The notes under the pieces were generated by a model. It saw only the letters and a program-made list of their open reading frames with translations, searched no databases and had not been told where the DNA came from. Below are positions 1-64,000 of a stretch of DNA of 64,000 nt, in pieces. The position numbers and the translations under genes were made by a program. The DNA lies in IMG/VR virus record IMGVR_UViG_3300032233_003207, positions 16,683 through 80,682 of that record; one strand, 5' to 3'. Source of the stretch: a virus. Its lineage: Duplodnaviria > Caudoviricetes. Numbering within the stretch: the stretch's first letter is position 1; each line of letters starts with the position of its first letter.

Positions 1-1020
1 GCTTGGAATCTTTGCCCAAACTTCTTTATTAGCGGCAATAATAATACCTACATACTTTGATTGTTTCAAATCAAAGCCGCCAGCCAAAAGATTTCCATTA
101 AGATTATTTACTACAGCTTCAGCTATTGCAGTATCTTCAGCAAAATTATCTACAGTTAATTCGCCATATACTGTTAAACCTTCACCATCAGTGAAGAGCT
201 TTCCAAATTCCATTGGGTCTAAGCCTTTTACTGAAGAAGGCATTGATGAAAGTGTGTTGAATACATCGATTGGATCTACAATTGCCTTATTAGCAACATT
301 GTAGAATTCAACTTGACTTACATCTTGATAAATAGATTCAATCTTAGCGTTATCAACAACAATTAAGTTATTTACTCTTCTAGTTTGAGTAAGCTTCGCT
401 AACTTAGATAGTGTTTCCAATGCATTAGCCTTTGTCTGTGCATCTTCTGTATCCATTGGAAGCACAGTAATAACTACTAGAGGCTTTCCTGTATCTGCTA
501 GCAAGTCTACTAAAGTTTCACATGAACCTGCACCTGAACCGCCACCTAAGCTTAAACATAGTAAGTGTACTTGCGCTGAAGCCAACTTATCATTTACTAA
601 TTGTAGAATTTCGCCTTTATGAGACTCTGCTGCAGCTTTACCAATTTCTATTTCTTTAGCTGCACCTCCAAGACCGTATTCTAAAAGAAGTTTATTTGAA
701 TCTGGAACATCAATAAATTTTAAATCTTGTAATGCTGTATTAACTACACATGTAGGATAACCTAATTTAAAAAAAGCTTCTGCTATTCTTGAGCCCGCTT
801 GTCCTGATCCTAAAACACCTAGTGCTAGGCTTCTATCTTTTGTTGCGACTATCTTGGCTGCCATTTTTGTCTCCTGTTGTTTTGCTTGACTTTTTGCTTT
901 TAAAGCTGCTAATTTAGACAAATCTACATCTTCAGATGTATTTGCTTCTGATTTTTCATTTGATAAATTATCTACAATTTGCTCTGCGGCATCTTCTTCT
1001 GTTACGGATGTGGCTGACAT
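1..1020 (-). CDS. Tubulin/FtsZ-family GTPase (PhuZ/TubZ-like), 3' end outside window
   Basis: Not in the ORF track because it runs off the edge. Manual translation from ATG at 1020 gives GVLGSGQAGSRIAEAF (nucleotide-binding loop 1), LSLGGGSGAGS (tubulin signature GGGxGxG, ~525-555), VITVLP and IVVDNAK, typical of the FtsZ/tubulin GTPase fold. An alternative start at ~866 (MAAKIV) would omit an acidic N-terminal extension. Confidence 0.85.
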   Translation of the reverse strand, partial: MSATSVTEEDAAEQIVDNLSNEKSEANTSEDVDLSKLAALKAKSQAKQQETKMAAKIVATKDRSLALGVLGSGQAGSRIAEAFFKLGYPTCVVNTALQDLKFIDVPDSNKLLLEYGLGGAAKEIEIGKAAAESHKGEILQLVNDKLASAQVHLLCLSLGGGSGAGSCETLVDLLADTGKPLVVITVLPMDTEDAQTKANALETLSKLAKLTQTRRVNNLIVVDNAKIESIYQDVSQVEFYNVANKAIVDPIDVFNTLSSMPSSVKGLDPMEFGKLFTDGEGLTVYGELTVDNFAEDTAIAEAVVNNLNGNLLAGGFDLKQSKYVGIIIAANKEVWAKIPS

Positions 1021-1036
1021 TTAATTATCTCCTATA

Positions 1037-1996
1037 TTATTTTAAAAACCATTGATTATTATCATACCAGTTTACTGTATCAACTATTCCATCTTTAAAT
1101 TTTGTAGTTGGTTTCCAGCCTAGTTCTTTTATTTTAGAAATATCTACTGAATATCTAAAATCATGAGATTTTCTTGGATCTTCAATAAATGAAATTAATT
1201 CATGACCTTTATTCATAACATTACAAATTTCATGAATAACTTCTATATTAGTAAATTCTTGATTTGCAGAAATATTATATATCTCATTATCTTTTCCAGA
1301 ATTTATTATTTTAAATAATGCTGAACAATTATCATATACATGAGTCCAGTCACGAATTTGCAAACCTTGACCATATATTGGTATTGGCTTATTTTCTAAT
1401 ATACATTTAATAGTTTTTGGCAATAGCTTTTCTGCATATTGTCTGGGTCCATAGTTATTTGAACTTCTTGTAATATTGTATTTTAATCCAAAAGATTCAT
1501 ATGCAGATTTTACTAATAATTCTCCAGCTGCTTTTGATGCAGAATAAGGATTACGAGGATTAAGTGGGGCATCTTCTTTCCAGGAAGGATCAGATTCACT
1601 AGTTAACTGACCATAAACTTCATCAGTTGAAATATAGATTAATTTTTCAACTTTACTTTTTATACAAGCATTAATAATTACTTGAGTTCCTAATATGTTT
1701 GATGTTACAAATGAATTGGGATCTTTTAGAGAATTATCAACAAATGATTCTGCAGCACCATGAACTACAATATCTGGCTTTTCAAATTGGAAAATTGTAT
1801 CAATTACGTGCTGATCTCTTATATCAGCAATATGAAACGTATGATTTTTATTCCAATACATTGAATTTATTGAATTCAAACTAACTCTATCCAAGCTAAT
1901 TAGTCTATATGGCTGCTTATCATAGACAGCCTTTCTTACAAAGTTGCCGAAAATAAAACCACAACTTCCTGTTACTAAAATTTTTTTCTTGTCCAT
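1037..1996 (-). CDS. rmlB: dTDP-glucose 4,6-dehydratase-like NAD-dependent epimerase/dehydratase
   Basis: LVTGSCGFI Rossmann motif (third Gly replaced by Phe), HGAAESFVD, YISTDEVYG, catalytic YSASK, SNNYGPRQ, RDWTHV and HDFRYS all match the RmlB extended SDR family. Confidence 0.8.
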   Translation of the reverse strand: MDKKKILVTGSCGFIFGNFVRKAVYDKQPYRLISLDRVSLNSINSMYWNKNHTFHIADIRDQHVIDTIFQFEKPDIVVHGAAESFVDNSLKDPNSFVTSNILGTQVIINACIKSKVEKLIYISTDEVYGQLTSESDPSWKEDAPLNPRNPYSASKAAGELLVKSAYESFGLKYNITRSSNNYGPRQYAEKLLPKTIKCILENKPIPIYGQGLQIRDWTHVYDNCSALFKIINSGKDNEIYNISANQEFTNIEVIHEICNVMNKGHELISFIEDPRKSHDFRYSVDISKIKELGWKPTTKFKDGIVDTVNWYDNNQWFLK

Positions 1997-2000
1997 AAAT

Positions 2001-2807
2001 TTAAATCAAATTATAATTTTTATTATTCAAATATGTATCGTGATCAACTATATATCGAGCGGTCCATTTATTAAAAAAATAATTAATATTATGTTGCATG
2101 AAAAGATTTTTCACTGGATTTTTTTTAAGTGTAGCACTTTCTTCATGAAAAATATTTGTGTCTCCACAATATATTATTTTTTTATTTAAAAATTTGTTTA
2201 TTTTTAAACATAAGTCTATGTCTTCAAATGCCCAATGGTATTTTTCATCCATTTTATCAGATAAAGCATAATATTCTGCTTTAGTTAATAAACAAGCTCC
2301 TGTTACTGCTTGAAAATATCTGTTTTTTGAAGAATTTAAATCATCCATTTCATTTATTCTAAAATGATGAGGAAGTTTATGTTTATTATGAAAAACTACA
2401 CCCGCATGCTGTATTTTTTTTGTATTATTAAATAGTAATTTAGCACCTACAATTCCTACATCTTCTTTTAATAAGGAAATCATTTTTTTAATTGAATTTT
2501 TATCATTAAAAATGATATCGTTATTTAATAAAAGGATTAAATCATTTGGTTTTGGATTAGCTATATTAAATATATAATTACATCCCTGAGAAAAATTTTG
2601 CAAATTATCTTTATAAGAAATAATCTCTATGTTTTTATTATTTAATGATTTCAAATAATCAATAGAGTTATCTGTGGATGCATTATCTTTAATTAGCCAA
2701 TTATAATCAATATCATTTAGAGAATTAACTAGGCTTGGAGCTAGGTGTTTTAATTTATCTTCACCATTCCAATTTAAAGTAATTATATGTAGCTTACTAT
2801 TTATCAA
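2001..2807 (-). CDS. Glycosyltransferase family 2 (GT-A fold)
   Basis: ITLNWN, DNASTD, NFSQGCN, LLLNND (DxD-like), VTGACLL and FEDIDLC motifs. TTG start overlaps the upstream TGA. Confidence 0.85.
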   Translation of the reverse strand: MINSKLHIITLNWNGEDKLKHLAPSLVNSLNDIDYNWLIKDNASTDNSIDYLKSLNNKNIEIISYKDNLQNFSQGCNYIFNIANPKPNDLILLLNNDIIFNDKNSIKKMISLLKEDVGIVGAKLLFNNTKKIQHAGVVFHNKHKLPHHFRINEMDDLNSSKNRYFQAVTGACLLTKAEYYALSDKMDEKYHWAFEDIDLCLKINKFLNKKIIYCGDTNIFHEESATLKKNPVKNLFMQHNINYFFNKWTARYIVDHDTYLNNKNYNLI

Positions 2808-3826
2808 AGACCTACCCTAACTCCAAGCATAACTGAAACATTTGCATCTGTACCAACTTGAACAGAAGGTCCTACATACATATTATTCATAAGAGGAATA
2901 TGCTTGCCTACATTATAAGCCGCAGGCGTTAAAATTAACTGCGGTTTTTTACTTATTGCATCAAATCCTGCACCAACTTCTAAAACTGAAAAATCTGGTT
3001 GATTTGAATATTTCCCGTAACTCATAATTCCTAAATTAACAGATGGTGTAAATTTACCTTCTACAGGATTTACTCCTACACCTCCATCTACACCTACAAA
3101 TAATCTAGGATTCCAAAAATTCCATTTATCTTCAGGATACTCTTCTTTAGTTGTAGCAGATTTAATAGGCAAATCATGAGGCTTACCATCTACATTAACT
3201 GTAACTTTATTGTAAAAATAACTTCTTTGATTTTCGTCTTTGCCTACAACTGTAGCAATATTATATTCTCTTGGTTTAATATCAATACTCCATGGTTTGT
3301 CTTTCCATGCACTAAATCCAACGCTACCAATTGGAACTTTAGTGGTGCCAAAGTCTTCATCAAGATCTAAATTTTGCTGTTGTGCTAAATAACCAAAAGG
3401 ATCTATGTTGGGACAAACTGTACCATCTGGACATTTAGGTTTAGGTATAGGATCCGGATTTTTAGGACCTGTATTAGAAGTTGGTATATTAGTACCTTTT
3501 TGACCTAAGCTGCCAATTATAGCGATATTAATTGCATATACGTCGCCTTTTAATTTTGACAAGTCTTCTTTAATTGCTTTTAAATTTATATTATTATCTT
3601 TAATAAATTCTTCTAAATCTTTTTTAGAGGTGAATTCATTTTGACTTCTTACAATTCCATCTAGCAGCTCTTTTTGTTTTACTATTTGTGATTCAATAGC
3701 TACTTGTCTTTTATTAGTTTCAATTTGATTAAAAATAATAAATCCTAATAATCCAAATATAGTAATTATACAAAGTATAATTCCAACTCTTAGTAAAACT
3801 ACTTTAGTAGAATCTGATAATGTCAT
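2804..3826 (-). CDS. Hypothetical membrane-anchored protein (N-terminal TM helix, coiled coil, beta-rich C-terminus)
   Basis: Hydrophobic VGIILCIITIFGLLGFIIF segment followed by a heptad-like region, a Pro-rich linker and alternating beta-strands at the C-terminus. Confidence 0.6.
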   Translation of the reverse strand: MTLSDSTKVVLLRVGIILCIITIFGLLGFIIFNQIETNKRQVAIESQIVKQKELLDGIVRSQNEFTSKKDLEEFIKDNNINLKAIKEDLSKLKGDVYAINIAIIGSLGQKGTNIPTSNTGPKNPDPIPKPKCPDGTVCPNIDPFGYLAQQQNLDLDEDFGTTKVPIGSVGFSAWKDKPWSIDIKPREYNIATVVGKDENQRSYFYNKVTVNVDGKPHDLPIKSATTKEEYPEDKWNFWNPRLFVGVDGGVGVNPVEGKFTPSVNLGIMSYGKYSNQPDFSVLEVGAGFDAISKKPQLILTPAAYNVGKHIPLMNNMYVGPSVQVGTDANVSVMLGVRVGL

Positions 3827-3871
3827 ATTTCCTCTTTTATTTCTGTTTAAATAATTTTTATTTTTTTAATG

Positions 3872-4573
3872 TCAAGACCAATTTTTAATAAAAATTTTAC
3901 GAGCATGATTGTACAAAGCATAAGTATTTAATTGTTTGCTGGTTTGTTTTCCAAAATGTACAACAGGAATATTAACAATTTGCATTTTTATATTTAATTT
4001 TCTTGCTCGAAATGATAGGTCTGTATCTTCAAAATATGCAGTGCCATATTCTTCTGAAAATATTTGTGGATATACTCTATCAGTTGTAAATTTTGTTTCT
4101 CTAGGAATTTCTAATTTATTCCAAATATCTTTAGATGCGCCTAAACACCAACCACTCATATAAGTATTTCCCAAAAGACCTCTATTAGCTTCTTTAACAA
4201 AATTCAAATCTTTATCTAAAAGACCCATAGTAGGACCTACTAAACCATTAGGGCATGACTCTATTATTGGCTTTGTCCATCCAGAATGATTAGACGATAC
4301 TCTAATATCATTATTCAAAAATAAAACATTTGAAGCTGTAGACAATCCATATCCAATATTGCTTCCTGCAGCAAATCCCATATTTTCTTGATTTCTATGA
4401 TAAACTATTTCTTTGCTATTTTGTAATTGATTTTGAGTTTCATCTATAGATGCATTGTCTACTACAATAATTTCATGATCAGATGGCAATTTAGATAAGT
4501 CTTCTAAACATGCTTTTGTAAAATTCCATTTATTATAACATAAAATAACTATTGATAATTTTTTTTCATTCAT
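3872..4573 (-). CDS. Glycosyltransferase family 2
   Basis: SIVILCYN, IIVVDNAS, NMGFAAGSN, LFLNND and YFEDTDL motifs. Confidence 0.85.
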   Translation of the reverse strand: MNEKKLSIVILCYNKWNFTKACLEDLSKLPSDHEIIVVDNASIDETQNQLQNSKEIVYHRNQENMGFAAGSNIGYGLSTASNVLFLNNDIRVSSNHSGWTKPIIESCPNGLVGPTMGLLDKDLNFVKEANRGLLGNTYMSGWCLGASKDIWNKLEIPRETKFTTDRVYPQIFSEEYGTAYFEDTDLSFRARKLNIKMQIVNIPVVHFGKQTSKQLNTYALYNHARKIFIKNWS

Positions 4574-5694
4574 TGTGTTCTCTCTAATATTTTTTTAACT
4601 ATTGATTGCCAACTATATTCATTATAATAATTTTGTCTTTTATTCTCTAATAAAGAATTAATTTCATTATGCTTTTCTTTAGCTAGTCTTAATTTTTCTA
4701 CAGCATCATCTACAGATGGCTTAAACCATATTGCATTGTTTTTGCTTTCCCAATACATACTACTAGGATCTGCTCTTTCTTCTTTTCCATCAATTAATAA
4801 AGAATTATAATCGTTTAAAAAATCTAATTGACCTCCCCAGTTAGGGGCAATTGCCATTTTACCAGAAACAATTGATTCAAGACCTGGAAAATAAAAGCCT
4901 TCACAATGAGACATTGTAAAAGTTGCATCAACGCTTCTATATAAAGAAGAAATATCTTGTATAAAATTTGACATCACTTTTATTTCTGCATGATTTGAAT
5001 ATTTTTCTTTAAACTTTTTTATTAAATCATTTAAAGACACATCAAACTGCATAGAAATTGGCTTGTCTTTTGCCTTAAGTATTAAGCACACGTCATCTTT
5101 ATTTGAAAATGCTTTACCATAAGCATCTAATAATCCCCAAATATTTTTTCTTTTGTGATTTTGTGCAATATTTGATAATATTTTAAAACTTTTTTTAGTA
5201 GGAAGATCGATTTTTGTATTTTCACAATACTCTTCGGAAATACCATGAGAAACTACATCTACAAAATTTTCAGGCACACCAGAATCAATAAAAACTTTTT
5301 TGGCAAATTGAGATGGTGCTAAAATTTTATCACAGTATTTATAGTTTTTTGAAAAACCTGTAGGTAAAACGTTTTTCCCGCCCCACTCGTAGCACCAAAT
5401 TCCAAATCTGTTTTTATTACCATTTTGCAAATATATTGGAAAATTTTTCATAGCTGTATAGCTAATTTGGCAATCATAATTTTGATCTGGCACTTTTCCA
5501 TAAAGTGTTCCGGGTTTTTGCTCTTCAGTATAGCCGATCAAATTAGACTTTAAATCATTAGGTAAATTTTCAATACCATCAGTAGAAAATAAATGAACCT
5601 CATGTCCATCTTTTATTAAAAATTTAGCTATTCCCCAACCACATACAGACCAGCTATGATTTTTACCAAGAAATTGTTTTATTAGTATTTTCAT
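4570..5694 (-). CDS. Glycosyltransferase family 4 (GT-B, group 1)
   Basis: ILAPSQF, VVSHGI, HKRKNI, LYRSVD and EGFYFPGLE (ExF...E motif). Likely start MKILIK at 5694; the track start at 5724 overlaps the HNH gene more deeply. Confidence 0.85.
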   Translation of the reverse strand: MKILIKQFLGKNHSWSVCGWGIAKFLIKDGHEVHLFSTDGIENLPNDLKSNLIGYTEEQKPGTLYGKVPDQNYDCQISYTAMKNFPIYLQNGNKNRFGIWCYEWGGKNVLPTGFSKNYKYCDKILAPSQFAKKVFIDSGVPENFVDVVSHGISEEYCENTKIDLPTKKSFKILSNIAQNHKRKNIWGLLDAYGKAFSNKDDVCLILKAKDKPISMQFDVSLNDLIKKFKEKYSNHAEIKVMSNFIQDISSLYRSVDATFTMSHCEGFYFPGLESIVSGKMAIAPNWGGQLDFLNDYNSLLIDGKEERADPSSMYWESKNNAIWFKPSVDDAVEKLRLAKEKHNEINSLLENKRQNYYNEYSWQSIVKKILERTQ

Positions 5695-6376
5695 GTCTAA
5701 TTTTTGATCCACCGTCAATTGCATTTTGCTTTGCAGAGTATGGTCTTAGATTACTCAATGACCAGCACTTTTTAAAATTTTCATCTGCCATGTCGGTATA
5801 TATCATATCTGATTGAGGAATAATATGATCAATTTGCCATTTCCAAGTTATTTGATTATTATCATCCCACTCTTCTGCCTTATAGGTCCCCCAATTTTGC
5901 CAATTCATCCATGGTTCAAATTGTTTTTCTAAATGATCTTTAAGTTGGATAATATCCCAATCAACATAATTTAAAAAAGAATTAAATTGTTTTTTTAAGC
6001 CTGAATTTTTAATAGCTGAACGTATAGATGATGAAATATTTTCTCTAATTTTAAATTGTAAATCGGTATTTCTTTTATTTTTTTTATATATATTTTTTTG
6101 ATTTATTATTTCTTTTTTATTAGCTATTCTATAAGCTTTTGCAGTTTCTTTATATTTACCTCTTCTAGATAAATTAATCTTGTCCCTATTTTTATCTCTA
6201 TAAATTTTTGCACTAATTAATATTTTTTCTTTATTATTCTCTCTATATTTTTTTCTTTTATCTTTTATACAAAAAGTACAAATATATTCTGTACGAATTT
6301 TTCCTTTAACGGATCTTTCGTTTAAAATTTTAATAAAATTATGAATTTTACATAATTTATTATTTTTTGATTGCAT
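5663..6376 (-). CDS. Free-standing HNH homing endonuclease
   Basis: N-terminal CxxH...CxxC, Lys/Arg-rich repeats (KYRENNKEKI, IYRDKNRDKI) and C-terminal WQIDHIIP...SLSNLRPYSAKQNAIDG HNH-like core. Start taken as MQSK at 6376. Confidence 0.75.
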   Translation of the reverse strand: MQSKNNKLCKIHNFIKILNERSVKGKIRTEYICTFCIKDKRKKYRENNKEKILISAKIYRDKNRDKINLSRRGKYKETAKAYRIANKKEIINQKNIYKKNKRNTDLQFKIRENISSSIRSAIKNSGLKKQFNSFLNYVDWDIIQLKDHLEKQFEPWMNWQNWGTYKAEEWDDNNQITWKWQIDHIIPQSDMIYTDMADENFKKCWSLSNLRPYSAKQNAIDGGSKIRHENTNKTISW

Positions 6377-6386
6377 CAAAATAATA

Positions 6387-9300
6387 TTAAGGGTTAACAA
6401 ATTTTAATGTTAATCTAGCCATTTTACAAATTGCATTTTCTCCGGCATCAGATGGATCTAGGCTTAAATGTATTTCATAAATATAATCATCTAAACCATT
6501 TGGCAATAAATCTTTTATGTCATCTGATGATAAAAATGTTGTAGATGTATTAGTTGTACTAAGCTCTGTGCTAGCGCTAACTAAATCAATATAAGAGGCT
6601 GTATTTACACAATAAAGCTGTACAATAGCAGTATTAGCAGCATTGGTTGTTTCTAATATTGCTTCTAATTTAATACTATCTAATCCTTGTAGTATATAAT
6701 TATCAAATCTAAATTGAGTAGCCCCTATTACAACTGGAGTTGAATTATTATTTAGGAATAATCCAGCGGACGCATAAATGTGGATAGGATTTTTGTATAA
6801 GAAACTTTGATCTAACAATCCATTAGAATCAGTTTTTATAATTTTATTTGCATCAGCCATGCCGCTTGATGAGGATATTACGCCAGGCAAATCTGATATA
6901 AATTGATAACTTAATCCGCTACCATTACTAGTTAAAACTGTTCCGAATACGCCTACACTGTTTAATCCTGTACCGCCATGAATAATAGGCAATATGCCAC
7001 TAACATCAGACTCTAATTCTACTAGAGCCGAAGGTCCTCCTGCAACTGAACCGCTAAATACGCTAATTAATTTTAGCATATTTTGAACTTTTGTAGAATC
7101 AACAAAAATAGGTTGATTGTTGAATCCGCCCTTCTTTAAGAATACATTTACTTGTATTTTTGTGCTTAAAGTTTTAAGAGTCAAATCTTGATAAAGATTA
7201 GTAAAATTAAGAGTTAAAAGACCTGTAGTATAATCTACGCTGACACCAATTTTACCATCTACAATTGCCCCTGAGTATAGTTCATTACTTAATCCATTTA
7301 TATTTGGAGAGAATGATTGTACTGATACAGAGAATCTTAATTGGTCTTTAGATAAAGCATCTGCAGTTACTAAAGAGCAGTCTGCAAACTTCATTGCAGG
7401 GAAACCTAATTTAGTTATTCCTGTTAAAAGACCATTATCAGTAGTAGATGCAATAAAATCTTCTAAAATATTAATAGTTTTTTCTGTACCAAAAAATCCA
7501 TCAGGTATTTCTAGCACGATAGTGCCTACTTCAAAATCTACTTTATAAAAGTTTCCGTCAGGTCTATGTAATTCTCCGCCATCTCCAAGAATAAGATTCT
7601 CTGGAACAAAGAAATCTATTTTTCCAGGATTGAATTCAGGTTCACCGCCATATACATTATATATAATACCTTCTTTATAACATTCTGGCTTATTAAGTAC
7701 ATTATTACTTGTAAATACAGATGGCAATAATTTTGGCTTACTGTTACTAACAATTAATGATTCGTCCCAAGTTAATTTTTTCTCTATTCCCATTTGAATA
7801 GGAAAATCATAAAAATTATGAGAGGCAAAAGTGCTATCATTAATAAAAATATCTGGTAATGGATGTATAGAGCCCGATCTTCCTGATAGTAAAGTTGAAT
7901 AGTCATCATTTCTATCAATGTATTGTTCTAGCTTTAATCTAATTACATTAAATCTAGTTCCAATTTTTGTATATTGAATAGTTGCAGGGGCTGGATAAGT
8001 GGTGGTTCCAGAAGATACATATGGTTGTCTTTGTATATAGCTATCTAATAAATATCCATCATTTAAAGTAACTGCAAAGTCTCCATCTATATCTGCTCTT
8101 AATATTTGACCTATAGTATCACCATTTAAAAATACTTTTCTAACAGTTAATACGTCTGTTATTTCATCCATGTAAATAATATCAAAGCCACCATGATTTT
8201 CTGGAGCGACACTATCTAATAAAACTAGTTTATAGGATTCTACGCCAATAATTGTACTAAATAAAATACTAGAACTTGTAAAGTTTGCTAATCTAGGATC
8301 AGAAGGATTAGTTACTAATACGCCATCTGAGCCTGAAGCTACTACAGTATTATCTGCTGGATTAACTAATTGGAAATTAATTCCGAATAAATTAGAAAAA
8401 GGTTTATTATATGCAGTATAACCATTAGTAAAAGTAGTGGTAACACTGTCCGTAGTTATTTGAGTATTTTGTGGTAGACCAAGATTTAAATTATAATCTA
8501 AATAAGTTTGTAGCAATAATAAATCTCTATCTGATACAATACCATCTCCATCTACGTCTCCTAATATCATAGAACATAGTGAAGCATCGGCTATTCTATA
8601 ATATTTTGTTGCATCATTATAATTTGGATAAATTTTTGCATTTACTAAATCTCCATTTAATAAATTAGTAACTAAACTAGTCACTGAAGTATCATATCTT
8701 CCTACATCAGTAGAATCATCAATTACTTTGATTAAAATTTCATCATTTACAATAGTGGCACTGTGTAAATTAGAAATTATTTCTGCAGAAATTGAATCTA
8801 AAAATTTTCTATTTTTATCAGAGATTGCGCCAATCAATAATGGCTCAGATGCATCAGATAAATTTGCAATATCTATACTATTTAATAGTTTAACAGATGG
8901 TACAAATTGCTTTCTAGATAAAATTGGCTGTCCAGTTCTTGAATCTGGAACTGGTGTAGTTTTTTCTGTAGAAGCAAAAACTGTAGCTCTATATACATCA
9001 TTTCCTGTAAAAGATATGTTCTCTAAACAAAAATCTACATTAGCTTGAGATGAATTATCTTTAACAATTTTCTCTAAAGCAATTCCATGACCTGTGTCAT
9101 ATGCTTGACCATCTGAAATTTTTGCTGAATCAGTATAAATTCTAAACCATAAATCTTGATCTGGCAAGTCAACCCATAAAGTTCCATTATAAATAGTAAT
9201 TCTAGAATCGGTTTGTCTATTATTTGAAGATGAAATTAAAATATCACACTTATTGGCTGATCCGCCTCTTTTAATAGTAAGTGCATAATAGTTGCCAGGC

Positions 9301-10334
9301 ACTATTCCACTGCCGCCAGCACTAATAGTATTATTACTAAAAATAAAATCAACTGGTTGTGGAACTGAATCTAATACTATACCCTCTTGCTGTAAACTAT
9401 TATGATTATAGCTTACTTGAGCGATTGGAATATTAGATGGTATAAATTCAATAGGTAAATTAGGTGCTATATCTGTAGGATATTGTACTCCAGACTGTAG
9501 AGAATAAATACTAACTATTAAATCTCCTTGCCAATCTAAATCAGTTTCACTACCAACTATAGTATTTTGAGTAGATAATAATAAAGTAATTTTTTGTATA
9601 TTATTTGTTGTTGCTAAAAACTTCTGACCTATTTGTGTAGTAACATCATTAACTAATAATATCTTTCTTTCTCGCTCTGTTGTAAAAATATTTAAAGTAT
9701 CAATATTATAAAGTGGTAAAGCACTTTGTAACATGGCATCTAAATTAACAAAGCCATCTAAGAAAAAATCTCTAAAAAATAAATTAGGTTCAAGATCTTG
9801 AGATACCATAATAGCATCTCTAGATAAAGTCATAGGCTTTGCTTCTGAAATAACTATTCTTCCACCTAAATTCATTGAAAGATTAGGATTGCCTATAAAA
9901 TCATTAAATAGTAATACTAAAAGTTTGGTATAATGTCTTTTACTTATTTGAGATTCATTAGATTTAAAATAAAAAGTTTCATATTGTAAATTATTTTCAA
10001 AATCTAAACCTATAATTGCAAATTTTATAGCTCTTTTTACAGATGCTTTAGAGTCAGTTAATTTAATTTCTATTTGGTTACCTAAATTATTATCTGTAGG
10101 CTGACTTTGAGAATAAATTGGTAAACCATCTAAAAATCCAGATACTAATAATGAGTCAAATAATACATTCTCAACTAAAGATTCAGATAATACACCGCTT
10201 CCTAAATGATTATTTATAATTCCTGATGTAATAGTATCATTATAGTTCTGCTCTAATGATAAATCAGTATTATCTACTTGTTGAGAGTCAAACCATATGT
10301 TTTGTTCTGCTGATATAGGGTTTCTTTTTGTCAT
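6387..10334 (-). CDS. Large baseplate/fibre-attachment structural protein with two dockerin-like Ca-binding repeats
   Basis: Directly follows the wedge genes. Contains GDVDGDGIVSDRDLLLLQTYL and ADIDGDFAVTLNDGYLLDSYI, and a C-terminal fibre-type LPIIHGGTG...GTVLTSNGSG motif. Confidence 0.6.
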   Translation of the reverse strand: MTKRNPISAEQNIWFDSQQVDNTDLSLEQNYNDTITSGIINNHLGSGVLSESLVENVLFDSLLVSGFLDGLPIYSQSQPTDNNLGNQIEIKLTDSKASVKRAIKFAIIGLDFENNLQYETFYFKSNESQISKRHYTKLLVLLFNDFIGNPNLSMNLGGRIVISEAKPMTLSRDAIMVSQDLEPNLFFRDFFLDGFVNLDAMLQSALPLYNIDTLNIFTTERERKILLVNDVTTQIGQKFLATTNNIQKITLLLSTQNTIVGSETDLDWQGDLIVSIYSLQSGVQYPTDIAPNLPIEFIPSNIPIAQVSYNHNSLQQEGIVLDSVPQPVDFIFSNNTISAGGSGIVPGNYYALTIKRGGSANKCDILISSSNNRQTDSRITIYNGTLWVDLPDQDLWFRIYTDSAKISDGQAYDTGHGIALEKIVKDNSSQANVDFCLENISFTGNDVYRATVFASTEKTTPVPDSRTGQPILSRKQFVPSVKLLNSIDIANLSDASEPLLIGAISDKNRKFLDSISAEIISNLHSATIVNDEILIKVIDDSTDVGRYDTSVTSLVTNLLNGDLVNAKIYPNYNDATKYYRIADASLCSMILGDVDGDGIVSDRDLLLLQTYLDYNLNLGLPQNTQITTDSVTTTFTNGYTAYNKPFSNLFGINFQLVNPADNTVVASGSDGVLVTNPSDPRLANFTSSSILFSTIIGVESYKLVLLDSVAPENHGGFDIIYMDEITDVLTVRKVFLNGDTIGQILRADIDGDFAVTLNDGYLLDSYIQRQPYVSSGTTTYPAPATIQYTKIGTRFNVIRLKLEQYIDRNDDYSTLLSGRSGSIHPLPDIFINDSTFASHNFYDFPIQMGIEKKLTWDESLIVSNSKPKLLPSVFTSNNVLNKPECYKEGIIYNVYGGEPEFNPGKIDFFVPENLILGDGGELHRPDGNFYKVDFEVGTIVLEIPDGFFGTEKTINILEDFIASTTDNGLLTGITKLGFPAMKFADCSLVTADALSKDQLRFSVSVQSFSPNINGLSNELYSGAIVDGKIGVSVDYTTGLLTLNFTNLYQDLTLKTLSTKIQVNVFLKKGGFNNQPIFVDSTKVQNMLKLISVFSGSVAGGPSALVELESDVSGILPIIHGGTGLNSVGVFGTVLTSNGSGLSYQFISDLPGVISSSSGMADANKIIKTDSNGLLDQSFLYKNPIHIYASAGLFLNNNSTPVVIGATQFRFDNYILQGLDSIKLEAILETTNAANTAIVQLYCVNTASYIDLVSASTELSTTNTSTTFLSSDDIKDLLPNGLDDYIYEIHLSLDPSDAGENAICKMARLTLKFVNP

Positions 10335-10341
10335 TGCGTTC

Positions 10342-13300
10342 TCATCTAATATACTTTATAAATACCTTAGAATTAGCGGGTTTAAGCGCTTTTATTAATT
10401 TCTCTAAAGCTCTTTGAGCTGGGGCGCTACTATTAACTATACCAAAAGAATCCAAAATATTAACAGAAAAATCAAAAGATCCTGTATTTCGATTCTTTAT
10501 AACTGCAAAGTCTGTATTTATGCCAGTTAATTGATTAAAATCTAACAAATAAGTCGTATATAAGTCAGAAGTGACCGGAAATACCATATCAATATTACTA
10601 TTATAGTTAATATCAAGTGGATATCCATATGGAGCGTACATTTCTCTAGAAATATTACTAATTCTTAAATTATCTATTAAAGAATAGACTGAGCTTTGAC
10701 CATTATATTGTGATCCAACATACAATGTATTAATTGAATCTTTAAATTTTATATTTGGCTTTAAATTATAACCATCAGTATACATATTAATGATTGCTTG
10801 TGATGACATGCTGCTATCTGCAATTAATTCAATATTTGAATACTCATATCCATCTAAAAATAGTCTCATTTCATCATTACCAATACCGCCATTAATTTTA
10901 TAGCTTGCTTTTACCCTGTGCCAAGTATTTTTTGACCATATAATAGGAGTTCTAACTAAATAGGTATTGCCGGATGAAACAATAGAAAAATTCATAAAGC
11001 TAGATTTGTCTTTATAAATAGAAATTCTATCTCCCTGTAATCCTTTAGGGATATAGGATACAACAACTTGAGAATTTTGATAAGGAAGTTTTTTATTTAA
11101 TCTAATTACTTGTGAATTTAATTTTGGATTATAATTTTCACTAGTTTTATAGGTTATAATTAAAGGTAAATTTCCTTGAGGTAAGGTTTTACCTAAATAA
11201 ATAGTTTTTCTATCTGTGCTAATTTGTCCATCAGCAAAATAATCAGTGCCTATAATATCAGATGCAATCTGAACTTTTATTACTTGTAATATTTTTCTAG
11301 AAACATTAACTGCACCATTAGAAATACTTATTGACTGCTCTCTAATAGCATCTTGAGTATCTATTTCAATACTACCGCCAGCAAAATAATCAATATTTGG
11401 ATCTCCATTTTTTAATTTTATGCTTAAAATTTTACTTGCTGGATTTTTTAATTTTATAGAAACATTATTAGTGCTTACAGCTTCTTCTACTACTGCTCCA
11501 AAAGCATCAAAATAATATCTTTCATTTAAATCATATCCAGTATCAAAAATTGGATTAACCCAAAATTCTATTGTAGCTTGTTTTTTAGTATCTAAGATGC
11601 CATCATTAGGAATGATTAGCGGATCATCTAGAAGGACTAAACTATTTCCAAAATTTTCATTTACAACTAAAGCAGATTGAAAATGTTTATTTAAATAATT
11701 TGTAGTTTTATAAAAATCTGCATCATTTGTAAAAGGATATGAATCAAAATTCATTAATACTAATGTATTATTATCTTTTGTTAATGGCTTTAGAGAATTA
11801 AAATCTTTAGTTATAGATCTTTGATTTTGTGGAATACTTTCGCCTATTCTAGTATCAGTTAATTTTGTAGAATATATTTTAACTTGATCTAAAATTGAAT
11901 TTATTTGACTTGAACCATTAAAATCACTTCCTATAAACATAGGAGAATTAATTGAACTAATTTTTATTTGCAAATATGTTTGATATTCAATATCATAAAA
12001 GCCTTTAGATAGCAAATATCCTTGACTTGGAAGATAGCTGGATTCAAAAATAAAGAATCCATTTTCAAAACCACTTCTAGAGTCGGTAACCTTTATTATT
12101 TGATAAATGCCATTACTAAAGCTAGATAATGGTAGAGTAAATGCTGGAACTGCAGAATCTAAAGTTAATGTTTTCCTGTCAAAAGATACATCTATTATTT
12201 TATAATATCCAGCTACTTCTGGAGGAGAATTAATTACTAAATAATTGCCGATTTCAGACCCATTAAATAATTTAGTATTATCAGTTACAGTATAACCATC
12301 ATTAGAATATAGGTCTATACCTGAATTTGCTGTATAAGCATATTTTATTAATCCGAACAATGTACTAGATTCTGGCTGAGTAATAGAATACTTTTCTTTA
12401 CATTCTAAAACGACTGCATTTTTATTAATATCTATTGGTTTAACTGAAATCTTAACATAATTAGTTTTTAAATATTTATTTGTAAAATCTACAGTTCCAT
12501 AATCACTAAATGTTATAGTTTCACTAACTGTATTAATTCCAACTAGACCTTCAATTGTTACAGTAACTGGAGAAGAGAAGTCAACATTATTTCCACTAAT
12601 TGTTGCACTAATTGTTCTGCCATTTTCAGAGTTTGATGGTGGAAATACATCTAAATTATTAGAATCATATATTCCTCCAGATAAAGTTGCATTAGAACTA
12701 TTTATTATGGTCGATGGTAAAATAATTTTTTTAATTGCAACATCGTCAAAAGAAATTGGAGCTGGCATTTTTGTTGTAATAATGTTACTTGTATTATTTG
12801 ACCACATATAGTATTTGTGTTTTACTAATCTGTGATTTAAACCTAATGTATTAATAATTATTAAATCATTAGCAAATAAATTATTAGAAATTGTAATGTT
12901 ATTATTACGATTTACATCTTTAAAAATAGAATATGATGGAAACAATGCTCTAGTGCCTGGTATTTCAATTGCAGTATTATTAGAATAAATTGTGAAATTA
13001 GCATTTGTTAATGATACTGGCAAATCATCTGTAATTGTTATAGAGTTTGATGAAACTCCAATAATATTATATGTTAATTCTAAAGAAGGGTCTTCAATTC
13101 TTATTAAATCACCAGCAGATACACCTAGCATATCAAAATCTTTAGAAAGAGATGTTACAATATTTGTTCCAGAAACTGTAGTTAAATCTGAACCTAAAAT
13201 AGCCGCAGGAACTCTACTAACAGCAATATTAGAAGAGATGTCAATATCTGAATTTACTACAAAAGAAGTCCTATTGACAGAATATCTGCCATTAGAAATA

Positions 13301-16300
13301 GTTAATGGCATTACACTATTTAAAGTTAGTGTTTGACCATTTATTCCAGTAATAGTATATCCTGAAACATTAAAACCATCTTCATCAATAAAAATTTGAT
13401 CACCAATAGAAATATTATATGCACTAAAATTTATAGAAGAAGTTACAGTATTAGTATTTATAGTAGTTTTTAAATCTATTGAACTTATAATATCTTTATT
13501 ATTTAATCCTAATATTTCTTCTGAACTTATTGTTCTAAATTTTTGATGTAAATATGGCTGTAATTTTTGAGAGTATTTTATTATATTTGGTACTTCTAGT
13601 CCGTCAATAAATAGATGCATTTCATCTTGGCAATCTCTATTATTTAATTTCCATGAAGCCGCAATATGATGTAATTCCCCAGATTTCCAATTAGATACAT
13701 CTGCACTAATTGAATATGTATTTTTGTCTTTATCGAATACTTTAAAATTAAAGTAACCGGAAACATCTTTAAATAGAGATAATCTATTTATATTTTTTTC
13801 TTCTCCAAGATCTAAAAGATAATGATCTATATCAGATAAAAATGTTATTGTTTGATCTAGTAATCCATTGCCTATAATAGAAAAATTAATTAAGCTATTT
13901 CCAGAAAAAATGTTTAAATTAGCTGGCGTAGGTACTTCTAAACTTTTAGAATCATAAAATGATCCATTTGAACTTATTTTAAATTTATAGTTATAAGACA
14001 ATCCATCAACATATCCATCAATTACTTGAACATACCATCTATTAAAACTTCCAGAAATATCTTTATCATAATAAATAAATACTCCATCCTTATTAGTATT
14101 TGGAGATCCAGATAAAATATCTTTTTTATTTATTGTAAATTTTCTATTTTTTATAGTAGGATGGTATTCAGATGCTCCTATAAAAACTTTTTTGCTATCA
14201 ATTAAATTGTTATTATAATTAACTTCAAAAGTTAATGTTGCATCATTATCTAAACCATTCCATTCAGGCGATATCCAAGTTTCAAAAGTACCTTCTTCTA
14301 ATCTTAAGTTAGATGATGCGGGTAAACTTATAGTTTGATTTTCTGAATTAATTAAAACACCATTATAATATTTTGCTGGCAACAAATTAAATTCACCTGT
14401 TGTTTTAACACTTGATGGATTTAATACGCTAGATCCCAATGACCAATTTTCAAAAGCCGATTCAATAACTTGCGGCTCAATATGTGATATGGTTTTTCCA
14501 ATATTTTTTATAGCACTTAAAGTTGGACCTTGAATAAATGAAGACATTGCTGCTGTCAATGAATCACGATATCTTTCTCTATCAAATGTCAAATCAACAT
14601 TTGTTAATTCTGGTATATTAACTAGATTGCCAAAGTTTTTTAATAAAGCATCTCTTAGAGCGCCTACTTTATAACTTGCATAGTATCCTGTATTTGCTGA
14701 TACTGTTGTGCTAGATCTAAAATCAATTACGTTATCACCATATTCATAACTAACTAATATTTCATCTGAAAGATATGAATAATCAATAAATAAATCTCCT
14801 TTATTATAATCAACAATAATTCTTGATAAATTTTCAATAGTAAAATTATAAATTACATTAACTAATTGTCCTGCAGCTGGCGCATTAACTCCTGATAAAA
14901 TCAATTTAGCAGGCTCTCCAGGAACAATATAGCCTGAATTATCCCACAATTCAGCTGAGTCGCTTACTCTAATTACATTAAAATTAAAAGATATATTTGG
15001 TGATAAATATGTAATATTTTCATTTAATTTAATAAAATAATTAGTTCCATCAAATTCTATAGGATACAATACTTCTTTATAATAATTATTTACAGTAATA
15101 TTAAAGTTATTTGGTTCAGAATAATTTGCAAAATTAATTGGATAATTATTATTTATTAAATCATCAAATTCAAAAAGACTTCTTACAAATTTAACTTGAT
15201 TAGTTACACCTGGAACAAATTGAGCATCAACAAAAGATCCTACTGAACCATTTAATATTTGATAAAAAGATTCTGTAACATTATTTAAAGAATCTTCATC
15301 TGAATATTGTAATTGATCTGGTATAACATATCCATCATTAAATGATATATAAGAAATTTGTTTATTTTTTATAGATAAAGGGTCTATTTGATAATAAACA
15401 TCATCAACACTAATAATGTGTGGATTTATAAGCGATATTCTATCGCTTTTATAATTTATAGTGCCTATATTATTATCTTGTGTATTTGATACTGCGCAAT
15501 AAATAATTCCATTAATATAATCAATGCAATATTCTCCAATATCTTTTAAATTATCAATATTGGCTTCTACTAGCTGATTTTTATCAAACCATTTTTCTAT
15601 AGCAAAAATATCAATTTTAGAAAAAGACACACTAGTATTTATAGATGATCCAAATGCATCTTCAGTTGCAGCGATAATATTATTATTCTTTAATAAAATT
15701 TTAAAGACTTTTAAAAATGATGAGTTTGTAATAAAGCTATCAACAAATAATAATTCATTACTTACGTTATTAAAAGATACTTTTTCTGATTTTTTATTTT
15801 GAATATTTGGCGCATTAAAATATTTAATATAAATTTTATCAGAATCCCATCTATCAATTACATATATTTCACCAGTAGTTTCATTATATACTTGAAATAC
15901 ATTAGTTATTGGAGTATTCTTTACTTTAATTGCATTTAAAGCTACAATTCTATTTTCAATTCTTTCTGATAAAGCTTCTTTATGAACTTGAGCATCATAG
16001 TCAATTCCTGGTACTAATACTTGCTCATAATCAAATTCAATAAAGCCTGGATTATTAATTAAATTACCAATTGGCAATGCAACAATATCATAAGTTGTAT
16101 TATCAAAAGTATAATCCTGATCTTGTTTGAATGTATATTTGTATTTATAAGTAGCTAATGGTGGATATGGTCCAGTACCATCATTTTTAAAATCTTCTCC
16201 ATAGACATAAACAGTACCAGTACTATAATCAATTGAATATTGTCCTGGCATACTTGGCAAACCATTTAATCTAAATGGTATTTCATTTTTGAATGCAGGA

Positions 16301-17472
16301 TGAATACCGTTTGGTGGCTGATTAGGATCAGTAAAAGTTATGCCTGCAAGATCTGGTATAGTCCCACTATTATTAACGATAGGGGCATGTTTTAAATTAA
16401 AAACATTAATAATTGGTGGCAAAACTTCTCTAATAGAATTGTAAAATGTATATGATGTAACAGAATCGGAACTAACAATTAATCCTAAATTTTTATATTC
16501 ATATTCAATAGATACATTAATAATGTTGTTAATATCAAATAAAGGATCTGATATGATTTGATCATTTAATTTAATTTGATTATTATTTAATAATGGATAA
16601 GTAAACCCATACTCTTGATCATATTTAGAATCAAAAATTTGATATCCTAAATTTTCAATATTATATTTATATATTGGTGTTGCAGAGTTTATTGTAAAAA
16701 TTATGCTATTTACTTTAATAATAGGTAATTTATTAACATTTAATATTAAATCATTTATATTAAATTTACCATTTTCATTAATACTATCTGGGGTTAATAT
16801 TTCTGTATAGCTTTCTTTTTGTAAAGAAATAGGATAGAATGGGGCATAACTTAAAGTAAATTTTTTATGAGCAGAAGTGCCTGCTGGTGTTAATCCAACT
16901 CTTATTATTTCATAAGCGCCTTCTTCAGATAACCTATCATATGGTCCATCGCCTCTGACTATTCTTTCATCAACAATATTTGTAGATAAATAGTTTTCAT
17001 TTTTTACTTGGCGTATATCATATAAAGCTCTAGCTAAATTTTTAGATAAAGATCTAACATATGATCCAACAACAGTTGTATCGTCATCAATATTATATAT
17101 ATTATCTTTAAAATAATTTTTTAAATTTGACTGTATTGGATTTTCTGGTTCAATTGGAGCGATAAAATAATATTTATTATTAATTCCATCTTCTAATAGT
17201 TTAGACTCTCCATTTATAGAAATAAAAGGATATTTATTTGTTGATTTAAGCTCTAAATAATAACTTGCAAAACTAGAAAGCGGCAAAGATGTAATCTCTA
17301 AATCTTTTTTATTTACTGAAATAGAAATAGTTTGCGAATCTGGGACATTAATAGTGTTTGATTTAATTAAAACATTTGATACAGTTAAATTAGAAGTTAA
17401 ATTATCAGTAAAAGATACTGTAATTGATGTACTGCTATTAATTTTTACATTAACTATTCTTAAATTTTCCAT
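10342..17472 (-). CDS. Giant baseplate wedge protein (P2 gpI/T4 gp7-like role) with Ig-like and two LamG-like domains
   Basis: 2376 aa directly after the gpJ-like gene (TAATG overlap). N-terminal Ig-like SSTSITVSFTDNL, wedge-like RERYRD...QGPTLSAIK, C-terminal LIKALKPANSKVFIKY, and LamG motifs GTFETWISP/HHIAASW/LFIDG and TIEFWVNP/WHRVKASY/LFLDG/IDNLRIS. Confidence 0.65.
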   Translation of the reverse strand: MENLRIVNVKINSSTSITVSFTDNLTSNLTVSNVLIKSNTINVPDSQTISISVNKKDLEITSLPLSSFASYYLELKSTNKYPFISINGESKLLEDGINNKYYFIAPIEPENPIQSNLKNYFKDNIYNIDDDTTVVGSYVRSLSKNLARALYDIRQVKNENYLSTNIVDERIVRGDGPYDRLSEEGAYEIIRVGLTPAGTSAHKKFTLSYAPFYPISLQKESYTEILTPDSINENGKFNINDLILNVNKLPIIKVNSIIFTINSATPIYKYNIENLGYQIFDSKYDQEYGFTYPLLNNNQIKLNDQIISDPLFDINNIINVSIEYEYKNLGLIVSSDSVTSYTFYNSIREVLPPIINVFNLKHAPIVNNSGTIPDLAGITFTDPNQPPNGIHPAFKNEIPFRLNGLPSMPGQYSIDYSTGTVYVYGEDFKNDGTGPYPPLATYKYKYTFKQDQDYTFDNTTYDIVALPIGNLINNPGFIEFDYEQVLVPGIDYDAQVHKEALSERIENRIVALNAIKVKNTPITNVFQVYNETTGEIYVIDRWDSDKIYIKYFNAPNIQNKKSEKVSFNNVSNELLFVDSFITNSSFLKVFKILLKNNNIIAATEDAFGSSINTSVSFSKIDIFAIEKWFDKNQLVEANIDNLKDIGEYCIDYINGIIYCAVSNTQDNNIGTINYKSDRISLINPHIISVDDVYYQIDPLSIKNKQISYISFNDGYVIPDQLQYSDEDSLNNVTESFYQILNGSVGSFVDAQFVPGVTNQVKFVRSLFEFDDLINNNYPINFANYSEPNNFNITVNNYYKEVLYPIEFDGTNYFIKLNENITYLSPNISFNFNVIRVSDSAELWDNSGYIVPGEPAKLILSGVNAPAAGQLVNVIYNFTIENLSRIIVDYNKGDLFIDYSYLSDEILVSYEYGDNVIDFRSSTTVSANTGYYASYKVGALRDALLKNFGNLVNIPELTNVDLTFDRERYRDSLTAAMSSFIQGPTLSAIKNIGKTISHIEPQVIESAFENWSLGSSVLNPSSVKTTGEFNLLPAKYYNGVLINSENQTISLPASSNLRLEEGTFETWISPEWNGLDNDATLTFEVNYNNNLIDSKKVFIGASEYHPTIKNRKFTINKKDILSGSPNTNKDGVFIYYDKDISGSFNRWYVQVIDGYVDGLSYNYKFKISSNGSFYDSKSLEVPTPANLNIFSGNSLINFSIIGNGLLDQTITFLSDIDHYLLDLGEEKNINRLSLFKDVSGYFNFKVFDKDKNTYSISADVSNWKSGELHHIAASWKLNNRDCQDEMHLFIDGLEVPNIIKYSQKLQPYLHQKFRTISSEEILGLNNKDIISSIDLKTTINTNTVTSSINFSAYNISIGDQIFIDEDGFNVSGYTITGINGQTLTLNSVMPLTISNGRYSVNRTSFVVNSDIDISSNIAVSRVPAAILGSDLTTVSGTNIVTSLSKDFDMLGVSAGDLIRIEDPSLELTYNIIGVSSNSITITDDLPVSLTNANFTIYSNNTAIEIPGTRALFPSYSIFKDVNRNNNITISNNLFANDLIIINTLGLNHRLVKHKYYMWSNNTSNIITTKMPAPISFDDVAIKKIILPSTIINSSNATLSGGIYDSNNLDVFPPSNSENGRTISATISGNNVDFSSPVTVTIEGLVGINTVSETITFSDYGTVDFTNKYLKTNYVKISVKPIDINKNAVVLECKEKYSITQPESSTLFGLIKYAYTANSGIDLYSNDGYTVTDNTKLFNGSEIGNYLVINSPPEVAGYYKIIDVSFDRKTLTLDSAVPAFTLPLSSFSNGIYQIIKVTDSRSGFENGFFIFESSYLPSQGYLLSKGFYDIEYQTYLQIKISSINSPMFIGSDFNGSSQINSILDQVKIYSTKLTDTRIGESIPQNQRSITKDFNSLKPLTKDNNTLVLMNFDSYPFTNDADFYKTTNYLNKHFQSALVVNENFGNSLVLLDDPLIIPNDGILDTKKQATIEFWVNPIFDTGYDLNERYYFDAFGAVVEEAVSTNNVSIKLKNPASKILSIKLKNGDPNIDYFAGGSIEIDTQDAIREQSISISNGAVNVSRKILQVIKVQIASDIIGTDYFADGQISTDRKTIYLGKTLPQGNLPLIITYKTSENYNPKLNSQVIRLNKKLPYQNSQVVVSYIPKGLQGDRISIYKDKSSFMNFSIVSSGNTYLVRTPIIWSKNTWHRVKASYKINGGIGNDEMRLFLDGYEYSNIELIADSSMSSQAIINMYTDGYNLKPNIKFKDSINTLYVGSQYNGQSSVYSLIDNLRISNISREMYAPYGYPLDINYNSNIDMVFPVTSDLYTTYLLDFNQLTGINTDFAVIKNRNTGSFDFSVNILDSFGIVNSSAPAQRALEKLIKALKPANSKVFIKYIR

Positions 17473-20400
17473 TATCTAGTCTCTGTGTTTACAATTACGT
17501 TATTAGAAACAAAATATTCGTCTTTTTGTGCAGTTAAAGTTAAAACTTGACCTGTAACCCCTGTTTTATTTAAATAAACAACTCTAGCTCTAGCTACACC
17601 GCTAACACCTTGAGCTATATTTATTAATGTAATTTGATCTATAACAGCTGCAAGAGTATTTGAATTTAAAGCTGTAGATAGTTGATCTTTTACGCTTTGA
17701 ATAACAGTATTAGATACTCCTAATGATGATTCTGATATAACTATATTCATAGTTAAATCAATTAATATTGGTTTTGCCTGGCGTACTAATACGTCGGCAT
17801 TGATTGGTCTAGAGTTTTCTACATTAAATGTAACATCTGATATAATTTTATTATAGTTATATTCAATAGATATTCTTTCATTTGGTTTTGGAGCTAAATA
17901 GTCATAAAATACTGTATATCTTGCCCCAATATTTGGTTGATTAATAGTATTGAATGTTAAACGAGATGATAGTGATGATTTAAATCCGCTATTAACAAAT
18001 ATTTTATTAAATAATATAAATTTTTTGTTACTATAAAGAGTGCCATTTTTAGTATATGATAAATTTTCAGAATCATTTTCTGTAGTGTAATAAAATGTTA
18101 CCCTTAACCTGTCACCTAGTTTTGGTAAATTTTGAGAATCTGTTGTTGAAGTATTATTATTTGTAGATGGTAATACAAATTCTAAATTTTGTAATGAAGA
18201 ATCTGCTATAAAATCTTCTAAATAAAATGAATTTTCTTGTAATTTAGTATTTTTTAAATCATATTCATTTAATATGCTTAATATTTCATCACTGCTATTA
18301 TTAATAGTAGTAACTTTTTCTAATTTACTTATTCTTACAAGTTTTATATTAGATGGAATTGATGCGTTAGAGCTTAATCCTAAAGATTTTCTCACTGCTT
18401 CAGATAAGTTTAATTTTAAACCTGTATTAGTTGCTGTGAAAACAGCATTAGCTACTTTAGTAATAGAAGTGCCGCTTACTGTTATAGTTCCAGAATTAAT
18501 TACTTGATCTGTTAAAATTGAACTAATTCTAGGTGTAGATTGTTTTAAATTAATATATTCATAATATAAAATAAAAGCTAAATCATTTTCTTCAGCTAAA
18601 ATATCTGATGGTAAAATTAATTGATTATTATCAATATCTATTAAACCATTGCTATTCCATATTTCTTTTCCGTCTAATAATCTAATAATACAAATTTGAT
18701 TTTTATTAATAGAATTTAATGAGTTATTTATTACTATAGTATTATTAGATAAATTATAACTTACAATATCATAAATACCATTATTAATACTACTGCTATC
18801 ATATATTTTAATTTTTTTATTATTTATATCTAATAAAGTTGAAAAATCTACTGACATGCTACCAATGATAGCAGAACTGCCATTTTCAACAATATATCCA
18901 TCATTTACTGCAAATAATTCAGAGTCTGTATTAGGCTCTAGTACTGAAAAAGATAATCCAGTTTGGCTTTCAAAATTATTTAATTTTATAAATAATTTTT
19001 GATTTAAACTATTTTTGTTAACCTGATCAATTCTATACTTAATCAATTTATTTTGATAAGTAAATGGCTGAAATCTAGATTTATCTGTAGCATAATAAAT
19101 GGCTAAAACTTTATCTAAAGTAGTGGGTGAATTATAGCCACTTAAAATAAGCTGATAATTTCCATTATCTCCATTTATAATGGTTCCAGGATAATCTGAA
19201 TTCCATAATTCATAACCATCAGATAATCTAACTAAGGATAAAATCTGTGACTGATCTAAAGAATAATCTTGAGATGAAATATTTAAATCAATATAAAGTT
19301 GATTACTAGTGTTTAATTTTACACTTTGAAATTCTCTTTTTGAAATATTTGAAATATTAACATTATTAAATCCTAAATTATTTGATAGTAAATATCCATT
19401 TCCAGATCTACTAGCAGGTAATGAGGAAATAGCAGATGAATATAATTGATTTGTATTTGCTATATAAGATACTAATAATCCAACTGTGTTTGCAGTGCTA
19501 TCAACTTGACTAGATGGAATATTAATTTGTGTTCCAGAAGAATTTCCTACTGAATTATTTTGATGATAAACATCTTTTGAATTAAATCTTACTGTAAGCT
19601 TATCGCCAACATTAGCAGGAGTATCTATTGGTAAAACTATTGATGTACTATATACTAAATTTACTCCCACTACTTCTGAACTGTTAGTAAATGTTCCATC
19701 TTGTTGTGCCGTAAAATATACTTCTGTATCTGAATGTTTTAATTTTACAGAATCAATAGTATCAATTATTGCTGGTAATCTTTCTAATTTTATAGATAAT
19801 CTTCCAGTAAAAATACCAGATGTAACTATACTAACAATAGCATCTGCCTCTTCAAATTGATTTGCAGAAACTACTGTTGATATTGGGTGAATAGCATTTC
19901 CAACATAAAAATTATTAGTAGCATCTAGTTTAAATAAAATATATTCATTTTTAACTTTTGAAGAAAATCCCCAATCAATGCTATCTACTACATTTCTAAT
20001 ATTAGATGTATTTTTTAAACCATCATAATCTGAATATTGATCATATTCAACAGTCCAATTATAATCTACTTGTAAAACATCTGTCTGTACAGGTAAAGTA
20101 TTTCCTGAAATTTTAATTCTTCCAGAAGTATTTAGTCCTGATGTGCTGTCTAAATTTTGACTAACAACAATATATCTTTCACCAGTGTTGACATTAAATA
20201 CTCTAGTAACATTACTTGCTGGAGTATGTAATAATTTAATTATAGATCTATCAGATGTAACTTCACTATCTTCATTAACTATAGGTATTATTTGTTGAGC
20301 CTTAGGTATTTCTAATAAGCCTGTAAAACTTGTAGGATCTTGTCCATTATTTTGACCTTTTACTCTTTCATCTTGAAATAATGAGATTCTATCTGAAACC

Positions 20401-21563
20401 CAGTGTATAGAATCAAATCCCCAAGGAGACCCATTATATACTCCTGTATCTTTTAAGAGTTCATAATTTCCAGATATTCTACCGTAGGAATCAACAGTTT
20501 TTTCTGCAAAATTAGAACCACTTATAGACCCTGTAATTTGTAATATTTTATTTACAGGCTGTTGTGGTAATTGATTATTTGCAATATTATCTATTCTTTT
20601 TCTATTAATTGTTTTATTTTCATCTCCAGCAATTTGACCCAATATAAAATCATTTTTTGAATCAGTTGGATCATTATTATTGCTTTTATCTTGATAGATA
20701 AATGAATCAGTATTTTGTTGTAAAAAATTACCTAATACTACAATATCTACTTTCCCACCAGTACCTTCATTAATAATTGTCTTTGAACCATCAGCATTAG
20801 TAATTGTTTCAGTTCCATCTCTAGTCATTAATGGATCACCTGGCTCTATTACTGCTGCATCTATAACGCCTGTAGTAGCTAAAGCAATATTTTGATAACC
20901 TAAAACTGTACCTACACTAGAACCACTAAATGTTGATAATACACGACTTCTAAAAGATGCATCTGATTCTTGGTCAGTTCCACCAATAAAAGAGTTTATA
21001 TTTGTTACATTAGATATTCCTGGAATATTTGTTCTTTTCAGTGTAAATTTTCCAATATTACCAACTGTCCCAGATGTAGAAGAAATTACTGTAACTTCAA
21101 ATGCTAATGTGTCTGAAATTCCAACTGAATATAATTCATTTCTATATTTGGCTGCAACTGATTTATAATAATTAATTGATGCTGGAAGTATAGAAACCCC
21201 ATTGACAACACTAAAGGTCAATCCACTATTAGATGTAATAGTGTCTCCTTTATTAACATTTATAGGTGAATTTAAAGAAGAAAAGGTCAATAATGCTACG
21301 CCAGTAGATTTATTAGATTGTTGTCGTGCAACTCCGAAATTTTTTGCTAATTTATCTAAATCAGTACCAGATACTAGTCTTAATGACTGTTTATTTGCTA
21401 CTCCTGCCAATTCATCATACAATAATGCAATTTGACTAGCTGGAGCATCAATAAATAAATCTCTAGACACAGTTCCTGGTTTAGTATCTAAATCAGGCTG
21501 TGTAAGCTTAAAAAAATCTATTAAATTTAATATTATTTCATTGACGCTTCTAATAGAGACCAT
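17472..21563 (-). CDS. Baseplate J-like wedge protein (P2 gpJ/T4 gp6-like) with large internal insertion
   Basis: DLDKLAKNFGVARQ, STGVALLTF and GTVGNI...GGTDQESDASFRSR are hallmark gpJ motifs. The C-terminal gpJ-like domain (PILIDLTMNI...GVSGVARARV) lies ~1000 aa later. Confidence 0.82.
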   Translation of the reverse strand: MVSIRSVNEIILNLIDFFKLTQPDLDTKPGTVSRDLFIDAPASQIALLYDELAGVANKQSLRLVSGTDLDKLAKNFGVARQQSNKSTGVALLTFSSLNSPINVNKGDTITSNSGLTFSVVNGVSILPASINYYKSVAAKYRNELYSVGISDTLAFEVTVISSTSGTVGNIGKFTLKRTNIPGISNVTNINSFIGGTDQESDASFRSRVLSTFSGSSVGTVLGYQNIALATTGVIDAAVIEPGDPLMTRDGTETITNADGSKTIINEGTGGKVDIVVLGNFLQQNTDSFIYQDKSNNNDPTDSKNDFILGQIAGDENKTINRKRIDNIANNQLPQQPVNKILQITGSISGSNFAEKTVDSYGRISGNYELLKDTGVYNGSPWGFDSIHWVSDRISLFQDERVKGQNNGQDPTSFTGLLEIPKAQQIIPIVNEDSEVTSDRSIIKLLHTPASNVTRVFNVNTGERYIVVSQNLDSTSGLNTSGRIKISGNTLPVQTDVLQVDYNWTVEYDQYSDYDGLKNTSNIRNVVDSIDWGFSSKVKNEYILFKLDATNNFYVGNAIHPISTVVSANQFEEADAIVSIVTSGIFTGRLSIKLERLPAIIDTIDSVKLKHSDTEVYFTAQQDGTFTNSSEVVGVNLVYSTSIVLPIDTPANVGDKLTVRFNSKDVYHQNNSVGNSSGTQINIPSSQVDSTANTVGLLVSYIANTNQLYSSAISSLPASRSGNGYLLSNNLGFNNVNISNISKREFQSVKLNTSNQLYIDLNISSQDYSLDQSQILSLVRLSDGYELWNSDYPGTIINGDNGNYQLILSGYNSPTTLDKVLAIYYATDKSRFQPFTYQNKLIKYRIDQVNKNSLNQKLFIKLNNFESQTGLSFSVLEPNTDSELFAVNDGYIVENGSSAIIGSMSVDFSTLLDINNKKIKIYDSSSINNGIYDIVSYNLSNNTIVINNSLNSINKNQICIIRLLDGKEIWNSNGLIDIDNNQLILPSDILAEENDLAFILYYEYINLKQSTPRISSILTDQVINSGTITVSGTSITKVANAVFTATNTGLKLNLSEAVRKSLGLSSNASIPSNIKLVRISKLEKVTTINNSSDEILSILNEYDLKNTKLQENSFYLEDFIADSSLQNLEFVLPSTNNNTSTTDSQNLPKLGDRLRVTFYYTTENDSENLSYTKNGTLYSNKKFILFNKIFVNSGFKSSLSSRLTFNTINQPNIGARYTVFYDYLAPKPNERISIEYNYNKIISDVTFNVENSRPINADVLVRQAKPILIDLTMNIVISESSLGVSNTVIQSVKDQLSTALNSNTLAAVIDQITLINIAQGVSGVARARVVYLNKTGVTGQVLTLTAQKDEYFVSNNVIVNTETR

Positions 21564-21588
21564 ATTTATTTCCTACATATATTATATA

Positions 21589-22020
21589 TTATAACGTAGA
21601 TACTCTAAAAGCTGTTGTAATTGGCTTAAATCCTTTACTTACAGCTTTAATTTTTACTTCAAATAATCTTGGATCATTTGGGTTTCTTGTAACTAATATA
21701 TCTAAAATTGCGCCAAGTTGTTCGTCAGCACTAACTCTTTGCAGACTTTTCATCTGTAAATCTTGTAATTTTTTTAAATTTTCTAAAGCAGAATTTAATT
21801 GTGATTTAGAAATTTGAATTAAAACATTTGTATCTGTTGCACTTCCGACTATACTTCTTGACAAAAAAGAGCCATACCATGGATGTAATGGATTTGTTCC
21901 AGCTGTAGTTAAGCAAAGTTTTAATATATCTTGAATAAGTTTTTCGCTATCTACAACTTTCTTTAAATCACCATTATCAATGGCAATATCTCCTCTATTT
22001 ATTTTGATATCGAACGACAT
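21589..22020 (-). CDS. gp25-like baseplate wedge/sheath-initiator protein
   Basis: 143 aa immediately before the gpJ-like gene, with DIKINRGDIAIDNGDL, KLIQDILKLCLT and NPLHPWYGS pattern typical of gp25/gpW-like proteins. Confidence 0.75.
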   Translation of the reverse strand: MSFDIKINRGDIAIDNGDLKKVVDSEKLIQDILKLCLTTAGTNPLHPWYGSFLSRSIVGSATDTNVLIQISKSQLNSALENLKKLQDLQMKSLQRVSADEQLGAILDILVTRNPNDPRLFEVKIKAVSKGFKPITTAFRVSTL

Positions 22021-22052
22021 TTTTACCTTATATAATGTCGAATTATTAGATA

Positions 22053-23768
22053 TTATTGATTTTTATTAAGATTAATATAATCTTTAATTATTTTATCCAT
22101 AAGATCATAAAAAACCTTAACATTTGTTGTTAAATCTTTTAAAGCAACATCAATTGTTGGTTTTTTATCGGGTAATTGACCAGATAATCTACTAAATTTC
22201 TTAGCCCTTGCAAAGGCATCGTCATCTAAAAATCCTAAAAGGCTTTCTTTAGGCATTATATATAGTGCCCCTAAAATAGCAAAAACGTCACATAAACCAA
22301 ATCCGCTAAATTCTCCCATAATAATTTCAATTTTTTTCAAATAAGCACTAATTTTATTTAAATCACTGTTTCTAATTTCAGATAGTTTATTTTTTTGTTT
22401 TAAAGCTGTGTTTTCAAATCCATCAGAAGTTTCAAAAACATTTTCAACCTTTGAAAAACTATAGCTAGAAACATCAGGAGAGCTTGATTTGAGTAGTTCT
22501 ATATTAAAATTTTTTAAATCAGAAAGTAATGTAGATTTAATAATTTCTTTATCTTTATCTGTTGTAAGGTATGATAAATCTTTATCTATAAAAATACCCC
22601 TAAATACATCTCTAACGCCACATCCAAACTCTGGACCATTTGTATTTGGTATTGGTAAACAATAATAATTACTCTGAATTGATTTAACGCCTTTAATAGC
22701 TGTATCCAATTCTATTGCCATAGCTCTTATTATATTTATATGATAAATAAATCTTTGTTTTTCCTCGTATCCATATAAATTTCCAGAAGAAATATCATTT
22801 AATATTTTTTCATCTTTAATTGATTCTATTTTTTTAATAGCATCAAGAGTTGACTGTAAATAATCTCCCGAATTAGCCGCTTGATTTCCATTATTAAATC
22901 TGTTTATAATAATTAATTCTATATAAGGTCTTTTAGTATAAAAATTTTCATTTACTTTTAAAAAAGAATCATCTGGCAAAAATGGAATTGCAATTTTCTT
23001 TTCTGCTGGACAGGTAATATCTATTCTAGGATCTACAATAAATGGTTTAATAATATGAAATCTTTGCCGAAGTACTTCTTTTATAAATTTTTCTTTTGGC
23101 TTATTATTAAGCTCATCTACATAATTTGAAAAATCTACATTGCTATTTTTGCCAACTATAGATTTTGTATCTATTTTATAAGAAAGGTCAGATAATGAAA
23201 AATCTTTAGGATCAATATTTTTTAAACAATCAGAAAAATTTCTTAAATTTACAGAAGACAATGCAAGAACTCCTGCTTCAACTGAATTGTTATTAAAAAA
23301 TGAATTTAATATAGTATTATAATAACTTTCTCTAATAAGTGATAGGTTAAGAAATCCATCTAACTGATCATTAGCAATATTTGCTTTTTTTTGGGATGTT
23401 ATCTCTTTTTTTTCTTGATCTTTAGCATAGTAAATATCATGTCCTGGGTTATAAATTCCTTTACTTTTAGAAACTACTGGAAATCCAATGATTCTATAAA
23501 ATGCATGACATCTACTTTCTTGAGCAGAAGTTTCAGGTTTTAATTGTTTTTCTTTATCAGAATCATTATTTAAATTTATACCATTTTCACCATTAAAATT
23601 ATTTTCAGTAAATTTAGTTAATTTACTTTGATTTTCAATAATATTAATATTACTTCTTATATTATTTATTCCTAAACCATTATCTGGATAGAAAAAATCT
23701 CTATAAATTTTTTCTATATTTAATTTTATATTTTGTGTATTTTTTGAAATAACACTTTTCTCTGTCAT
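22053..23768 (-). CDS. Hypothetical protein in baseplate cluster
   Basis: 571-aa ORF with no recognised motif; translationally coupled to the upstream gene. Confidence 0.55.
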   Translation of the reverse strand: MTEKSVISKNTQNIKLNIEKIYRDFFYPDNGLGINNIRSNINIIENQSKLTKFTENNFNGENGINLNNDSDKEKQLKPETSAQESRCHAFYRIIGFPVVSKSKGIYNPGHDIYYAKDQEKKEITSQKKANIANDQLDGFLNLSLIRESYYNTILNSFFNNNSVEAGVLALSSVNLRNFSDCLKNIDPKDFSLSDLSYKIDTKSIVGKNSNVDFSNYVDELNNKPKEKFIKEVLRQRFHIIKPFIVDPRIDITCPAEKKIAIPFLPDDSFLKVNENFYTKRPYIELIIINRFNNGNQAANSGDYLQSTLDAIKKIESIKDEKILNDISSGNLYGYEEKQRFIYHINIIRAMAIELDTAIKGVKSIQSNYYCLPIPNTNGPEFGCGVRDVFRGIFIDKDLSYLTTDKDKEIIKSTLLSDLKNFNIELLKSSSPDVSSYSFSKVENVFETSDGFENTALKQKNKLSEIRNSDLNKISAYLKKIEIIMGEFSGFGLCDVFAILGALYIMPKESLLGFLDDDAFARAKKFSRLSGQLPDKKPTIDVALKDLTTNVKVFYDLMDKIIKDYINLNKNQ

Positions 23769-25864
23769 TAGATGCCATCCTTATTTTCATCAGAAATATA
23801 ATCTCTTCTTGGCTGGACTCCATCAGAAGTATCTACCTCTGCAACAGGCACAACTACTGGACTATAGACAAATTCATAATTAATTTCTTGTAAATCTCTT
23901 GTTGGTTGAATATTTATATCTGCAGGAATATTATTAGTACAGAAAATGTTATTATCAAATGAAATCATTAAAGTGCCTTTGCCAGGATTACTGCTAGTAA
24001 TATTGGCATTAAATGCATTTACGCCATCATATGTAAATTTACTCACTTCACCAAAAGTAGTATGAGCTTTTAATTTACTAATTAAACAATCAGCTACATC
24101 ACTAGATAGCCCAGATGTTAGATTTGCTCCATTCCTATCTTTGATACTTACTGTAATTTTTATTAATTGAGTAGTGAATTGTACAGATGGACTAATTGTA
24201 AAACTGCTCTTGCAAGGATCAAATCCAACTGTAATAAGCTCACATAATGCTGTTACACATTCATTTTCTAATTTAGATAAACATAAATTAGATGTTGATG
24301 CAAACTCTGCAAGACCATCTAATGATATGTTATTTCTTAATGTATCAACAGATGCTATTAAGCAGTCTGCGGCTCCATTTGTATCTGGTAAGGGAATAGA
24401 GTTTGCTATTTGTAATTTTAAAGAAATATCAGCGGCAAATGCATTATTAACAAATGTCTTTGCGAAAGATAATTCTGGACTACAACTTGCAGTAATTAAA
24501 TTTTTATTTAATAAAGCTGTTATGTTGGGCTTGAAAGTATATTCAATATTTTCAAATAAATAACCATCAGTAGGAGCTAATACTGGATTATTTGATACAT
24601 GATCTTGTTGATGTAAAAATGAGTTCAAACCATATTTAAAATCAGGTATTAAAGTTTTTCCGTCGTCTTCATATGCTGTTCCTCCTGATAAATTTAGAAC
24701 ACCACTTGTAAAAAAATGAAGTACATTATTATAGTCTTTATAATAAGATCGTGTTGGATACAATACAATACAATCTTTAATCCTTATATACCTGGATGCC
24801 CCCGTTCGACCCCAAGCATTTGGATTATAAAACAATCTTAAATTTACTGTATATGCAGCCTGTTGAGGATCTGTATTTTCAGAATATACTGTATCAGTTG
24901 GGAAAAATACTGGTTTTTTTGTCATTTCTTCTGTAAGAGTAACATCAAAAGCATCGACAATATTAATAAATTTCTGCTCTATTAATTGTTGTGAATCATA
25001 TAGTTGCCAACTTTCATTTCTAACAACTGTTTCTAATGTTTTAATTCCAATATTAGTTGTTTCAATTACTTTATTTAAGTATTGAAATGTACCAGTATTT
25101 CTAGTATATGGATTTTTAACTATTGCAGGACATACATCTGGTGTACAGCAGTCGTTACCATCATCACATGGAGGTAAAGCAAATGCTAAACTAAGCATTT
25201 CTTTAATTATATCAAAGATAGCGGTAAATATAGAAAATATTACAAATATATTTTGAAAAACACATAAAGTGTCTCCAATTTTTTTTATAATAGCTAGTGT
25301 TGCCTTTTCATCTCCGAAAGCTGCAGCATTTCCAAGCATTTTAAAGTTTTTTATCAATAATTTTATTAATTTTTTAATTTGGTCTTTAACATATTTTATT
25401 ATTGACAATAATAAACCAAGTAGTGATATTAAAACTAATATTAATGCTAAAACTGGAAATAAATTTAAAAATTGAGGAATACAATCTCTAAATAATTTAG
25501 TCAATGCTTTAACTAATTTAATTGGGTTTGGAATTGCACATAATACTTCAATAATACAAATAACTAAATTAAGTAATGGTAAAATTAATTTATAGAGCAT
25601 TAAATATGGAGAAATTTTCTCCATTATGCTCATAACTCCGTCCAACAAATCTTTAGTGTAATTATAACTAGGATGAGGCTTTAAAGTTCCTGGAGGCATT
25701 ATAAGTTGAACATTTTGAAAAATTTCAATTAAATCTTCAGGAAAACCTTCAGCTGCTTCATTTAAATTTGGAGTCTTTAGTGGAAAAGGCACTCCAAATC
25801 CAGGCATCGGAGGAATTGTTGGCGCATCTGGAATTTCCAGGGATATTGGGTCACAAGGGCACAT
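23768..25864 (-). CDS. Hypothetical virion protein (Pro-rich N-terminus, long hydrophobic helices, C-terminal invasin/Ig-like domain)
   Basis: Hydrophobic LILPLLNLVICIIEVLC and LFPVLALILVLISLLGLLLSII segments. The C-terminal ITVSIKDRNGANL...FGEVSKFTYDG...NITSSNPGKGTLMISFD resembles a Big_1/invasin repeat. Confidence 0.5.
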   Translation of the reverse strand: MCPCDPISLEIPDAPTIPPMPGFGVPFPLKTPNLNEAAEGFPEDLIEIFQNVQLIMPPGTLKPHPSYNYTKDLLDGVMSIMEKISPYLMLYKLILPLLNLVICIIEVLCAIPNPIKLVKALTKLFRDCIPQFLNLFPVLALILVLISLLGLLLSIIKYVKDQIKKLIKLLIKNFKMLGNAAAFGDEKATLAIIKKIGDTLCVFQNIFVIFSIFTAIFDIIKEMLSLAFALPPCDDGNDCCTPDVCPAIVKNPYTRNTGTFQYLNKVIETTNIGIKTLETVVRNESWQLYDSQQLIEQKFINIVDAFDVTLTEEMTKKPVFFPTDTVYSENTDPQQAAYTVNLRLFYNPNAWGRTGASRYIRIKDCIVLYPTRSYYKDYNNVLHFFTSGVLNLSGGTAYEDDGKTLIPDFKYGLNSFLHQQDHVSNNPVLAPTDGYLFENIEYTFKPNITALLNKNLITASCSPELSFAKTFVNNAFAADISLKLQIANSIPLPDTNGAADCLIASVDTLRNNISLDGLAEFASTSNLCLSKLENECVTALCELITVGFDPCKSSFTISPSVQFTTQLIKITVSIKDRNGANLTSGLSSDVADCLISKLKAHTTFGEVSKFTYDGVNAFNANITSSNPGKGTLMISFDNNIFCTNNIPADINIQPTRDLQEINYEFVYSPVVVPVAEVDTSDGVQPRRDYISDENKDGI

Positions 25865-25884
25865 AGTATTATTTATATATCAGG

Positions 25885-26241
25885 TTATTTTATTTCTCCA
25901 GGAATTTCAGATTCTAATGGTCCTACTGCGCCATCATCTAATTGTAAATTTTCTTCAATTTCTTCAATAAAACTATCTGTTAAACTTTCTATTATTGAAT
26001 TAATTTTTTCAGAATCTACACTTTCTAAATTATGATATTTAATCACATTTCCAGCTAAATTCCATAAGCCATTATAAACATCATCTTTTAATTGATCATA
26101 ATTGTATTTTTCTAAACTATCTTCTGGCATAGACCCAATTGTATAAAAAATTGCAGTAGATAATTTATTTAATCCTTGATCTTTAGCCTCTTGAGCTTGC
26201 AATAATAATTTGTTATAAGCAATTTTATTAAATTTTTTCAT
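25885..26241 (-). CDS. Small acidic hypothetical protein downstream of spike
   Basis: Likely start MKKFNK at 26241 preceded by AAGG; the track start at 26301 overlaps the spike gene. Confidence 0.55.
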   Translation of the reverse strand: MKKFNKIAYNKLLLQAQEAKDQGLNKLSTAIFYTIGSMPEDSLEKYNYDQLKDDVYNGLWNLAGNVIKYHNLESVDSEKINSIIESLTDSFIEEIEENLQLDDGAVGPLESEIPGEIK

Positions 26242-26249
26242 AATATACC

Positions 26250-28367
26250 TTATATGTGACCACCAAATATTTTTTGAACGCCTCTGCCTTGAATAGTACA
26301 ATTTTCAACATCAATATCTAATGATGCGCCTTTAAATTTTATATCACCACGAGCATATATATTTAAATTACCAGGTGTAGTTAAAGTTACTCCATTATCG
26401 TCTATCCGTAACATAGTTATATTTTTACCGCTATCAAAAACTCTTAAATCTAAAACTGCGCCAATTTGATCATTATTTTTAGTTACAAATCTACTATCGC
26501 CTTCTACTCCAAATCCGCCTATTTGAAAATATACGTTTCCATTCATAGATATTGCTGCACTTGCATTATTGTTATCTCTTCCAATATTTGCAATAATACC
26601 GCCAGCAGTATCTAACCATAATGATTGACGGTCTACTGTATTAGCTCCAATGTTCATTTCAATAGAACCATCAAAATTTATAGAACCGCTTCTACCGCCA
26701 GCATTTGCATTTTCACCTGATATTTGAATTGTATCACTACAAACAGAATCAATTAACGGAACATTGCTAATCATGTAATTAATAAATTCTTCATCTATAA
26801 TATATTTAAAAAAATTAGATGAGCTAGAAAAAGGATTGGACGGTTTAGCATTTGTAGAAGAGTGTGCATAACAAGTACTTAAAATATCATGGTAAGCTGT
26901 TCCATGTTTTATATGCACGCCTTCAAATCTTCTATCTTGTAATGCAATAACGGTATCACCATCTTTTACAGTAATAGAGCCAGGAGAATTAGTAAAACTT
27001 TTACCTAAATTTAATTTAGGTCTAGCAAAAGAGTCATGTACAATATCTAATAAATCTTTTCTATAAATTAATTCATTAGGACTTTGTTCATCTGTTTCAG
27101 CCGCATCAATAGTTGAATAATTTTCATATCTAGTTAATAAAGGTATATTTCCTGTTTCACTAGAAGCTGGTACATTCAATTTAAATTGACCTTCTTTGTC
27201 TATATCTATAAAAAATCTACTACGATTCCTTCCGTAATCAGAATTTGGGAATGTTTCATCATATCCAAATAGATCTGAAAAATCACCTAACTTATTATTT
27301 TTTATTTTTAAATCTTTTCTTGCATTTATCTCAAAATGATAAGCAATACTTTTTCTTTGAAGCTCTCTAATTTTTAAATATGACTCTGATAAATTTTTAC
27401 TAATTTTTGTATTTAATGTATTTTCATTTTCACCAATTGGTAAAGGATATCTATTTATATCTAAAATATTTCCAAAGATATCTACCACAGTTCCTTTAAC
27501 TGTCTCTATTAAATAATTAGGATATGTTAAAGTTAAACCAAGCGTATCTGCTTTGCTTTTTCTTCTATTAATTTCAATTATAGAAGAATCAACTAGACCA
27601 GAAGAAGAATAAATTGAAGATTCATCTAAATCATTTGTTATAGATGAATTATCTTGAAATTCATAAATAATTTCTCTATTTTCTACTAGTGGTGGATTTT
27701 TTTCTTTTCCTGATATCAAAGAATTTGGCGACAATGTAGGATCTAATGAAATAATTCTATAATTACTATCATAATCATCATCATTAATTCTATTATTTAA
27801 CGTCCAATCACTGTCTATAGCACTATCTCTACGTTCTCTTTTTATAAGACCTATAAAATTTCTAGAAGCTTGTGTAAAATAATTTACATCTTTAAATCTT
27901 GTAGATAAAAATTCATTTTGAGAATTAATATAAACATTATTAAATTTAGAACCTAAATAAATATCACTATTTTCTTGATTAAGTGTAATTCTAGCATTGT
28001 CATTTGCATATAGTAATAACTCATTAGGCTTTAATGATGGAATTTGGGTTCTATTTTCTGGCAAAAATGAAACAAATCGATAAGTATGTGGAGCCTCTAC
28101 TCCTACTACAACCGGAGTTCCTTCTACAGGAGGCGCTCCAATAAATAATCCAGCACTATCTGGACTAAACTGATTGCTAAATGTTAATGGATAGCTAACT
28201 TCTATTTCTTGGTCAAGAACAGAGGTTGTTTTATCTCCTGAGTAATATGGTGATCCTGTTAATTTTACTTTCATACGATTTGTATTAAAATCGTATTTAG
28301 TAATTGCTCCAGTTCTTAAACTTCCGAACGGAGGGTCAAAAATTTGAGGATCTGTATTATATGGCAT
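26250..28367 (-). CDS. Baseplate central spike (gp5/gpV/VgrG C-terminal-like)
   Basis: N-terminal OB-fold-like GAITKYDFNTNRMKVKL...GAPPVEGTPVVVG and C-terminal short beta-repeat LRIDDNGVTLTTPGNLNIYARGDIKFKGASLDIDV; directly after the hub. Confidence 0.72.
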   Translation of the reverse strand: MPYNTDPQIFDPPFGSLRTGAITKYDFNTNRMKVKLTGSPYYSGDKTTSVLDQEIEVSYPLTFSNQFSPDSAGLFIGAPPVEGTPVVVGVEAPHTYRFVSFLPENRTQIPSLKPNELLLYANDNARITLNQENSDIYLGSKFNNVYINSQNEFLSTRFKDVNYFTQASRNFIGLIKRERRDSAIDSDWTLNNRINDDDYDSNYRIISLDPTLSPNSLISGKEKNPPLVENREIIYEFQDNSSITNDLDESSIYSSSGLVDSSIIEINRRKSKADTLGLTLTYPNYLIETVKGTVVDIFGNILDINRYPLPIGENENTLNTKISKNLSESYLKIRELQRKSIAYHFEINARKDLKIKNNKLGDFSDLFGYDETFPNSDYGRNRSRFFIDIDKEGQFKLNVPASSETGNIPLLTRYENYSTIDAAETDEQSPNELIYRKDLLDIVHDSFARPKLNLGKSFTNSPGSITVKDGDTVIALQDRRFEGVHIKHGTAYHDILSTCYAHSSTNAKPSNPFSSSSNFFKYIIDEEFINYMISNVPLIDSVCSDTIQISGENANAGGRSGSINFDGSIEMNIGANTVDRQSLWLDTAGGIIANIGRDNNNASAAISMNGNVYFQIGGFGVEGDSRFVTKNNDQIGAVLDLRVFDSGKNITMLRIDDNGVTLTTPGNLNIYARGDIKFKGASLDIDVENCTIQGRGVQKIFGGHI

Positions 28368-28369
28368 AA

Positions 28370-31300
28370 TTAACCGTTATTTTTAATTTTTTGATCAGGT
28401 GGAAGAGGTTTTACTTCAATCCAACAATCTACTATATATGAGAATAATGCATTGCGCAACTTATCTCTTTCTTTTTTAATTTTTTTAGGACTGTTAGTAT
28501 CAGAAGAGTTTTGCTGCTCAGAATCATTGGGGGCAGTAGATGAGCTTATTTCAGAACTATATTTTTGATTAATATTTCTAGTAAAATCCCAAGCTTTTTG
28601 AGATGGAGATCTATTATCTTTTTCTGATGAAATATCTACAGCTAAAACTGAAATAGATTTTGCTGGTAAAGGAGTGAATTTAGTTTGACCTATTTGCTTA
28701 AATTGTACAGCAGAATCTACTGGAAATTGTGATAAAATTGTTTTTATATAATTTGCAAAAGAATCTAATTTATCATTTACTTTACCTAATTTGCCATCAT
28801 AATAAATTCTTATTGCAACAGAAGCTTCTATATTATTTCCTATACTGCTATTTTTATTTACAATGTAAGCTGCTCTTTGAGATAACTCTAATATTGTTTT
28901 AGAATTTGATGGTCCATAAGATTGTCCATTTATTGATGATTCATTATTAAAATTGTCTGATGGTTGATTAGAATTTGGATCAAAAATTATACAGCCTATA
29001 TTGGTCTCATTAAATGAGCTAGTATGCCTTTCAACTCTAAACTCAGAAGCCTGACTATTATTATATAATAATTTACCTATAATATCTGATGTAGTAGGAA
29101 CGTACTCTCCTGGAGCACGACCATATGATAAATTTAAAGTTGTAGTAAAGTTGCTTCCTTCACCATAATTATGACTAACTGAAGTTACATAAAATAATAA
29201 CCCTCTGTTTTCTAAATAGACTACTTCTCCAGGTTGCATATATTCATTGCCAATAATTGTTACGTTTCCTCTTAATATATCCTTTCTAGCCATATTAAGC
29301 AAAGATACTGCATATGGAGCACATTGCACTTCAGGATTTGATAAAAATGGAGCTTTAACAGTAGCTGGCTCATGCCATCCATAATTTCTCCATAGATCAT
29401 AATCTATTGCAATTGCTGATACCATACCGTTACCACCTTGTGGAAAGCTTGCCAATCCTTGAGGTAGTCCACCAGGACTATATTGATTGAGTACTCCTTG
29501 TACTTCTACATAGGTATGTGATGGTGGATTTTCTTGTATTCTATAGCTTAAAATTTGACTATTTTTAATAATATATCTTTTTCCTGATCCTGGACCGTAA
29601 TCATCATAACTCTCATCCTCAATCATATGCTCAAACACTTCTGGAACTTCATTATTTCCATATGTTCCAGAAGTTAAAATATCATTTGCAACTGATTGAT
29701 CATTGTCTAATGATGAAAATTCTGCTGAATTTTTTAAAGTAGAATAAAATAATTTAATTACTTTATGTCTTTCTGATAATTTAGATGCTAAATCTTGAGT
29801 TATTTTAAATAAATCTATATATTTTGTATTAACTTTAATATTAGGAAAATTTTCTGCATTTTCTTTATTTATAAAAATATAACTATCTTTTCCTATTTTT
29901 TGTCCAGACTTATCTTCAATTCTACGAACTAATTGCTGTATATATGCATCAGACTTTTCATCTCTTGTTGAAAAATTTGAAATATTTATAAGTTGACCAT
30001 TTACTGTAGATTGTTTAGTTTGTAAATTTTTTGATATAGAATCAATAGTAGATTTAATAAAATTATATCTTTGATAATTACTAAATATATCTCTAGTATT
30101 ATTAGATTGTTCATCTATTACAGAAAATAATGGTGAAGATTTTGCATTAGGCATAGCTTGTGCTTTTAATGTGTCTAAATTTGCAATTACACCTGTACTA
30201 TCAGAAATAAATTTAAATGCTGTTCCTTGATTATCAAAACCAGAAAGGAAATTTTGAGCATCTGTATCATCAATTTTATCAATAAAAGCGCAATCTAATC
30301 TTATTTGATCTTCTATTATTTCTAATCTGTCTCTTAATGCAGATAATTTATTTTCAAACAAATTATTTAAAAAGTCAGGAAATACTTGTATTCCAAGAGT
30401 TTTCTTTTGGTACATCATTTTGTAAAAAATAGAACTTGGCATTCTATTATATTGTGGCATTCTAGCTCTAATATGACCTTGAGTATCACAGAAAACTTCT
30501 AAGTTTAATACTTGTGCTGCTGATAAAACTTTACTTTTAACATCCATATATTGATTATTATATAATCTAATAGACTCAAGCTCAGAGGTAAAAGCTCTGA
30601 TATCATAATCTTTATCATAAGAGTCATCTACAATAAACAAATTTTTATCTTCATTAGCTCTAACATTATATGACATTCTTCTAGTTATATAATTAAGCTG
30701 TCTTCTTAAACTTCTACGAGTTAATGGAGATGCCAGCTTTCCTTGTTCTGTTTTTGGATCAAGAAACTCATCAAAATCAAATGAAATATCATCTCCATTT
30801 TGTACAAAAAAAGATTTATTTTCATCTCTTAAATTTTTTAATAGTCCTTCAATTTCACTATTTAAACTTGTTAGTTTATTCGCAACTTTTACTTGATTTT
30901 CTTGGTTTACTTGTTTATTAAGAGCTTGAAGAGTGTCATCAGCAAAAGTTAATCCAGATATAGCTGCATCTAGTTGTAATTGAGTAAGCTCTTGTAATTT
31001 ACTTTCTAAATTTTTACTATTATTTATTATAGAATTTAATGCTATTTGTGCTCCAGCATAAGAAGATTCATTCATAATTAAATTTTTAAAAGGTATAAAA
31101 TTACCCCAAAGAGCATTAGATTTTTTTAAATCATCTCTTAAAAGAGCATAAAAAGATAATGAAGCATTTTGATTAGAATCTTTATCATTAGTAATCGCAT
31201 CTGCTCCATTAGTTGCTCTATAATAAGTAGCATAATTATATGGATATCCTGTAATTAATAAAGAAATTGCATTCATTACATCTTGTCCAGCAAATGGATC

Positions 31301-33385
31301 TGCATTCGTAGTTGGAGTTCCAACTTTATTTGCATCATTAAGTTCAAGAGAACTTCCAAATTGAACAAATGCTCCAATTCCTTCTTTCCATTTATAGATT
31401 AAACCATCAGGAGCATGAAATACTTTTGTAATTTTATTAGTTTTAGTGTCAATAAATTGATCATGAATATAGTTTAAATCATTTACTGGTTTTCCTGCAT
31501 TTGGTCCACTTTTAAATTTTAATAAAGGATTTTTATAATCTAATTTATTGCCCAATATTACTTGATTTTCATTTAATAATTCAAGATGATCATCTTGAAA
31601 ATTAGTAGATACACTATCAAATCTTGTTTTAAATGGAGTTAAAGGATCAAATATAGCTCCAGACCATGCATTAATTCCTGGCTTAAAACTAATTTTTGTT
31701 TTATCTAGATATCCTGAATTATCTGAAGCATTAATATCTACAGTAAAAAATCCGGCATTATTTGTTCCTTCTGCTGAATTTACAATACCACCAAAAACAT
31801 GAGTGCCTTCTTTTTCTGTAACAAATTGTGGTCTAATCATTCCCCATAAAAATGAAGGGAACTCTGGACCTACAAATGCTGCCTTTTCAGCATACACTTC
31901 TATATTATTTCCACCAGTAAGTAAATTTATACTATTAGATAAATTAGAAAATATATTAGCAGAAGCATTAATAAAATCTAATCCAGTAAACATTCCTTTT
32001 AAACCAGATAGTAATTTATCATCAAATTGACTTTTGCTACTCATATAAATATGAATGGAGTCCATAGGCTGAATTACTAATTTACCTAAAAATTGAAATC
32101 TTAATTTTCTTCTTGCATATTTCGCATCATCATTAAATTGAAATAATGTATTTTTTGAATTTTGCTCTAAAGATAATTTATTATAAATAGCTTCTATTAA
32201 TGAGCTAAATAAAGATAGCTCTGATTCACTATTAAAACTGCCCTTATGATATTTTTTTATAGATGTATCATTTAAATCTAAATTTAAATTATTAAATTTA
32301 AATTTTTGATCATTTAATCCTTGATATCCAGCTATTTCTCCATTAATTAAATATTCTTTAGGTATTTCTACTCCACTATTTAATTCGGAATAATTTTTTC
32401 CAATATCATCGAATTTATATTCAAAAGGTATTTCTGTGCCTATTCCAGTAATTACTGCGGTTACTCTTCTTCCTAATAGTGTTTCTGGATTTATATAGAA
32501 AGCAATTTCACTTGCTCCTCTAGATTTTCTATACGTATTTAATCTACTAGTCAAATCATCAATTAATTTAGCTGCATCTTGTTTTGATATTTGAAATATA
32601 GATTTGCTATAAAATAAATTACTTGCATCACTTAGAGCTTTTTCAATATCATACTCAGTAATTACCATAGCTTCATAAGGATCATTGATTGTTAAACTTG
32701 CTCTACCTCCACCTAAATTTGTAGCTACAGTTGTATTAATGTTTGTAAAATTAGTTATCTCTATAACTCCAGTGCCTTCTCCATATTGAGTTTTAAATAA
32801 ATTTGTATTATCAGTAATCCATCTTGTTGTATCAGATGAGTTATTAAATGCATAAATTCTTCTAATTCTATTCATTACAGATTGATAATTAGAAATCTCT
32901 GTAGCATCTTTATCATAAACAAGTGTATCATTAACAGTAAATAAAATTGACATTAACTGATGGTCTACTTCACCTAATGTTGATGCTATTTTTTGTATTT
33001 TAGATAATTGCTCTAATGATGAAATTTGTTGACATTTATTTTGAAACAAAATTTTCATTGCTCTAAAATAAAGCTTTTCATCTTTATCCATATAAGTTAA
33101 ATCATAATTATCAGACACAGAAGAAAGCATTCTTTTCTTTACTAAAACTGTTGCCTGAGGCTGAGACATTAATATTTCAAATTGTTTTGAATCTATATTA
33201 AATGCGTCTTTTCTAAGATAACCCTCTTCTAAATAACGTCTTTCAGCAGATTGATCAAATTTAGATGCAAAATCTCCTAAAGCACCATATCTCTCACCGT
33301 CTGCACCATCTAATGTTTTATTATTATTTTCAGAAATTGAAAATTGACTGCCTAATTGATCTGCTAATTGACCTAAAAATGCCAT
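28370..33385 (-). CDS. Baseplate hub protein (gp27/gpD-like), greatly enlarged
   Basis: EVFCDTQGHIRARMPQYN and C-terminal RGNVTIIGNEYMQPGEVVYLEN...FYVTSVSHNY...FTTTLNLSYGR match hub-family motifs; located between tube initiator and spike. Confidence 0.75.
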   Translation of the reverse strand: MAFLGQLADQLGSQFSISENNNKTLDGADGERYGALGDFASKFDQSAERRYLEEGYLRKDAFNIDSKQFEILMSQPQATVLVKKRMLSSVSDNYDLTYMDKDEKLYFRAMKILFQNKCQQISSLEQLSKIQKIASTLGEVDHQLMSILFTVNDTLVYDKDATEISNYQSVMNRIRRIYAFNNSSDTTRWITDNTNLFKTQYGEGTGVIEITNFTNINTTVATNLGGGRASLTINDPYEAMVITEYDIEKALSDASNLFYSKSIFQISKQDAAKLIDDLTSRLNTYRKSRGASEIAFYINPETLLGRRVTAVITGIGTEIPFEYKFDDIGKNYSELNSGVEIPKEYLINGEIAGYQGLNDQKFKFNNLNLDLNDTSIKKYHKGSFNSESELSLFSSLIEAIYNKLSLEQNSKNTLFQFNDDAKYARRKLRFQFLGKLVIQPMDSIHIYMSSKSQFDDKLLSGLKGMFTGLDFINASANIFSNLSNSINLLTGGNNIEVYAEKAAFVGPEFPSFLWGMIRPQFVTEKEGTHVFGGIVNSAEGTNNAGFFTVDINASDNSGYLDKTKISFKPGINAWSGAIFDPLTPFKTRFDSVSTNFQDDHLELLNENQVILGNKLDYKNPLLKFKSGPNAGKPVNDLNYIHDQFIDTKTNKITKVFHAPDGLIYKWKEGIGAFVQFGSSLELNDANKVGTPTTNADPFAGQDVMNAISLLITGYPYNYATYYRATNGADAITNDKDSNQNASLSFYALLRDDLKKSNALWGNFIPFKNLIMNESSYAGAQIALNSIINNSKNLESKLQELTQLQLDAAISGLTFADDTLQALNKQVNQENQVKVANKLTSLNSEIEGLLKNLRDENKSFFVQNGDDISFDFDEFLDPKTEQGKLASPLTRRSLRRQLNYITRRMSYNVRANEDKNLFIVDDSYDKDYDIRAFTSELESIRLYNNQYMDVKSKVLSAAQVLNLEVFCDTQGHIRARMPQYNRMPSSIFYKMMYQKKTLGIQVFPDFLNNLFENKLSALRDRLEIIEDQIRLDCAFIDKIDDTDAQNFLSGFDNQGTAFKFISDSTGVIANLDTLKAQAMPNAKSSPLFSVIDEQSNNTRDIFSNYQRYNFIKSTIDSISKNLQTKQSTVNGQLINISNFSTRDEKSDAYIQQLVRRIEDKSGQKIGKDSYIFINKENAENFPNIKVNTKYIDLFKITQDLASKLSERHKVIKLFYSTLKNSAEFSSLDNDQSVANDILTSGTYGNNEVPEVFEHMIEDESYDDYGPGSGKRYIIKNSQILSYRIQENPPSHTYVEVQGVLNQYSPGGLPQGLASFPQGGNGMVSAIAIDYDLWRNYGWHEPATVKAPFLSNPEVQCAPYAVSLLNMARKDILRGNVTIIGNEYMQPGEVVYLENRGLLFYVTSVSHNYGEGSNFTTTLNLSYGRAPGEYVPTTSDIIGKLLYNNSQASEFRVERHTSSFNETNIGCIIFDPNSNQPSDNFNNESSINGQSYGPSNSKTILELSQRAAYIVNKNSSIGNNIEASVAIRIYYDGKLGKVNDKLDSFANYIKTILSQFPVDSAVQFKQIGQTKFTPLPAKSISVLAVDISSEKDNRSPSQKAWDFTRNINQKYSSEISSSTAPNDSEQQNSSDTNSPKKIKKERDKLRNALFSYIVDCWIEVKPLPPDQKIKNNG

Positions 33386-33399
33386 TACTATCTTCCTTT

Positions 33400-34353
33400 T
33401 TAAGTATTATTAAGAAATTTATTTCCAACTCTTCCTGAAAATGAATGAGGCGTATCATCTCTGCTAGGACCATCTTTTGGACTACGTGACCATGGGAAGT
33501 AATTAGTTCTATAACCTCTCTTCTGAGTAATTGTGAATTGTAATACATAATTTATTAAAAAATTATCAGCACTTTCTGTAATGTTCATACTTGTAAAATA
33601 TCCTCTATATACCCATCCATTATAATACATTTCTACTGAAAATGCTAATTTTGCTAATGATATTGGCTGAGTTGGAGCTGCACTATTTATTCCTCCAAGA
33701 TTTGCAAGTGTATTAGTCAATCCAAGACCTATAAGATCTCCTGCTGTTCCAGAACTAGAATTAGCTTGATTTACTAATTTATCTTGCAATAAATTAGTAG
33801 CCTGACTAGTTAAGCTTTGTGCATAGTCATTATTTGCAGCTAAAACTAAAGCATTAGTATCAAAAGCGTATTGTTCTGCTCTGTATATTTCATATAAAAC
33901 ATTTATACCTTCAATTCCTGAACTTCCTGTAGTGCCTCTAATGGACATTGTACTTAATTCTTCGCCCCAATATTGAAGACTATATCCGCCTTTAGTTCTT
34001 TTAGATTCTATTAATTTTCTATGACTATATTCTATATTATTTGGATTTATAAACATTTTTACTATTCCAAATTCAGGAACAAACCAAGTAATTATATTTC
34101 TCTTTAATTGATAAGCATCTCGATCTGATTGTACTTTTGAAAATGGTAATCCAGTACCATCAGCCGTGTATGCTGGAGGCAATAAAAATCCATCTGATTT
34201 AAATGACTGCGTAGCATCTTGATGTAGTGGATCTATACTTGTTACAAGCTTATCAAACTGCTGTTCTGTTGTTTCGTCTCCTTTAGAAGACTTAACTACA
34301 ACTTTGGCATCTTGCTGTGAATTTTTTAAATCAGTTTTTGTAAAGTTTGCCAT
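33400..34353 (-). CDS. Tail tube initiator/baseplate tube-like protein
   Basis: FINPNNIEYSHRKLIES...QYWGEELSTMSIRGTTG and YRGYFTSMNITE...YVLQFTI tube-fold pattern; follows the tape measure. Confidence 0.65.
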   Translation of the reverse strand: MANFTKTDLKNSQQDAKVVVKSSKGDETTEQQFDKLVTSIDPLHQDATQSFKSDGFLLPPAYTADGTGLPFSKVQSDRDAYQLKRNIITWFVPEFGIVKMFINPNNIEYSHRKLIESKRTKGGYSLQYWGEELSTMSIRGTTGSSGIEGINVLYEIYRAEQYAFDTNALVLAANNDYAQSLTSQATNLLQDKLVNQANSSSGTAGDLIGLGLTNTLANLGGINSAAPTQPISLAKLAFSVEMYYNGWVYRGYFTSMNITESADNFLINYVLQFTITQKRGYRTNYFPWSRSPKDGPSRDDTPHSFSGRVGNKFLNNT

Positions 34354-34359
34354 AATATT

Positions 34360-36471
34360 TTATTTTCTCCCAGCACCAGGGGCAGTTCCTTCAAGATGAC
34401 CTGTCTTTAGTTTAGTCTGACATCCATAACATATTGCAGTTACTTCTAAATTATATTTTTCTTTTTGTTGTTGGGTTTGCTGTGCGTATGCAGCGGTTCC
34501 AGGTGTTTTGGCTTGTGCTGCCTTTTCTGCTCCACCTGCCACTGCCTGTTCTGCTAATTCAGTTAATTGTTCAGTTGGAAGCAAATTGTTATAAGCAGAT
34601 GCTCCTGCTGTTTGCTGTTTTTTTGCTCTTTGTATATTTAATATTGTTGCTGCTTCTTCTTTATTTTTAGCTTGCATTGATACTAATTCTCTAGCACCCT
34701 GTATAACATCAGCTTGTTGTAGTTGATTTGTATCATCTTTTCCATTTAATTGATTTGTTAGCTCAGTAGCCATAGTTGTAAATGTATTTGGTGCAGATTT
34801 TACAATTCCAACCTTTTCTTTCATTGATGCAATTGCTTCGCTTACCATATCTTTACGAAAGTTTTCCATAGCTTCTGGATTCTCTTGTATACCTACTGTT
34901 TCTGTTAATTTTTGAGATATTCTTCCGCCTCTTGCTGTTCCTGTTCTAATTCTATTTTCAATAGCCTGAGTTCGCTTATCTTGAGCCTCATTTAATTCAT
35001 TTCCAAAAATAACTTGACCTCCAGCACCTCTTTGAAGCATTTTTAATGAAGTCATTGCTGCTTTAAAATCTGATTCTTCAAAGAAATTTCTAAGCTCAGT
35101 AAAATCTGTAGTAGTTTGTTTTTCTATTTGCTCGCCACGTGTCATTGCTTCGGTAACTGTTTCTTCTGGTCGTGGCAGTTGTGCTTTTTTAGACAAACCT
35201 CCAGACTTAAATGATTCTAATAATCTATTTGCCTCATCTTCTGTTTTAGCAAGTTGCCCAAATGCTCCACCCATTAATATTTGAACTTGTTTTTGATTTA
35301 TGTCTGCCGCTAGTTGACTTTGACCTGCCTCTTGTAAAGTCGAAATTTTTCCTCCAAATTGTCTTTCAAGAGCGGTTCTAACCATTTTTTCCACATCTTC
35401 TATTTTACCTTCTCTTAACATTGTTTGGACTTGAGCTGCTCCCATTAATCCACCAGGACCGCCAGCTTGTTGTGATAAGAATGCTCTCTCTGCAACGCCT
35501 AAAGATTTTAATTGCACTTCAAAATTAGCAGCGATACCTGCAGCACGATCTGCAGAAATTCCTGTATCTTTTAATGCTGCAGAATATCTTGACATTATTT
35601 CTGCGGCACCTTCTGCCATTCTATTAGCAGCAGTACCAGTATCGACAACGCCTCCAAAAGCTGCTGCTACATTGCCAAGCTCTTTTCTAACAGTTTCTAA
35701 TTTTGCTCCTAATTTATCAGAAACATCATACATTCTTGTGCTAAATATAAGAGCATCTTCACCTTTTAATCCATAAGTTTCATATGCTTTACTAATATCG
35801 CCAAGAACAGTTTCAAAACTTTGACCTGTACCATGTGCTGCCTTTATAGCGGCAGTTAACATATTAGTTGTTTCTCTTCCATCTGCAGAGCTTCTTACTA
35901 CTGCATTCATTGCCCCTGGAACTTTACCTAAAGAGCCATAATATTTTTCAACTTCAGATATGGAAACGCCTGTAGCTTGTGAGGTTGCCAATAAAGATTG
36001 ACCTTGAGCTTCAACTAAAGCTCCCATATTTTCTAAATTTTTACCAGCTGATTGAAAAACTTTTCCTAAATCACCAGTAGACGAAGCTAATCCAATATAT
36101 CCTACTTGAAGTCTCATTGCATTATCTGCAAGTTTGGCTTGTGATTGAAGAAGTTTTATCGCACTGTTATCAGCTATTCCTAATCTGTCTGCAAATACTT
36201 CTATATCTCCAGAATATCCTTTAAAAGCTTCTTTACCAGCATTAGGAAGACTTGTAAATCTTTCTGTTACTTTAGAAATTAGAAGTGAAAGATTCTCTAT
36301 TGTTCTAATTTGCTTTTCAGATATTTCTACTGTATTTGACATTCCATTATAAAAATCGCCAAGAGCTGTTACAAGTTTATCTACTTTTGCTCTAGCATCT
36401 TCTGCAGAAGTAAGAAATTGATCTGATATTATTTGCGTAGGTGTTGTTGAAGGTGTTGTTCCATCAGCCAT
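34360..36471 (-). CDS. Tape measure protein
   Basis: 703-aa Ala/Gly/Gln-rich helical protein directly after the G/GT chaperone pair. Confidence 0.72.
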   Translation of the reverse strand: MADGTTPSTTPTQIISDQFLTSAEDARAKVDKLVTALGDFYNGMSNTVEISEKQIRTIENLSLLISKVTERFTSLPNAGKEAFKGYSGDIEVFADRLGIADNSAIKLLQSQAKLADNAMRLQVGYIGLASSTGDLGKVFQSAGKNLENMGALVEAQGQSLLATSQATGVSISEVEKYYGSLGKVPGAMNAVVRSSADGRETTNMLTAAIKAAHGTGQSFETVLGDISKAYETYGLKGEDALIFSTRMYDVSDKLGAKLETVRKELGNVAAAFGGVVDTGTAANRMAEGAAEIMSRYSAALKDTGISADRAAGIAANFEVQLKSLGVAERAFLSQQAGGPGGLMGAAQVQTMLREGKIEDVEKMVRTALERQFGGKISTLQEAGQSQLAADINQKQVQILMGGAFGQLAKTEDEANRLLESFKSGGLSKKAQLPRPEETVTEAMTRGEQIEKQTTTDFTELRNFFEESDFKAAMTSLKMLQRGAGGQVIFGNELNEAQDKRTQAIENRIRTGTARGGRISQKLTETVGIQENPEAMENFRKDMVSEAIASMKEKVGIVKSAPNTFTTMATELTNQLNGKDDTNQLQQADVIQGARELVSMQAKNKEEAATILNIQRAKKQQTAGASAYNNLLPTEQLTELAEQAVAGGAEKAAQAKTPGTAAYAQQTQQQKEKYNLEVTAICYGCQTKLKTGHLEGTAPGAGRK

Positions 36472-36474
36472 TTA

Positions 36475-36849
36475 TTATTCCTCTATTACTCTTCGCCTTC
36501 TCTTTCTAATTGGCTCTTTATTTTGTTCAAGACCTATTATATTAGGTAAGTTAATTGAATTATTTTTAACTATACTTAATGACTCTTCAAAGTCTTCTTC
36601 AGAAGATACAATCTTATTACCTTCATTCATTATTTGTTTTACTGCTTCTGGATTACTAAATGATCCTAGCAAATAAGCATGATTTTTAACTATATCTATA
36701 GTCTCTTTCTTATCTTCTATCCAACTCTGATACATCCAAACTTTTAATAAAGGATCCATATCTACTATAAATGGATCGTCTGGAGTTTTCTTAAATGTCT
36801 TACATAAAAACCAGATAAATTTATGCTCTGGTTCAGTTACGATTTTTTT
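36475..36849 (-). CDS. Tail assembly chaperone GT, C-terminal (-1 frame) portion
   Basis: The frame of track ORF 36475..36759 is open back to the A7 run at 36843..36849 and reads KKIVTEPEHKFIWFLCKTFKKTPDDPFIVD-MDPLLKVWMY. Confidence 0.8.
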   Translation of the reverse strand, partial: KKIVTEPEHKFIWFLCKTFKKTPDDPFIVDMDPLLKVWMYQSWIEDKKETIDIVKNHAYLLGSFSNPEAVKQIMNEGNKIVSSEEDFEESLSIVKNNSINLPNIIGLEQNKEPIRKRRRRVIEE

Positions 36850-37490
36850 ATGTCTTCAACAACCTCCTTTACATCAGCATCTTCTTTAAGAGAATACTTT
36901 TCTTTAGATTCTTTATTTAAAATAAGATATTCATTATAAATTCTATTTAATAAAGCTTCATCTAATTCATCTATAAATAGTAATTTGCTTTCTAATGTAT
37001 TAGAGCTAATAAATTGTTCAATTTCAATCCCAGCAACATGTGTTAAAGCTCTTGCTAATAATTGTCTTCTTATTTCATATGGGGCTTGTACTGTGCCATC
37101 GAAATTTGAAGCTTCCATGATAGAATCTCTCATCTCTTTAGATTTTAAAGTTCTTAATGTAAAAGAATTATCTTCAATAGTAAATTCTTTCGTTAGCTGC
37201 GTCATACCTAGTAACATTTCAATACGACGACGAGCGCCATCATTTATTTTATCTCTTCCTAATCTTTTATTAGCCAATTCTTTTTCTAATTTAGAAGCAT
37301 TATCATCTTCAAAAGATTGCTGCATTTTATTTTGAAAACTTTTTATATTTTTATTTAAATCTTGCTCTTGATGATGATGTTGATGAGAATGTTGAGAACT
37401 AGAGTAACCTGTTTCATCTGAAACACTAAATTCTCTAAGATTATTTTCTGGAAAACTTCTACCACCAATTGGGCTTTCAAAATTTGGCAT
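36837..37490 (-). CDS. Tail assembly chaperone G
   Basis: Between tube and tape measure; FTLRTLKSKEMRD and LDEALLNRIYNEY chaperone-like pattern; ends at a slippery site. Confidence 0.75.
   Translation of the reverse strand: MPNFESPIGGRSFPENNLREFSVSDETGYSSSQHSHQHHHQEQDLNKNIKSFQNKMQQSFEDDNASKLEKELANKRLGRDKINDGARRRIEMLLGMTQLTKEFTIEDNSFTLRTLKSKEMRDSIMEASNFDGTVQAPYEIRRQLLARALTHVAGIEIEQFISSNTLESKLLFIDELDEALLNRIYNEYLILNKESKEKYSLKEDADVKEVVEDIKKS
36843..36849 (-). promoter_or_regulatory. -1 programmed ribosomal frameshift slippery heptamer A AAA AAA
   Basis: GAC ATA AAA AAA TCG TAA on the minus strand: an X XXY YYZ heptamer in the zero frame two codons before the chaperone stop, with the -1 frame continuous into the next ORF. 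Confidence 0.8.
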
Positions 37491-37533
37491 TTAAACTCCT
37501 ATTAAATAATAAATTGCTATATATAAATATAAC

Positions 37534-37570
37534 AAATAAAAAAGCACTTAGAATATCTAAGTGCTTTTAT
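37534..37570 (-). terminator. Rho-independent terminator after tail tube gene
   Basis: 12-bp inverted repeat AAAAGCACTTAG (37540-37551) / CTAAGTGCTTTT (37557-37568) with a 5-nt loop, ending in a T6 run (37538-37543) on the minus strand, ~25 nt after the tube stop. Confidence 0.75.
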
Positions 37571-37591
37571 TATAAATAATAAAATTATTAT

Positions 37592-38263
37592 TTAATATAG
37601 ATTGCCTGTATCTCCAATATCAATTAATCCGCCAGCGTCCATTGAACCTCTTCTAGCATTTGCGCCAGTATCAACAAGCTGTTCGATATTTATACCACCT
37701 GTACCATTAATGCCGCCACCAAAGTGCTTAATGCCTCTTTCTCCGCCCTGAGCTACTGGTAGTCCGCTTGTTCCTGAAGTGCTTGAAGCAACGCTAAATA
37801 TAGTTTCTGCTACCCATGACATTGAATCTGTAATAATCCAGTTATCTGCAGTATAATCTGTTGAAATATCTTTAATCCAAACATTTTTAATAACAGTAGA
37901 TATTTGTGAATTGCTATCGGCTTTTTGCTTATCTAAAATAACAATATCAAAAGGATATACTTGTGAACGAACATGTATAAATCCTCTGCTAAATGCTTCT
38001 GCTATTCTTAATCTATCAAATCTTATTCTTCTACAAGTTCCTTGAACAGTAGTTGATCCAGTTGGTGCAGAGTCTATATGACCGTCTGTTCCAATTTCAT
38101 TAACCATTCCTATGTTTCTAGCTTCAGATACGTTTAATGATTGTACTGCGCCTACTGGAACATTATTAACTAATATAATAATATTTGTTGATAATGCAGT
38201 GCTAGTTTTATTAGAACCATTATTTTGTGTTAGTGTAGAACCTGTATTAAGTGCATTAGACAT
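37592..38263 (-). CDS. Tail tube protein
   Basis: Directly after the sheath; VGAVQSLNVSE...VNEIG, PFDIVILD and TVIKNVWI...ITDSMSWVAE tube pattern. Confidence 0.8.
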   Translation of the reverse strand: MSNALNTGSTLTQNNGSNKTSTALSTNIIILVNNVPVGAVQSLNVSEARNIGMVNEIGTDGHIDSAPTGSTTVQGTCRRIRFDRLRIAEAFSRGFIHVRSQVYPFDIVILDKQKADSNSQISTVIKNVWIKDISTDYTADNWIITDSMSWVAETIFSVASSTSGTSGLPVAQGGERGIKHFGGGINGTGGINIEQLVDTGANARRGSMDAGGLIDIGDTGNLY

Positions 38264-38317
38264 TTATATCTCCCTATTATAATATATATCTATATATTAT
38301 TTATTATTTAAAATTTT

Positions 38318-41065
38318 TTATATTTGACCTAAAGCAACTTTAATGTAAATGAAGTTTACTGGATAAGTTGGCTGTACGCGAACTGTGATATTCCATTGTC
38401 TTGGGTCTACACCATCTCTCTTGACTACCAAGTCTGCAAAGTTGCTAATTATTCCTTGAGAAACTAAAGCGTTTAATAGTATTACTGCACGAGTATTTAA
38501 GATTGCAGATGTATCTGGAGTTTCTGCCAATCCAATGAATCCTGCAAATCCTGCTCTTAAAGATTTGGCAACACGATCTCTGATAAATACTACAGAAATT
38601 TCTTGTTCTTCTGGATATCCGCTTTGAGAAGTTGTAATACCCCAAACAACTCTTCCGCCACCAGATACAGGTTGTAATGTAGTTACACCTGCTGAAGCTA
38701 AGCTTTCTAAAGTAGATGTAGAGAACTGTCTATTTCTTAATATTGTAAATCCACTTAAAACTTTATTAGTTAATGGGTTTTCAATTCTTAAATCTGCTGA
38801 TTCATATCCTGCTGCAGCTGCTGCTAAATAGAAACCATCAACTAGTACATTATCTGCTCCTGCTTGTACTACTATTTGATCAGGATAGAAATATACACAT
38901 CTATAAGTATTACCGAATGCATCTGGTACAGAATAGTTTGCTAAGTCTTCAATATTTCCAGATAATACTTCAGTAATATTATCGCCTTGAATTCCTTCTA
39001 AAATTCCAATATTTTCTACTGCTGCTGGCTTAGCACCTGTTAAATTATCAGGTGTTAATCCGGAAATTGCACCAGCAAACAATACTCTTTCTTTTTTGTT
39101 TCTAATATTGCTCATTGCTTTGCAATGATTTAAAGCATTTTGGAAAATTACAGAAATTGTTTGACGAGGAAGTGGGACTAGAATATCGCATTCAACTTTT
39201 TCTAATGATGCTAATGCATTGAGCCATCCAGCGTCATAGAAAGATGCTTCCTTGGTATCAATTAAAGTTACTCTTAATCCATATCCGGCTGGCACTACAT
39301 TCTTATTAATAACTAAGTAGTTGCTAAGATCTGAAGGATCTAATACTTCATAACGCATATCATTTTCTTGAACAATTACCATTTGTAATGTTAAAGTTTT
39401 TGTCATGCTGTCATATGAAGTTATATCATATAATCCATCATTACCATTAGCGGAGCCGTTTATCTTAAGTCTTCTAGTTAAAATGCTAGTAATTGTATCA
39501 AAATCAACCGCTGTGCTAGTAAATGTAGCTGTAGATGTAGATAATAAAGCAGTTAAAGCACCATCAGTTCCTTCTCCTCCTGATAATGGTAACCCTGTAG
39601 CAACATCAATTAATTGGAAAGTAACGCTAGATTCAGTAACAAAATCAGCTAATGAATTTTTAGTGACAGATAACTTGCCACCAGATACACCTGTAATAGT
39701 ATATTCGCCAATATTTCCTTTATTGACAGAATCAATTATTTTTAGTGTCTTTCCAACATATGAAGAATCAAAAGACATTGATGAACTAAATACGCCCTTA
39801 TTATAGAAGGCTAAGTTTCTACCAATATATCCATCAAATCCAGTGTCAATAGTAGCTTCTGTTTGTTTGATTGTATAGTAGTAAGAATATCCTCCAGGAG
39901 CAGGAGTATCATCAAATATAAAGTCATAAGTTGTTGGATAGCCTGCAGTATCTAAAGTATAATATTCTAATTTATTTGGCAAAATTTGACTTTCTAAATT
40001 AGTACTATTATTTTTGATAAAGAAGTGAATTGCTGAATTAAAATCAGGAGTTACGCTTGGTGGCAATGGGAAAATAAAATCATCTTCATTTGCTGAATCG
40101 CTATTAACTGCATCTGCTAATAAGAATGATTTTCTTCTTGGAACAGAAGGGGCAGCTTGTACAGATAATAAAGCTGGTGCATTATTTGCAAATGCTAATT
40201 GAGCGCCTAATGAAAGATTATTTGTTAAGCTAGGGTAACCATGTCTAGCAACAACATCATTCATCCCTTGTAATAGTACAGGATCATTTAAGAATCCTGA
40301 TGGTATATAATTTGCTGTTAAACTATCATTTTGTACTAAGACTCCGCTTGAAACTTTAACAGTAAATCCATCGCCTTCTCTAAATACAACTGCACTGTCA
40401 AAAATTGCAAATTCTAAAATTCCGTTACTTACAGTTTGTCCATTAGATATCCAAACAATTGGATTTCCATTTGCATCTAATTTTGCTCCAGAAACAGAAC
40501 CAAAAGCTAAAAATTTAGCTGTACCTGTAATTGGTTGATTTAATGCATTTCTTTGTACAGAAACACATCTAATAGACCATGTTTCTGGTGGTGCATTAGA
40601 ATCTAATAAACTAAGACTGCTAATATAGCCGTCTCCAACATTTGTAGATAAAGGTAAATATAAACTTCCGCCTTGATCAACAATATATCCTTTTTGTAAT
40701 TCTATTCTACCAGTATCTATGTCAATTCTATAATCATATTTACTACTAAAAGGATTGCCATCAATTAAAGCTTCTAAACCAACTAAAGGTATACCATTTT
40801 TAAATAATGTTGTTCTGTTTGATATTACAGGAAAATTAGTTAATTGAAAATGTCTTCCGTCTGATCCACTAGTAGATGAATAGCTTGAATTCAAACCGTC
40901 ACTTCCGCCACCAACTGCCTGAGCAACAAGAACCTCATCAGTCGAACCTTCCCCTATCATTGCAGTTAATCTAATACCGCCTGGAACAGCTACTCCTCTA
41001 GATTGAGTAACAATATCGGTAAAAACTCCTGGTAGTACATTATTTGCGCCTGGTATATTAGCCAT
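38318..41065 (-). CDS. Contractile tail sheath protein
   Basis: N-terminal VLPGVFTDIV and C-terminal ESLASAGVTTL...RVVWGITT...EISVVFIRDRV...WNITVRVQPTYPVNFIYIKV are hallmark sheath motifs. Confidence 0.92.
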   Translation of the reverse strand: MANIPGANNVLPGVFTDIVTQSRGVAVPGGIRLTAMIGEGSTDEVLVAQAVGGGSDGLNSSYSSTSGSDGRHFQLTNFPVISNRTTLFKNGIPLVGLEALIDGNPFSSKYDYRIDIDTGRIELQKGYIVDQGGSLYLPLSTNVGDGYISSLSLLDSNAPPETWSIRCVSVQRNALNQPITGTAKFLAFGSVSGAKLDANGNPIVWISNGQTVSNGILEFAIFDSAVVFREGDGFTVKVSSGVLVQNDSLTANYIPSGFLNDPVLLQGMNDVVARHGYPSLTNNLSLGAQLAFANNAPALLSVQAAPSVPRRKSFLLADAVNSDSANEDDFIFPLPPSVTPDFNSAIHFFIKNNSTNLESQILPNKLEYYTLDTAGYPTTYDFIFDDTPAPGGYSYYYTIKQTEATIDTGFDGYIGRNLAFYNKGVFSSSMSFDSSYVGKTLKIIDSVNKGNIGEYTITGVSGGKLSVTKNSLADFVTESSVTFQLIDVATGLPLSGGEGTDGALTALLSTSTATFTSTAVDFDTITSILTRRLKINGSANGNDGLYDITSYDSMTKTLTLQMVIVQENDMRYEVLDPSDLSNYLVINKNVVPAGYGLRVTLIDTKEASFYDAGWLNALASLEKVECDILVPLPRQTISVIFQNALNHCKAMSNIRNKKERVLFAGAISGLTPDNLTGAKPAAVENIGILEGIQGDNITEVLSGNIEDLANYSVPDAFGNTYRCVYFYPDQIVVQAGADNVLVDGFYLAAAAAGYESADLRIENPLTNKVLSGFTILRNRQFSTSTLESLASAGVTTLQPVSGGGRVVWGITTSQSGYPEEQEISVVFIRDRVAKSLRAGFAGFIGLAETPDTSAILNTRAVILLNALVSQGIISNFADLVVKRDGVDPRQWNITVRVQPTYPVNFIYIKVALGQI

Positions 41066-41200
41066 ATTTATTCCTTATAACTAAGTTATCTAACCTGTAT
41101 CATTAAAATGTATTAATATTGCTATTATTGGTGATATATTAATACATTTTATAGATATGTTATCTAAATTTTTTAAATTAAAACAAAATAATATATTATT

Positions 41201-42028
41201 TTACATATTTATTAGCATATCTTGTATAGTATATTCTGTATTAATAGTTAAATTTGGAGAAACAGGATAATCTGGATTTGAAACATCTCCAAAAGTTACT
41301 GAAAAAGTAATTGCATCTATTATTGTAGAAATTGGAATTTCTCTACGCCATTCTGTTCTTATGTCTAATGTTATTGATTGTCTAAATAATTTATCATTTC
41401 TATCATCAGTTTCAGATGGTCCACCAATACTAATTGGTTTAACTATTATCCCCATATCTTGTAGTGTTTCATAATTTATTTCTGTAAAACAAATTGAAAT
41501 TAATTCTACAAGATCATCTCTTGATCTTAAACTTCTTGTTAATACATCAATATTTAAAGACCCTTCCCATGCTCCAGCTGTAATAAATACAGATGGTTTT
41601 GATATTACTGTTTGATGTCCGTATGGATTTTCATAAGTAATATTTTCATATCTTACACTTCCCTTTTCTCTATTTAAAGAAATAGGAACATATTTATTAT
41701 TTCCTGATTTAACTAAAATAGCAGGATAATAAATTCCATTATATCTATAGTTTTCTCCAATAAATAATCTTGTAGATAGAGGATCTGTTAGACTTAAATC
41801 TGGTCTAGCTCCTGGTCCAGATGGTAAATCTGCTCCTGGTGGTAAATCAGTATGATCAGTAGTATTGGCAAATCCCCATTGATCTTTTGAATAGTGATAA
41901 TAGCTATCTTTAGAAAAAAATTCTCTAAGAGTAGCTATTATTACTTCTTTTGGATACACTAACATAGAAGACTGTATTATGTTGTGTATCTTATAAAGAT
42001 CAGATTGAAAAATATTATTTGAAGACAT
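41201..42028 (-). CDS. Tail terminator/tail completion protein
   Basis: Immediately upstream of the sheath; YPAILV, LNIDVLTRSLRSRDDLVELI and FRQSITLDIRTEW pattern. Confidence 0.65.
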   Translation of the reverse strand: MSSNNIFQSDLYKIHNIIQSSMLVYPKEVIIATLREFFSKDSYYHYSKDQWGFANTTDHTDLPPGADLPSGPGARPDLSLTDPLSTRLFIGENYRYNGIYYPAILVKSGNNKYVPISLNREKGSVRYENITYENPYGHQTVISKPSVFITAGAWEGSLNIDVLTRSLRSRDDLVELISICFTEINYETLQDMGIIVKPISIGGPSETDDRNDKLFRQSITLDIRTEWRREIPISTIIDAITFSVTFGDVSNPDYPVSPNLTINTEYTIQDMLINM

Positions 42029-42031
42029 TAT

Positions 42032-45000
42032 TTACCATCTATATCTAATAGATATTGGGGATATTCCTATTGTTAAATTTGTTCCAGCTATTTTTTTAAC
42101 AGATATTTCTACAGATAATGTGAATGGATATCTATAATTAACTGTATAAAATGGAACTAAATTTCCAAATCCTGGACCCCCTGTTGCAGGATTAATTCCA
42201 GTAAAATCTATATTTTTTATAATAGTTGAAGATGTAGAATTTAATTCTGCAGAAGAAATAAATAAATATGGTGTAGAATTAACAAGATCATCTGGAACTT
42301 TTTGATCTAAATCAAGGTCTGCTAAATAGTCTAAATTAGTATAAGTTAATCCTGATCTGTCCGATGTTTGCATAGTATCTATAAAGTATTTATTAATATT
42401 TAATTTAACTCCTCTATTAGACGCTGAAGCATCTGTATCATTACCAAATGAACGAACGCCCATTTCAGCTTTCAAAATTTTTACATTATTTGGTAAATAT
42501 GCATTTAAACTTTGCTGAAAACCTACTTGTCTTAATTCTGGAGGATCTACCGAGTCAGTTACTCTAAGAACAATTGATTTAAAATTTCCAGTAAGATTGT
42601 ATACAGAAGTTACTTTCCATAAAGGCGTTGTAGAATATATTAAAGAATTATCTGAATAACTACCTGTAGTTAATGGAACTAATATATATCCTGTTTGATT
42701 TATATTTCTTTCAACTATCCATGTTCCAGGTACAGTATAACTAGGCATTGACCATTCAAAAAGTCCTGATTCTATTTCAGAATTTCCACTTAAATATGCA
42801 CTATCAAAGAAATTATCTGTAATTTCACCATAAGATCCTAAACCGTCCCAAAATGGAAGATTGAAGCTATTAAATCTTACATAAGATGATATAGAATTAC
42901 CTTCTCTATAAACTTTATTATTTTTAACTATATTGGTTTTACCTCCAACAATAATTAAATCACTATATAATAGTCCAGAATCACCAAAATTATATAGTCC
43001 TTTAAAAATATTATTTGTAATAATAGAAGATGCAGTAGTGCAAATATAGCCTTGTATATATTTATATGTATAAGGTGTTGAATTTGTTTGTAGCCAATAT
43101 CCAGTAGAAGTAGTATTTCCTGAAATAATGCAAGAAGCGTCATTTCCTTCTCCTGGAGCCTGAGTATTTGGTATTGCTTTTCTGTTAGAAAATACAGTTA
43201 TAGCATATGCTGGCGAAAGAGATTTTACTAAAGTGTTATCATATGGTTCCAAATAACCTGTATAATATGCAGTTAAAGAGTTATTTAATATTTTTAATGA
43301 ACTATTTTCTTCAAAAGTAATTGCAGTGTGAATCCAATTACATATATTATTTTCAATAACAACATTTCCAGATGGATAAGCGCATGTATTTACAGTTTGA
43401 CCAGCTACCAATTTTATTGGTAAATAATATTTTCCATTATGATCAGTGCTCATAATGTTGTGGCAATTATTTCCGCTAATTATTAAACTAGAATCTTTAT
43501 CAGATAAAGAAGTATCATTTGGGAATAAATCAATTACTTTAGAAGACGATCCTACCCAATAACCAATAGATCCGCAAGTATTATTTTCAATTATGCATTT
43601 TTCAGTAACCAAACCAGGGTAAGACATAGAATCTCCCCTTAATACTGATGTTAATACAATTCCTTGATTTTTACCGAAATAATTATTTTTTATATTAATG
43701 TTTTTTAATAAAGGCTGTTGTTGATTGCTTGAGCTTTGAGCAGATGTATTTATAATTGAAATAGCAGATCGAATATCTCTATCAGTCTTTCTGATATTTT
43801 TAAACTTACAATTAGTAATATTAACATTACTCAATATAGATGTATTACTTGATAATTCAAAATTAATAAAACTAAATCTGTTAGATATAACAAAAACAGT
43901 ATCAATTGGATCGTGTATAAATTCAACATTATCAATTATAATATTGTCTAATGAAGTATTAATTTTTGAATAAATAACTGCTCGACCATTATTAACTAAA
44001 TTATTAACATCATAAGTTACAGCTGAAAGTCCATCTGAAGTATTTAAATAGTCTGTAACATTATCAAATGTATCTGGACTAGCAACTAATGGATTATAAC
44101 TAGTTTTAATATATGAATCTTTTAAAACTAATCCATCTGATAATGTATTTCTAATACATTGTGCAAAGTTGCCTTCAAATATGCAGCTAGTTAATTTAAC
44201 ACTAGGACTATTTTTTATTATGAACATAGTTCCCGGAACATATCCGTCATTTGGATCTACGTTAAAATCTAATGTTATTTTTGTATCATTAACTATAAAT
44301 TTATTCGCACTATCTAATAAGAATAAAGCTCCGCTGGTTGCATTAAATTTAAATCCAACATCTAATATACAGTCATCAAATTTAATGTTATTCGATTTCT
44401 TTACATTAAAAATAACATTGTTATCTGATATTGAATCTGCCAATTCATTTGTAATAACAATATGACAGTTTTCAAATATTATATTTGAAGAATTTTCTTT
44501 TACAAAAATTTTATTCTTAAAAAGAAGATTAATATTTCTAAATGTAATATTTGATCCAAATGTTACAGGTTTATTAAAAGTAATGATTGCATCATTTTGA
44601 CCATCAATAACTACATTGGAAATAAAATCTAAAGTAATTGGCTTTGCAATTATTCCATAACCTTCTGAAGATCCTTTAACAATTGCAGTGCCATTATATA
44701 AATTATTATATTTAATCCAATTAAATATTGATTCAATATTTTGAAAATTTCCTTGAGAACCAAAATTTGCTAGTTTAAGATCAAAATTGTTATCTAAATC
44801 ATTTACAAATCTTCTAGCATCAGTAATGCTTAAAGATATTGATAAAGGAGATTGTACAACGGTTGAAGATACAACATATAATAATGTTAAATTCTTTTTA
44901 TTATTTATAATATTTGAAAAAGTTGTAGCTTCTAAATTATAAGATAATCCATTTGCAGGATTATATGCTCTAAATAATCTATTTGAAGTTCCTGGCGTAC

Positions 45001-48000
45001 CAGCCTCAACATCTAACATTGGTATTGGTTGGTATTCTCCACGATCATTTATACAGAGAGCCCAATTAATATTATAGTAAACAGATGAATAAGATGAATA
45101 TACTTCTTGTATAATTGGAATAACAACTGTTTGTTTATTTACTTGAATGAATTTTCCATTAACTAATGCTACACCACCATTTATATAAATTTGATTGCTA
45201 TTTGGATTTACTCCTGTAGTTTGTAAATCAAATCCTCTAATTACACCATTTGCATGTAATAATTTTTCACCAGTAGAAATATAATTTAAAGCTGAGGTTC
45301 CTAAATCTTTTTCTCCTATATTTCCAAATGCTCTTTCATCTTTAATATTAGTAACTTTTTTAGTTATATCATCAAGTTGACAAGTTGCAATTAACATTAT
45401 TTCATTATCTAATGATAATGTTGGAAATAATTGGAAGTCTAGAGCTTGATTATTAAATGCGGATACTGTAACATTTGCATCAAATAAAATATCAATATAA
45501 TCAATATTTGACTCATCATAAAATCTAGTAATTTCGCCCACTCTACCTTGTGTGATTGGTCCTAAATTATTAGTTCCAACTCCATCATAATAGCATAAGT
45601 ATCCTACATATGTTCCATATGAGGTGAATTGAGTAATATAAAGAGAAATTTTATTTACATTTCCAAATTGATATCCTCTTAATTTTGGAGACACTCTAAC
45701 TATATTTAATTTGTTTAATTCAGAATATGTATATAATGGAACAGAGCCATTAATATTTATAGTAGAAGAGCTTGCATTTATTCTTGCTCTTTCATGAGTA
45801 AATGTTTCTCCATTTTGATTTATTAATACCTCAAAATGTCTCTTAAATGGTGATACTATAGATAAATCTGTTGCACTTTCTTTATTAAAAGAAATAGAAC
45901 TATAGTCTAAATAAATTGCTACTTCTGATCCGATATCTAAAGTAGTTGTAGGAGATACTGCATTTGCATGTACAGCATCATATACAGTAATATCAGTAAA
46001 ATCAACTGAACCACATGAAGAATTTATTGATTGGATAATAAATCTTCCAAAATTTACAAGACCGCCTGAATTTACTTTTTGTATAACAATAGTTTTTCCT
46101 ACTGCTAAACCAGAAGTAGATAAATCTAATGGAATTCTATATGTAACTTCAACTCTTCCTACTGGTACAGGTCCTGGATAAATATTTTTATCATAAATTG
46201 TGCCAAGCCAATATCCATCTCCATATTTATCTTGAATTTGGTTTTTATCTAAACCAAATTTTTCTATTTCAAATCCATTTACATAAAAATTATTTCTCTT
46301 AAGTGGAATAAATATTTTTGTAGGAGTTTGAGATGCGTCTGCTGTATCATAACTTGCAGAATATGGAGGGCTTGCTAAATTTGCTTTGGTTGGACCAAAT
46401 CCAAGAGGATCTAAAGGTAAAAGCGATGTAGCTGAAGTTAAACCAACTATATTTTTAGGAAATGCTATTGCAGTTGCTGAAGTATTATAAGAACCATTAG
46501 ATCCAATAATTCCACTTAATATTGAAAAAGATGTATTATTATATGAATCTGCTAATGCAATACCAAATTCTCCTTGATATTGAAATGCTACAAATCTATA
46601 ATTAAATCCTGAAGCTCTAAATGCATTATTTGTTGATTCAATTATTGATTCTAATGTATATTTTCCAGGAGTTGCGCCTGCATTACCAGTTATATCTATA
46701 CCTGGTAATATAGTATATCCATCAGCAGGATTTCCTGTAGGATATAATGCTAAATATAAAACATAATGCTCTGAATCTATTAGATCAGGATTAAATCCAA
46801 TACCTAAAGCTGAAGCTGATCTTGCATTAACTGCAATAAGGCTTGGTATTTCAGAAAAATTATTATTTGCAGCTGCAACTGCTAAAGCTGCATATTTATT
46901 ATTATTTAATAATGGTTTATCAATTCTTGCACTTGCAGTAGTAGAATACTTTAAATTTTTTCCTTCAATTCTAACTGAATATTTTTTATTACCAGAAGTT
47001 TGAACATATTTTTTTTCTTTTATAATATGAGAAATTTCAACGCCATCATAATTAATTCTAATGATATCGCCAACTTTAACTAATGCAAATTTAGCATCAA
47101 ATGAATTTGATGACATATCTGAACTAGATGGTTTGAATTCAACAATATCATCACCAGTATTAATATCATCAAAAGGAGATGAATTATTTCCAATATTTAA
47201 TAAATATGTAGTTACTTGAGTTGAAGGAACTATTTCTTGACCATATCCATCAACTACTAAATTTGCAGATCTTGATTCTCTAGATATTCCATTAGAAAAT
47301 AAATTTTGTATTCTTGTGCCTAACAAAAATATACTTGCACTATCTATATAATTTGCAAATTTTTGTAAATCATTTGCAGTCTGAGGTATTGTAGAAAATC
47401 TATCAGTATCTATAAATATACCACTAGATAAGTGAGCATATGAAGATGGATATGATGAAGTTCCATTATTAGTTGTAATAGAGCTTACTGTTTCAGTAGC
47501 ATATCCATCAGCAAATTGATGATAAAGTAATTCATTGTTTAATTCTGTAAGAGCAGTAAATGCATTTGAATTATCTCTAAAATTTTTAAACTTATCTTTA
47601 AATCCTAAAGCTGGATTATCTGTTACAGCAATTTGCGATAATGTATGTACGAAAGCAAATCCTAATAAATGAGGATCTAATTTAGAGCCAGTAGAAGATA
47701 TCCATCCTAAACTAGTATTAACATCTGCTGATAAATCTTTTATATAATTAAATAAATCAGATGTTCTGTAATCTAATTTTAATTTAGATTCTTGAATCTC
47801 TGCACTGCTTGATATTTGTGCGTTTGTAATTGGTAAAGTTACTAACCCTAATCCAGTTATAGCGGAAGGCTTAATTGTACCATCTAAATTTAGAGATATT
47901 CCAATTCTATTTGCAACTGACCCTGTAGTTCCATCTGCTCCTAAACCTAAATATTGTTCAATATTAAATACAGCATCTCTGACTGCATTAATAGCCTCTG

Positions 48001-48076
48001 CTCCAATTTCTGTTAAATTGTCATTTACAAAGGGCAATGTAACATCATCATCAAAATTTGAAGGAAATTTACTCAT
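42032..48076 (-). CDS. 2014-aa fibre/appendage protein with right-handed parallel beta-helix region
   Basis: Repeated Asn-ladder rungs (IIFENC, IKFDDC, IENNTC, ISGNNC, IENNIC, ISGNTT, ITNNIF, VKNNKV, ITDNFF) in the C-terminal half. Confidence 0.6.
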   Translation of the reverse strand: MSKFPSNFDDDVTLPFVNDNLTEIGAEAINAVRDAVFNIEQYLGLGADGTTGSVANRIGISLNLDGTIKPSAITGLGLVTLPITNAQISSSAEIQESKLKLDYRTSDLFNYIKDLSADVNTSLGWISSTGSKLDPHLLGFAFVHTLSQIAVTDNPALGFKDKFKNFRDNSNAFTALTELNNELLYHQFADGYATETVSSITTNNGTSSYPSSYAHLSSGIFIDTDRFSTIPQTANDLQKFANYIDSASIFLLGTRIQNLFSNGISRESRSANLVVDGYGQEIVPSTQVTTYLLNIGNNSSPFDDINTGDDIVEFKPSSSDMSSNSFDAKFALVKVGDIIRINYDGVEISHIIKEKKYVQTSGNKKYSVRIEGKNLKYSTTASARIDKPLLNNNKYAALAVAAANNNFSEIPSLIAVNARSASALGIGFNPDLIDSEHYVLYLALYPTGNPADGYTILPGIDITGNAGATPGKYTLESIIESTNNAFRASGFNYRFVAFQYQGEFGIALADSYNNTSFSILSGIIGSNGSYNTSATAIAFPKNIVGLTSATSLLPLDPLGFGPTKANLASPPYSASYDTADASQTPTKIFIPLKRNNFYVNGFEIEKFGLDKNQIQDKYGDGYWLGTIYDKNIYPGPVPVGRVEVTYRIPLDLSTSGLAVGKTIVIQKVNSGGLVNFGRFIIQSINSSCGSVDFTDITVYDAVHANAVSPTTTLDIGSEVAIYLDYSSISFNKESATDLSIVSPFKRHFEVLINQNGETFTHERARINASSSTININGSVPLYTYSELNKLNIVRVSPKLRGYQFGNVNKISLYITQFTSYGTYVGYLCYYDGVGTNNLGPITQGRVGEITRFYDESNIDYIDILFDANVTVSAFNNQALDFQLFPTLSLDNEIMLIATCQLDDITKKVTNIKDERAFGNIGEKDLGTSALNYISTGEKLLHANGVIRGFDLQTTGVNPNSNQIYINGGVALVNGKFIQVNKQTVVIPIIQEVYSSYSSVYYNINWALCINDRGEYQPIPMLDVEAGTPGTSNRLFRAYNPANGLSYNLEATTFSNIINNKKNLTLLYVVSSTVVQSPLSISLSITDARRFVNDLDNNFDLKLANFGSQGNFQNIESIFNWIKYNNLYNGTAIVKGSSEGYGIIAKPITLDFISNVVIDGQNDAIITFNKPVTFGSNITFRNINLLFKNKIFVKENSSNIIFENCHIVITNELADSISDNNVIFNVKKSNNIKFDDCILDVGFKFNATSGALFLLDSANKFIVNDTKITLDFNVDPNDGYVPGTMFIIKNSPSVKLTSCIFEGNFAQCIRNTLSDGLVLKDSYIKTSYNPLVASPDTFDNVTDYLNTSDGLSAVTYDVNNLVNNGRAVIYSKINTSLDNIIIDNVEFIHDPIDTVFVISNRFSFINFELSSNTSILSNVNITNCKFKNIRKTDRDIRSAISIINTSAQSSSNQQQPLLKNINIKNNYFGKNQGIVLTSVLRGDSMSYPGLVTEKCIIENNTCGSIGYWVGSSSKVIDLFPNDTSLSDKDSSLIISGNNCHNIMSTDHNGKYYLPIKLVAGQTVNTCAYPSGNVVIENNICNWIHTAITFEENSSLKILNNSLTAYYTGYLEPYDNTLVKSLSPAYAITVFSNRKAIPNTQAPGEGNDASCIISGNTTSTGYWLQTNSTPYTYKYIQGYICTTASSIITNNIFKGLYNFGDSGLLYSDLIIVGGKTNIVKNNKVYREGNSISSYVRFNSFNLPFWDGLGSYGEITDNFFDSAYLSGNSEIESGLFEWSMPSYTVPGTWIVERNINQTGYILVPLTTGSYSDNSLIYSTTPLWKVTSVYNLTGNFKSIVLRVTDSVDPPELRQVGFQQSLNAYLPNNVKILKAEMGVRSFGNDTDASASNRGVKLNINKYFIDTMQTSDRSGLTYTNLDYLADLDLDQKVPDDLVNSTPYLFISSAELNSTSSTIIKNIDFTGINPATGGPGFGNLVPFYTVNYRYPFTLSVEISVKKIAGTNLTIGISPISIRYRW

Positions 48077-48121
48077 TATTTCACCGCTAATTTAGGTTTA
48101 CTACAATATTATGACTTAAAA

Positions 48122-48499
48122 TTACTTATCTTCTTGCTTTTCTTTTTCTTCTGGCTCTATAGTAATTTTTGAAAATAATAAAGATTTTATAACTCTATAT
48201 AAAAGACCTGACATTAATCCTGCTACTAAACCAAATATTATTCTTCCTCCATTAGAGGATAATTGATTAGGATATGGATAAGTTTTAAATAAAAATCCAC
48301 ATAACCCGCCAACTAAAACTGGTAAAATAGGTAACATCAAATCATTCCATAATTTTAAAATTTTAGATTTTTGTGATACTTTAAACCAATCTAATAATAA
48401 AAATTCTGCTAATTTTCTAATTACAAATATTAATGCGGCAATAGCTAAACCAAAGACAACAAATTGCCAAGTTATAAGCATTGTAAGAATTGGATCCAT
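48122..48499 (-). CDS. Holin-like small membrane protein
   Basis: 125 aa, three predicted TM helices and a charged C-terminal tail. Confidence 0.55.
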   Translation of the reverse strand: MDPILTMLITWQFVVFGLAIAALIFVIRKLAEFLLLDWFKVSQKSKILKLWNDLMLPILPVLVGGLCGFLFKTYPYPNQLSSNGGRIIFGLVAGLMSGLLYRVIKSLLFSKITIEPEEKEKQEDK

Positions 48500-48560
48500 A
48501 ATTATTCTCCTTGCAATTATACAAAATAATTAATATATTATTAATAATATATTAATTTGA

Positions 48561-49871
48561 TTAATCTGCAATTATGCTCAATTTTACAACTGCAAACCAA
48601 TTTATAGTTGTGGCTGCATTAAAACCAGTTTTAATAAGTAATGTTGCGCCTGAATTAACAATATCTCCAGCATCCCAGCCAGATGCTGGAGCGCCAGTAT
48701 CTCTATAATCATAGGCACTTAAACTTCCCATAGGAGTAGCTCCTCCTGATGAATCAATAGAATAGCCTAAAAACATACTAATTTGAGAAGAATTGCTACT
48801 TCCAACTTGTTTTCCTATCATAGTAACATCAACATAAACAGAAGAATTATTTGGCATTAAGTAAGAAAATATATTATTTGCAGTATTTGTTGTAGTTTGC
48901 GAGCTAGTTCTTGTAGAATATACTTGATTGCCGGAATCTAAATAACCCCAAATATTAGGATTCTGCATAGAACCAACTACAAATTGATTTCCTGTTGATT
49001 CTAAAATATTTAATTGTCCATTATTACAGTATAATAAAACTCCACCAGTAGGACTGCCTGAACTAGGCTCATCTGCAGCCTCTTTAATGTAAAGTACTAA
49101 ATCGCCATCAGGCACTTCTCCATCATCTGATTCTCCTAATAAGCTTAATACTCTTCTACCATCAGAAAATTTAGTAGCTTGTATCATAGTTGAATTATGA
49201 TTATCTACTGATAGTTTAACTCCTCCTGGTGCATTATCAAGGCCAGCATAACCGCCAGATATTACTACATTTCCTCCATTACCTAGCGCCGATTGTGCCG
49301 TAAGAGTTAAATCTACACCATCTGTACTACTTGCATAAGATTGAGATATTGAAGGAATAGATGTTTCACTAAAAATTAAATTATTTGCAGGTATTAAAAC
49401 ATTTCCTGAAATGTCTCCAGAAATTTGAATTACTTGTTGATTTAGATTATTTCCAGCTAAATCTTGTGATGCTGTAAAAATTCCAGATAAAGTAGTTGGA
49501 GTCCATGATACTCCATCCCAAATTAATGATTGACCTGCAGATGGAACTAATGTGCTAATAGGCTTTCCTTGTATACTAGAAACAGTAATAGTATCTGCTG
49601 TTCCAGAAATATCTCCATTAATTTTAATAACACCTTTAGAAGATATTGTTGCGTCAGGTAAAGAAGGAGAGTAAATAACATTAGCTAATGAAGAAATAGC
49701 ATCTTGTACATTTTCTTTAGTATTTCCATCTATAACTATTTTAGGAAATAAATCTATTTGACCTGCTTGATGACGAAAATCAGTACCTTCTTTGTGGCTT
49801 TCAAAATCAAAACGATCAGTAACTAATCTTCCAACATTTTTTTTATAATTAGGAACTAAAGGGTCACTCAT
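48561..49871 (-). CDS. Fibre/whisker-like structural protein
   Basis: DATISSKGVIKINGDISG and AGQSLIWDGVSWTP fibre motifs; beta-rich head-like C-terminus. Confidence 0.6.
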   Translation of the reverse strand: MSDPLVPNYKKNVGRLVTDRFDFESHKEGTDFRHQAGQIDLFPKIVIDGNTKENVQDAISSLANVIYSPSLPDATISSKGVIKINGDISGTADTITVSSIQGKPISTLVPSAGQSLIWDGVSWTPTTLSGIFTASQDLAGNNLNQQVIQISGDISGNVLIPANNLIFSETSIPSISQSYASSTDGVDLTLTAQSALGNGGNVVISGGYAGLDNAPGGVKLSVDNHNSTMIQATKFSDGRRVLSLLGESDDGEVPDGDLVLYIKEAADEPSSGSPTGGVLLYCNNGQLNILESTGNQFVVGSMQNPNIWGYLDSGNQVYSTRTSSQTTTNTANNIFSYLMPNNSSVYVDVTMIGKQVGSSNSSQISMFLGYSIDSSGGATPMGSLSAYDYRDTGAPASGWDAGDIVNSGATLLIKTGFNAATTINWFAVVKLSIIAD

Positions 49872-49915
49872 TGTATACTCTCATTTAAAATTATTATATG
49901 TATGCTAGTTTATTA

Positions 49916-51496
49916 TTAGGGCAGCAAAATTGCATGAGTATGACCTAATACCTCTAAAACTTCTCCATTTACAATAGGATGATTATGACCTTGCATTACT
50001 GAAGTAGTTTGATTAACTTGATTTACTGATGTAATATTTTCATTTACAACTATTTTATGTGTATGTGGTGGAATACTTGCTGTCATTCCAATAGATGTAT
50101 TTAATTGTGATGGAAGTTTAGACGTATCTCTAAAAATACGTATTTGATAGGCTGGGTCTGTCTTTCTGATTCTTTGAACTCTTAACTTTTGACCGCCTTG
50201 CAATCCAACTAATGTATTATTTCTAGATACGGTCATAACTTCATATCTAAATTCTTCATTTCCATCAATGTCAAATAAAACAATAACATCTCTATTTTTT
50301 ATAGTTGGCACTGTTAATGTCCAAAATTCTGTAGAAAATTCAGATTCCAAGCCAGCTTCTTGCATCTTTAAATTTTCTTCTGCTGCTGATGGTCTAACTA
50401 ATATCCTTCCATCTGACCTTCTTGGATTAAAATATTGTTCATATCCAAATACAAATTTGGTTCCATAACAGTATGGACACCTATCATCTGCATATTCGCT
50501 AGATGCTCTATAACAAGCGCATGTAACACCTGTTCTAACTCTTTTTATTAAAACTGCAGGCTTACCTGTAACATTTAATAAAAATTCTTGTCTTTGATTA
50601 TTGTGATCTTGTACTGATAAACCTCTTAAAACATTAACATTTCCATATCCATCAATACATCCCATTTCTCCACCAATGTAGCTTCCTACACAGGCACCTG
50701 TCAATAATAATACTGGATCTGTTCTATGATATCCGGCATAATCATAAGATGGAAACCCAATATTAGATTCATCGCTTGCTGATAAATCAGTAGTTAATAT
50801 GTCTTTAGTAACTTGATGATATCCATCATTTTGTGTGTATGGAAAATTAGGATATTCAAATCTAGATTGACATCTATAAATTCTATCAAATCTATTGTCT
50901 TCTCCCACCACAAATAATGTAACCGCAGGATTCCATAATTTATATCCATCATATCCATCTATATTATGATCTAATGCTAAAGTACCATTAACCCCTCTTT
51001 GAGAAATATTGGTTAATACTAAATTTTTATTAAAAGAATCTACAGACAAATATTGTATTAATTCAACTCCTACTTTTATAAGTCCATTAGATGGAAAACC
51101 ATCTATATCAATTAAAGGTATAATTAAATCAGAACTAGTTATATTTGACCTTAATAAACTATTAGGATAAACTCTTAAATTATCATATGCAACAGCTAAA
51201 ATATTTTCAAGATTAAATATTGTAGAATCATACTCTACAGGTCTAACAGAAAAATAATAATTTTGTCCTGGGTTCAAATTTATAATATTTGCTTCTAAAG
51301 AAGAATCAATAGATACATATTTTACGCCTTCATAAAAAACATCTTCTTTTTCTGTCGAATAGTAAATATGATAAGCTATTTTATTATTAATATTTGTGGC
51401 ATAGGCTTGAAACCATTTTATATTAATTGTATAACCATCTCCTAAAGAGGACACAGCATCTATACCAACATAAGGTGGATTTAAATAATAAACCAT
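49916..51496 (-). CDS. Neck/head-closure-like protein with N-terminal FN3-like domain
   Basis: FN3-like INIKW...YHIYYST...INLNPGQNYYFSVRPV; CAC...CPYCYGT Zn-ribbon; WTLTVPTIKNRDVIV...RYEV closure-like beta-barrel; His-rich C-terminus. Confidence 0.55.
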   Translation of the reverse strand: MVYYLNPPYVGIDAVSSLGDGYTINIKWFQAYATNINNKIAYHIYYSTEKEDVFYEGVKYVSIDSSLEANIINLNPGQNYYFSVRPVEYDSTIFNLENILAVAYDNLRVYPNSLLRSNITSSDLIIPLIDIDGFPSNGLIKVGVELIQYLSVDSFNKNLVLTNISQRGVNGTLALDHNIDGYDGYKLWNPAVTLFVVGEDNRFDRIYRCQSRFEYPNFPYTQNDGYHQVTKDILTTDLSASDESNIGFPSYDYAGYHRTDPVLLLTGACVGSYIGGEMGCIDGYGNVNVLRGLSVQDHNNQRQEFLLNVTGKPAVLIKRVRTGVTCACYRASSEYADDRCPYCYGTKFVFGYEQYFNPRRSDGRILVRPSAAEENLKMQEAGLESEFSTEFWTLTVPTIKNRDVIVLFDIDGNEEFRYEVMTVSRNNTLVGLQGGQKLRVQRIRKTDPAYQIRIFRDTSKLPSQLNTSIGMTASIPPHTHKIVVNENITSVNQVNQTTSVMQGHNHPIVNGEVLEVLGHTHAILLP

Positions 51497-51581
51497 ATTA
51501 TTATTCTTATTTATTAGCTTTTTTATTTTAGAATAATAAAAATCTCGACAAAATAATGGGATATTATATAGGGAGAGTAGG

Positions 51582-52085
51582 TTATATATTTTTTAGTAGT
51601 ACTGCTTCTAATTTATCTTTTTTACCATTATCTTTCACATCATGATAATCTAGTAAGTTATCTACATATTTTTCTGCTTCATCTTCTCCAAAATGATCTG
51701 CAATATATTCTACTTGGTTTTGAAATCCTTCTTGTTCAAATTTATTATCTAAATACTCTCCATCATCTGCACCTTTAGTAGGCTTTTTACCAAAACATTG
51801 TTGTAACCAGTGGGTATATTCATGAACTAAATAAGAGTAGTCAAATTTGTCAAAACCATCAGAAATAAGTTTATAGTTTAACCAAACTACCCCATGGTCA
51901 GTCTTAGCTGAAACGTCTAGGGTTTTAAAGTACGTAGGAATATAATCTATCATATCAATGTCTTGACCGTGCTCTTTAAAAACACTTTTCATTATCTTAT
52001 CTTTTTTAAGATTTTTTTTTGCTTTATTAATAATTCGCATCAAAAACATTGGCGACATATCTTTAATAGACAACTTTTTTTTCAT
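51582..52085 (-). CDS. Zincin-like metallopeptidase
   Basis: LVHEYTHWLQ (HExxH) with downstream FEQEGF glutamate. Confidence 0.6.
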   Translation of the reverse strand: MKKKLSIKDMSPMFLMRIINKAKKNLKKDKIMKSVFKEHGQDIDMIDYIPTYFKTLDVSAKTDHGVVWLNYKLISDGFDKFDYSYLVHEYTHWLQQCFGKKPTKGADDGEYLDNKFEQEGFQNQVEYIADHFGEDEAEKYVDNLLDYHDVKDNGKKDKLEAVLLKNI

Positions 52086-52143
52086 AAAATTATACTAGTT
52101 AATTGATACATTAAATGCAAGATATAAAATCAAAAGGCATACA

Positions 52144-52980
52144 ATGAGATTAAAACATGTTAAAAAAATTTTTGATAAAGATTTTCAAATAAAAATTATA
52201 GAAAGTTACTTATTAAATAAGTCAATTAGAAAAGTTTCAAATATTTTTAATATAACTACCAGGCAAGTAACTAGCATACTAAATGATAATAATATTGAGC
52301 ATTCTAAAATAAGAAAAAATATACTTGATGAAGAATATTTTAAAAAATATAACGATGATATAATAGGGCGTGATGTAATGTATTGGGCTGGTTTCATTGC
52401 AGCTGATGGAAACGTAATGAATAAGTCATCATCTAGATCTTATAATATGACAGTTAATTTGTCAATAAAAGATATTAATCATTTAGAAAAGTTAAAAAAT
52501 AGTTTAAAATCTACATCTAAATTAAGAATTTATAATAATAAAGGTGGCGTAAGATTTAATAAAATATTTAAAGATACAACTGGATGCTCAATATCTTTTG
52601 CCTCTAAATATCTTGTAAATTCTTTGGAAAAATTTAATATAATTCCTGCAAAATCTAAAATATATAGCATAACCAAATGCTTATACAATCATAAATTTAT
52701 TAATCATTTTATTAGAGGATACATGGATGAGGACGGAGGAGTATTATTTAACGATAAATATAAAAGAGTATATTTTTATGGGACAAAAGAGTGTTTAAAT
52801 GGAATATCTGAAATTATACTGAAAAGTTGTAATATAATAAAAAAAGCAGTATCAAATAATAGAAGCATTTATTCAATTCAATATAATGGCAAAGATGCCA
52901 TTAATTTAGTAAAGTGGATGTATAAAGATTCTAGTATTTATTTAGAAAGAAAATATAATTGTATAAGAGGATTATTGTGA
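52144..52980 (+). CDS. LAGLIDADG homing endonuclease with N-terminal HTH
   Basis: YWAGFIAADG and HFIRGYMDEDG motifs; C-terminal WMYKDSSIYLERKY. Confidence 0.85.
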   Translation: MRLKHVKKIFDKDFQIKIIESYLLNKSIRKVSNIFNITTRQVTSILNDNNIEHSKIRKNILDEEYFKKYNDDIIGRDVMYWAGFIAADGNVMNKSSSRSYNMTVNLSIKDINHLEKLKNSLKSTSKLRIYNNKGGVRFNKIFKDTTGCSISFASKYLVNSLEKFNIIPAKSKIYSITKCLYNHKFINHFIRGYMDEDGGVLFNDKYKRVYFYGTKECLNGISEIILKSCNIIKKAVSNNRSIYSIQYNGKDAINLVKWMYKDSSIYLERKYNCIRGLL

Positions 52981-55773
52981 TTCCCGGCAAGAGTAAGTTA
53001 TCTCCCAAATATTTAATACAGGGGTTTTCTTTTTATCATTTGATACTGTAAATGTTACTTCTAGTTCTAAAAACTTTTTCTGCGCATCTAATTGCCCTAA
53101 TTCTTTATATAAGTCTATGGGGCATGGACTAGGACCCGTTAGCAAGCAATCTTGTAAATTAGAATTTGATTTGGTAGAAATACTTATCCAATTAGATAAG
53201 GATAAATCATTTTTTGTATTTGCACTTCTTATTCTAAAAGAAATTTCCGTACCTTCAGGAGTAGTTGCTTCCCATGTAAAAAATCCCCATTGTGGTGTCA
53301 TGTTACTATCACAACTAGTTTCGTATGTTTCTATTTTTACAGTATTTGAATAATTACCTGGACAATTAGGAGGATAATCACATACTTTATCATAAAAGAA
53401 TCCCCAGTTGTCTTCTTGAAAACATTCATCTTTATTATGGCTTGCATTTGTAGATGGATTAACTACGATTTCATCATTATTAACCACATTACAACTAGAC
53501 ACATTAATACATTCTCCTGGAGGAATTGCCTGATTAGTATAACAATATTTTGCTCCTGGCAAACTATTTGAATTAGTACCAAAATAGCCAGAACCATTTG
53601 GCATAATTGCTATTGGAATACCAGATGGAGCTTCTTTGGAGCCAGTATTACAGATTGGAATGTTATTTTTACAAGTAAGCCCCACTCCTAACTCAAATGA
53701 ATCACATTTTTTATCAAAATTTGGAGCTTCCCATTCTACACACTCTCCAGCACCTTTCTTTACTCCATCACAATAATTGTGACATGTATCGTGGACTGCA
53801 TTGATACATGTGGCATCCCAGTCGCCCTTCCAACTCATCGGGCACTGGCCAGGATCGTACTCCTTGTACTGGTCCACGCAGTGTTGGTCCCAGAGGCCAT
53901 CGTAGCTCTTCTCGCAGTCGTAGTAGATCCAGCCGTAGATGGGGTCGTCCCAGCAATTCTCCTGGAGTTCCCACCAGCACTCGTAGACCTGCTCCCACCA
54001 GCACTCGTAGACGGTCTCCCAGTACCAACCGCAGTCGTACCGGTACTCCTGGTCCCACCAACATTCGTAGGTGTAGACGTACTGCTGGTCCCACCAGCAC
54101 TCGTAGAGGTACGTGTAAACGTTCTCCCACCAGCACTCGTAGACGTACACCTGCTCCCACCAGCACTCGTACAGGTACGTGTAGACGTCTTCCCACCAGC
54201 ACTCATAGAGGTAGGTGTAAACGTCCTCCCACCAGCAGCCGTAGGTGTAGACGTTCTCCCACCAACACTCATACAGGTAGGTGTAAACGTCCTCCCACCA
54301 GCATTCGTAGACGTACTGTTGCTCCCACCAGCACTCGTAGAGGTAGGTGTAGACGTCTTCCCACCAGCAGTCGTAAACGTACTCCTGCTCCCACCAACAT
54401 TCGTAGGTGTAGACGTACTGCTGCTCCCACCAGCAGTTGTAGCCGTAGTAGCAGCCCCACCAGTCGCAGATCCACGTCCAGCCGCAGACGTAGTTTTGGA
54501 TCCAAGTCCAGCGCCAGCCGCAGACGTAGGTCTGTCGCCAACGCCAGCCGCAGAAGTACGTGTACACGTAGCGCCAACGCCAGCCGCAGAGGTAAACCTC
54601 TTTCCAACGCCAGCCGCAGAAGTACGTATAAATGTAACGCCAGCGCCAGCCGCAGATGTACGTGTAAACGTAGTACCAGCCGCAGATGTACGTGTAGATG
54701 TAACGCCAGCGCCAGCCGCAGATGTACGTGTAGATGTAACGCCAGCGCCAGCCACAGAGGTAGTACTCGATCCAACGCCAACCGCAGAGGTACGTGTAGA
54801 CGTACGTCCAGTGCCAGCCGCAGAGGTAGACCTGTACCCAAGTCCAGTGCCAGCCGCAGTAGTAGACGTTTACCCAGTGCCAGCCGCACGAGTAGTTCTC
54901 GATGTCGTGCCAGCCGCAGGTGTAGATCTCGTTCCAGCCGCAAACGTAGGTATCGACCCACTCACAGACGGTCTGGTAGTCGATGATGTCCCAGTAGCTG
55001 CAGACGTCCCACTCGGTGTAGGGGCAGCAGGTTTTGTCCCAGTCGCAAACCTTCGTGACCGTCGAATCGCAATCCTTGGTGAGACCCTTGTCGTAGGTGA
55101 GGCAAGGTTCGGTCTCGCAGGTGCCCTCGTACTTCTTTTCACAACATTGAGGTTTTTCTTCACAAATTTTATCAACACACTTGGTTTCGCATCCTTTAAT
55201 TAAGCCTTCGCCTTTGGTACAAATATCATGAGAACAACTTCCTTGAGCCGGATCTTGGCATTTCTGGTTCTGATGACACTGTGAGCCATGCGTGCAAGGC
55301 TCTTTTGCGGCTCCATTATTATTAGCTGTATCTATACTACTTTTAGGATCTGCAGACCATTTCCAATTCCACTTACAAAAAGATCCGTCTGCATCCCAAC
55401 TACCATCTTCAACCCATTTACTACAAAATATGTCACATGGGTTATTTTCACAAGTTTTTTCTTCTGTTAATGATAGTGGTTTACCATCATCAGATGGTAC
55501 TTTAGTTATTTCTTCACCATCTGTGCAATCAGACCAAATATTATTTATACAATATTGAATTCCAACAAAACAAGTTAATACGCCATTTTGCCGACCAATA
55601 GTTAAATGACATGATTTTTTATCACCATTATCACAATAGTTATCTACGTTTTCATTGCCACCTGAATTATTGAATATTACTTCATCCGAAGATCTTTCAG
55701 AACTTTGTGCACAGGATGCAATTAAAAAAGTAAATAAAATAAAAAATAAATAAAATATTTTATTTCTATTCAT
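52972..55773 (-). CDS. Cysteine-rich lipoprotein with nested Cys modules and a mirror-symmetric Cys/Trp/Tyr ladder
   Basis: Signal peptide II MNRNK-hydrophobic-LIAS/C; Cys-rich modules; 36-Cys repeat core; beta-sandwich-like C-terminus ending TPVLNIWEITYSC. This is the only frame open across both AT-rich flanks and the GC-rich core. Confidence 0.85.
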   Translation of the reverse strand: MNRNKIFYLFFILFTFLIASCAQSSERSSDEVIFNNSGGNENVDNYCDNGDKKSCHLTIGRQNGVLTCFVGIQYCINNIWSDCTDGEEITKVPSDDGKPLSLTEEKTCENNPCDIFCSKWVEDGSWDADGSFCKWNWKWSADPKSSIDTANNNGAAKEPCTHGSQCHQNQKCQDPAQGSCSHDICTKGEGLIKGCETKCVDKICEEKPQCCEKKYEGTCETEPCLTYDKGLTKDCDSTVTKVCDWDKTCCPYTEWDVCSYWDIIDYQTVCEWVDTYVCGWNEIYTCGWHDIENYSCGWHWVNVYYCGWHWTWVQVYLCGWHWTYVYTYLCGWRWIEYYLCGWRWRYIYTYICGWRWRYIYTYICGWYYVYTYICGWRWRYIYTYFCGWRWKEVYLCGWRWRYVYTYFCGWRWRQTYVCGWRWTWIQNYVCGWTWICDWWGCYYGYNCWWEQQYVYTYECWWEQEYVYDCWWEDVYTYLYECWWEQQYVYECWWEDVYTYLYECWWENVYTYGCWWEDVYTYLYECWWEDVYTYLYECWWEQVYVYECWWENVYTYLYECWWDQQYVYTYECWWDQEYRYDCGWYWETVYECWWEQVYECWWELQENCWDDPIYGWIYYDCEKSYDGLWDQHCVDQYKEYDPGQCPMSWKGDWDATCINAVHDTCHNYCDGVKKGAGECVEWEAPNFDKKCDSFELGVGLTCKNNIPICNTGSKEAPSGIPIAIMPNGSGYFGTNSNSLPGAKYCYTNQAIPPGECINVSSCNVVNNDEIVVNPSTNASHNKDECFQEDNWGFFYDKVCDYPPNCPGNYSNTVKIETYETSCDSNMTPQWGFFTWEATTPEGTEISFRIRSANTKNDLSLSNWISISTKSNSNLQDCLLTGPSPCPIDLYKELGQLDAQKKFLELEVTFTVSNDKKKTPVLNIWEITYSCRESQ
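53815..55136. other. High-GC in-frame insert within an AT-rich gene
   Basis: Sampled line 54181-54240 has 34/60 G+C (57%) versus 19/60 in flank line 53041-53100. Codons switch abruptly to C/G-ending (TGC, TAC, GAG) between CC-EK (55141) and WDAT (~53818). Confidence 0.9.
53914..55002 (-). repeat. Tandem 24-36 nt coding repeats: CGW(R/H)W..Y.Y arm and CWWE..Y.YE arm
   Basis: 18 Cys per arm around the CDWWGC turn at 54451-54468; near-identical 36-nt tandem copies at 54685-54720 and 54721-54756. Confidence 0.95.
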
Positions 55774-55792
55774 ACATAAATTTATATATCTT

Positions 55793-56027
55793 TTATAAAC
55801 TATTATCTAACAAATTATATAAAAAATCTTTTGCAGATGTATATAAATTTTCAGGCATTACAACATCATTAAAATCTATTTTTTTCTAGTGATCTTGGAA
55901 CAAAATTATTTTCTGAATCTATATAGTCTTTGCTGTAATATAAAGTTATAGATTTAGTATCTGGTGATATTTCTATTTTTACTTTATCTATAATTATTGA
56001 TTCTGGTGTTTTTAAATTAATTGGCAT
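55793..56027 (-). pseudogene. Small ORF split by an A7 run (+1 slip, mutation or assembly error)
   Basis: ATG at 56027 after an AAGGG RBS stops at 55869 (52 aa). Deleting one A from the run at 55879-55885 gives ...LEKIDFNDVVMPENLYTSAKDFLYNLLDNSL* ending at 55793, 20 nt before the lipoprotein start. Confidence 0.4.
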
Positions 56028-56069
56028 ATTTTCCCTTTTATATTTATGCTATAAGACCATAAGCACTTA

Positions 56070-56390
56070 TTATATAATAAGTGACAATAACTCATTCAAT
56101 TCAGATTGAGTAAGATTTTGTCCAGATTTTAATTTTGATTTTAATTCAATTATTCTATTTTCTTTAGCAGTATTTGCTGCTTGCTCTAGCTCTACTTCAA
56201 CTTTGTGAGCCTCATCATTTGCTATTTCTAATTCAGATGGATATAACAAAGTTTGTAAATATATTCCATTTTTATTTACAATTGCACACCATTCCCCCCT
56301 GTCATTATCAATATGACATCTATCTCCAATAATACTAGAAATGACTGATGGAGGATTGCAATTACAATTTTTATAAGTCATTTTAACCAA
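56070..56390 (-). CDS. Small hypothetical protein, possible fibre assembly chaperone
   Basis: 106 aa coupled to the collagen-fibre gene; C-terminal helical [17 protein letters not shown]. Confidence 0.5.
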
Positions 56391-58494
56391 CTCTTAGTTT
56401 ATATAGATGAGCTTCTGTACCTGCAGGCCAACCTGTAGATACTGAAGAGTACATATCTATTGATGTAATATTGGTAGTTGTATCTGTCCATCTACCGGTT
56501 CCTGTTAGTCCAACTAATGTACCAACGCTATCATAAGAAAAATTTAAATTCATAAATCTATAAGTTCCTGTTGCAGCTATAATTGTCATCTCTCCTGAAA
56601 AGTAGGTAGAAGATGCCCACGATCCACCAAGCCCCCAGTTAGAATAATTAGCTACTCCATGTTGACCAGCCGAGTTACTATACCAAAAATGATGAGTTTG
56701 ACTAAATCCTGATGTAAGTCCATTTGGTCTAATTTCATAAGAAGTAGATGACGCTATAGGTCCTCTTCTAAAAAACATTTTATATATTTTATCTGAGTTT
56801 CCATTGAGATTTGAAAAAGTAAGAGTTTGAGTAGCGGTTGTTACATACTTGCTTTCAATTAAAATAAAATCTGACGTACCACTTGCTGCACCTGTTGCAG
56901 AAATAGTAAGTGTAGAGCCCGCTCCGCCATCAGTGAGAGATATTCCACTACCTGCAGTCAATACTCTTTCATTAGTTAAATTTGCATTCGTACTCAATAA
57001 TAAATAAGAGGCATCTGTTGGCGCTCCTGCGTTTCCCTGGGTACCTTGAGAGCCTGTAGCCCCTTGAGTTCCTTGACTTCCTGTAGAACCTGTGTGCCCT
57101 TGAGATCCTTGAGAACCTGTAGGTCCTAAAGTTCCTTGAGGTCCTGTATAGCCTGTAGATCCTTGAGACCCTGTAGCGCCTTGCCCTGTAGCGCCAGTGT
57201 AACCTTGAGCACCTTGTGGTCCCTGAGTGCCAGTATAACCCTGAGAGCCTTGAGGTCCTTGAGCCCCAGTATAACCTTGAGCGCCTTGAGCGCCTTGAGT
57301 TCCAGTGGCGCCTGTACGACCCTGAGAACCTTGAGGTCCTTGAGCCCCAGTATAACCTTGTGGTCCCTGATTACCAGTATATCCTTGAGAACCTTGAGGT
57401 CCTTGAGCCCCAGTATATCCTTGAGAACCTTGAGGTCCTTGACTTCCCGTATAACCTTGAGTGCCTTGAGTTCCTTCGGAACCCGTATAGCCCTGAGCGC
57501 CTTGAGCACCAGATGCTCCAGTAGCGCCCATATAACCTTGACTACCTTGAGAACCAGTGGCTCCAGTAGCTCCAGTATAACCTTGAGCACCTTGAGCACC
57601 TTGCGCACCTTGAGAACCAGTAGCTCCAATATAACCTTGACTACCTTGACTACCTTGACTACCTTGACTGCCTTGACTACCTTGACTGCCTTGAGGACCT
57701 ACTGGACCTGTAAAACCTTGAGCGCCTTGAGATCCTTGAGCGCCTTGTTGACCTTGAGGACCAACAGGACCTGTATAACCAGTAAAGCCTTGAGGTCCTA
57801 CAGGACCTGTATAACCAGTAGTACCTTGAGGACCAACAGGACCAGTAAAGCCTTGCGCTCCCTGTAAGCCTTGAGGACCTACTGGACCTGTAAAACCTTG
57901 AGCGCCTTGAGATCCTTGAGCGCCTTGTTGACCTTGAGGTCCAACAGGACCTGTATAACCAGTGGCTCCCTGTAAACCTTGTAGTCCTGTAGAGCCAGTA
58001 GGTCCTTGAAATCCTAATGGACCTGTATAACCGGTGGCGCCTTGTGCGCCTGTAGGTCCTGATGATCCTATAGCTCCTTGAGGTCCTGTAGCCCCTTGTA
58101 AACCTTGAGATCCTGTAGTTCCTTGAGAACCGCCTCCAGATATTTCATCTGTATACGCTAAATTTCTAACTGAACCTTCACTATAAATTTTTAATCTGCC
58201 AGTAGATATATCCATACCTACTTCACCAGATTGTGTTGGCGTAGAATTACTAGACCACTTTAATAAAGCGCCAGAATTATGATTTAATTCTATATTTCCA
58301 TGAACATTAATGTTATTTCCTTCTCTAGAAATATAAACATTTTCATCTCTATTATTTGAATTTTGTAAATAAACTCCAGCACACTCAATCATATCTTCTT
58401 GAGGCTCTATTGGAGTTGGATAAACTCTAGAATCAGCGGCATCACCACCATTAGCAGCAGATTCTACTTTTAATACTTGAACCCTATCAGTCAT
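56383..58494 (-). CDS. Collagen-like triple-helix fibre protein
   Basis: N-terminal anchor domain, 371-aa G-X-Y region and C-terminal beta-rich head domain. Confidence 0.88.
57019..58131 (-). repeat. Gly-X-Y collagen repeat, 123 triplets with one G-Q-G interruption
   Basis: Units [18 protein letters not shown]; interruption at 57181-57186; 9-nt microsatellite (GSQ)n around 57630-57690. Confidence 0.92.
57688..57963. repeat. 96-bp direct repeat (57688-57783 and 57868-57963), 1 mismatch
   Basis: Direct comparison of the two segments, offset 180 nt. Confidence 0.85.
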
Positions 58495-58618
58495 TTAATA
58501 ACCCTTATTTAATTACTAATAAGTATATTAATGTATTGATATATTTATTATTTATGAAAATAGATAAAGTCAAACCAGCAAGGAATAAGACCCCATAATA
58601 TTATGGTAGAATAGTCTT

Positions 58619-59491
58619 ATGCCTAAAAAAATAATATTTAATAAAGAAGAAATAGATAAAATTATAAATCTTTATAAGTCTGGAATTTCTTGTAAAGAAA
58701 TTGGCAAACAATTTAAGTGCTCTAAACAAGTTATAAATATTAATCTTAAAAATAATAATATTGTAATTCGTGATAATTCCCATGCACAACAAAAATACAC
58801 TATTAATGAAAATATTTTTTCAAAAATTGATAGTCAAGAAAAAGCTTACTGGCTTGGCATGTTAACAGGAGATGGCTGGATTACAGATCGAAATGAATTA
58901 GGATTATCTTTGCAGGAAAAAGATAAAAATCATATTTTTTTATTTAAAAATTTTTTAAGCTCTACTCATCCAATAAAAATAATAAATAATGGTATTAAAA
59001 AAAATGGCAATCCATCTATTTCTTATGAATTAAAATTAAGCAATAAAAAAATAGTTTTAGATTTAAAAAAATATGGATTTAGTAAAAATAAAACTAAATA
59101 TATAAAATTTCCAAATATAAATAAAAAATATTTAGCAAGCTACATGCTCGGTCTAATAGACAGTGATGGTAGTTTTTGTTTAAAATCACATTATAAAAAT
59201 AAAGATAAAAAATTATTATCTTTTAATTTTATTGGTCCTACTGAGTTTACAGAAACTTTTCAAAAATTATTAATTAATAATTGTAATATATCTAAAACAA
59301 AATTAGGAATTCAAAAAAATACTAATTTTGTTAGAACTGTAAATTATGGAGGCTATAAAAATATTTATAAAATAGTTAAGTTTCTTTACTCTGGCACAAA
59401 TATTTTTATGCAAAGAAAAAAAAGTATTGCTATTAAATACTTATTAGAAAAATACCCAAATGATCAGTGGTTACAAAGTCAATTATATTAA
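58619..59491 (+). CDS. LAGLIDADG homing endonuclease with N-terminal HTH
   Basis: YWLGMLTGDG and YMLGLIDSDG motifs; C-terminal FLYSGTNIFMQRKK. Confidence 0.85.
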   Translation: MPKKIIFNKEEIDKIINLYKSGISCKEIGKQFKCSKQVININLKNNNIVIRDNSHAQQKYTINENIFSKIDSQEKAYWLGMLTGDGWITDRNELGLSLQEKDKNHIFLFKNFLSSTHPIKIINNGIKKNGNPSISYELKLSNKKIVLDLKKYGFSKNKTKYIKFPNINKKYLASYMLGLIDSDGSFCLKSHYKNKDKKLLSFNFIGPTEFTETFQKLLINNCNISKTKLGIQKNTNFVRTVNYGGYKNIYKIVKFLYSGTNIFMQRKKSIAIKYLLEKYPNDQWLQSQLY

Positions 59492-60382
59492 TCTTCTTGC
59501 ACGCAAATGCCTGAGTCTAGCAAAAGCGGGATTTATGGCGCTGTTCATGCTAAATACGCCCAGACCCCTAGGGGCGGGTCTAAGTGAGTTCTTTATCATC
59601 TTAAGTTTTTCCCAGTAATGAGCTAGCAAGCTGCTATACTGAGTATTCATCATTTCGCTGACAGTAGGAGGATTAAAGCTTATACTATTATCTGTAATTT
59701 GAAACTCTCTGCCTCTTTCAATTAATGCTTTAGAAGCTAAAGAGTAAAGAGTTGCACCTTCAACTAAAATTTCTCCAAATTGCTCAACAAAGTTATCATC
59801 ATCAAACTGAAAGAAAGTAAAATAAGGTACTTGATTAAAATCCCATAAAGCAGTAGCTAAAAATGATGTTAACATTTCTATAGAAAAAATATCACAATCT
59901 ACATAAATAGTATTACCATAGCTATCTGTAGATTTAGCTTTTCCTGAGCTATTTAATCTGGCTTTTAAAGACTTAATTAATTTGTTAATATTTTTAATTG
60001 CCGCTTGAGAATATTGAAAACCGGGATCATCGCCAAGGTGAGCGTAGCCGTCTGTATTTATCGCAGGCATTTGAGTATGAGCTACTACAAAGCTAAAAGT
60101 AGTTTCTACTCTAAATCCATTAATAAATCCTGACCACACATCATTAAAAACTCCATAAGGACCATTAATTGGTATAGTAAAAATATAGCTATATTTACCA
60201 GTATCTACCTGGGCGACACCTGTAGAAGTTGGCGCAAGTAAGACTAAGCCACTAGGTTGTAAAATAGAAATTTTAGGAAAAGAATCAGTATTAATAGGCT
60301 GCCCGTTGCCATCCTTAAATTGGACAGTTAAATTAACTTGATCTGTTACATCAATTAGTTCGCCGCGAGCTTTGATAGCCAT
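59483..60382 (-). CDS. Neck/head-tail adaptor-like protein with N-terminal Ig-like domain
   Basis: N-terminal beta-sandwich (VQFKDGNG...VDTGKYSYIF) plus helical domain (LATALWDFNQVP...ILVEGATLYSL...FQITDNSISF) typical of head completion proteins. Confidence 0.6.
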   Translation of the reverse strand: MAIKARGELIDVTDQVNLTVQFKDGNGQPINTDSFPKISILQPSGLVLLAPTSTGVAQVDTGKYSYIFTIPINGPYGVFNDVWSGFINGFRVETTFSFVVAHTQMPAINTDGYAHLGDDPGFQYSQAAIKNINKLIKSLKARLNSSGKAKSTDSYGNTIYVDCDIFSIEMLTSFLATALWDFNQVPYFTFFQFDDDNFVEQFGEILVEGATLYSLASKALIERGREFQITDNSISFNPPTVSEMMNTQYSSLLAHYWEKLKMIKNSLRPAPRGLGVFSMNSAINPAFARLRHLRARRLI

Positions 60383-60424
60383 GAATAATCTCCAAACTAT
60401 ACGTTATCTAGATATATTTATTTT

Positions 60425-61297
60425 ATGAGTAAAATTTTATTAAATTATCTCTCTAAAGAAATATTAGAATATGAATATAAAAACTGCGGTAGTATGCAAA
60501 AAGTAGCAGATAAATTAAAATTGTCTGTAGATACTATTTATAAATATATGAAACTTTATAATATTGAATATAATATTAATTATAAAGGATTATATAGTTG
60601 TAATGAAAGCTTTTTTAATTCAGGATCTCCAGAAAGTTTTTATTTAGCAGGTTTTATTGCTGCAGATGGCTCAGTACAATATAGAAAATATTCAAAAATA
60701 TTAAAAATAACTTTAGCTTTAAAAGATGAAAATCATTTAATAAAAATAAAAAATATTTTAAATAGCAGTCATCCTATAAAAAAATATTTAGTTAAACCAT
60801 CTAAATTAATTCAATCTGAGCATGAATGCGTAGAGCTACAAATAGCTAATAAAACCATAGTTGATAGTTTATTAAAATTTAATATTGTACCTAATAAAAC
60901 AAAAAAATATAATATTGCAGACTGGATTGTTGATCATCAATTTGTTAATCATTTTATTAGAGGATATTTTGATGGTGATGGCACAATAACATATTGCGGG
61001 CTGCCTAAAAATAGAAAAATAAAGCAATTAAATTTTAGTATTATAGGTACAGAAAAATTTATAAAACAATATAATGATATTTTATCAAAAAATTGCAAAA
61101 TAAATCCTGCAAAAGTTATAAACCACTATTCTATATATAAGATAAGTTTTAGTGGAAATAATGTAGTTAAAAAAATATATAATTTTCTATACCAAGATGC
61201 AAGTCTATATTTAGATAGAAAGAAAAATATATTTGATAATAATTATATTGCAACTGAAGCGCTAAAATTAGCAAATGGCGCAGAAACAATTATATGA
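60425..61297 (+). CDS. LAGLIDADG homing endonuclease with N-terminal HTH
   Basis: YLAGFIAADG and HFIRGYFDGDG motifs; C-terminal FLYQDASLYLDRKK. Confidence 0.87.
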   Translation: MSKILLNYLSKEILEYEYKNCGSMQKVADKLKLSVDTIYKYMKLYNIEYNINYKGLYSCNESFFNSGSPESFYLAGFIAADGSVQYRKYSKILKITLALKDENHLIKIKNILNSSHPIKKYLVKPSKLIQSEHECVELQIANKTIVDSLLKFNIVPNKTKKYNIADWIVDHQFVNHFIRGYFDGDGTITYCGLPKNRKIKQLNFSIIGTEKFIKQYNDILSKNCKINPAKVINHYSIYKISFSGNNVVKKIYNFLYQDASLYLDRKKNIFDNNYIATEALKLANGAETII

Positions 61298-61584
61298 TAT
61301 ATTTCTGAATTTGTTTGCAAATTATCTGGATTAATATAAGAAACATCTACCAAATAATTTCCTACCGCAGTAGCGCCAGAGGGCAGTGTAAATTGAAAAT
61401 AATATAAACCAGTATCTATTAAAACCATATTTTGAGGATAGTCTGCAGCAAGAGTTAATCCTGGAAAAATAATTTTATTAACCACTGGTAAACTGGGAGA
61501 ATTAGTACGAGTACCATATCCATCTTTTGTTTCTAGAAAAACTCTAACTAATTGACCTGGAAAAAATTGTAATATTTGAGACAT
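61243..61584 (-). CDS. Small Ig-like virion protein, paralogous to N-terminus of 59483..60382
   Basis: LETKDGYG...IDTGLYYFQFTLP...GNYLVDV aligns by eye with VQFKDGNG...VDTGKYSYIFTIP...GVFNDVW. Confidence 0.55.
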   Translation of the reverse strand: MSQILQFFPGQLVRVFLETKDGYGTRTNSPSLPVVNKIIFPGLTLAADYPQNMVLIDTGLYYFQFTLPSGATAVGNYLVDVSYINPDNLQTNSEIYHIIVSAPFANFSASVAI

Positions 61585-61646
61585 AAATCACCTTGTAATT
61601 ATTATACGTTAATATTCATGGCAATTAATTAACATAATATATAGTT

Positions 61647-62012
61647 ATGAAAAAAAATACTTTTTGGTTAACTAATTTATGTAATCGTAATGTTAGTTTA
61701 TACGATTTAAATTTAACTATAAAAGCATTTTCATCTATAAATTTAATGGATAAGCGACATTATAATTATAGTTTAGAAGAGCTGGAAAAGTCTGCAGCAT
61801 CAGGATCAATTTTTAAAAAAAGAAAGATGCTATCTGTTCGTAAAGTTGAACCTACAGTAATAAAGATGAATATTCCAATGGTAGAAGAGGTTTATATTCC
61901 ATCTAGAGAAAGATCTGTATTTGAAATTAAAGAAGAAAACTATGAAGAGTTACTAGTTTCAGATGAAGATTTTGCAAATCAAAATGCTGAAATGATAGAT
62001 GATAAATTATAA
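61647..62012 (+). CDS. Hypothetical protein
   Basis: 121-aa ORF, first of a three-gene plus-strand cluster. Confidence 0.55.
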   Translation: MKKNTFWLTNLCNRNVSLYDLNLTIKAFSSINLMDKRHYNYSLEELEKSAASGSIFKKRKMLSVRKVEPTVIKMNIPMVEEVYIPSRERSVFEIKEENYEELLVSDEDFANQNAEMIDDKL

Positions 62013-62025
62013 AAGGTAAATAATT

Positions 62026-62214
62026 ATGTCAACACATAAAGTAAAAAAATTTTCTGGCACTGTAATTTCAACTGAAATAGTAAATTCTATAATAGAATCT
62101 TCTGACCCTGAAAATATAGATTCTAATTTAATAAATAATTATCAAGAATTAAGCGAAAAATGTGATAAAGTTATTACAAAGATTAAAAATAGAAAATTAA
62201 AAGTTATTAAATAA
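62026..62214 (+). CDS. Hypothetical protein
   Basis: 62-aa ORF with AAAGGT RBS. Confidence 0.5.
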   Translation: MSTHKVKKFSGTVISTEIVNSIIESSDPENIDSNLINNYQELSEKCDKVITKIKNRKLKVIK

Positions 62215-62223
62215 GGTTTATTT

Positions 62224-62520
62224 ATGGAAAAGGGTTTAAATAAAAGAGACCTAGAAATAATTCTAGAGGTCAATAGAAAGGCTATTGAAATAGAAACAGA
62301 AGTAGCTGACCAAAATGAAGAAATAATTTCTTTATTAAATAGAAATAAAGAAAAACATGATAAAACAGAAGAACATTTAAAAAAAATTGATGAAAAACTA
62401 GACAAAGCTGTAAAATCATCAGAAGAAATGAATAAAGATTTATTTAAAATTCAAGTATTATTTGCTACTGGATTGCTAAGTTTAGTTTTTCAGATTATTC
62501 AAATGTTTATGAAAAAATAA
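62224..62520 (+). CDS. Coiled-coil protein with C-terminal TM helix (XhlA/holin-like architecture)
   Basis: Charged heptads then LFATGLLSLVFQIIQMF; AAGGT RBS. Confidence 0.5.
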   Translation: MEKGLNKRDLEIILEVNRKAIEIETEVADQNEEIISLLNRNKEKHDKTEEHLKKIDEKLDKAVKSSEEMNKDLFKIQVLFATGLLSLVFQIIQMFMKK

Positions 62521-62754
62521 TTAATTTTTAACAAAAGCTACTTCTGTAGCTTTTGGATCGCCATGTTTATTTACGCCAAGACCAAAAGACACTTTTTGAC
62601 CTTTGTGTAAAGTTTTAAATCCTTCACAGACAATATCTGAAAAGTGTACGAATAAATCTTTTTGCTTAGTTCCATCTTTTTCCCAACCAATGAAACCATA
62701 TCCTCTTTTAGGATCAAACCATAAAACTTCGCCTGTAAATTTAGTATCGCTCAT
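62521..62754 (-). CDS. csp: Cold-shock domain protein (CspA family)
   Basis: GEVLWFDPKRGYGFI (RNP1), DLFVHFSDI (RNP2) and GFKTLHKGQKVSF. Confidence 0.93.
   Translation of the reverse strand: MSDTKFTGEVLWFDPKRGYGFIGWEKDGTKQKDLFVHFSDIVCEGFKTLHKGQKVSFGLGVNKHGDPKATEVAFVKN
62533..62554 (+). terminator. Putative terminator at convergent junction
   Basis: Perfect 9-bp stem AAAAGCTAC/GTAGCTTTT with a TTCT loop, 13 nt after the plus-strand stop; lies inside the 3' end of the csp gene. Confidence 0.45.
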
Positions 62755-62791
62755 ATTTATATTCCTTATAATTAGCAGTATTTAGAAATAA

Positions 62792-63121
62792 TTAATCATC
62801 TTTTACTATAAGTTGTCCATTTACATATAATTCTCCACCGCCACCTAATAAGCGATATACTTCTAAAACGCCTAATTTACTAATATCTTGTCTTTCTTTT
62901 TCATTTGTACAGTTTTTAATTAGCTTATCATATTTTGCAAATATTAAAAACATTTCTTTTTCACATCCTAATTGTCTAGCTGCGGACAAGAAATTTTTTC
63001 TTGTTTCTTTTTCATTGACAACTTTTTGACTTAACTCTTTAGGATCAGTTATAGTGGTTTTACTAATATTTAAATTTTTTATTGTTGAAACATCTCTTAA
63101 ATCTATATTATCTTTACTCAT
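62792..63121 (-). CDS. Hypothetical protein
   Basis: 109-aa ORF with AGGAAG RBS. Confidence 0.55.
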   Translation of the reverse strand: MSKDNIDLRDVSTIKNLNISKTTITDPKELSQKVVNEKETRKNFLSAARQLGCEKEMFLIFAKYDKLIKNCTNEKERQDISKLGVLEVYRLLGGGGELYVNGQLIVKDD

Positions 63122-63129
63122 TATCTTCC

Positions 63130-63444
63130 TTATAAAATTTTAAAAGCTTTGTTTTTAAATTCTACATATGGACTATTGATATCATCAATATTTTTTTTAC
63201 CATTTACTTCATAAACTAATGTTCTTTTATTAGGTAATTTTGTAGAAGGGAATATGCCAATAATTTTAATATGTTTACTGTGAACTTTATGATGGCAATT
63301 AGGACATAATATTGCTAAATTGAATACATTATTATTGGTATTTTCTTCTGTTCTTTCAATAATATGATGTGCGTGTAAGTTTTCTGTTTCATTACAGAAT
63401 TCTATTTCGCACTTATCCAATATAAGACTTTTATATTTCTTCAT
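63130..63444 (-). CDS. Small HNH endonuclease
   Basis: CEIEFC...LHAHHII...NLAILCPNCHHKVH. Confidence 0.85.
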   Translation of the reverse strand: MKKYKSLILDKCEIEFCNETENLHAHHIIERTEENTNNNVFNLAILCPNCHHKVHSKHIKIIGIFPSTKLPNKRTLVYEVNGKKNIDDINSPYVEFKNKAFKIL

Positions 63445-63482
63445 ATGTTATTATTATAACAAAAGAAAGTATTAATTTATAA

Positions 63483-63833
63483 TTACCAAGCTTCTATTCT
63501 AATAGTTACTGGACCAGTAGATCCTGGTTGTAATCTAAACCAAATTAAACTTAATTGCCTATTATCAAATATAAGTGCAGCAGATGGAGTTTGTGGCGTT
63601 AAATCTCCATGAATATCTGTACCATTAAAAGAATATTCTACAGTATTTGTAGCGTCTAGTCCAAGACTAACAAAAGATACAGATTGAGTAGAAAAAGGAA
63701 TTATAATATCTGGACCATATCCATCTTGCAATGTGTATCCATCAGGAGCACCAAATTGTTCCCAATCTACTTCTAATAATTTATAAAAATTAAAACTTTT
63801 TCCTGTTTTCTTTTTTATGCCTGGATAAGCCAT
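63483..63833 (-). CDS. Hypothetical beta-rich protein, possibly structural
   Basis: 116-aa ORF with alternating beta pattern ending VTIRIEAW. Confidence 0.5.
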   Translation of the reverse strand: MAYPGIKKKTGKSFNFYKLLEVDWEQFGAPDGYTLQDGYGPDIIIPFSTQSVSFVSLGLDATNTVEYSFNGTDIHGDLTPQTPSAALIFDNRQLSLIWFRLQPGSTGPVTIRIEAW

Positions 63834-63930
63834 AATAAACCTTTTAGTAAAACATTAAGTGTTTGATCTCTAATTAGACACTATTATATTAAATTATTAT
63901 ATAAATTAGCTAATAATATTATATTTTATT

Positions 63931-64000
63931 ATGTCATTTCTTAGCCCAATACCAATAGGATTAGTCGGAGGTGATTTATCTGGTAATTTACCTAATCCAA
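63931..64000 (+). CDS. 5' end of a probable fibre-type protein (partial)
   Basis: ATG at 63931 reads MSFLSPIPIGLVGGDLSGNLPNP; GGDLSG..PNP is a recurrent fibre-shaft motif. Confidence 0.45.
   Translation, partial: MSFLSPIPIGLVGGDLSGNLPNP

Follow-up and report, generated by a model that had tools for sequence, protein, structure and literature searches.

The window analysed here, a 64,000-nt stretch of phage DNA, carries on its minus strand an ORF (52972-55773) encoding a protein of 933 amino acids plus stop with 81 cysteines in total. The translation begins with a signal peptide ending in a lipobox, MNRNKIFYLFFILFTFLIAS-C21 (residues 1-21, ...LIAS-C21; 55711-55773), which fits the bacterial lipoprotein pattern [LVI][ASTVI][GAS]C. 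A lipobox-like [LVIF][ASI][ASG]C was found in 11 of 12 relatives checked, and the protein is predicted to be lipid-anchored. A Cys-rich N-terminal part of a globular body (residues 47-257, 25 Cys; 55003-55635; AlphaFold2 pLDDT mostly 80-93) and a C-terminal part with β-sandwich domains (residues 621-933, 19 Cys; 52975-53913; pLDDT 80-97) flank a ladder of regularly spaced cysteines. Besides the lipidated cysteine there are 80 others, and the odd numbers in the two body parts (25 and 19) fit a single body linked across the insertion. The ladder starts at a base (C258 to V269; 54967-55002), followed by an N-arm of 16 units of 6-12 residues, mostly of CGW[RH]W type (residues 270-435; 54469-54966), a tip, C436-D-W-W-G-C441 (54451-54468), a C-arm of 16 units, mostly of CWWE type (residues 442-607; 53953-54450), and, as judged by Cys spacing, a 13-residue unit forming the C-side of the base (residues 608-620; 53914-53952).

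Searches with phmmer returned 570 library matches at E <= 1e-3, among which the N-terminal body part is conserved, and 109 at E <= 1e-30; the alignments cover residues ~20-258 and ~620-933, a body shared with DUF8252. The protein itself matched no family in NCBIfam, PHROGs or a Pfam copy lacking the PF26780 model. The window's cluster and every close relative have precomputed matches to PF26780 (DUF8252), some of them marked weak or faint, and a literature search on DUF8252 returned no paper mentioning the family. In most DUF8252 members the ladder is absent, and vWA-like or C-type-lectin-like inserts occur in its place. On these alignments the ladder is an insertion in DUF8252, a Cys-rich myxobacterial lipoprotein family with β-sandwiches. 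The stalk proposed among the functions in the original prediction was not borne out, at least as one carrying a head: the N- and C-terminal parts appear to form one globular body from which the inserted hairpin would project.

The gene adjoins tail-fibre genes, and a phage tail fibre or receptor-binding protein was considered and rejected on the lack of a PHROG match, the export signal and the metabolic and lysis gene neighbours in other phages (adenylosuccinate synthetase, cupin, DUF5824 and M15 endolysin in L003, L004, L012 and the P0191 contig); a role as a virion fibre is unlikely. A DsbA-like gene lies in the conserved bacterial neighbourhood of relatives. None was found in the 80.7 kb of the phage record, which is ~19% complete.

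We recounted the Cys-to-Cys intervals outward from C436-DWWG-C441 and obtained 6,12,10,12,10,12,10,12,12,10,12,12,10,10,8,8 in both arms, followed by 12 in the N-arm and 13 in the C-arm. The position of the turn, the interval series of each arm and the run of sixteen matching, all-even intervals were thus as originally described. Seventeen rungs, comprising 34 Cys (C270..C436 with C441..C607), are exactly in register. The claimed eighteenth rung, which would bring the ladder to 36 Cys, holds less strictly, since C258 and C620 are one residue out of register. The in-register arm is 167 residues long, which at 0.33-0.34 nm per residue corresponds to ~55-57 nm; including the offset pair brings it to 179 residues. 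The interval multiset of the ladder could be ordered in 2,882,880 ways (1,716 when just the thirteen 10s and 12s are permuted), and the best of 200,000 interval shuffles gave 14 of 16 mirror matches; read in direct, non-mirror order the arms match at 8 of 16. A register scan gave 17 C:C and 53 aromatic:aromatic pairs for the mirror antiparallel arrangement, at most 9 C:C pairs for slid antiparallel registers and 11 for the best parallel offset. All ladder cysteines are paired in the mirror antiparallel register only. No DNA inverted repeat was found as a source of the symmetry, which is therefore confined to protein spacing. A super-period of 22 residues is also present in the ladder.

The 84 pairs on the Cys face of the mirror register comprise 17 C:C, 29 W:Y, 15 Y:W, 6 Y:Y and 0 W:W. 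Together with the even intervals, these counts give the alternation expected of a β-strand, with every rung at equivalent sites. The ladder has a net charge of -27 and consists of 18% W and 20% Y. The arms differ in net charge (+7 for residues 270-436, -34 for 441-607), giving partial complementarity, but Arg is not directly across from Glu, so the charge-complementary face of the original prediction was overstated.

Relatives from phages and Polyangiaceae metagenome-assembled genomes showed at least eight further spacing patterns, every one mirrored. P0004 has arms of 10,10,(12,10)x6,12,8, to which L008, P0158 and P0169 add one 22-residue double unit in each arm, and L002 has arms of 10,10,12,10,12,10,12,10,10,8,8. 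A phage type built of 10-residue units occurs with 5/5 units (L004, P0177, P0178), 6/6 units (P0005, P0007, P0174, P0179, P0184, P0185) and 7/7 units (L003). P0191 and P0193 share the irregular pattern of the window with a tip-adjacent interval of 10 rather than 6 in both arms. More divergent patterns are mirrored as well, namely 4,11,8x9,13 in the distant P0009 (flanks 39% identical), 8,8,12,6,6,6,6 in P0010 and 4,8,8,6,6,8 in P0106. In close relatives the tip motif is C-x-[WF]-[WF]-x-C.

We also compared the units that face each other across a rung. Among 12-mers, RWRYxYTY stands opposite WWEDVYTYLYE and RWTWxQ opposite WWEQQYVYTYE, while the Arg-less 10-mer CGW[RY]YxYTYx is always partnered by the Gly-ending CWWExVYTYG. 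Phe at N-position 8 of the 10-residue type coincides with Arg at C-position 6 in 10 of 11 rungs, compared with 1 of 32 in the remainder. Shuffling the C-units among rungs of equal length lowered summed mutual information from 18.3 to 11.8 +/- 0.9 for 10-mers and from 13.5 to 4.3 +/- 1.5 for 12-mers, the observed values being reached in 0 of 500 shuffles; because the relatives share descent, such shuffle tests overstate independence. Substitutions between P0001 and P0193 showed no clustering by rung above the chance level (4 rungs altered in both arms, 3.7 expected). Taken across relatives, the mirror register appears to be conserved by compensating changes.

Mirroring was not universal, and the expectation that homologues keep matched arms held in most relatives but not in P0003 (four extra units on the N-arm), P0006 (6 vs 2 units), P0187 (9 vs 8 units) or many assemblies of one bacterial clade. 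In that clade, the P0004 cluster, arms were unequal in 10 of 13 full-length members (e.g. 14/10, 16/18, 16/8), and the three matched members show no excess over the 2.6 predicted under independence. The unequal arrays contain exact DNA repeats of up to 60-107 nt, and ladders lacking repeated 31-mers (L002, L003, L004, L006) had matched arms in 4 of 4 cases. Relative to the matched P0185, P0006 has a single 120-nt stretch deleted between direct repeats and differs at two further bases. Given this single deletion and the long exact repeats in unequal ladders for which DNA was available, the unequal copy numbers are likely, but not proven, to be errors of assembly collapse. The proposed antiparallel arrangement in a single register, with Cys facing Cys and an aromatic face, is therefore supported in part: the arms of most relatives are mirrored and their unit types co-vary, but some arms are unequal.

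Since repeat arrays of relatives seem to have been mis-assembled, the window's own pattern, or its GC-rich middle, could in principle be a product of repeat mis-assembly or of a chimera between phage and bacterial contigs. The window ladder does contain an exact repeat of 42 nt, and 4% of its 31-mers are repeated. Its coding tract (residues ~206-675; 53750-55156) stands out with a GC3 of ~0.9 (0.82-0.94, compared with 0.08-0.26 elsewhere in the gene) in a gene and phage with a GC3 of ~0.1. Both GC junctions, however, were bridged at even depth by per-run contigs from two samples (X1 records 1 and 7; X2 records 9 and 10). The same arm patterns were recovered in these independent assemblies, with X2 contigs each covering one whole arm. 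A separate ENA contig (P0002) encodes the same pattern in a protein differing by two residues, and P0191 and P0193 carry the same irregular pattern on a different phage backbone. We consider an assembly artefact extremely unlikely.

The ladder tract is 87-97% identical to that of an unrelated phage which, with the GC3 contrast, indicates that the hairpin moves as a recombination cassette. A host-derived hairpin module thus appears to be present in at least two phage backbones and to have been refreshed by recombination. Two earlier assignments were withdrawn: the flank of the GC-rich cassette in run X5, taken as bacterial, belongs to an L012-like phage gene and a bacterium was not demonstrable, and the AT-codon ladder pieces in run X4, first ascribed to a window-like phage carrying another ladder, come from an L003-like one.

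Structure prediction, which had been expected to return one long antiparallel ribbon, did not provide a confident model of the ladder in either AlphaFold2 run, and we draw no conclusion from it. Ladder pLDDT was 20-57 for the full protein (36 aligned sequences) and for a 198-residue excerpt (residues 340-537, 6 sequences), and the N-arm was rendered as short strands at low confidence. Complex prediction of the N-arm (340-436) with the C-arm (441-537) scored 0.00 and gave no answer, speaking neither for nor against pairing. Foldseek with the full model found no match in the PDB at E <= 1e-3, and a search of the ESM Atlas with P0007 returned no usable match. VIA structural alignments of the predicted coordinates carry modest weight for the body, where residues 679-796 matched CARDB-like or cell-surface domains (Z 7.8-8.7) and residues 99-130 plus 800-933 a jelly-roll (Z 7-9.4).

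By the same route, the low-confidence coordinates of residues 280-450 aligned to β-helix proteins (SufB/D, the CAP C-terminal domain and curli CsgA; Z 8-12). Combined with the 22-residue super-period, this would suit arms that each form a β-solenoid or meander, the 10-12-residue unit being a strand or half-coil and the cysteines bonded to same-arm neighbours or axially stacked. These coordinates, however, have a pLDDT of ~50 or less, and a within-arm shift of 22 residues lines up just 9 Cys, whereas the mirror register pairs 17. Two solenoids need only be of similar length; a mirrored 10/12 order, intervals specific to tip and base, and rung-specific matching of unit types are not required of them. 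We regard a solenoid as highly improbable.

The reading we favour, and consider probably correct, is that of an exported DUF8252 lipoprotein homologous to a host surface protein and bearing an intramolecular, disulfide-laddered, two-stranded hairpin of ~55 nm. It builds on the mirror register observed here and its conservation through compensating changes, on the lipoprotein signal, family membership and mosaic origin; from these we infer β conformation, disulfides, rod shape and length. The protein would be exported by Sec and lipid-anchored in the envelope, its N- and C-terminal parts co-folding into a disulfide-rich globular body with β-sandwich domains, and a loop within one Cys-rich module accommodating the hairpin. 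Residues 270-436 would run outbound and 441-607 return, antiparallel in the fixed register i + j = 877, with Cys opposite Cys every 6-12 residues and 17 cross-strand disulfides (18 with C258/C620) on a single face. The rest of that face would be filled by cross-strand Trp:Tyr and Tyr:Tyr pairs, and on the opposite face Gly/Arg/Ile/Thr would lie across from Glu/Val/Leu/Thr/Trp. The predicted product is a stiff, acidic ribbon of two strands, ~55 nm long, presenting an exposed Asp-Trp-Trp-Gly turn and tethered to the membrane through its body.

A face of nearly pure Cys/Trp/Tyr over ~55 nm, in a ladder this rich in Trp and Tyr, would be sticky in water, and hairpins that form as proposed might pack through their aromatic faces, with each other or on other proteins, into a multi-stranded fibre of two or three molecules, or into a sheet at the cell surface. 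We think such packing unlikely, as the net negative charge of the ladder would oppose self-association and Trp-zipper peptides, which have a comparable face, are soluble monomers. The mirror register and covariation would equally arise if the N-arm paired with the C-arm of another chain, giving domain-swapped dimers or open-ended polymers. Against this, the turn that the first rung closes spans four residues (C-DWWG-C) and is conserved as C-x-[WF][WF]-x-C; kinetics would favour zipping from that closed turn, and the lipid anchor on each chain constrains the geometry. Pairing between molecules is, in our estimate, very unlikely.

In the favoured reading, the phage has long carried its homologue of a Polyangiaceae surface lipoprotein, and the hairpin tract of this phage copy was recently swapped by recombination with a high-GC allele. 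That the phage thereby makes a host-envelope protein mimicking or replacing an antenna-like surface protein of the host, for instance as a way of hiding a receptor or keeping out other phages, is a guess, and a rather doubtful one. Somewhat short of an even chance is given to the broader proposal of a new fibrous class: a single-chain ribbon of ~55 nm in which two unlike arrays co-evolve rung by rung like the strands of an RNA helix, held by an uninterrupted Trp/Tyr zipper together with 17-18 disulfides, its length-setting cassette exchanged by myxobacteria and several phage lineages, with phages displaying a host antenna or ruler. If the ribbon forms as proposed, no other natural β-hairpin would come close to it in length, and no earlier fibrous protein would be built on a repeated cystine ladder; its length would be genetically tunable in steps of ~3-4 nm. 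It might serve as a model for how two repeat arrays keep register during evolution, and might also be of use as a nanorod scaffold that is stiff, carries an aromatic stripe and resists proteases and heat. The host surface-protein module also suggests Polyangiaceae-like bacteria as hosts of an uncultured, 28%-GC jumbo freshwater phage, and points to an unexplored layer of surface mimicry between phage and host.

Literature searches on the family, on cystine or disulfide ladders and on long β-hairpins returned no description of such a protein, and the design, most likely a ~55-nm rod with 17-18 disulfides, appears to be without a described counterpart. Among the closest known designs are the cyclic cystine ladder of θ-defensins, for which the term "authentic cystine ladder" has been used (PMC6327110), and disulfide-stapled hairpin peptides such as protegrins, tachyplesins, gomesin and arenicin (PMC13001179). 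Like the predicted ladder, these have an antiparallel strand pair with parallel cross-strand disulfides on one face, but they span 17-25 residues with 2-3 rungs spaced 2-4 residues apart (about 17-40 residues for short peptides of this kind more broadly), whereas the window ladder has 17-18 rungs spaced 6-12 residues apart, ~167 residues per arm and 338 residues within a 933-aa protein. It further differs in consisting of two different co-evolving repeat arrays and in being a lipoprotein insertion, and there is no sequence relation. Green-alga HAP2 contains a cystine-ladder-like motif, a C0D0 loop of 37 residues with three parallel disulfides (PMC6327110), which is likewise a laddered hairpin within a loop of a larger extracellular protein; it is EGF-like, non-repetitive, ~4 nm long and unrelated in sequence.

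The thrombospondin type-1 repeat, a three-stranded fold of ~60 residues with Cys-Trp-Arg layers in which WxxW and RxR interdigitate (10.1101/779553, PMC6954052), resembles the predicted ladder in being thin, elongated, antiparallel and disulfide-capped, with abundant Trp and Arg. In the window ladder, W and R instead alternate on opposite faces in a W-R-W-R motif, and TSP_1 gave no Pfam match at E <= 1. Disulfide-braced solenoids of the Tenebrio antifreeze type have two Cys in each 12-residue coil, unlike the one Cys per 6-12-residue unit seen here, and would leave the mirror interval order unexplained.

In tryptophan zippers, which are designed hairpins, Trp residues pair across the strands at non-hydrogen-bonded sites. 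The zippers share with the predicted ladder aromatic cross-strand pairs on the same face, in phase with disulfide-accepting sites; the window ladder differs in being natural and ~14 times longer, with Trp:Tyr and Tyr:Tyr in place of Trp:Trp pairs. At the level of the whole protein, the closest kin are the Cys-rich DUF8252 (PF26780) lipoproteins of Myxococcota, whose N- and C-terminal body is common to the window protein and the 570 library proteins. Llp of T5 and Cor are phage-encoded host-envelope lipoproteins, small (<100 aa) receptor blockers; by analogy and without homology, the window gene may likewise be a phage gene with a lipoprotein signal whose product belongs to the host envelope and not to the virion.

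The ladder is encoded by a single ORF of 933 aa (52972-55773, minus strand); its product has 81 Cys and an N-terminal signal peptide with a lipobox, LIAS-C21, at its end. The turn, C436-DWWG-C441, lies at 54451-54468 on the minus strand, as originally noted, and away from it successive Cys are spaced by 6,12,10,12,10,12,10,12,12,10,12,12,10,10,8,8 in both arms, followed by 12 versus 13. The mirror-symmetric Cys array is confirmed. Seventeen rungs, each a Cys of the N-arm facing its mirror Cys of the C-arm, keep the exact register i + j = 877, and the 18th pair (C258/C620) is one residue out. Every interval of the mirror ladder is even, which is what rungs on one face of a beta-ribbon require; with 167 residues per arm, such a ribbon would be ~55-57 nm long. 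The units are of CGW[RH]W type in the N-arm and CWWE type in the C-arm. The underlying DNA contains tandem repeats of 30, 36 and 66 nt (69-89% identity) and no inverted repeat was found in it, so the symmetry belongs to the protein and not to a DNA palindrome. Five long spurious ORFs (102-474 aa, Pro/Ala/Val/Arg/Ser/Thr-rich) overlap the ladder in other frames at 53768-55203, on both strands, because a GC-rich repeat sits in an AT-rich genome.

The interval set can be ordered in 2.9 million ways (1,716 if permutation is limited to the 10s and 12s); the best of 200,000 shuffles reached 14/16 matches, and reading the same arrays in direct order gave 8/16. All Cys found a partner (17 C:C pairs) in the mirror register only: at most 9 pairs formed in slid antiparallel alignments, 11 at the best parallel offset and 9 on shifting an arm against itself by 22 residues. 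In mirror register, the 84 pairs of the Cys face include 17 C:C, 29 W:Y, 15 Y:W and 6 Y:Y, and the opposite face pairs G:E, T:E, R:[TLV], I:V and [ILVF]:W. The proposed charge-complementary face was partly right, as the arms carry +7 and -34 and Glu is not directly across from Arg.

The main support for a physical pairing of the arms is covariation of units across rungs. Gly-ending CWWExVYTYG always lies across the rung from Arg-less CGW[RY]YxYTYx. In phage ladders built mostly of 10-residue units (10-type), 10 of the 11 rungs with Phe at N-position 8 have Arg at C-position 6 in the facing unit, compared with 1 of the other 32; on the non-Cys face the two positions are diagonally adjacent. When C-units were permuted only between rungs of equal length, the observed cross-rung mutual information was reached in 0 of 500 shuffles, for 10-mers and 12-mers alike. 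Such matching is the protein counterpart of compensatory substitutions in helical RNA.

Close relatives of the ladder gene occur on phage contigs (L002, L003, L004, L010/L011, L012) and on bacterial contigs (L005-L009), which have 62-68% GC and include two Polyangiaceae MAGs. Their ladders are unlike each other, yet each is mirrored across its arms: 10,10,(12,10)x6,12,8 in protein P0004; the same plus one extra 10,12 pair per arm in L008, P0158 and P0169; 10,10,12,10,12,10,12,10,10,8,8 in L002; 6,8,10xN,8,8 in the 10-type, with N of 5/5, 6/6 or 7/7; and the irregular order of the window in P0191 and P0193, with a tip-adjacent interval of 10 instead of 6. The distant P0009, whose flanks are 39% identical, has 4,11,8x9,13 in both arms and a different tip, and P0010 has a Lys-rich ladder of 8,8,12,6,6,6,6 in both arms. 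Together with P0106, these are distant members of the family whose mirror ladders are independent, with units of 8 or 6 residues and tips such as CSWGWWGLEC and CPWWFC; units in P0010 and P0106 are Lys-rich in place of Arg/Glu.

The expectation that homologues would keep matched arms held for these many patterns, but arms are unequal in P0003, P0006, P0187 and, within the P0004 cluster, 10 of its 13 full-length members; in that cluster 3 matched arms compare with 2.6 predicted under independence, giving no excess. Unequal-arm arrays contain exact DNA repeats of 60-107 nt (16-27% of 31-mers repeated), whereas the ladders without repeated 31-mers (L002, L003, L004, L006) are matched in 4/4 cases. 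The extra units of P0003 lie within a 66-nt array with 94% matches. P0006 and the matched P0185 represent one phage gene: a single stretch of 120 nt between direct repeats is deleted in the former, and 2 further bases differ. The largest form of the P0004 cluster, 18/18, was obtained twice, from separate records (P0158 and P0169). These observations make assembly collapse the likelier source of unequal arms. A real, tolerated length polymorphism of perfectly periodic arrays is a less likely but credible alternative. The window pattern is secure, since it recurs in a separate ENA contig and in two per-run assemblies made independently.

In the AlphaFold2 model, pLDDT was 80-97 for the N- and C-terminal parts and 20-57 for the ladder, and a 198-residue ladder excerpt was likewise poorly modelled. 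No confident ladder model was thus obtained; the low-confidence N-arm coordinates resemble beta-helices, as they would if each arm were a solenoid rather than a paired hairpin strand, but a solenoid accounts for neither the mirror order nor the covariation. The body comprises beta-sandwich domains as in surface and carbohydrate-binding proteins (structural alignment Z 7-9.4, of modest weight). In a repeated Cys-rich module, the ladder separates the 'CC' half from the 'WD..C' half; it is thus an insertion that projects out of the body, and not a stalk beneath a head.

We also found a codon mosaic within the gene, which is new here. GC at third codon positions (GC3) is 0.82-0.94 at residues ~206-675 (53750-55156) versus 0.08-0.26 elsewhere in the gene; six neighbouring genes have 0.09-0.15. 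Both junctions are bridged at even depth by contigs from two samples. At the DNA level, the GC3-rich tract shares 87-97% identity with the L012 gene, on an unrelated phage backbone where the tract is longer (~residues 100-800), whereas the flanks are 54-71% identical. Blastn alignment to Polyangiaceae genes is confined to residues 158-702, with 82-83% codon-aligned identity in the ladder. The mosaic, the tract identity and the bridged junctions indicate that a hairpin cassette with high-GC codon usage entered at least two phage lineages by homologous recombination. Three LAGLIDADG-like homing-endonuclease ORFs with HTH domains (52144-52980, 58619-59491 and 60425-61297, plus strand) surround the ladder and collagen-like genes and could promote local recombination; the first overlaps the 3' end of the ladder gene on the opposite strand by 9 nt (stop and last two sense codons).

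A total of 570 library proteins share the N- and C-terminal parts, most of them with other inserts in place of a ladder. Precomputed matches place the family in Pfam DUF8252, of which no mention was found in the literature. The conserved bacterial cluster reads FG-GAP/ASPIC, DsbA-like, two small genes, FG-GAP/ASPIC, ladder gene, DUF4215 Cys-rich, trypsin-like protease, DUF3105; in L005, L006 and L007 the conserved neighbours are FG-GAP/ASPIC, a DsbA-like oxidoreductase, a DUF4215/myxo Cys-rich-repeat protein, a trypsin-like protease and DUF3105. A trypsin-like peptidase gene (L004 651-1376), ~4.6 kb upstream of the ladder gene on a 211-kb phage contig, echoes the bacterial neighbour by annotation.

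The virus record (80.7 kb) is ~19% complete. On the minus strand of the window lie a collagen-like tail fibre (56383-58494, 703 aa; Pfam Collagen E 4.6e-59, many PHROG tail-fibre families), whose GC of 0.44 stems from Gly/Pro codons, yet with GC3 0.15; a tail sheath homologue (38318-41065, 915 aa) with a large N-terminal extension, as sheath-family matches are confined to the last ~300 residues; and, in one long gene array, very large ORFs at 10342-17472, 42032-48076 and 28370-33385 (2376, 2014 and 1671 aa), the latter two without a Pfam match. The ladder gene alone is common to the window and other phage loci, where its neighbours are metabolic and lysis genes. Given these neighbours, the export signal, the need for an oxidising compartment and the lack of a PHROG family match, we read the ladder protein as a probable phage-made host-envelope protein rather than a virion part; host-surface mimicry is our best guess at its putative role.

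Mirror register and covariation thus support the hairpin interpretation in part, against the low ladder pLDDT and some unequal arms, and a disulfide-laddered hairpin is probable. The nearest principles are the cystine ladders of theta-defensins and beta-hairpin antimicrobial peptides, the three-rung ladder-like loop of algal HAP2 (PMC6327110), Trp zippers and the Cys-Trp-Arg layers of thrombospondin repeats, each with at most 3 rungs, non-repetitive and unrelated in sequence. The ladder would act like a cystine ladder, yet belongs to none of these families.

Follow-up and report, generated by a model that had tools for sequence, protein, structure and literature searches.

In an AT-rich phage, a lipoprotein-type gene carries a GC-rich stretch that fills the loop between the two halves of a Cys-rich module, and within that stretch lies a second copy of the same module. 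This locus therefore raises the question of how a GC-rich stretch came to occupy the centre of an AT-rich gene. A preliminary description had taken it for a new in-frame insertion that created the nested arrangement. We consider it very probable that a phage copy of a DUF8252 gene had inherited the nest and that its tract 53818-55137 was recently overwritten from a Polyangiaceae-like bacterial allele by homologous recombination.

The gene, its family and its GC-rich centre

The window (the whole 64-kb stretch of virus DNA that was analysed) contains a 933-aa open reading frame on a contig of a 28-30% GC myovirus, whose virus record amounts to 80.7 kb with a CheckV completeness of 19%. Tail sheath and tail fibre genes lie near this reading frame, and a homing endonuclease gene adjoins its 3' end, 840 nt away from the GC-rich tract. 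An L-x-x-C box is present at the equivalent position in all phage and bacterial orthologs compared. The family profile PF26780.1 (Pfam DUF8252) is listed in a precomputed table for P0151, a protein identical to that of the window, as well as for P0001, P0152-P0155 and P0003. A phmmer search with the window protein gave 570 relatives at E<=1e-3 and 109 at E<=1e-30, which align to query residues ~20-260 and ~620-933, the N- and C-terminal domains. An alignment of 35 of these sequences has 20 invariant columns, most of them Cys. Given the profile match and the terminal domains held in common with bacterial members, the window protein is best assigned to DUF8252, and the phage appears to carry its own copy of a gene from a myxobacterial family of envelope lipoproteins.

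Other searches with the window protein gave no family in PHROGs, none in a Pfam hmmscan whose model set was without PF26780, and a single sub-threshold match in NCBIfam (E 0.12, 12 bits versus a 40-bit cutoff); bacterial family members had no NCBIfam match. A tblastn search of 50,697 GenBank phages returned no match for the 933-aa gene or for the neighbouring 526-aa gene, a literature search for DUF8252 found no paper, and a tRNA scan found no tRNA. Across 26 related loci, only one of nine window neighbours recurs beside the gene: p167, on L008. Since the other neighbours do not recur there, the gene moves between phage contexts.

The switch points were located by fitting two change points to the third codon positions by maximum likelihood. 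GC3 switches at codons 213 and 652, from 0.18 in the flanks to 0.88 between them (likelihood-ratio statistic 501). The preliminary description had put the switch at ~55136 and ~53815, at the outer loop; the fit agrees, giving 55137 and 53818, at the outer CC and WD. GC1 and GC2 are unchanged across these points, and the entire codon table flips in the tract (AAA to AAG, GAA to GAG, TTA to CTC, AGA to CGY, ATA/ATT to ATC). The tract is the sole GC3 island within the window; in the neighbouring collagen-like gene, high GC is limited to the first two codon positions, and GC3 is 0.07-0.27. The compositional switch is abrupt and confined to synonymous positions, as it is for recombination tracts of the psbA type.

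Table 1. Features of the 933-aa gene in window coordinates, and putative imported tracts in other phage alleles in amino-acid positions.
Feature	Position	Strand	Basis or remark
Lipoprotein-type DUF8252 gene, 933 aa	52972..55773	(-)	single ORF; PF26780 on identical protein P0151
Putative signal peptide and lipobox (MNRNKIFYLFFILFTFLIAS/C)	55711..55773	(-)	read from sequence; motif FLIAS/C
AT-rich phage-type 5' flank: N-terminal Cys-rich domain and N-half of outer module	55138..55710	(-)	GC3 ~0.18
Outer module N-half, aa 180-211	55141-55236	(-)	HMM on spliced module
Candidate 5' crossover interval, in GAA AAG AAG TAC right after outer CC	55125..55141	(-)	codon alignment
Putative imported GC-rich tract, codons 213-652	53818..55137	(-)	GC3 0.88; spans all between outer CC and outer WD
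Inner module N-half (C219...C249-C250)	55024..55119	(-)	HMM match 23-31 bits
Basic, ascending arm of the ladder: CGW[RH]W... units, each 8, 10 or 12 residues long	54469..55023	(-)	Cys spacing
Ladder tip (C436 DWWG C441)	54451..54468	(-)	centre of spacing palindrome, 6-5-6
Descending acidic ladder arm, CWWE... units	53893..54450	(-)	unit lengths mirror ascending arm
Inner module C-half (W628 DQHCVDQ)	53869..53892	(-)	HMM alignment across splice
Candidate 3' crossover interval, in GAC TGG GAT	53815..53826	(-)	codon alignment; X4 contigs
Outer module C-half (W652 DATCINAV)	53794..53820	(-)	HMM 47.6 bits for spliced outer module
AT-rich phage-type 3' flank: C-terminal beta-rich domain	52972..53817	(-)	GC3 0.05-0.35
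Putative imported tract in L030	aa 93-802		nearest GC-rich match: donor type same as window's
Putative imported tract in L016	aa 95-300		nearest GC-rich match: Deltaproteobacteria lake MAG G002, 100% nt identical
Putative imported tract in L004	aa 297-496		nearest GC-rich match: L027, 89%
Putative imported tract in L010	aa 437-673		nearest GC-rich match: G002, 90%

Nested modules and the ladder

The myxobacterial Cys module is ~43 aa long and has the pattern C-x-H-x2-C...G..L...C..C...C...CC...W...C. An HMM was built from 56 uninterrupted copies in bacterial family members. Against it, the outer module, spliced from aa 178-212 + 649-664, scores 47.6 bits (E 4e-14), and the inner module, spliced from aa 217-251 + 625-640, scores 31.3 bits (E 5e-9). 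Both alignments run the full length of the model, the inner one covering positions 1-42 across the splice, whereas 400 composition-matched shuffles reach a maximum of 5.3 bits. The inner copy is without the second Cys of the CxxC pair. These matches uphold two earlier claims, that the inner and outer modules are homologous and that the Cys repeat is of a myxobacterial type. In this subfamily, a ~43-residue module is split at its CC/W loop, which houses a second copy of the module that is itself split at its own CC/W loop by a two-arm Cys/Trp/Tyr ladder.

As the preliminary description had it, the ladder lies between the inner copy's own CC (aa 249-250) and WD (aa 628-629). The Cys spacing of the ascending arm is 8 8 10 10 12 12 10 12 12 10 12 10 12 10 12, and 16 of the 18 mirrored Cys-spacing pairs are equal; the unit types of the two arms also pair off rung by rung. 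The window protein has 15 rungs, and relatives have 3 to ~16; the symmetry of the arms is conserved while rung number varies, with L005 unbalanced by 4 units and L016 by 1. In the AF2 model of a 5-rung ortholog, strands 252-331 and 334-412 (ladder pLDDT 46-70) are joined by a turn at the point equivalent to the tip of the window ladder. For the window protein, AF2 models the ladder at its base (252-289, 588-624) and tip only, with a pLDDT of ~25 in the middle, and the C-terminal beta-rich domain has a pLDDT of 80-95. The mirror symmetry of the arms fits a very long disulfide-stapled beta-hairpin, and we infer a single-hairpin fold.

Theta-defensins, protegrins and tachyplesins, which are cystine-ladder hairpins, and tryptophan zippers have 2-3 rungs in ~18 residues. 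The ladder is predicted to resemble them in being a two-stranded antiparallel ribbon with cross-strand disulfides and aromatic pairs, but it differs from the cystine-ladder hairpins in having ~18 Cys pairs over ~185 residues per arm. A Foldseek search with the whole 725-aa model gave TM values of at most 0.13, and its best matches, the pore stems of iota/CDT toxins, share a long hairpin and point to no function. A VIA-align search with the same model gave a generic jelly-roll match (Z 9.5, Bdellovibrio Bd1399, 133 residues) and likewise no function.

The same nest of outer module, inner module and ladder is found in every phage and bacterial ortholog recovered, including five phage alleles that have no GC patch (L002, L003, L009, L011 and L014) and the bacterial chromosomal genes L005, L027 and L006. 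Among 94 parsable bacterial members of DUF8252, the insert in the outer CC..W loop ranges from 3 to 1,328 residues. Judging from these comparisons, the nested design is old, ancestral to this transfer and common to the protein family. It resembles nested domain insertions in that a fold is broken at a surface loop by a complete domain, here at least twice, with an insert that varies across the family; it is unlike them in that host and guest are copies of one 43-residue Cys module and the innermost guest is a mirror-symmetric ladder.

These results bear directly on the idea that the nest began with the in-frame arrival of a GC-rich module in the CC..WD loop of a simple AT-rich one. The breakpoints do lie at the edges of the outer loop, and that loop takes inserts of widely differing length across the family. 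However, in all phage orthologs recovered, patched or not, the inner module and the ladder occupy this position, as they do in the bacterial ones, and the outer module is likewise present in the donor-type allele, upstream of the breakpoint. Moreover, the GC patches of other phage alleles span aa 93-802, 193-658, 193-502, 297-455, 294-476 and 310-366, so that the coincidence of breakpoints and loop edges is specific to the window allele. It is attributable there to crossovers in the best-conserved nucleotide runs, those encoding QCCEKKY and SWKGDWD. A new insertion that created the nest is therefore extremely unlikely. The loop is insertion-tolerant at the level of the family, as had been proposed, but the event in the window allele was the replacement of a homologous stretch.

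The source of the tract and its junctions

When the insert is compared apart from its flanks, the tract resembles a GC-rich donor-type allele and the flanks are phage-type. The donor-type allele, L031, is a 1,065-nt fragment drawn from a 90% cluster list; it has 62% GC, with high GC from end to end, and its N-terminus is of the bacterial type. By its composition and N-terminal similarity, L031 is probably of bacterial origin. Nucleotide identity between the window and L031 is 30-71% over codons 1-210 and 94-98% from codon 211 on. In the codon-level alignment with L031 and with the phage allele L030, mismatches occur at nearly every codon up to codon 211, and then more than 50 codons match bar one base. 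Contigs of run X4 are ~99% identical inside the tract and mismatched at every third base from 53815 downward. The codon alignment narrows the switch to 17 nt at the 5' junction and to 12 nt at the 3' junction. We used L020 and L008 as stand-ins for the overwritten resident AT-rich allele.

In segment trees the flanks of the window gene fall inside a phage clade, the N-terminal one with L020 (support 99/98 and 96/95), and the inner non-repeat segment groups with the bacterial sequences L027, L005 and L023; the support for the latter is moderate (90/93) because the segment has only 111 columns. Amino-acid identity to L027 is 86% in the inner non-repeat segment versus 62-65% in the flanks. The 3' flank has 65-72% nucleotide identity to other phage alleles, and a BLASTN search of it against bacterial alleles gave no match. 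Tract and flanks conflict in their trees, and the tract has a counterpart in a donor-type sequence that is near-identical inside it and diverged outside it, again as in tracts of the psbA type.

L027 and L005 lie in conserved bacterial synteny (FG-GAP/ASPIC, trypsin, DUF3105, GT2, GH31, FHA), and a GTDB genome search with L027 found a gene of a Polyangiaceae MAG that is 96% identical to it. This MAG, the nearest named genome, has 85-88% identity to the non-repeat parts of the tract. No full-length donor gene was recovered on a long bacterial contig at >90% identity, and a search for donor fragments among short proteins gave three weak fragments only. The earlier claim of a recent capture from a high-GC donor holds in that the ultimate source, from the L031 identity and the segment trees, would be a high-GC bacterium of the Polyangiaceae/'Deltaproteobacteria' type.

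We also asked whether the junctions could be an artifact of an assembler that jumped between the phage allele and a co-occurring GC-rich allele. Both kinds of allele are found in like samples, and the repetitive ladder breaks many assemblies. Nevertheless, the ENA scaffold L035 (85.9 kb) matches window positions 49972-57742 with 6 SNPs, so that it and the IMG/VR contig carry both junctions with the same flanks; as these are separate assemblies whose haplotypes differ slightly, a chimera is very unlikely. In addition, Logan contigs from runs X1 and X2 bridge 53818, X2 representing a third haplotype, and the donor/recipient-like identity at the junctions is only ~12-17 bases, shorter than assembler k-mers. 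Positions 54760-55700 are uncovered among the listed X1/X2 contigs, and the 5' junction rests on the IMG/VR contig and L035.

A different objection is that no transfer took place and that the high GC3 arose where it is, through repeat-codon selection or GC-biased gene conversion among ladder repeats. In several phage alleles, and in bacterial L005 and L027, GC3 does peak in the ladder, and such a process could contribute to small ladder-confined patches in L020 and L015. For the window tract, we find this scarcely credible given that its boundary is knife-sharp and that 330 nt of it are non-repeat sequence, equal in GC3 to the rest and 94-98% identical to L031/L030. Furthermore, the collagen repeats of the same phage stay at the low GC3 noted above, and the L006 ladder has a GC3 below that of its flanks.

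Homologous recombination is thus the reading that we favour. A 1.32-kb tract of the phage copy would have been replaced (gene conversion) by an incoming allele from a ~62% GC Polyangiaceae-like bacterium, with crossovers in two short nucleotide runs conserved between phage and bacterium, one right after QCC and one within GDWD, and the tract would have retained the donor's codon usage. The exchange was presumably made by a recombinase tolerant of divergence. Other phages also carry such tracts: GC-rich stretches with differing boundaries occur in L030, L016, L004 and L010 (Table 1). Phage L016 and MAG G002 come from samples with neighbouring IMG identifiers.

The sequence would come ultimately from a bacterium, and it could have reached the phage either directly from the host chromosome or by way of a co-infecting phage that already had a larger host tract. 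An L030-type phage is a possible immediate donor in place of the host chromosome, although we are inclined to doubt it. The window tract lies wholly within the L030 host tract, the non-repeat parts of the two are 98% and 97% identical, and their rung patterns are equal except at the tip; yet over the first 270 aligned tract codons L031 resembles L030 more than it does the window. Homing endonuclease genes promote phage-phage conversion, and the one that adjoins the 3' end of the gene could have done so, but its distance from the tract argues against this. Since L030, L031 and the window tract are about equidistant, no order of transfer can be derived.

Precedents, the proposed host and what the exchange would mean

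The closest precedent is intragenic recombination of psbA/psbD between cyanophages and their hosts (Zeidner et al. 2005; Sullivan et al. 2006, PMC1484495). In both cases, a phage-carried, host-derived gene swaps internal segments with host alleles, and %G+C is patchy, chiefly at third codon positions, with segment-wise conflict between trees. However, the gene described here encodes a surface lipoprotein rather than a metabolic protein, and its contrast is far larger (GC3 0.18 versus 0.88; phage ~29% versus donor ~62% GC). Its breakpoints are also resolved to about a dozen bases, and at least four phage lineages have differing tracts around one structural element. The exchange of ~65-70% identical homologs at short runs of identity resembles relaxed phage recombination. 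Phage mosaicism reportedly arises in this way, through Rad52-like single-strand annealing proteins, as De Paepe and colleagues are said to have described in 2014. Here, by contrast, no recombinase was identified within the window, and the mechanism is deduced.

An exchange inside an infected cell, which seems likely, would make the donor lineage the host. Given the bacterial source of the tract, the earlier suggestion of a GC-rich myxobacterial host is reasonable. Two MAGs were searched with window positions 44001-64000 (20 kb), and only this gene matched. The GC gap between the phage and the proposed host, ~34 points, would be extreme; that between phiKZ and Pseudomonas is ~30 points.

It is rather unlikely, in our estimation, that the repeated import was selected and not neutral, the phage lipoprotein needing its ladder and inner module in the form found in the current host. 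If it were, unrelated phages (28-47% GC) would re-sample the host allele around the ladder and keep their own flanking domains. The phage lipoprotein might then co-assemble with, compete with or mimic the host protein on the cell surface, with possible roles in superinfection block or interference with host surface recognition.

The nest itself is a property of a large undescribed bacterial family, in which one loop tolerates 3 to more than 1,300 residues, and not a product of the transfer. As for the overwriting by homologous recombination, it would be an exceptionally clean natural example of gene conversion from host to phage, with breakpoints of about a dozen bases, a donor-type allele and several independent events in one gene, and would be useful for studying recombination between diverged homologs. 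Through the tract, several unrelated freshwater phages and this very AT-rich jumbo myovirus, itself uncultured, would be tied to Polyangiaceae-like Myxococcota, which is sequence-level host evidence for a group whose phages are barely known. If this host link is true, the GC gap between phage and host would be among the largest on record.

Composition and assembly of the putative lipoprotein gene

The virus record spans 80.7 kb in IMG/VR (CheckV completeness, 19%). The window has a GC content of about 29% and carries genes for a tail sheath, a collagen-like tail fibre, and homing endonucleases, which fits a large myovirus. We measured GC content by codon position in 20-codon blocks of the lipoprotein gene. 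GC1 and GC2 are flat along the gene, and GC3 rises from 0.05-0.4 to 0.75-1.0 and then comes back down. A two-change-point likelihood fit places the GC3 switches at codons 213 and 652, which correspond to window positions 55137 and 53818, with a GC3 of 0.88 within codons 213-652 versus 0.18 outside. This agrees with the preliminary description, which had placed a GC switch at about these positions. Codon usage flips in all synonymous families within the tract (for example, AAA to AAG, TTA to CTC, and AGA to CGY), and no other GC3 island occurs in the 64-kb window. The presence of a GC-rich tract within a nested gene is confirmed.

The adjoining collagen-like gene reaches 52% GC through its Gly, Pro, and Ala codons, at codon positions 1 and 2 only; its GC3 stays at 0.07-0.27. 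Five extra ORFs of 102-474 aa lie on both strands across the tract (53768-55203, all frames). They arise because the GC3-rich repeat composition is free of stop codons, and they are not likely to be genes.

A chimeric assembly could produce such a tract, and the earlier proposal depended on the junctions being real. Both are spanned in independent data. An independent ENA scaffold of 85.9 kb (L035) matches window positions 49972-57742 with six substitutions and covers both junctions, with neighbouring genes as in the window. Position 53818 is also bridged by a 5.9-kb Logan contig from sequencing run X1 and by a 2.2-kb one from run X2, which represents another haplotype. Only 12-17 identical bases are common to the donor and recipient types at the junctions, which is too short for an assembler to switch between them through shared k-mers. 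In L035, the collagen-like gene is broken by a run of N and is called as 382 aa.

Features of the window and GC-rich patches in other phage alleles
Feature	Location	Strand	Description
Lipoprotein ORF	52972-55773	minus	933 aa; putative N-terminal signal peptide and lipobox motif FLIAS/C
5' crossover interval	55125-55141	minus	GAAAAGAAGTAC; codon-level alignment
3' crossover interval	53815-53826	minus	GACTGGGAT; codon-level alignment
Collagen-like tail fibre	56383-58494	minus	703 aa, about 120 G-x-y triplets
Homing-endonuclease-type gene	52144-52980	plus	phrog_4645, E 3e-42
Homing-endonuclease-type gene	58619-59491	plus	phrog_4645, E 4e-52
L030 patch	aa 93-802
L010 patch	aa 193-658
L018 patch	aa 193-502
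L020 patch	aa 297-455
L004 patch	aa 294-476
L015 patch	aa 310-366

Nested modules and the ladder

The relationship between the outer and inner modules was evaluated with an HMM of the ~43-residue Cys module, built from 56 copies that bacterial relatives carry without interruption. The spliced outer and inner modules match this HMM end to end with 47.6 and 31.3 bits, respectively, and the maximum among shuffled controls is 5.3 bits (n = 400). Since both matches are far above the shuffles, the two are copies of one module, and the homology proposed from inspection of the DNA holds. Each is split at the loop between CC and W, and a two-arm Cys/Trp/Tyr repeat, the ladder, occupies the inner loop.

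It had also been proposed that the GC-rich segment was inserted into the outer loop, acting as an insertion-tolerant socket, and a search of related phages for alleles without the insert had been suggested. Every ortholog recovered has the three-level nest, including three IMG/VR phage contigs, nineteen metagenome loci, and two bacterial genes within conserved bacterial synteny (P0001 in locus L005 and P0152 in locus L027); a degenerate form is present in P0003, a 72% GC gene of locus L006. Five phage alleles (L002, L003, L009, L011, and L014) have the nest and no marked GC3 patch. The socket does describe the DUF8252 family (precomputed Pfam match; 570 members at E ≤ 1e-3), in which the outer loop holds 3 to 1,328 residues. 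At 3 residues the module is whole, and P0022 and P0041 are examples; tandem modules, C-type lectins, and ladders are among the inserts. As an account of the event itself, insertion into the socket is not supported, given that patch-free alleles and bacterial orthologs are already nested. The three-level nest is old, and the import of the GC-rich tract did not create it.

Along one arm of the window protein's ladder, the Cys spacing is 8 8 10 10 12 12 10 12 12 10 12 10 12 10 12; the tip spacing is 6 5 6, and the other arm is the exact reverse of the first. Relatives whose ladders have 3 to about 16 rungs show mirrored spacing as well. Across the arms, 12-residue units of type CGWRWRYIYTYI lie opposite CWWEDVYTYLYE, and 10-residue units of type CGWRWKEVYL lie opposite CWWEQQYVYE. 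The arms are unequal in L005, in which the basic arm has four additional units (gene L005:10097-12832), and in the phage-like contig L016, which has one; such ladders may have been caught while changing length, or their repeats may have collapsed in assembly. AF2 models a 5-rung ortholog, with moderate confidence, as two roughly 80-residue strands and one turn; for the window protein, the ladder base and tip alone are modelled. The window and L035 differ at 53947, 53965, 53968, 54438, 54600, and 54754. All six differences over 7.8 kb fall inside the tract and all six are synonymous, possibly reflecting repeated conversion, conversion within the ladder, or assembly noise in repeats.

Origin and recurrence of the tract

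A donor-type allele is represented by L031, an ENA contig of 1,065 nt and 61.7% GC, with a GC3 of 0.73-0.90 over its entire length and an N-terminus of the bacterial L027/L005 type. Its nucleotide identity to the window is 30-71% over codons 1-210 and 94-98% from codon 211 on. In a codon-level alignment, the window is unlike L031 and the phage allele L030 at nearly every codon as far as TGT211, past which it equals them for more than 50 codons but for one base. On the 3' side, the window tracks L030 to GGC650/GAC651 and then takes AT-rich codons like those of phage allele L008. The crossover intervals encode QCCEKKY and SWKGDWD and for that reason are the nucleotide runs on which phage and bacterial alleles agree best; it is because the crossovers lie in these runs that the breakpoints fall at the loop edges. 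Contigs from run X4, a freshwater metagenome from another study, are about 99% identical within the tract; directly beyond both junctions they differ at every third base and continue into GC-rich sequence.

Segment trees give different placements. The N flank places the window within the phage clade (support 96/95) beside L020 (99/98), and the C flank places it with phage alleles whose order is unresolved. The inner non-repeat segment groups it with bacterial L027/L005/L023 (90/93), and amino acid identity to L027 is 86% in this segment versus 62-65% in the flanks. The nearest named genome, 'MAG: Polyangiaceae bacterium RH-23may17-336' (63% GC), has a gene with 96% identity to L027, and the non-repeat parts of the tract have 85-88% nucleotide identity to it. 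The tract has the composition of the donor genome, and the donor-type gene itself is GC-rich from end to end and aligns collinearly with orthologs on bacterial chromosomes, which indicates transfer from bacterium to phage. Capture from a GC-rich donor, probably the host, is supported.

Change-point fits show that patch boundaries vary among phage alleles. L030 belongs to a distinct phage (flanks of 41-44% GC, endolysin context), and its larger tract is of the same donor type as the window's, with 98% identity in the non-repeat parts. The tracts of L004 and L010 are 89% identical to L027 and 90% identical to lake MAG K_DeepCast_35m_m2_009, respectively. In L016 (28-41% GC upstream), the tract (L016:3300-4000) is 100% identical over about 600 nt to locus L029 of that MAG ('MAG: Deltaproteobacteria bacterium K_DeepCast_35m_m2_009', 64% GC), and the first 90 codons are 40-60% identical. 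Either this single contig is a chimera or it holds another host-to-phage tract, more recent still; the two samples have neighbouring identifiers. Every patch includes part of the ladder, for which selection, a recombination hot spot, and decay of older imports are candidate explanations. The closest precedent is cyanophage-host psbA/psbD, in which intragenic recombination was likewise recognised through patchy %G+C (PMC1484495); the present case involves another gene and another host group and is unusually sharp.

Proposed history and role of the protein

A phage lineage most likely took up the whole lipoprotein gene long ago, since in the flanks the phage alleles group together in one clade and their codon usage has ameliorated; the gene is now found in unrelated phage contexts. 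Recombination at short stretches of conserved sequence would then most likely have replaced the central 1.32 kb, either while the phage infected a bacterium that has the homolog in its chromosome or while it shared a cell with another phage that already carried a host tract. The lack of amelioration in the tract and its close identity to L031 indicate that this event was recent. The two homing-endonuclease-type genes are paralogs, and the first of them runs into the lipoprotein gene, covering its final 9 nt. In L008, the nearest phage relative, p167 lies directly downstream with no endonuclease in between, which suggests that this endonuclease gene was inserted; it may favour gene conversion nearby.

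Given its putative lipoprotein signal, the protein would probably reach the host envelope instead of becoming part of the virion. Fold searches yield nothing more specific than a generic jelly-roll platform to which N- and C-terminal strands contribute. In the AF2 model of L015, N-terminal strands (residues 99-127) come together with C-terminal strands (residues 600-725) in a single jelly-roll-like sandwich, with a VIA Z of 9.5 to Bdellovibrio Bd1399; the window equivalents are about aa 99-127 and 810-933. If this arrangement is right, the whole middle of the protein would be an insert in an outer jelly-roll-like domain, adding one more nesting level. The conserved L005/L027 neighbourhood encodes several FG-GAP/ASPIC proteins, a trypsin-like protease, DUF3105, and GH31, and a DsbA-type gene also lies near the ortholog in L005; such neighbours may give the disulfide-rich protein its functional context. 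For the phage itself, a GC-rich myxobacterial host is a reasonable but indirect conclusion.
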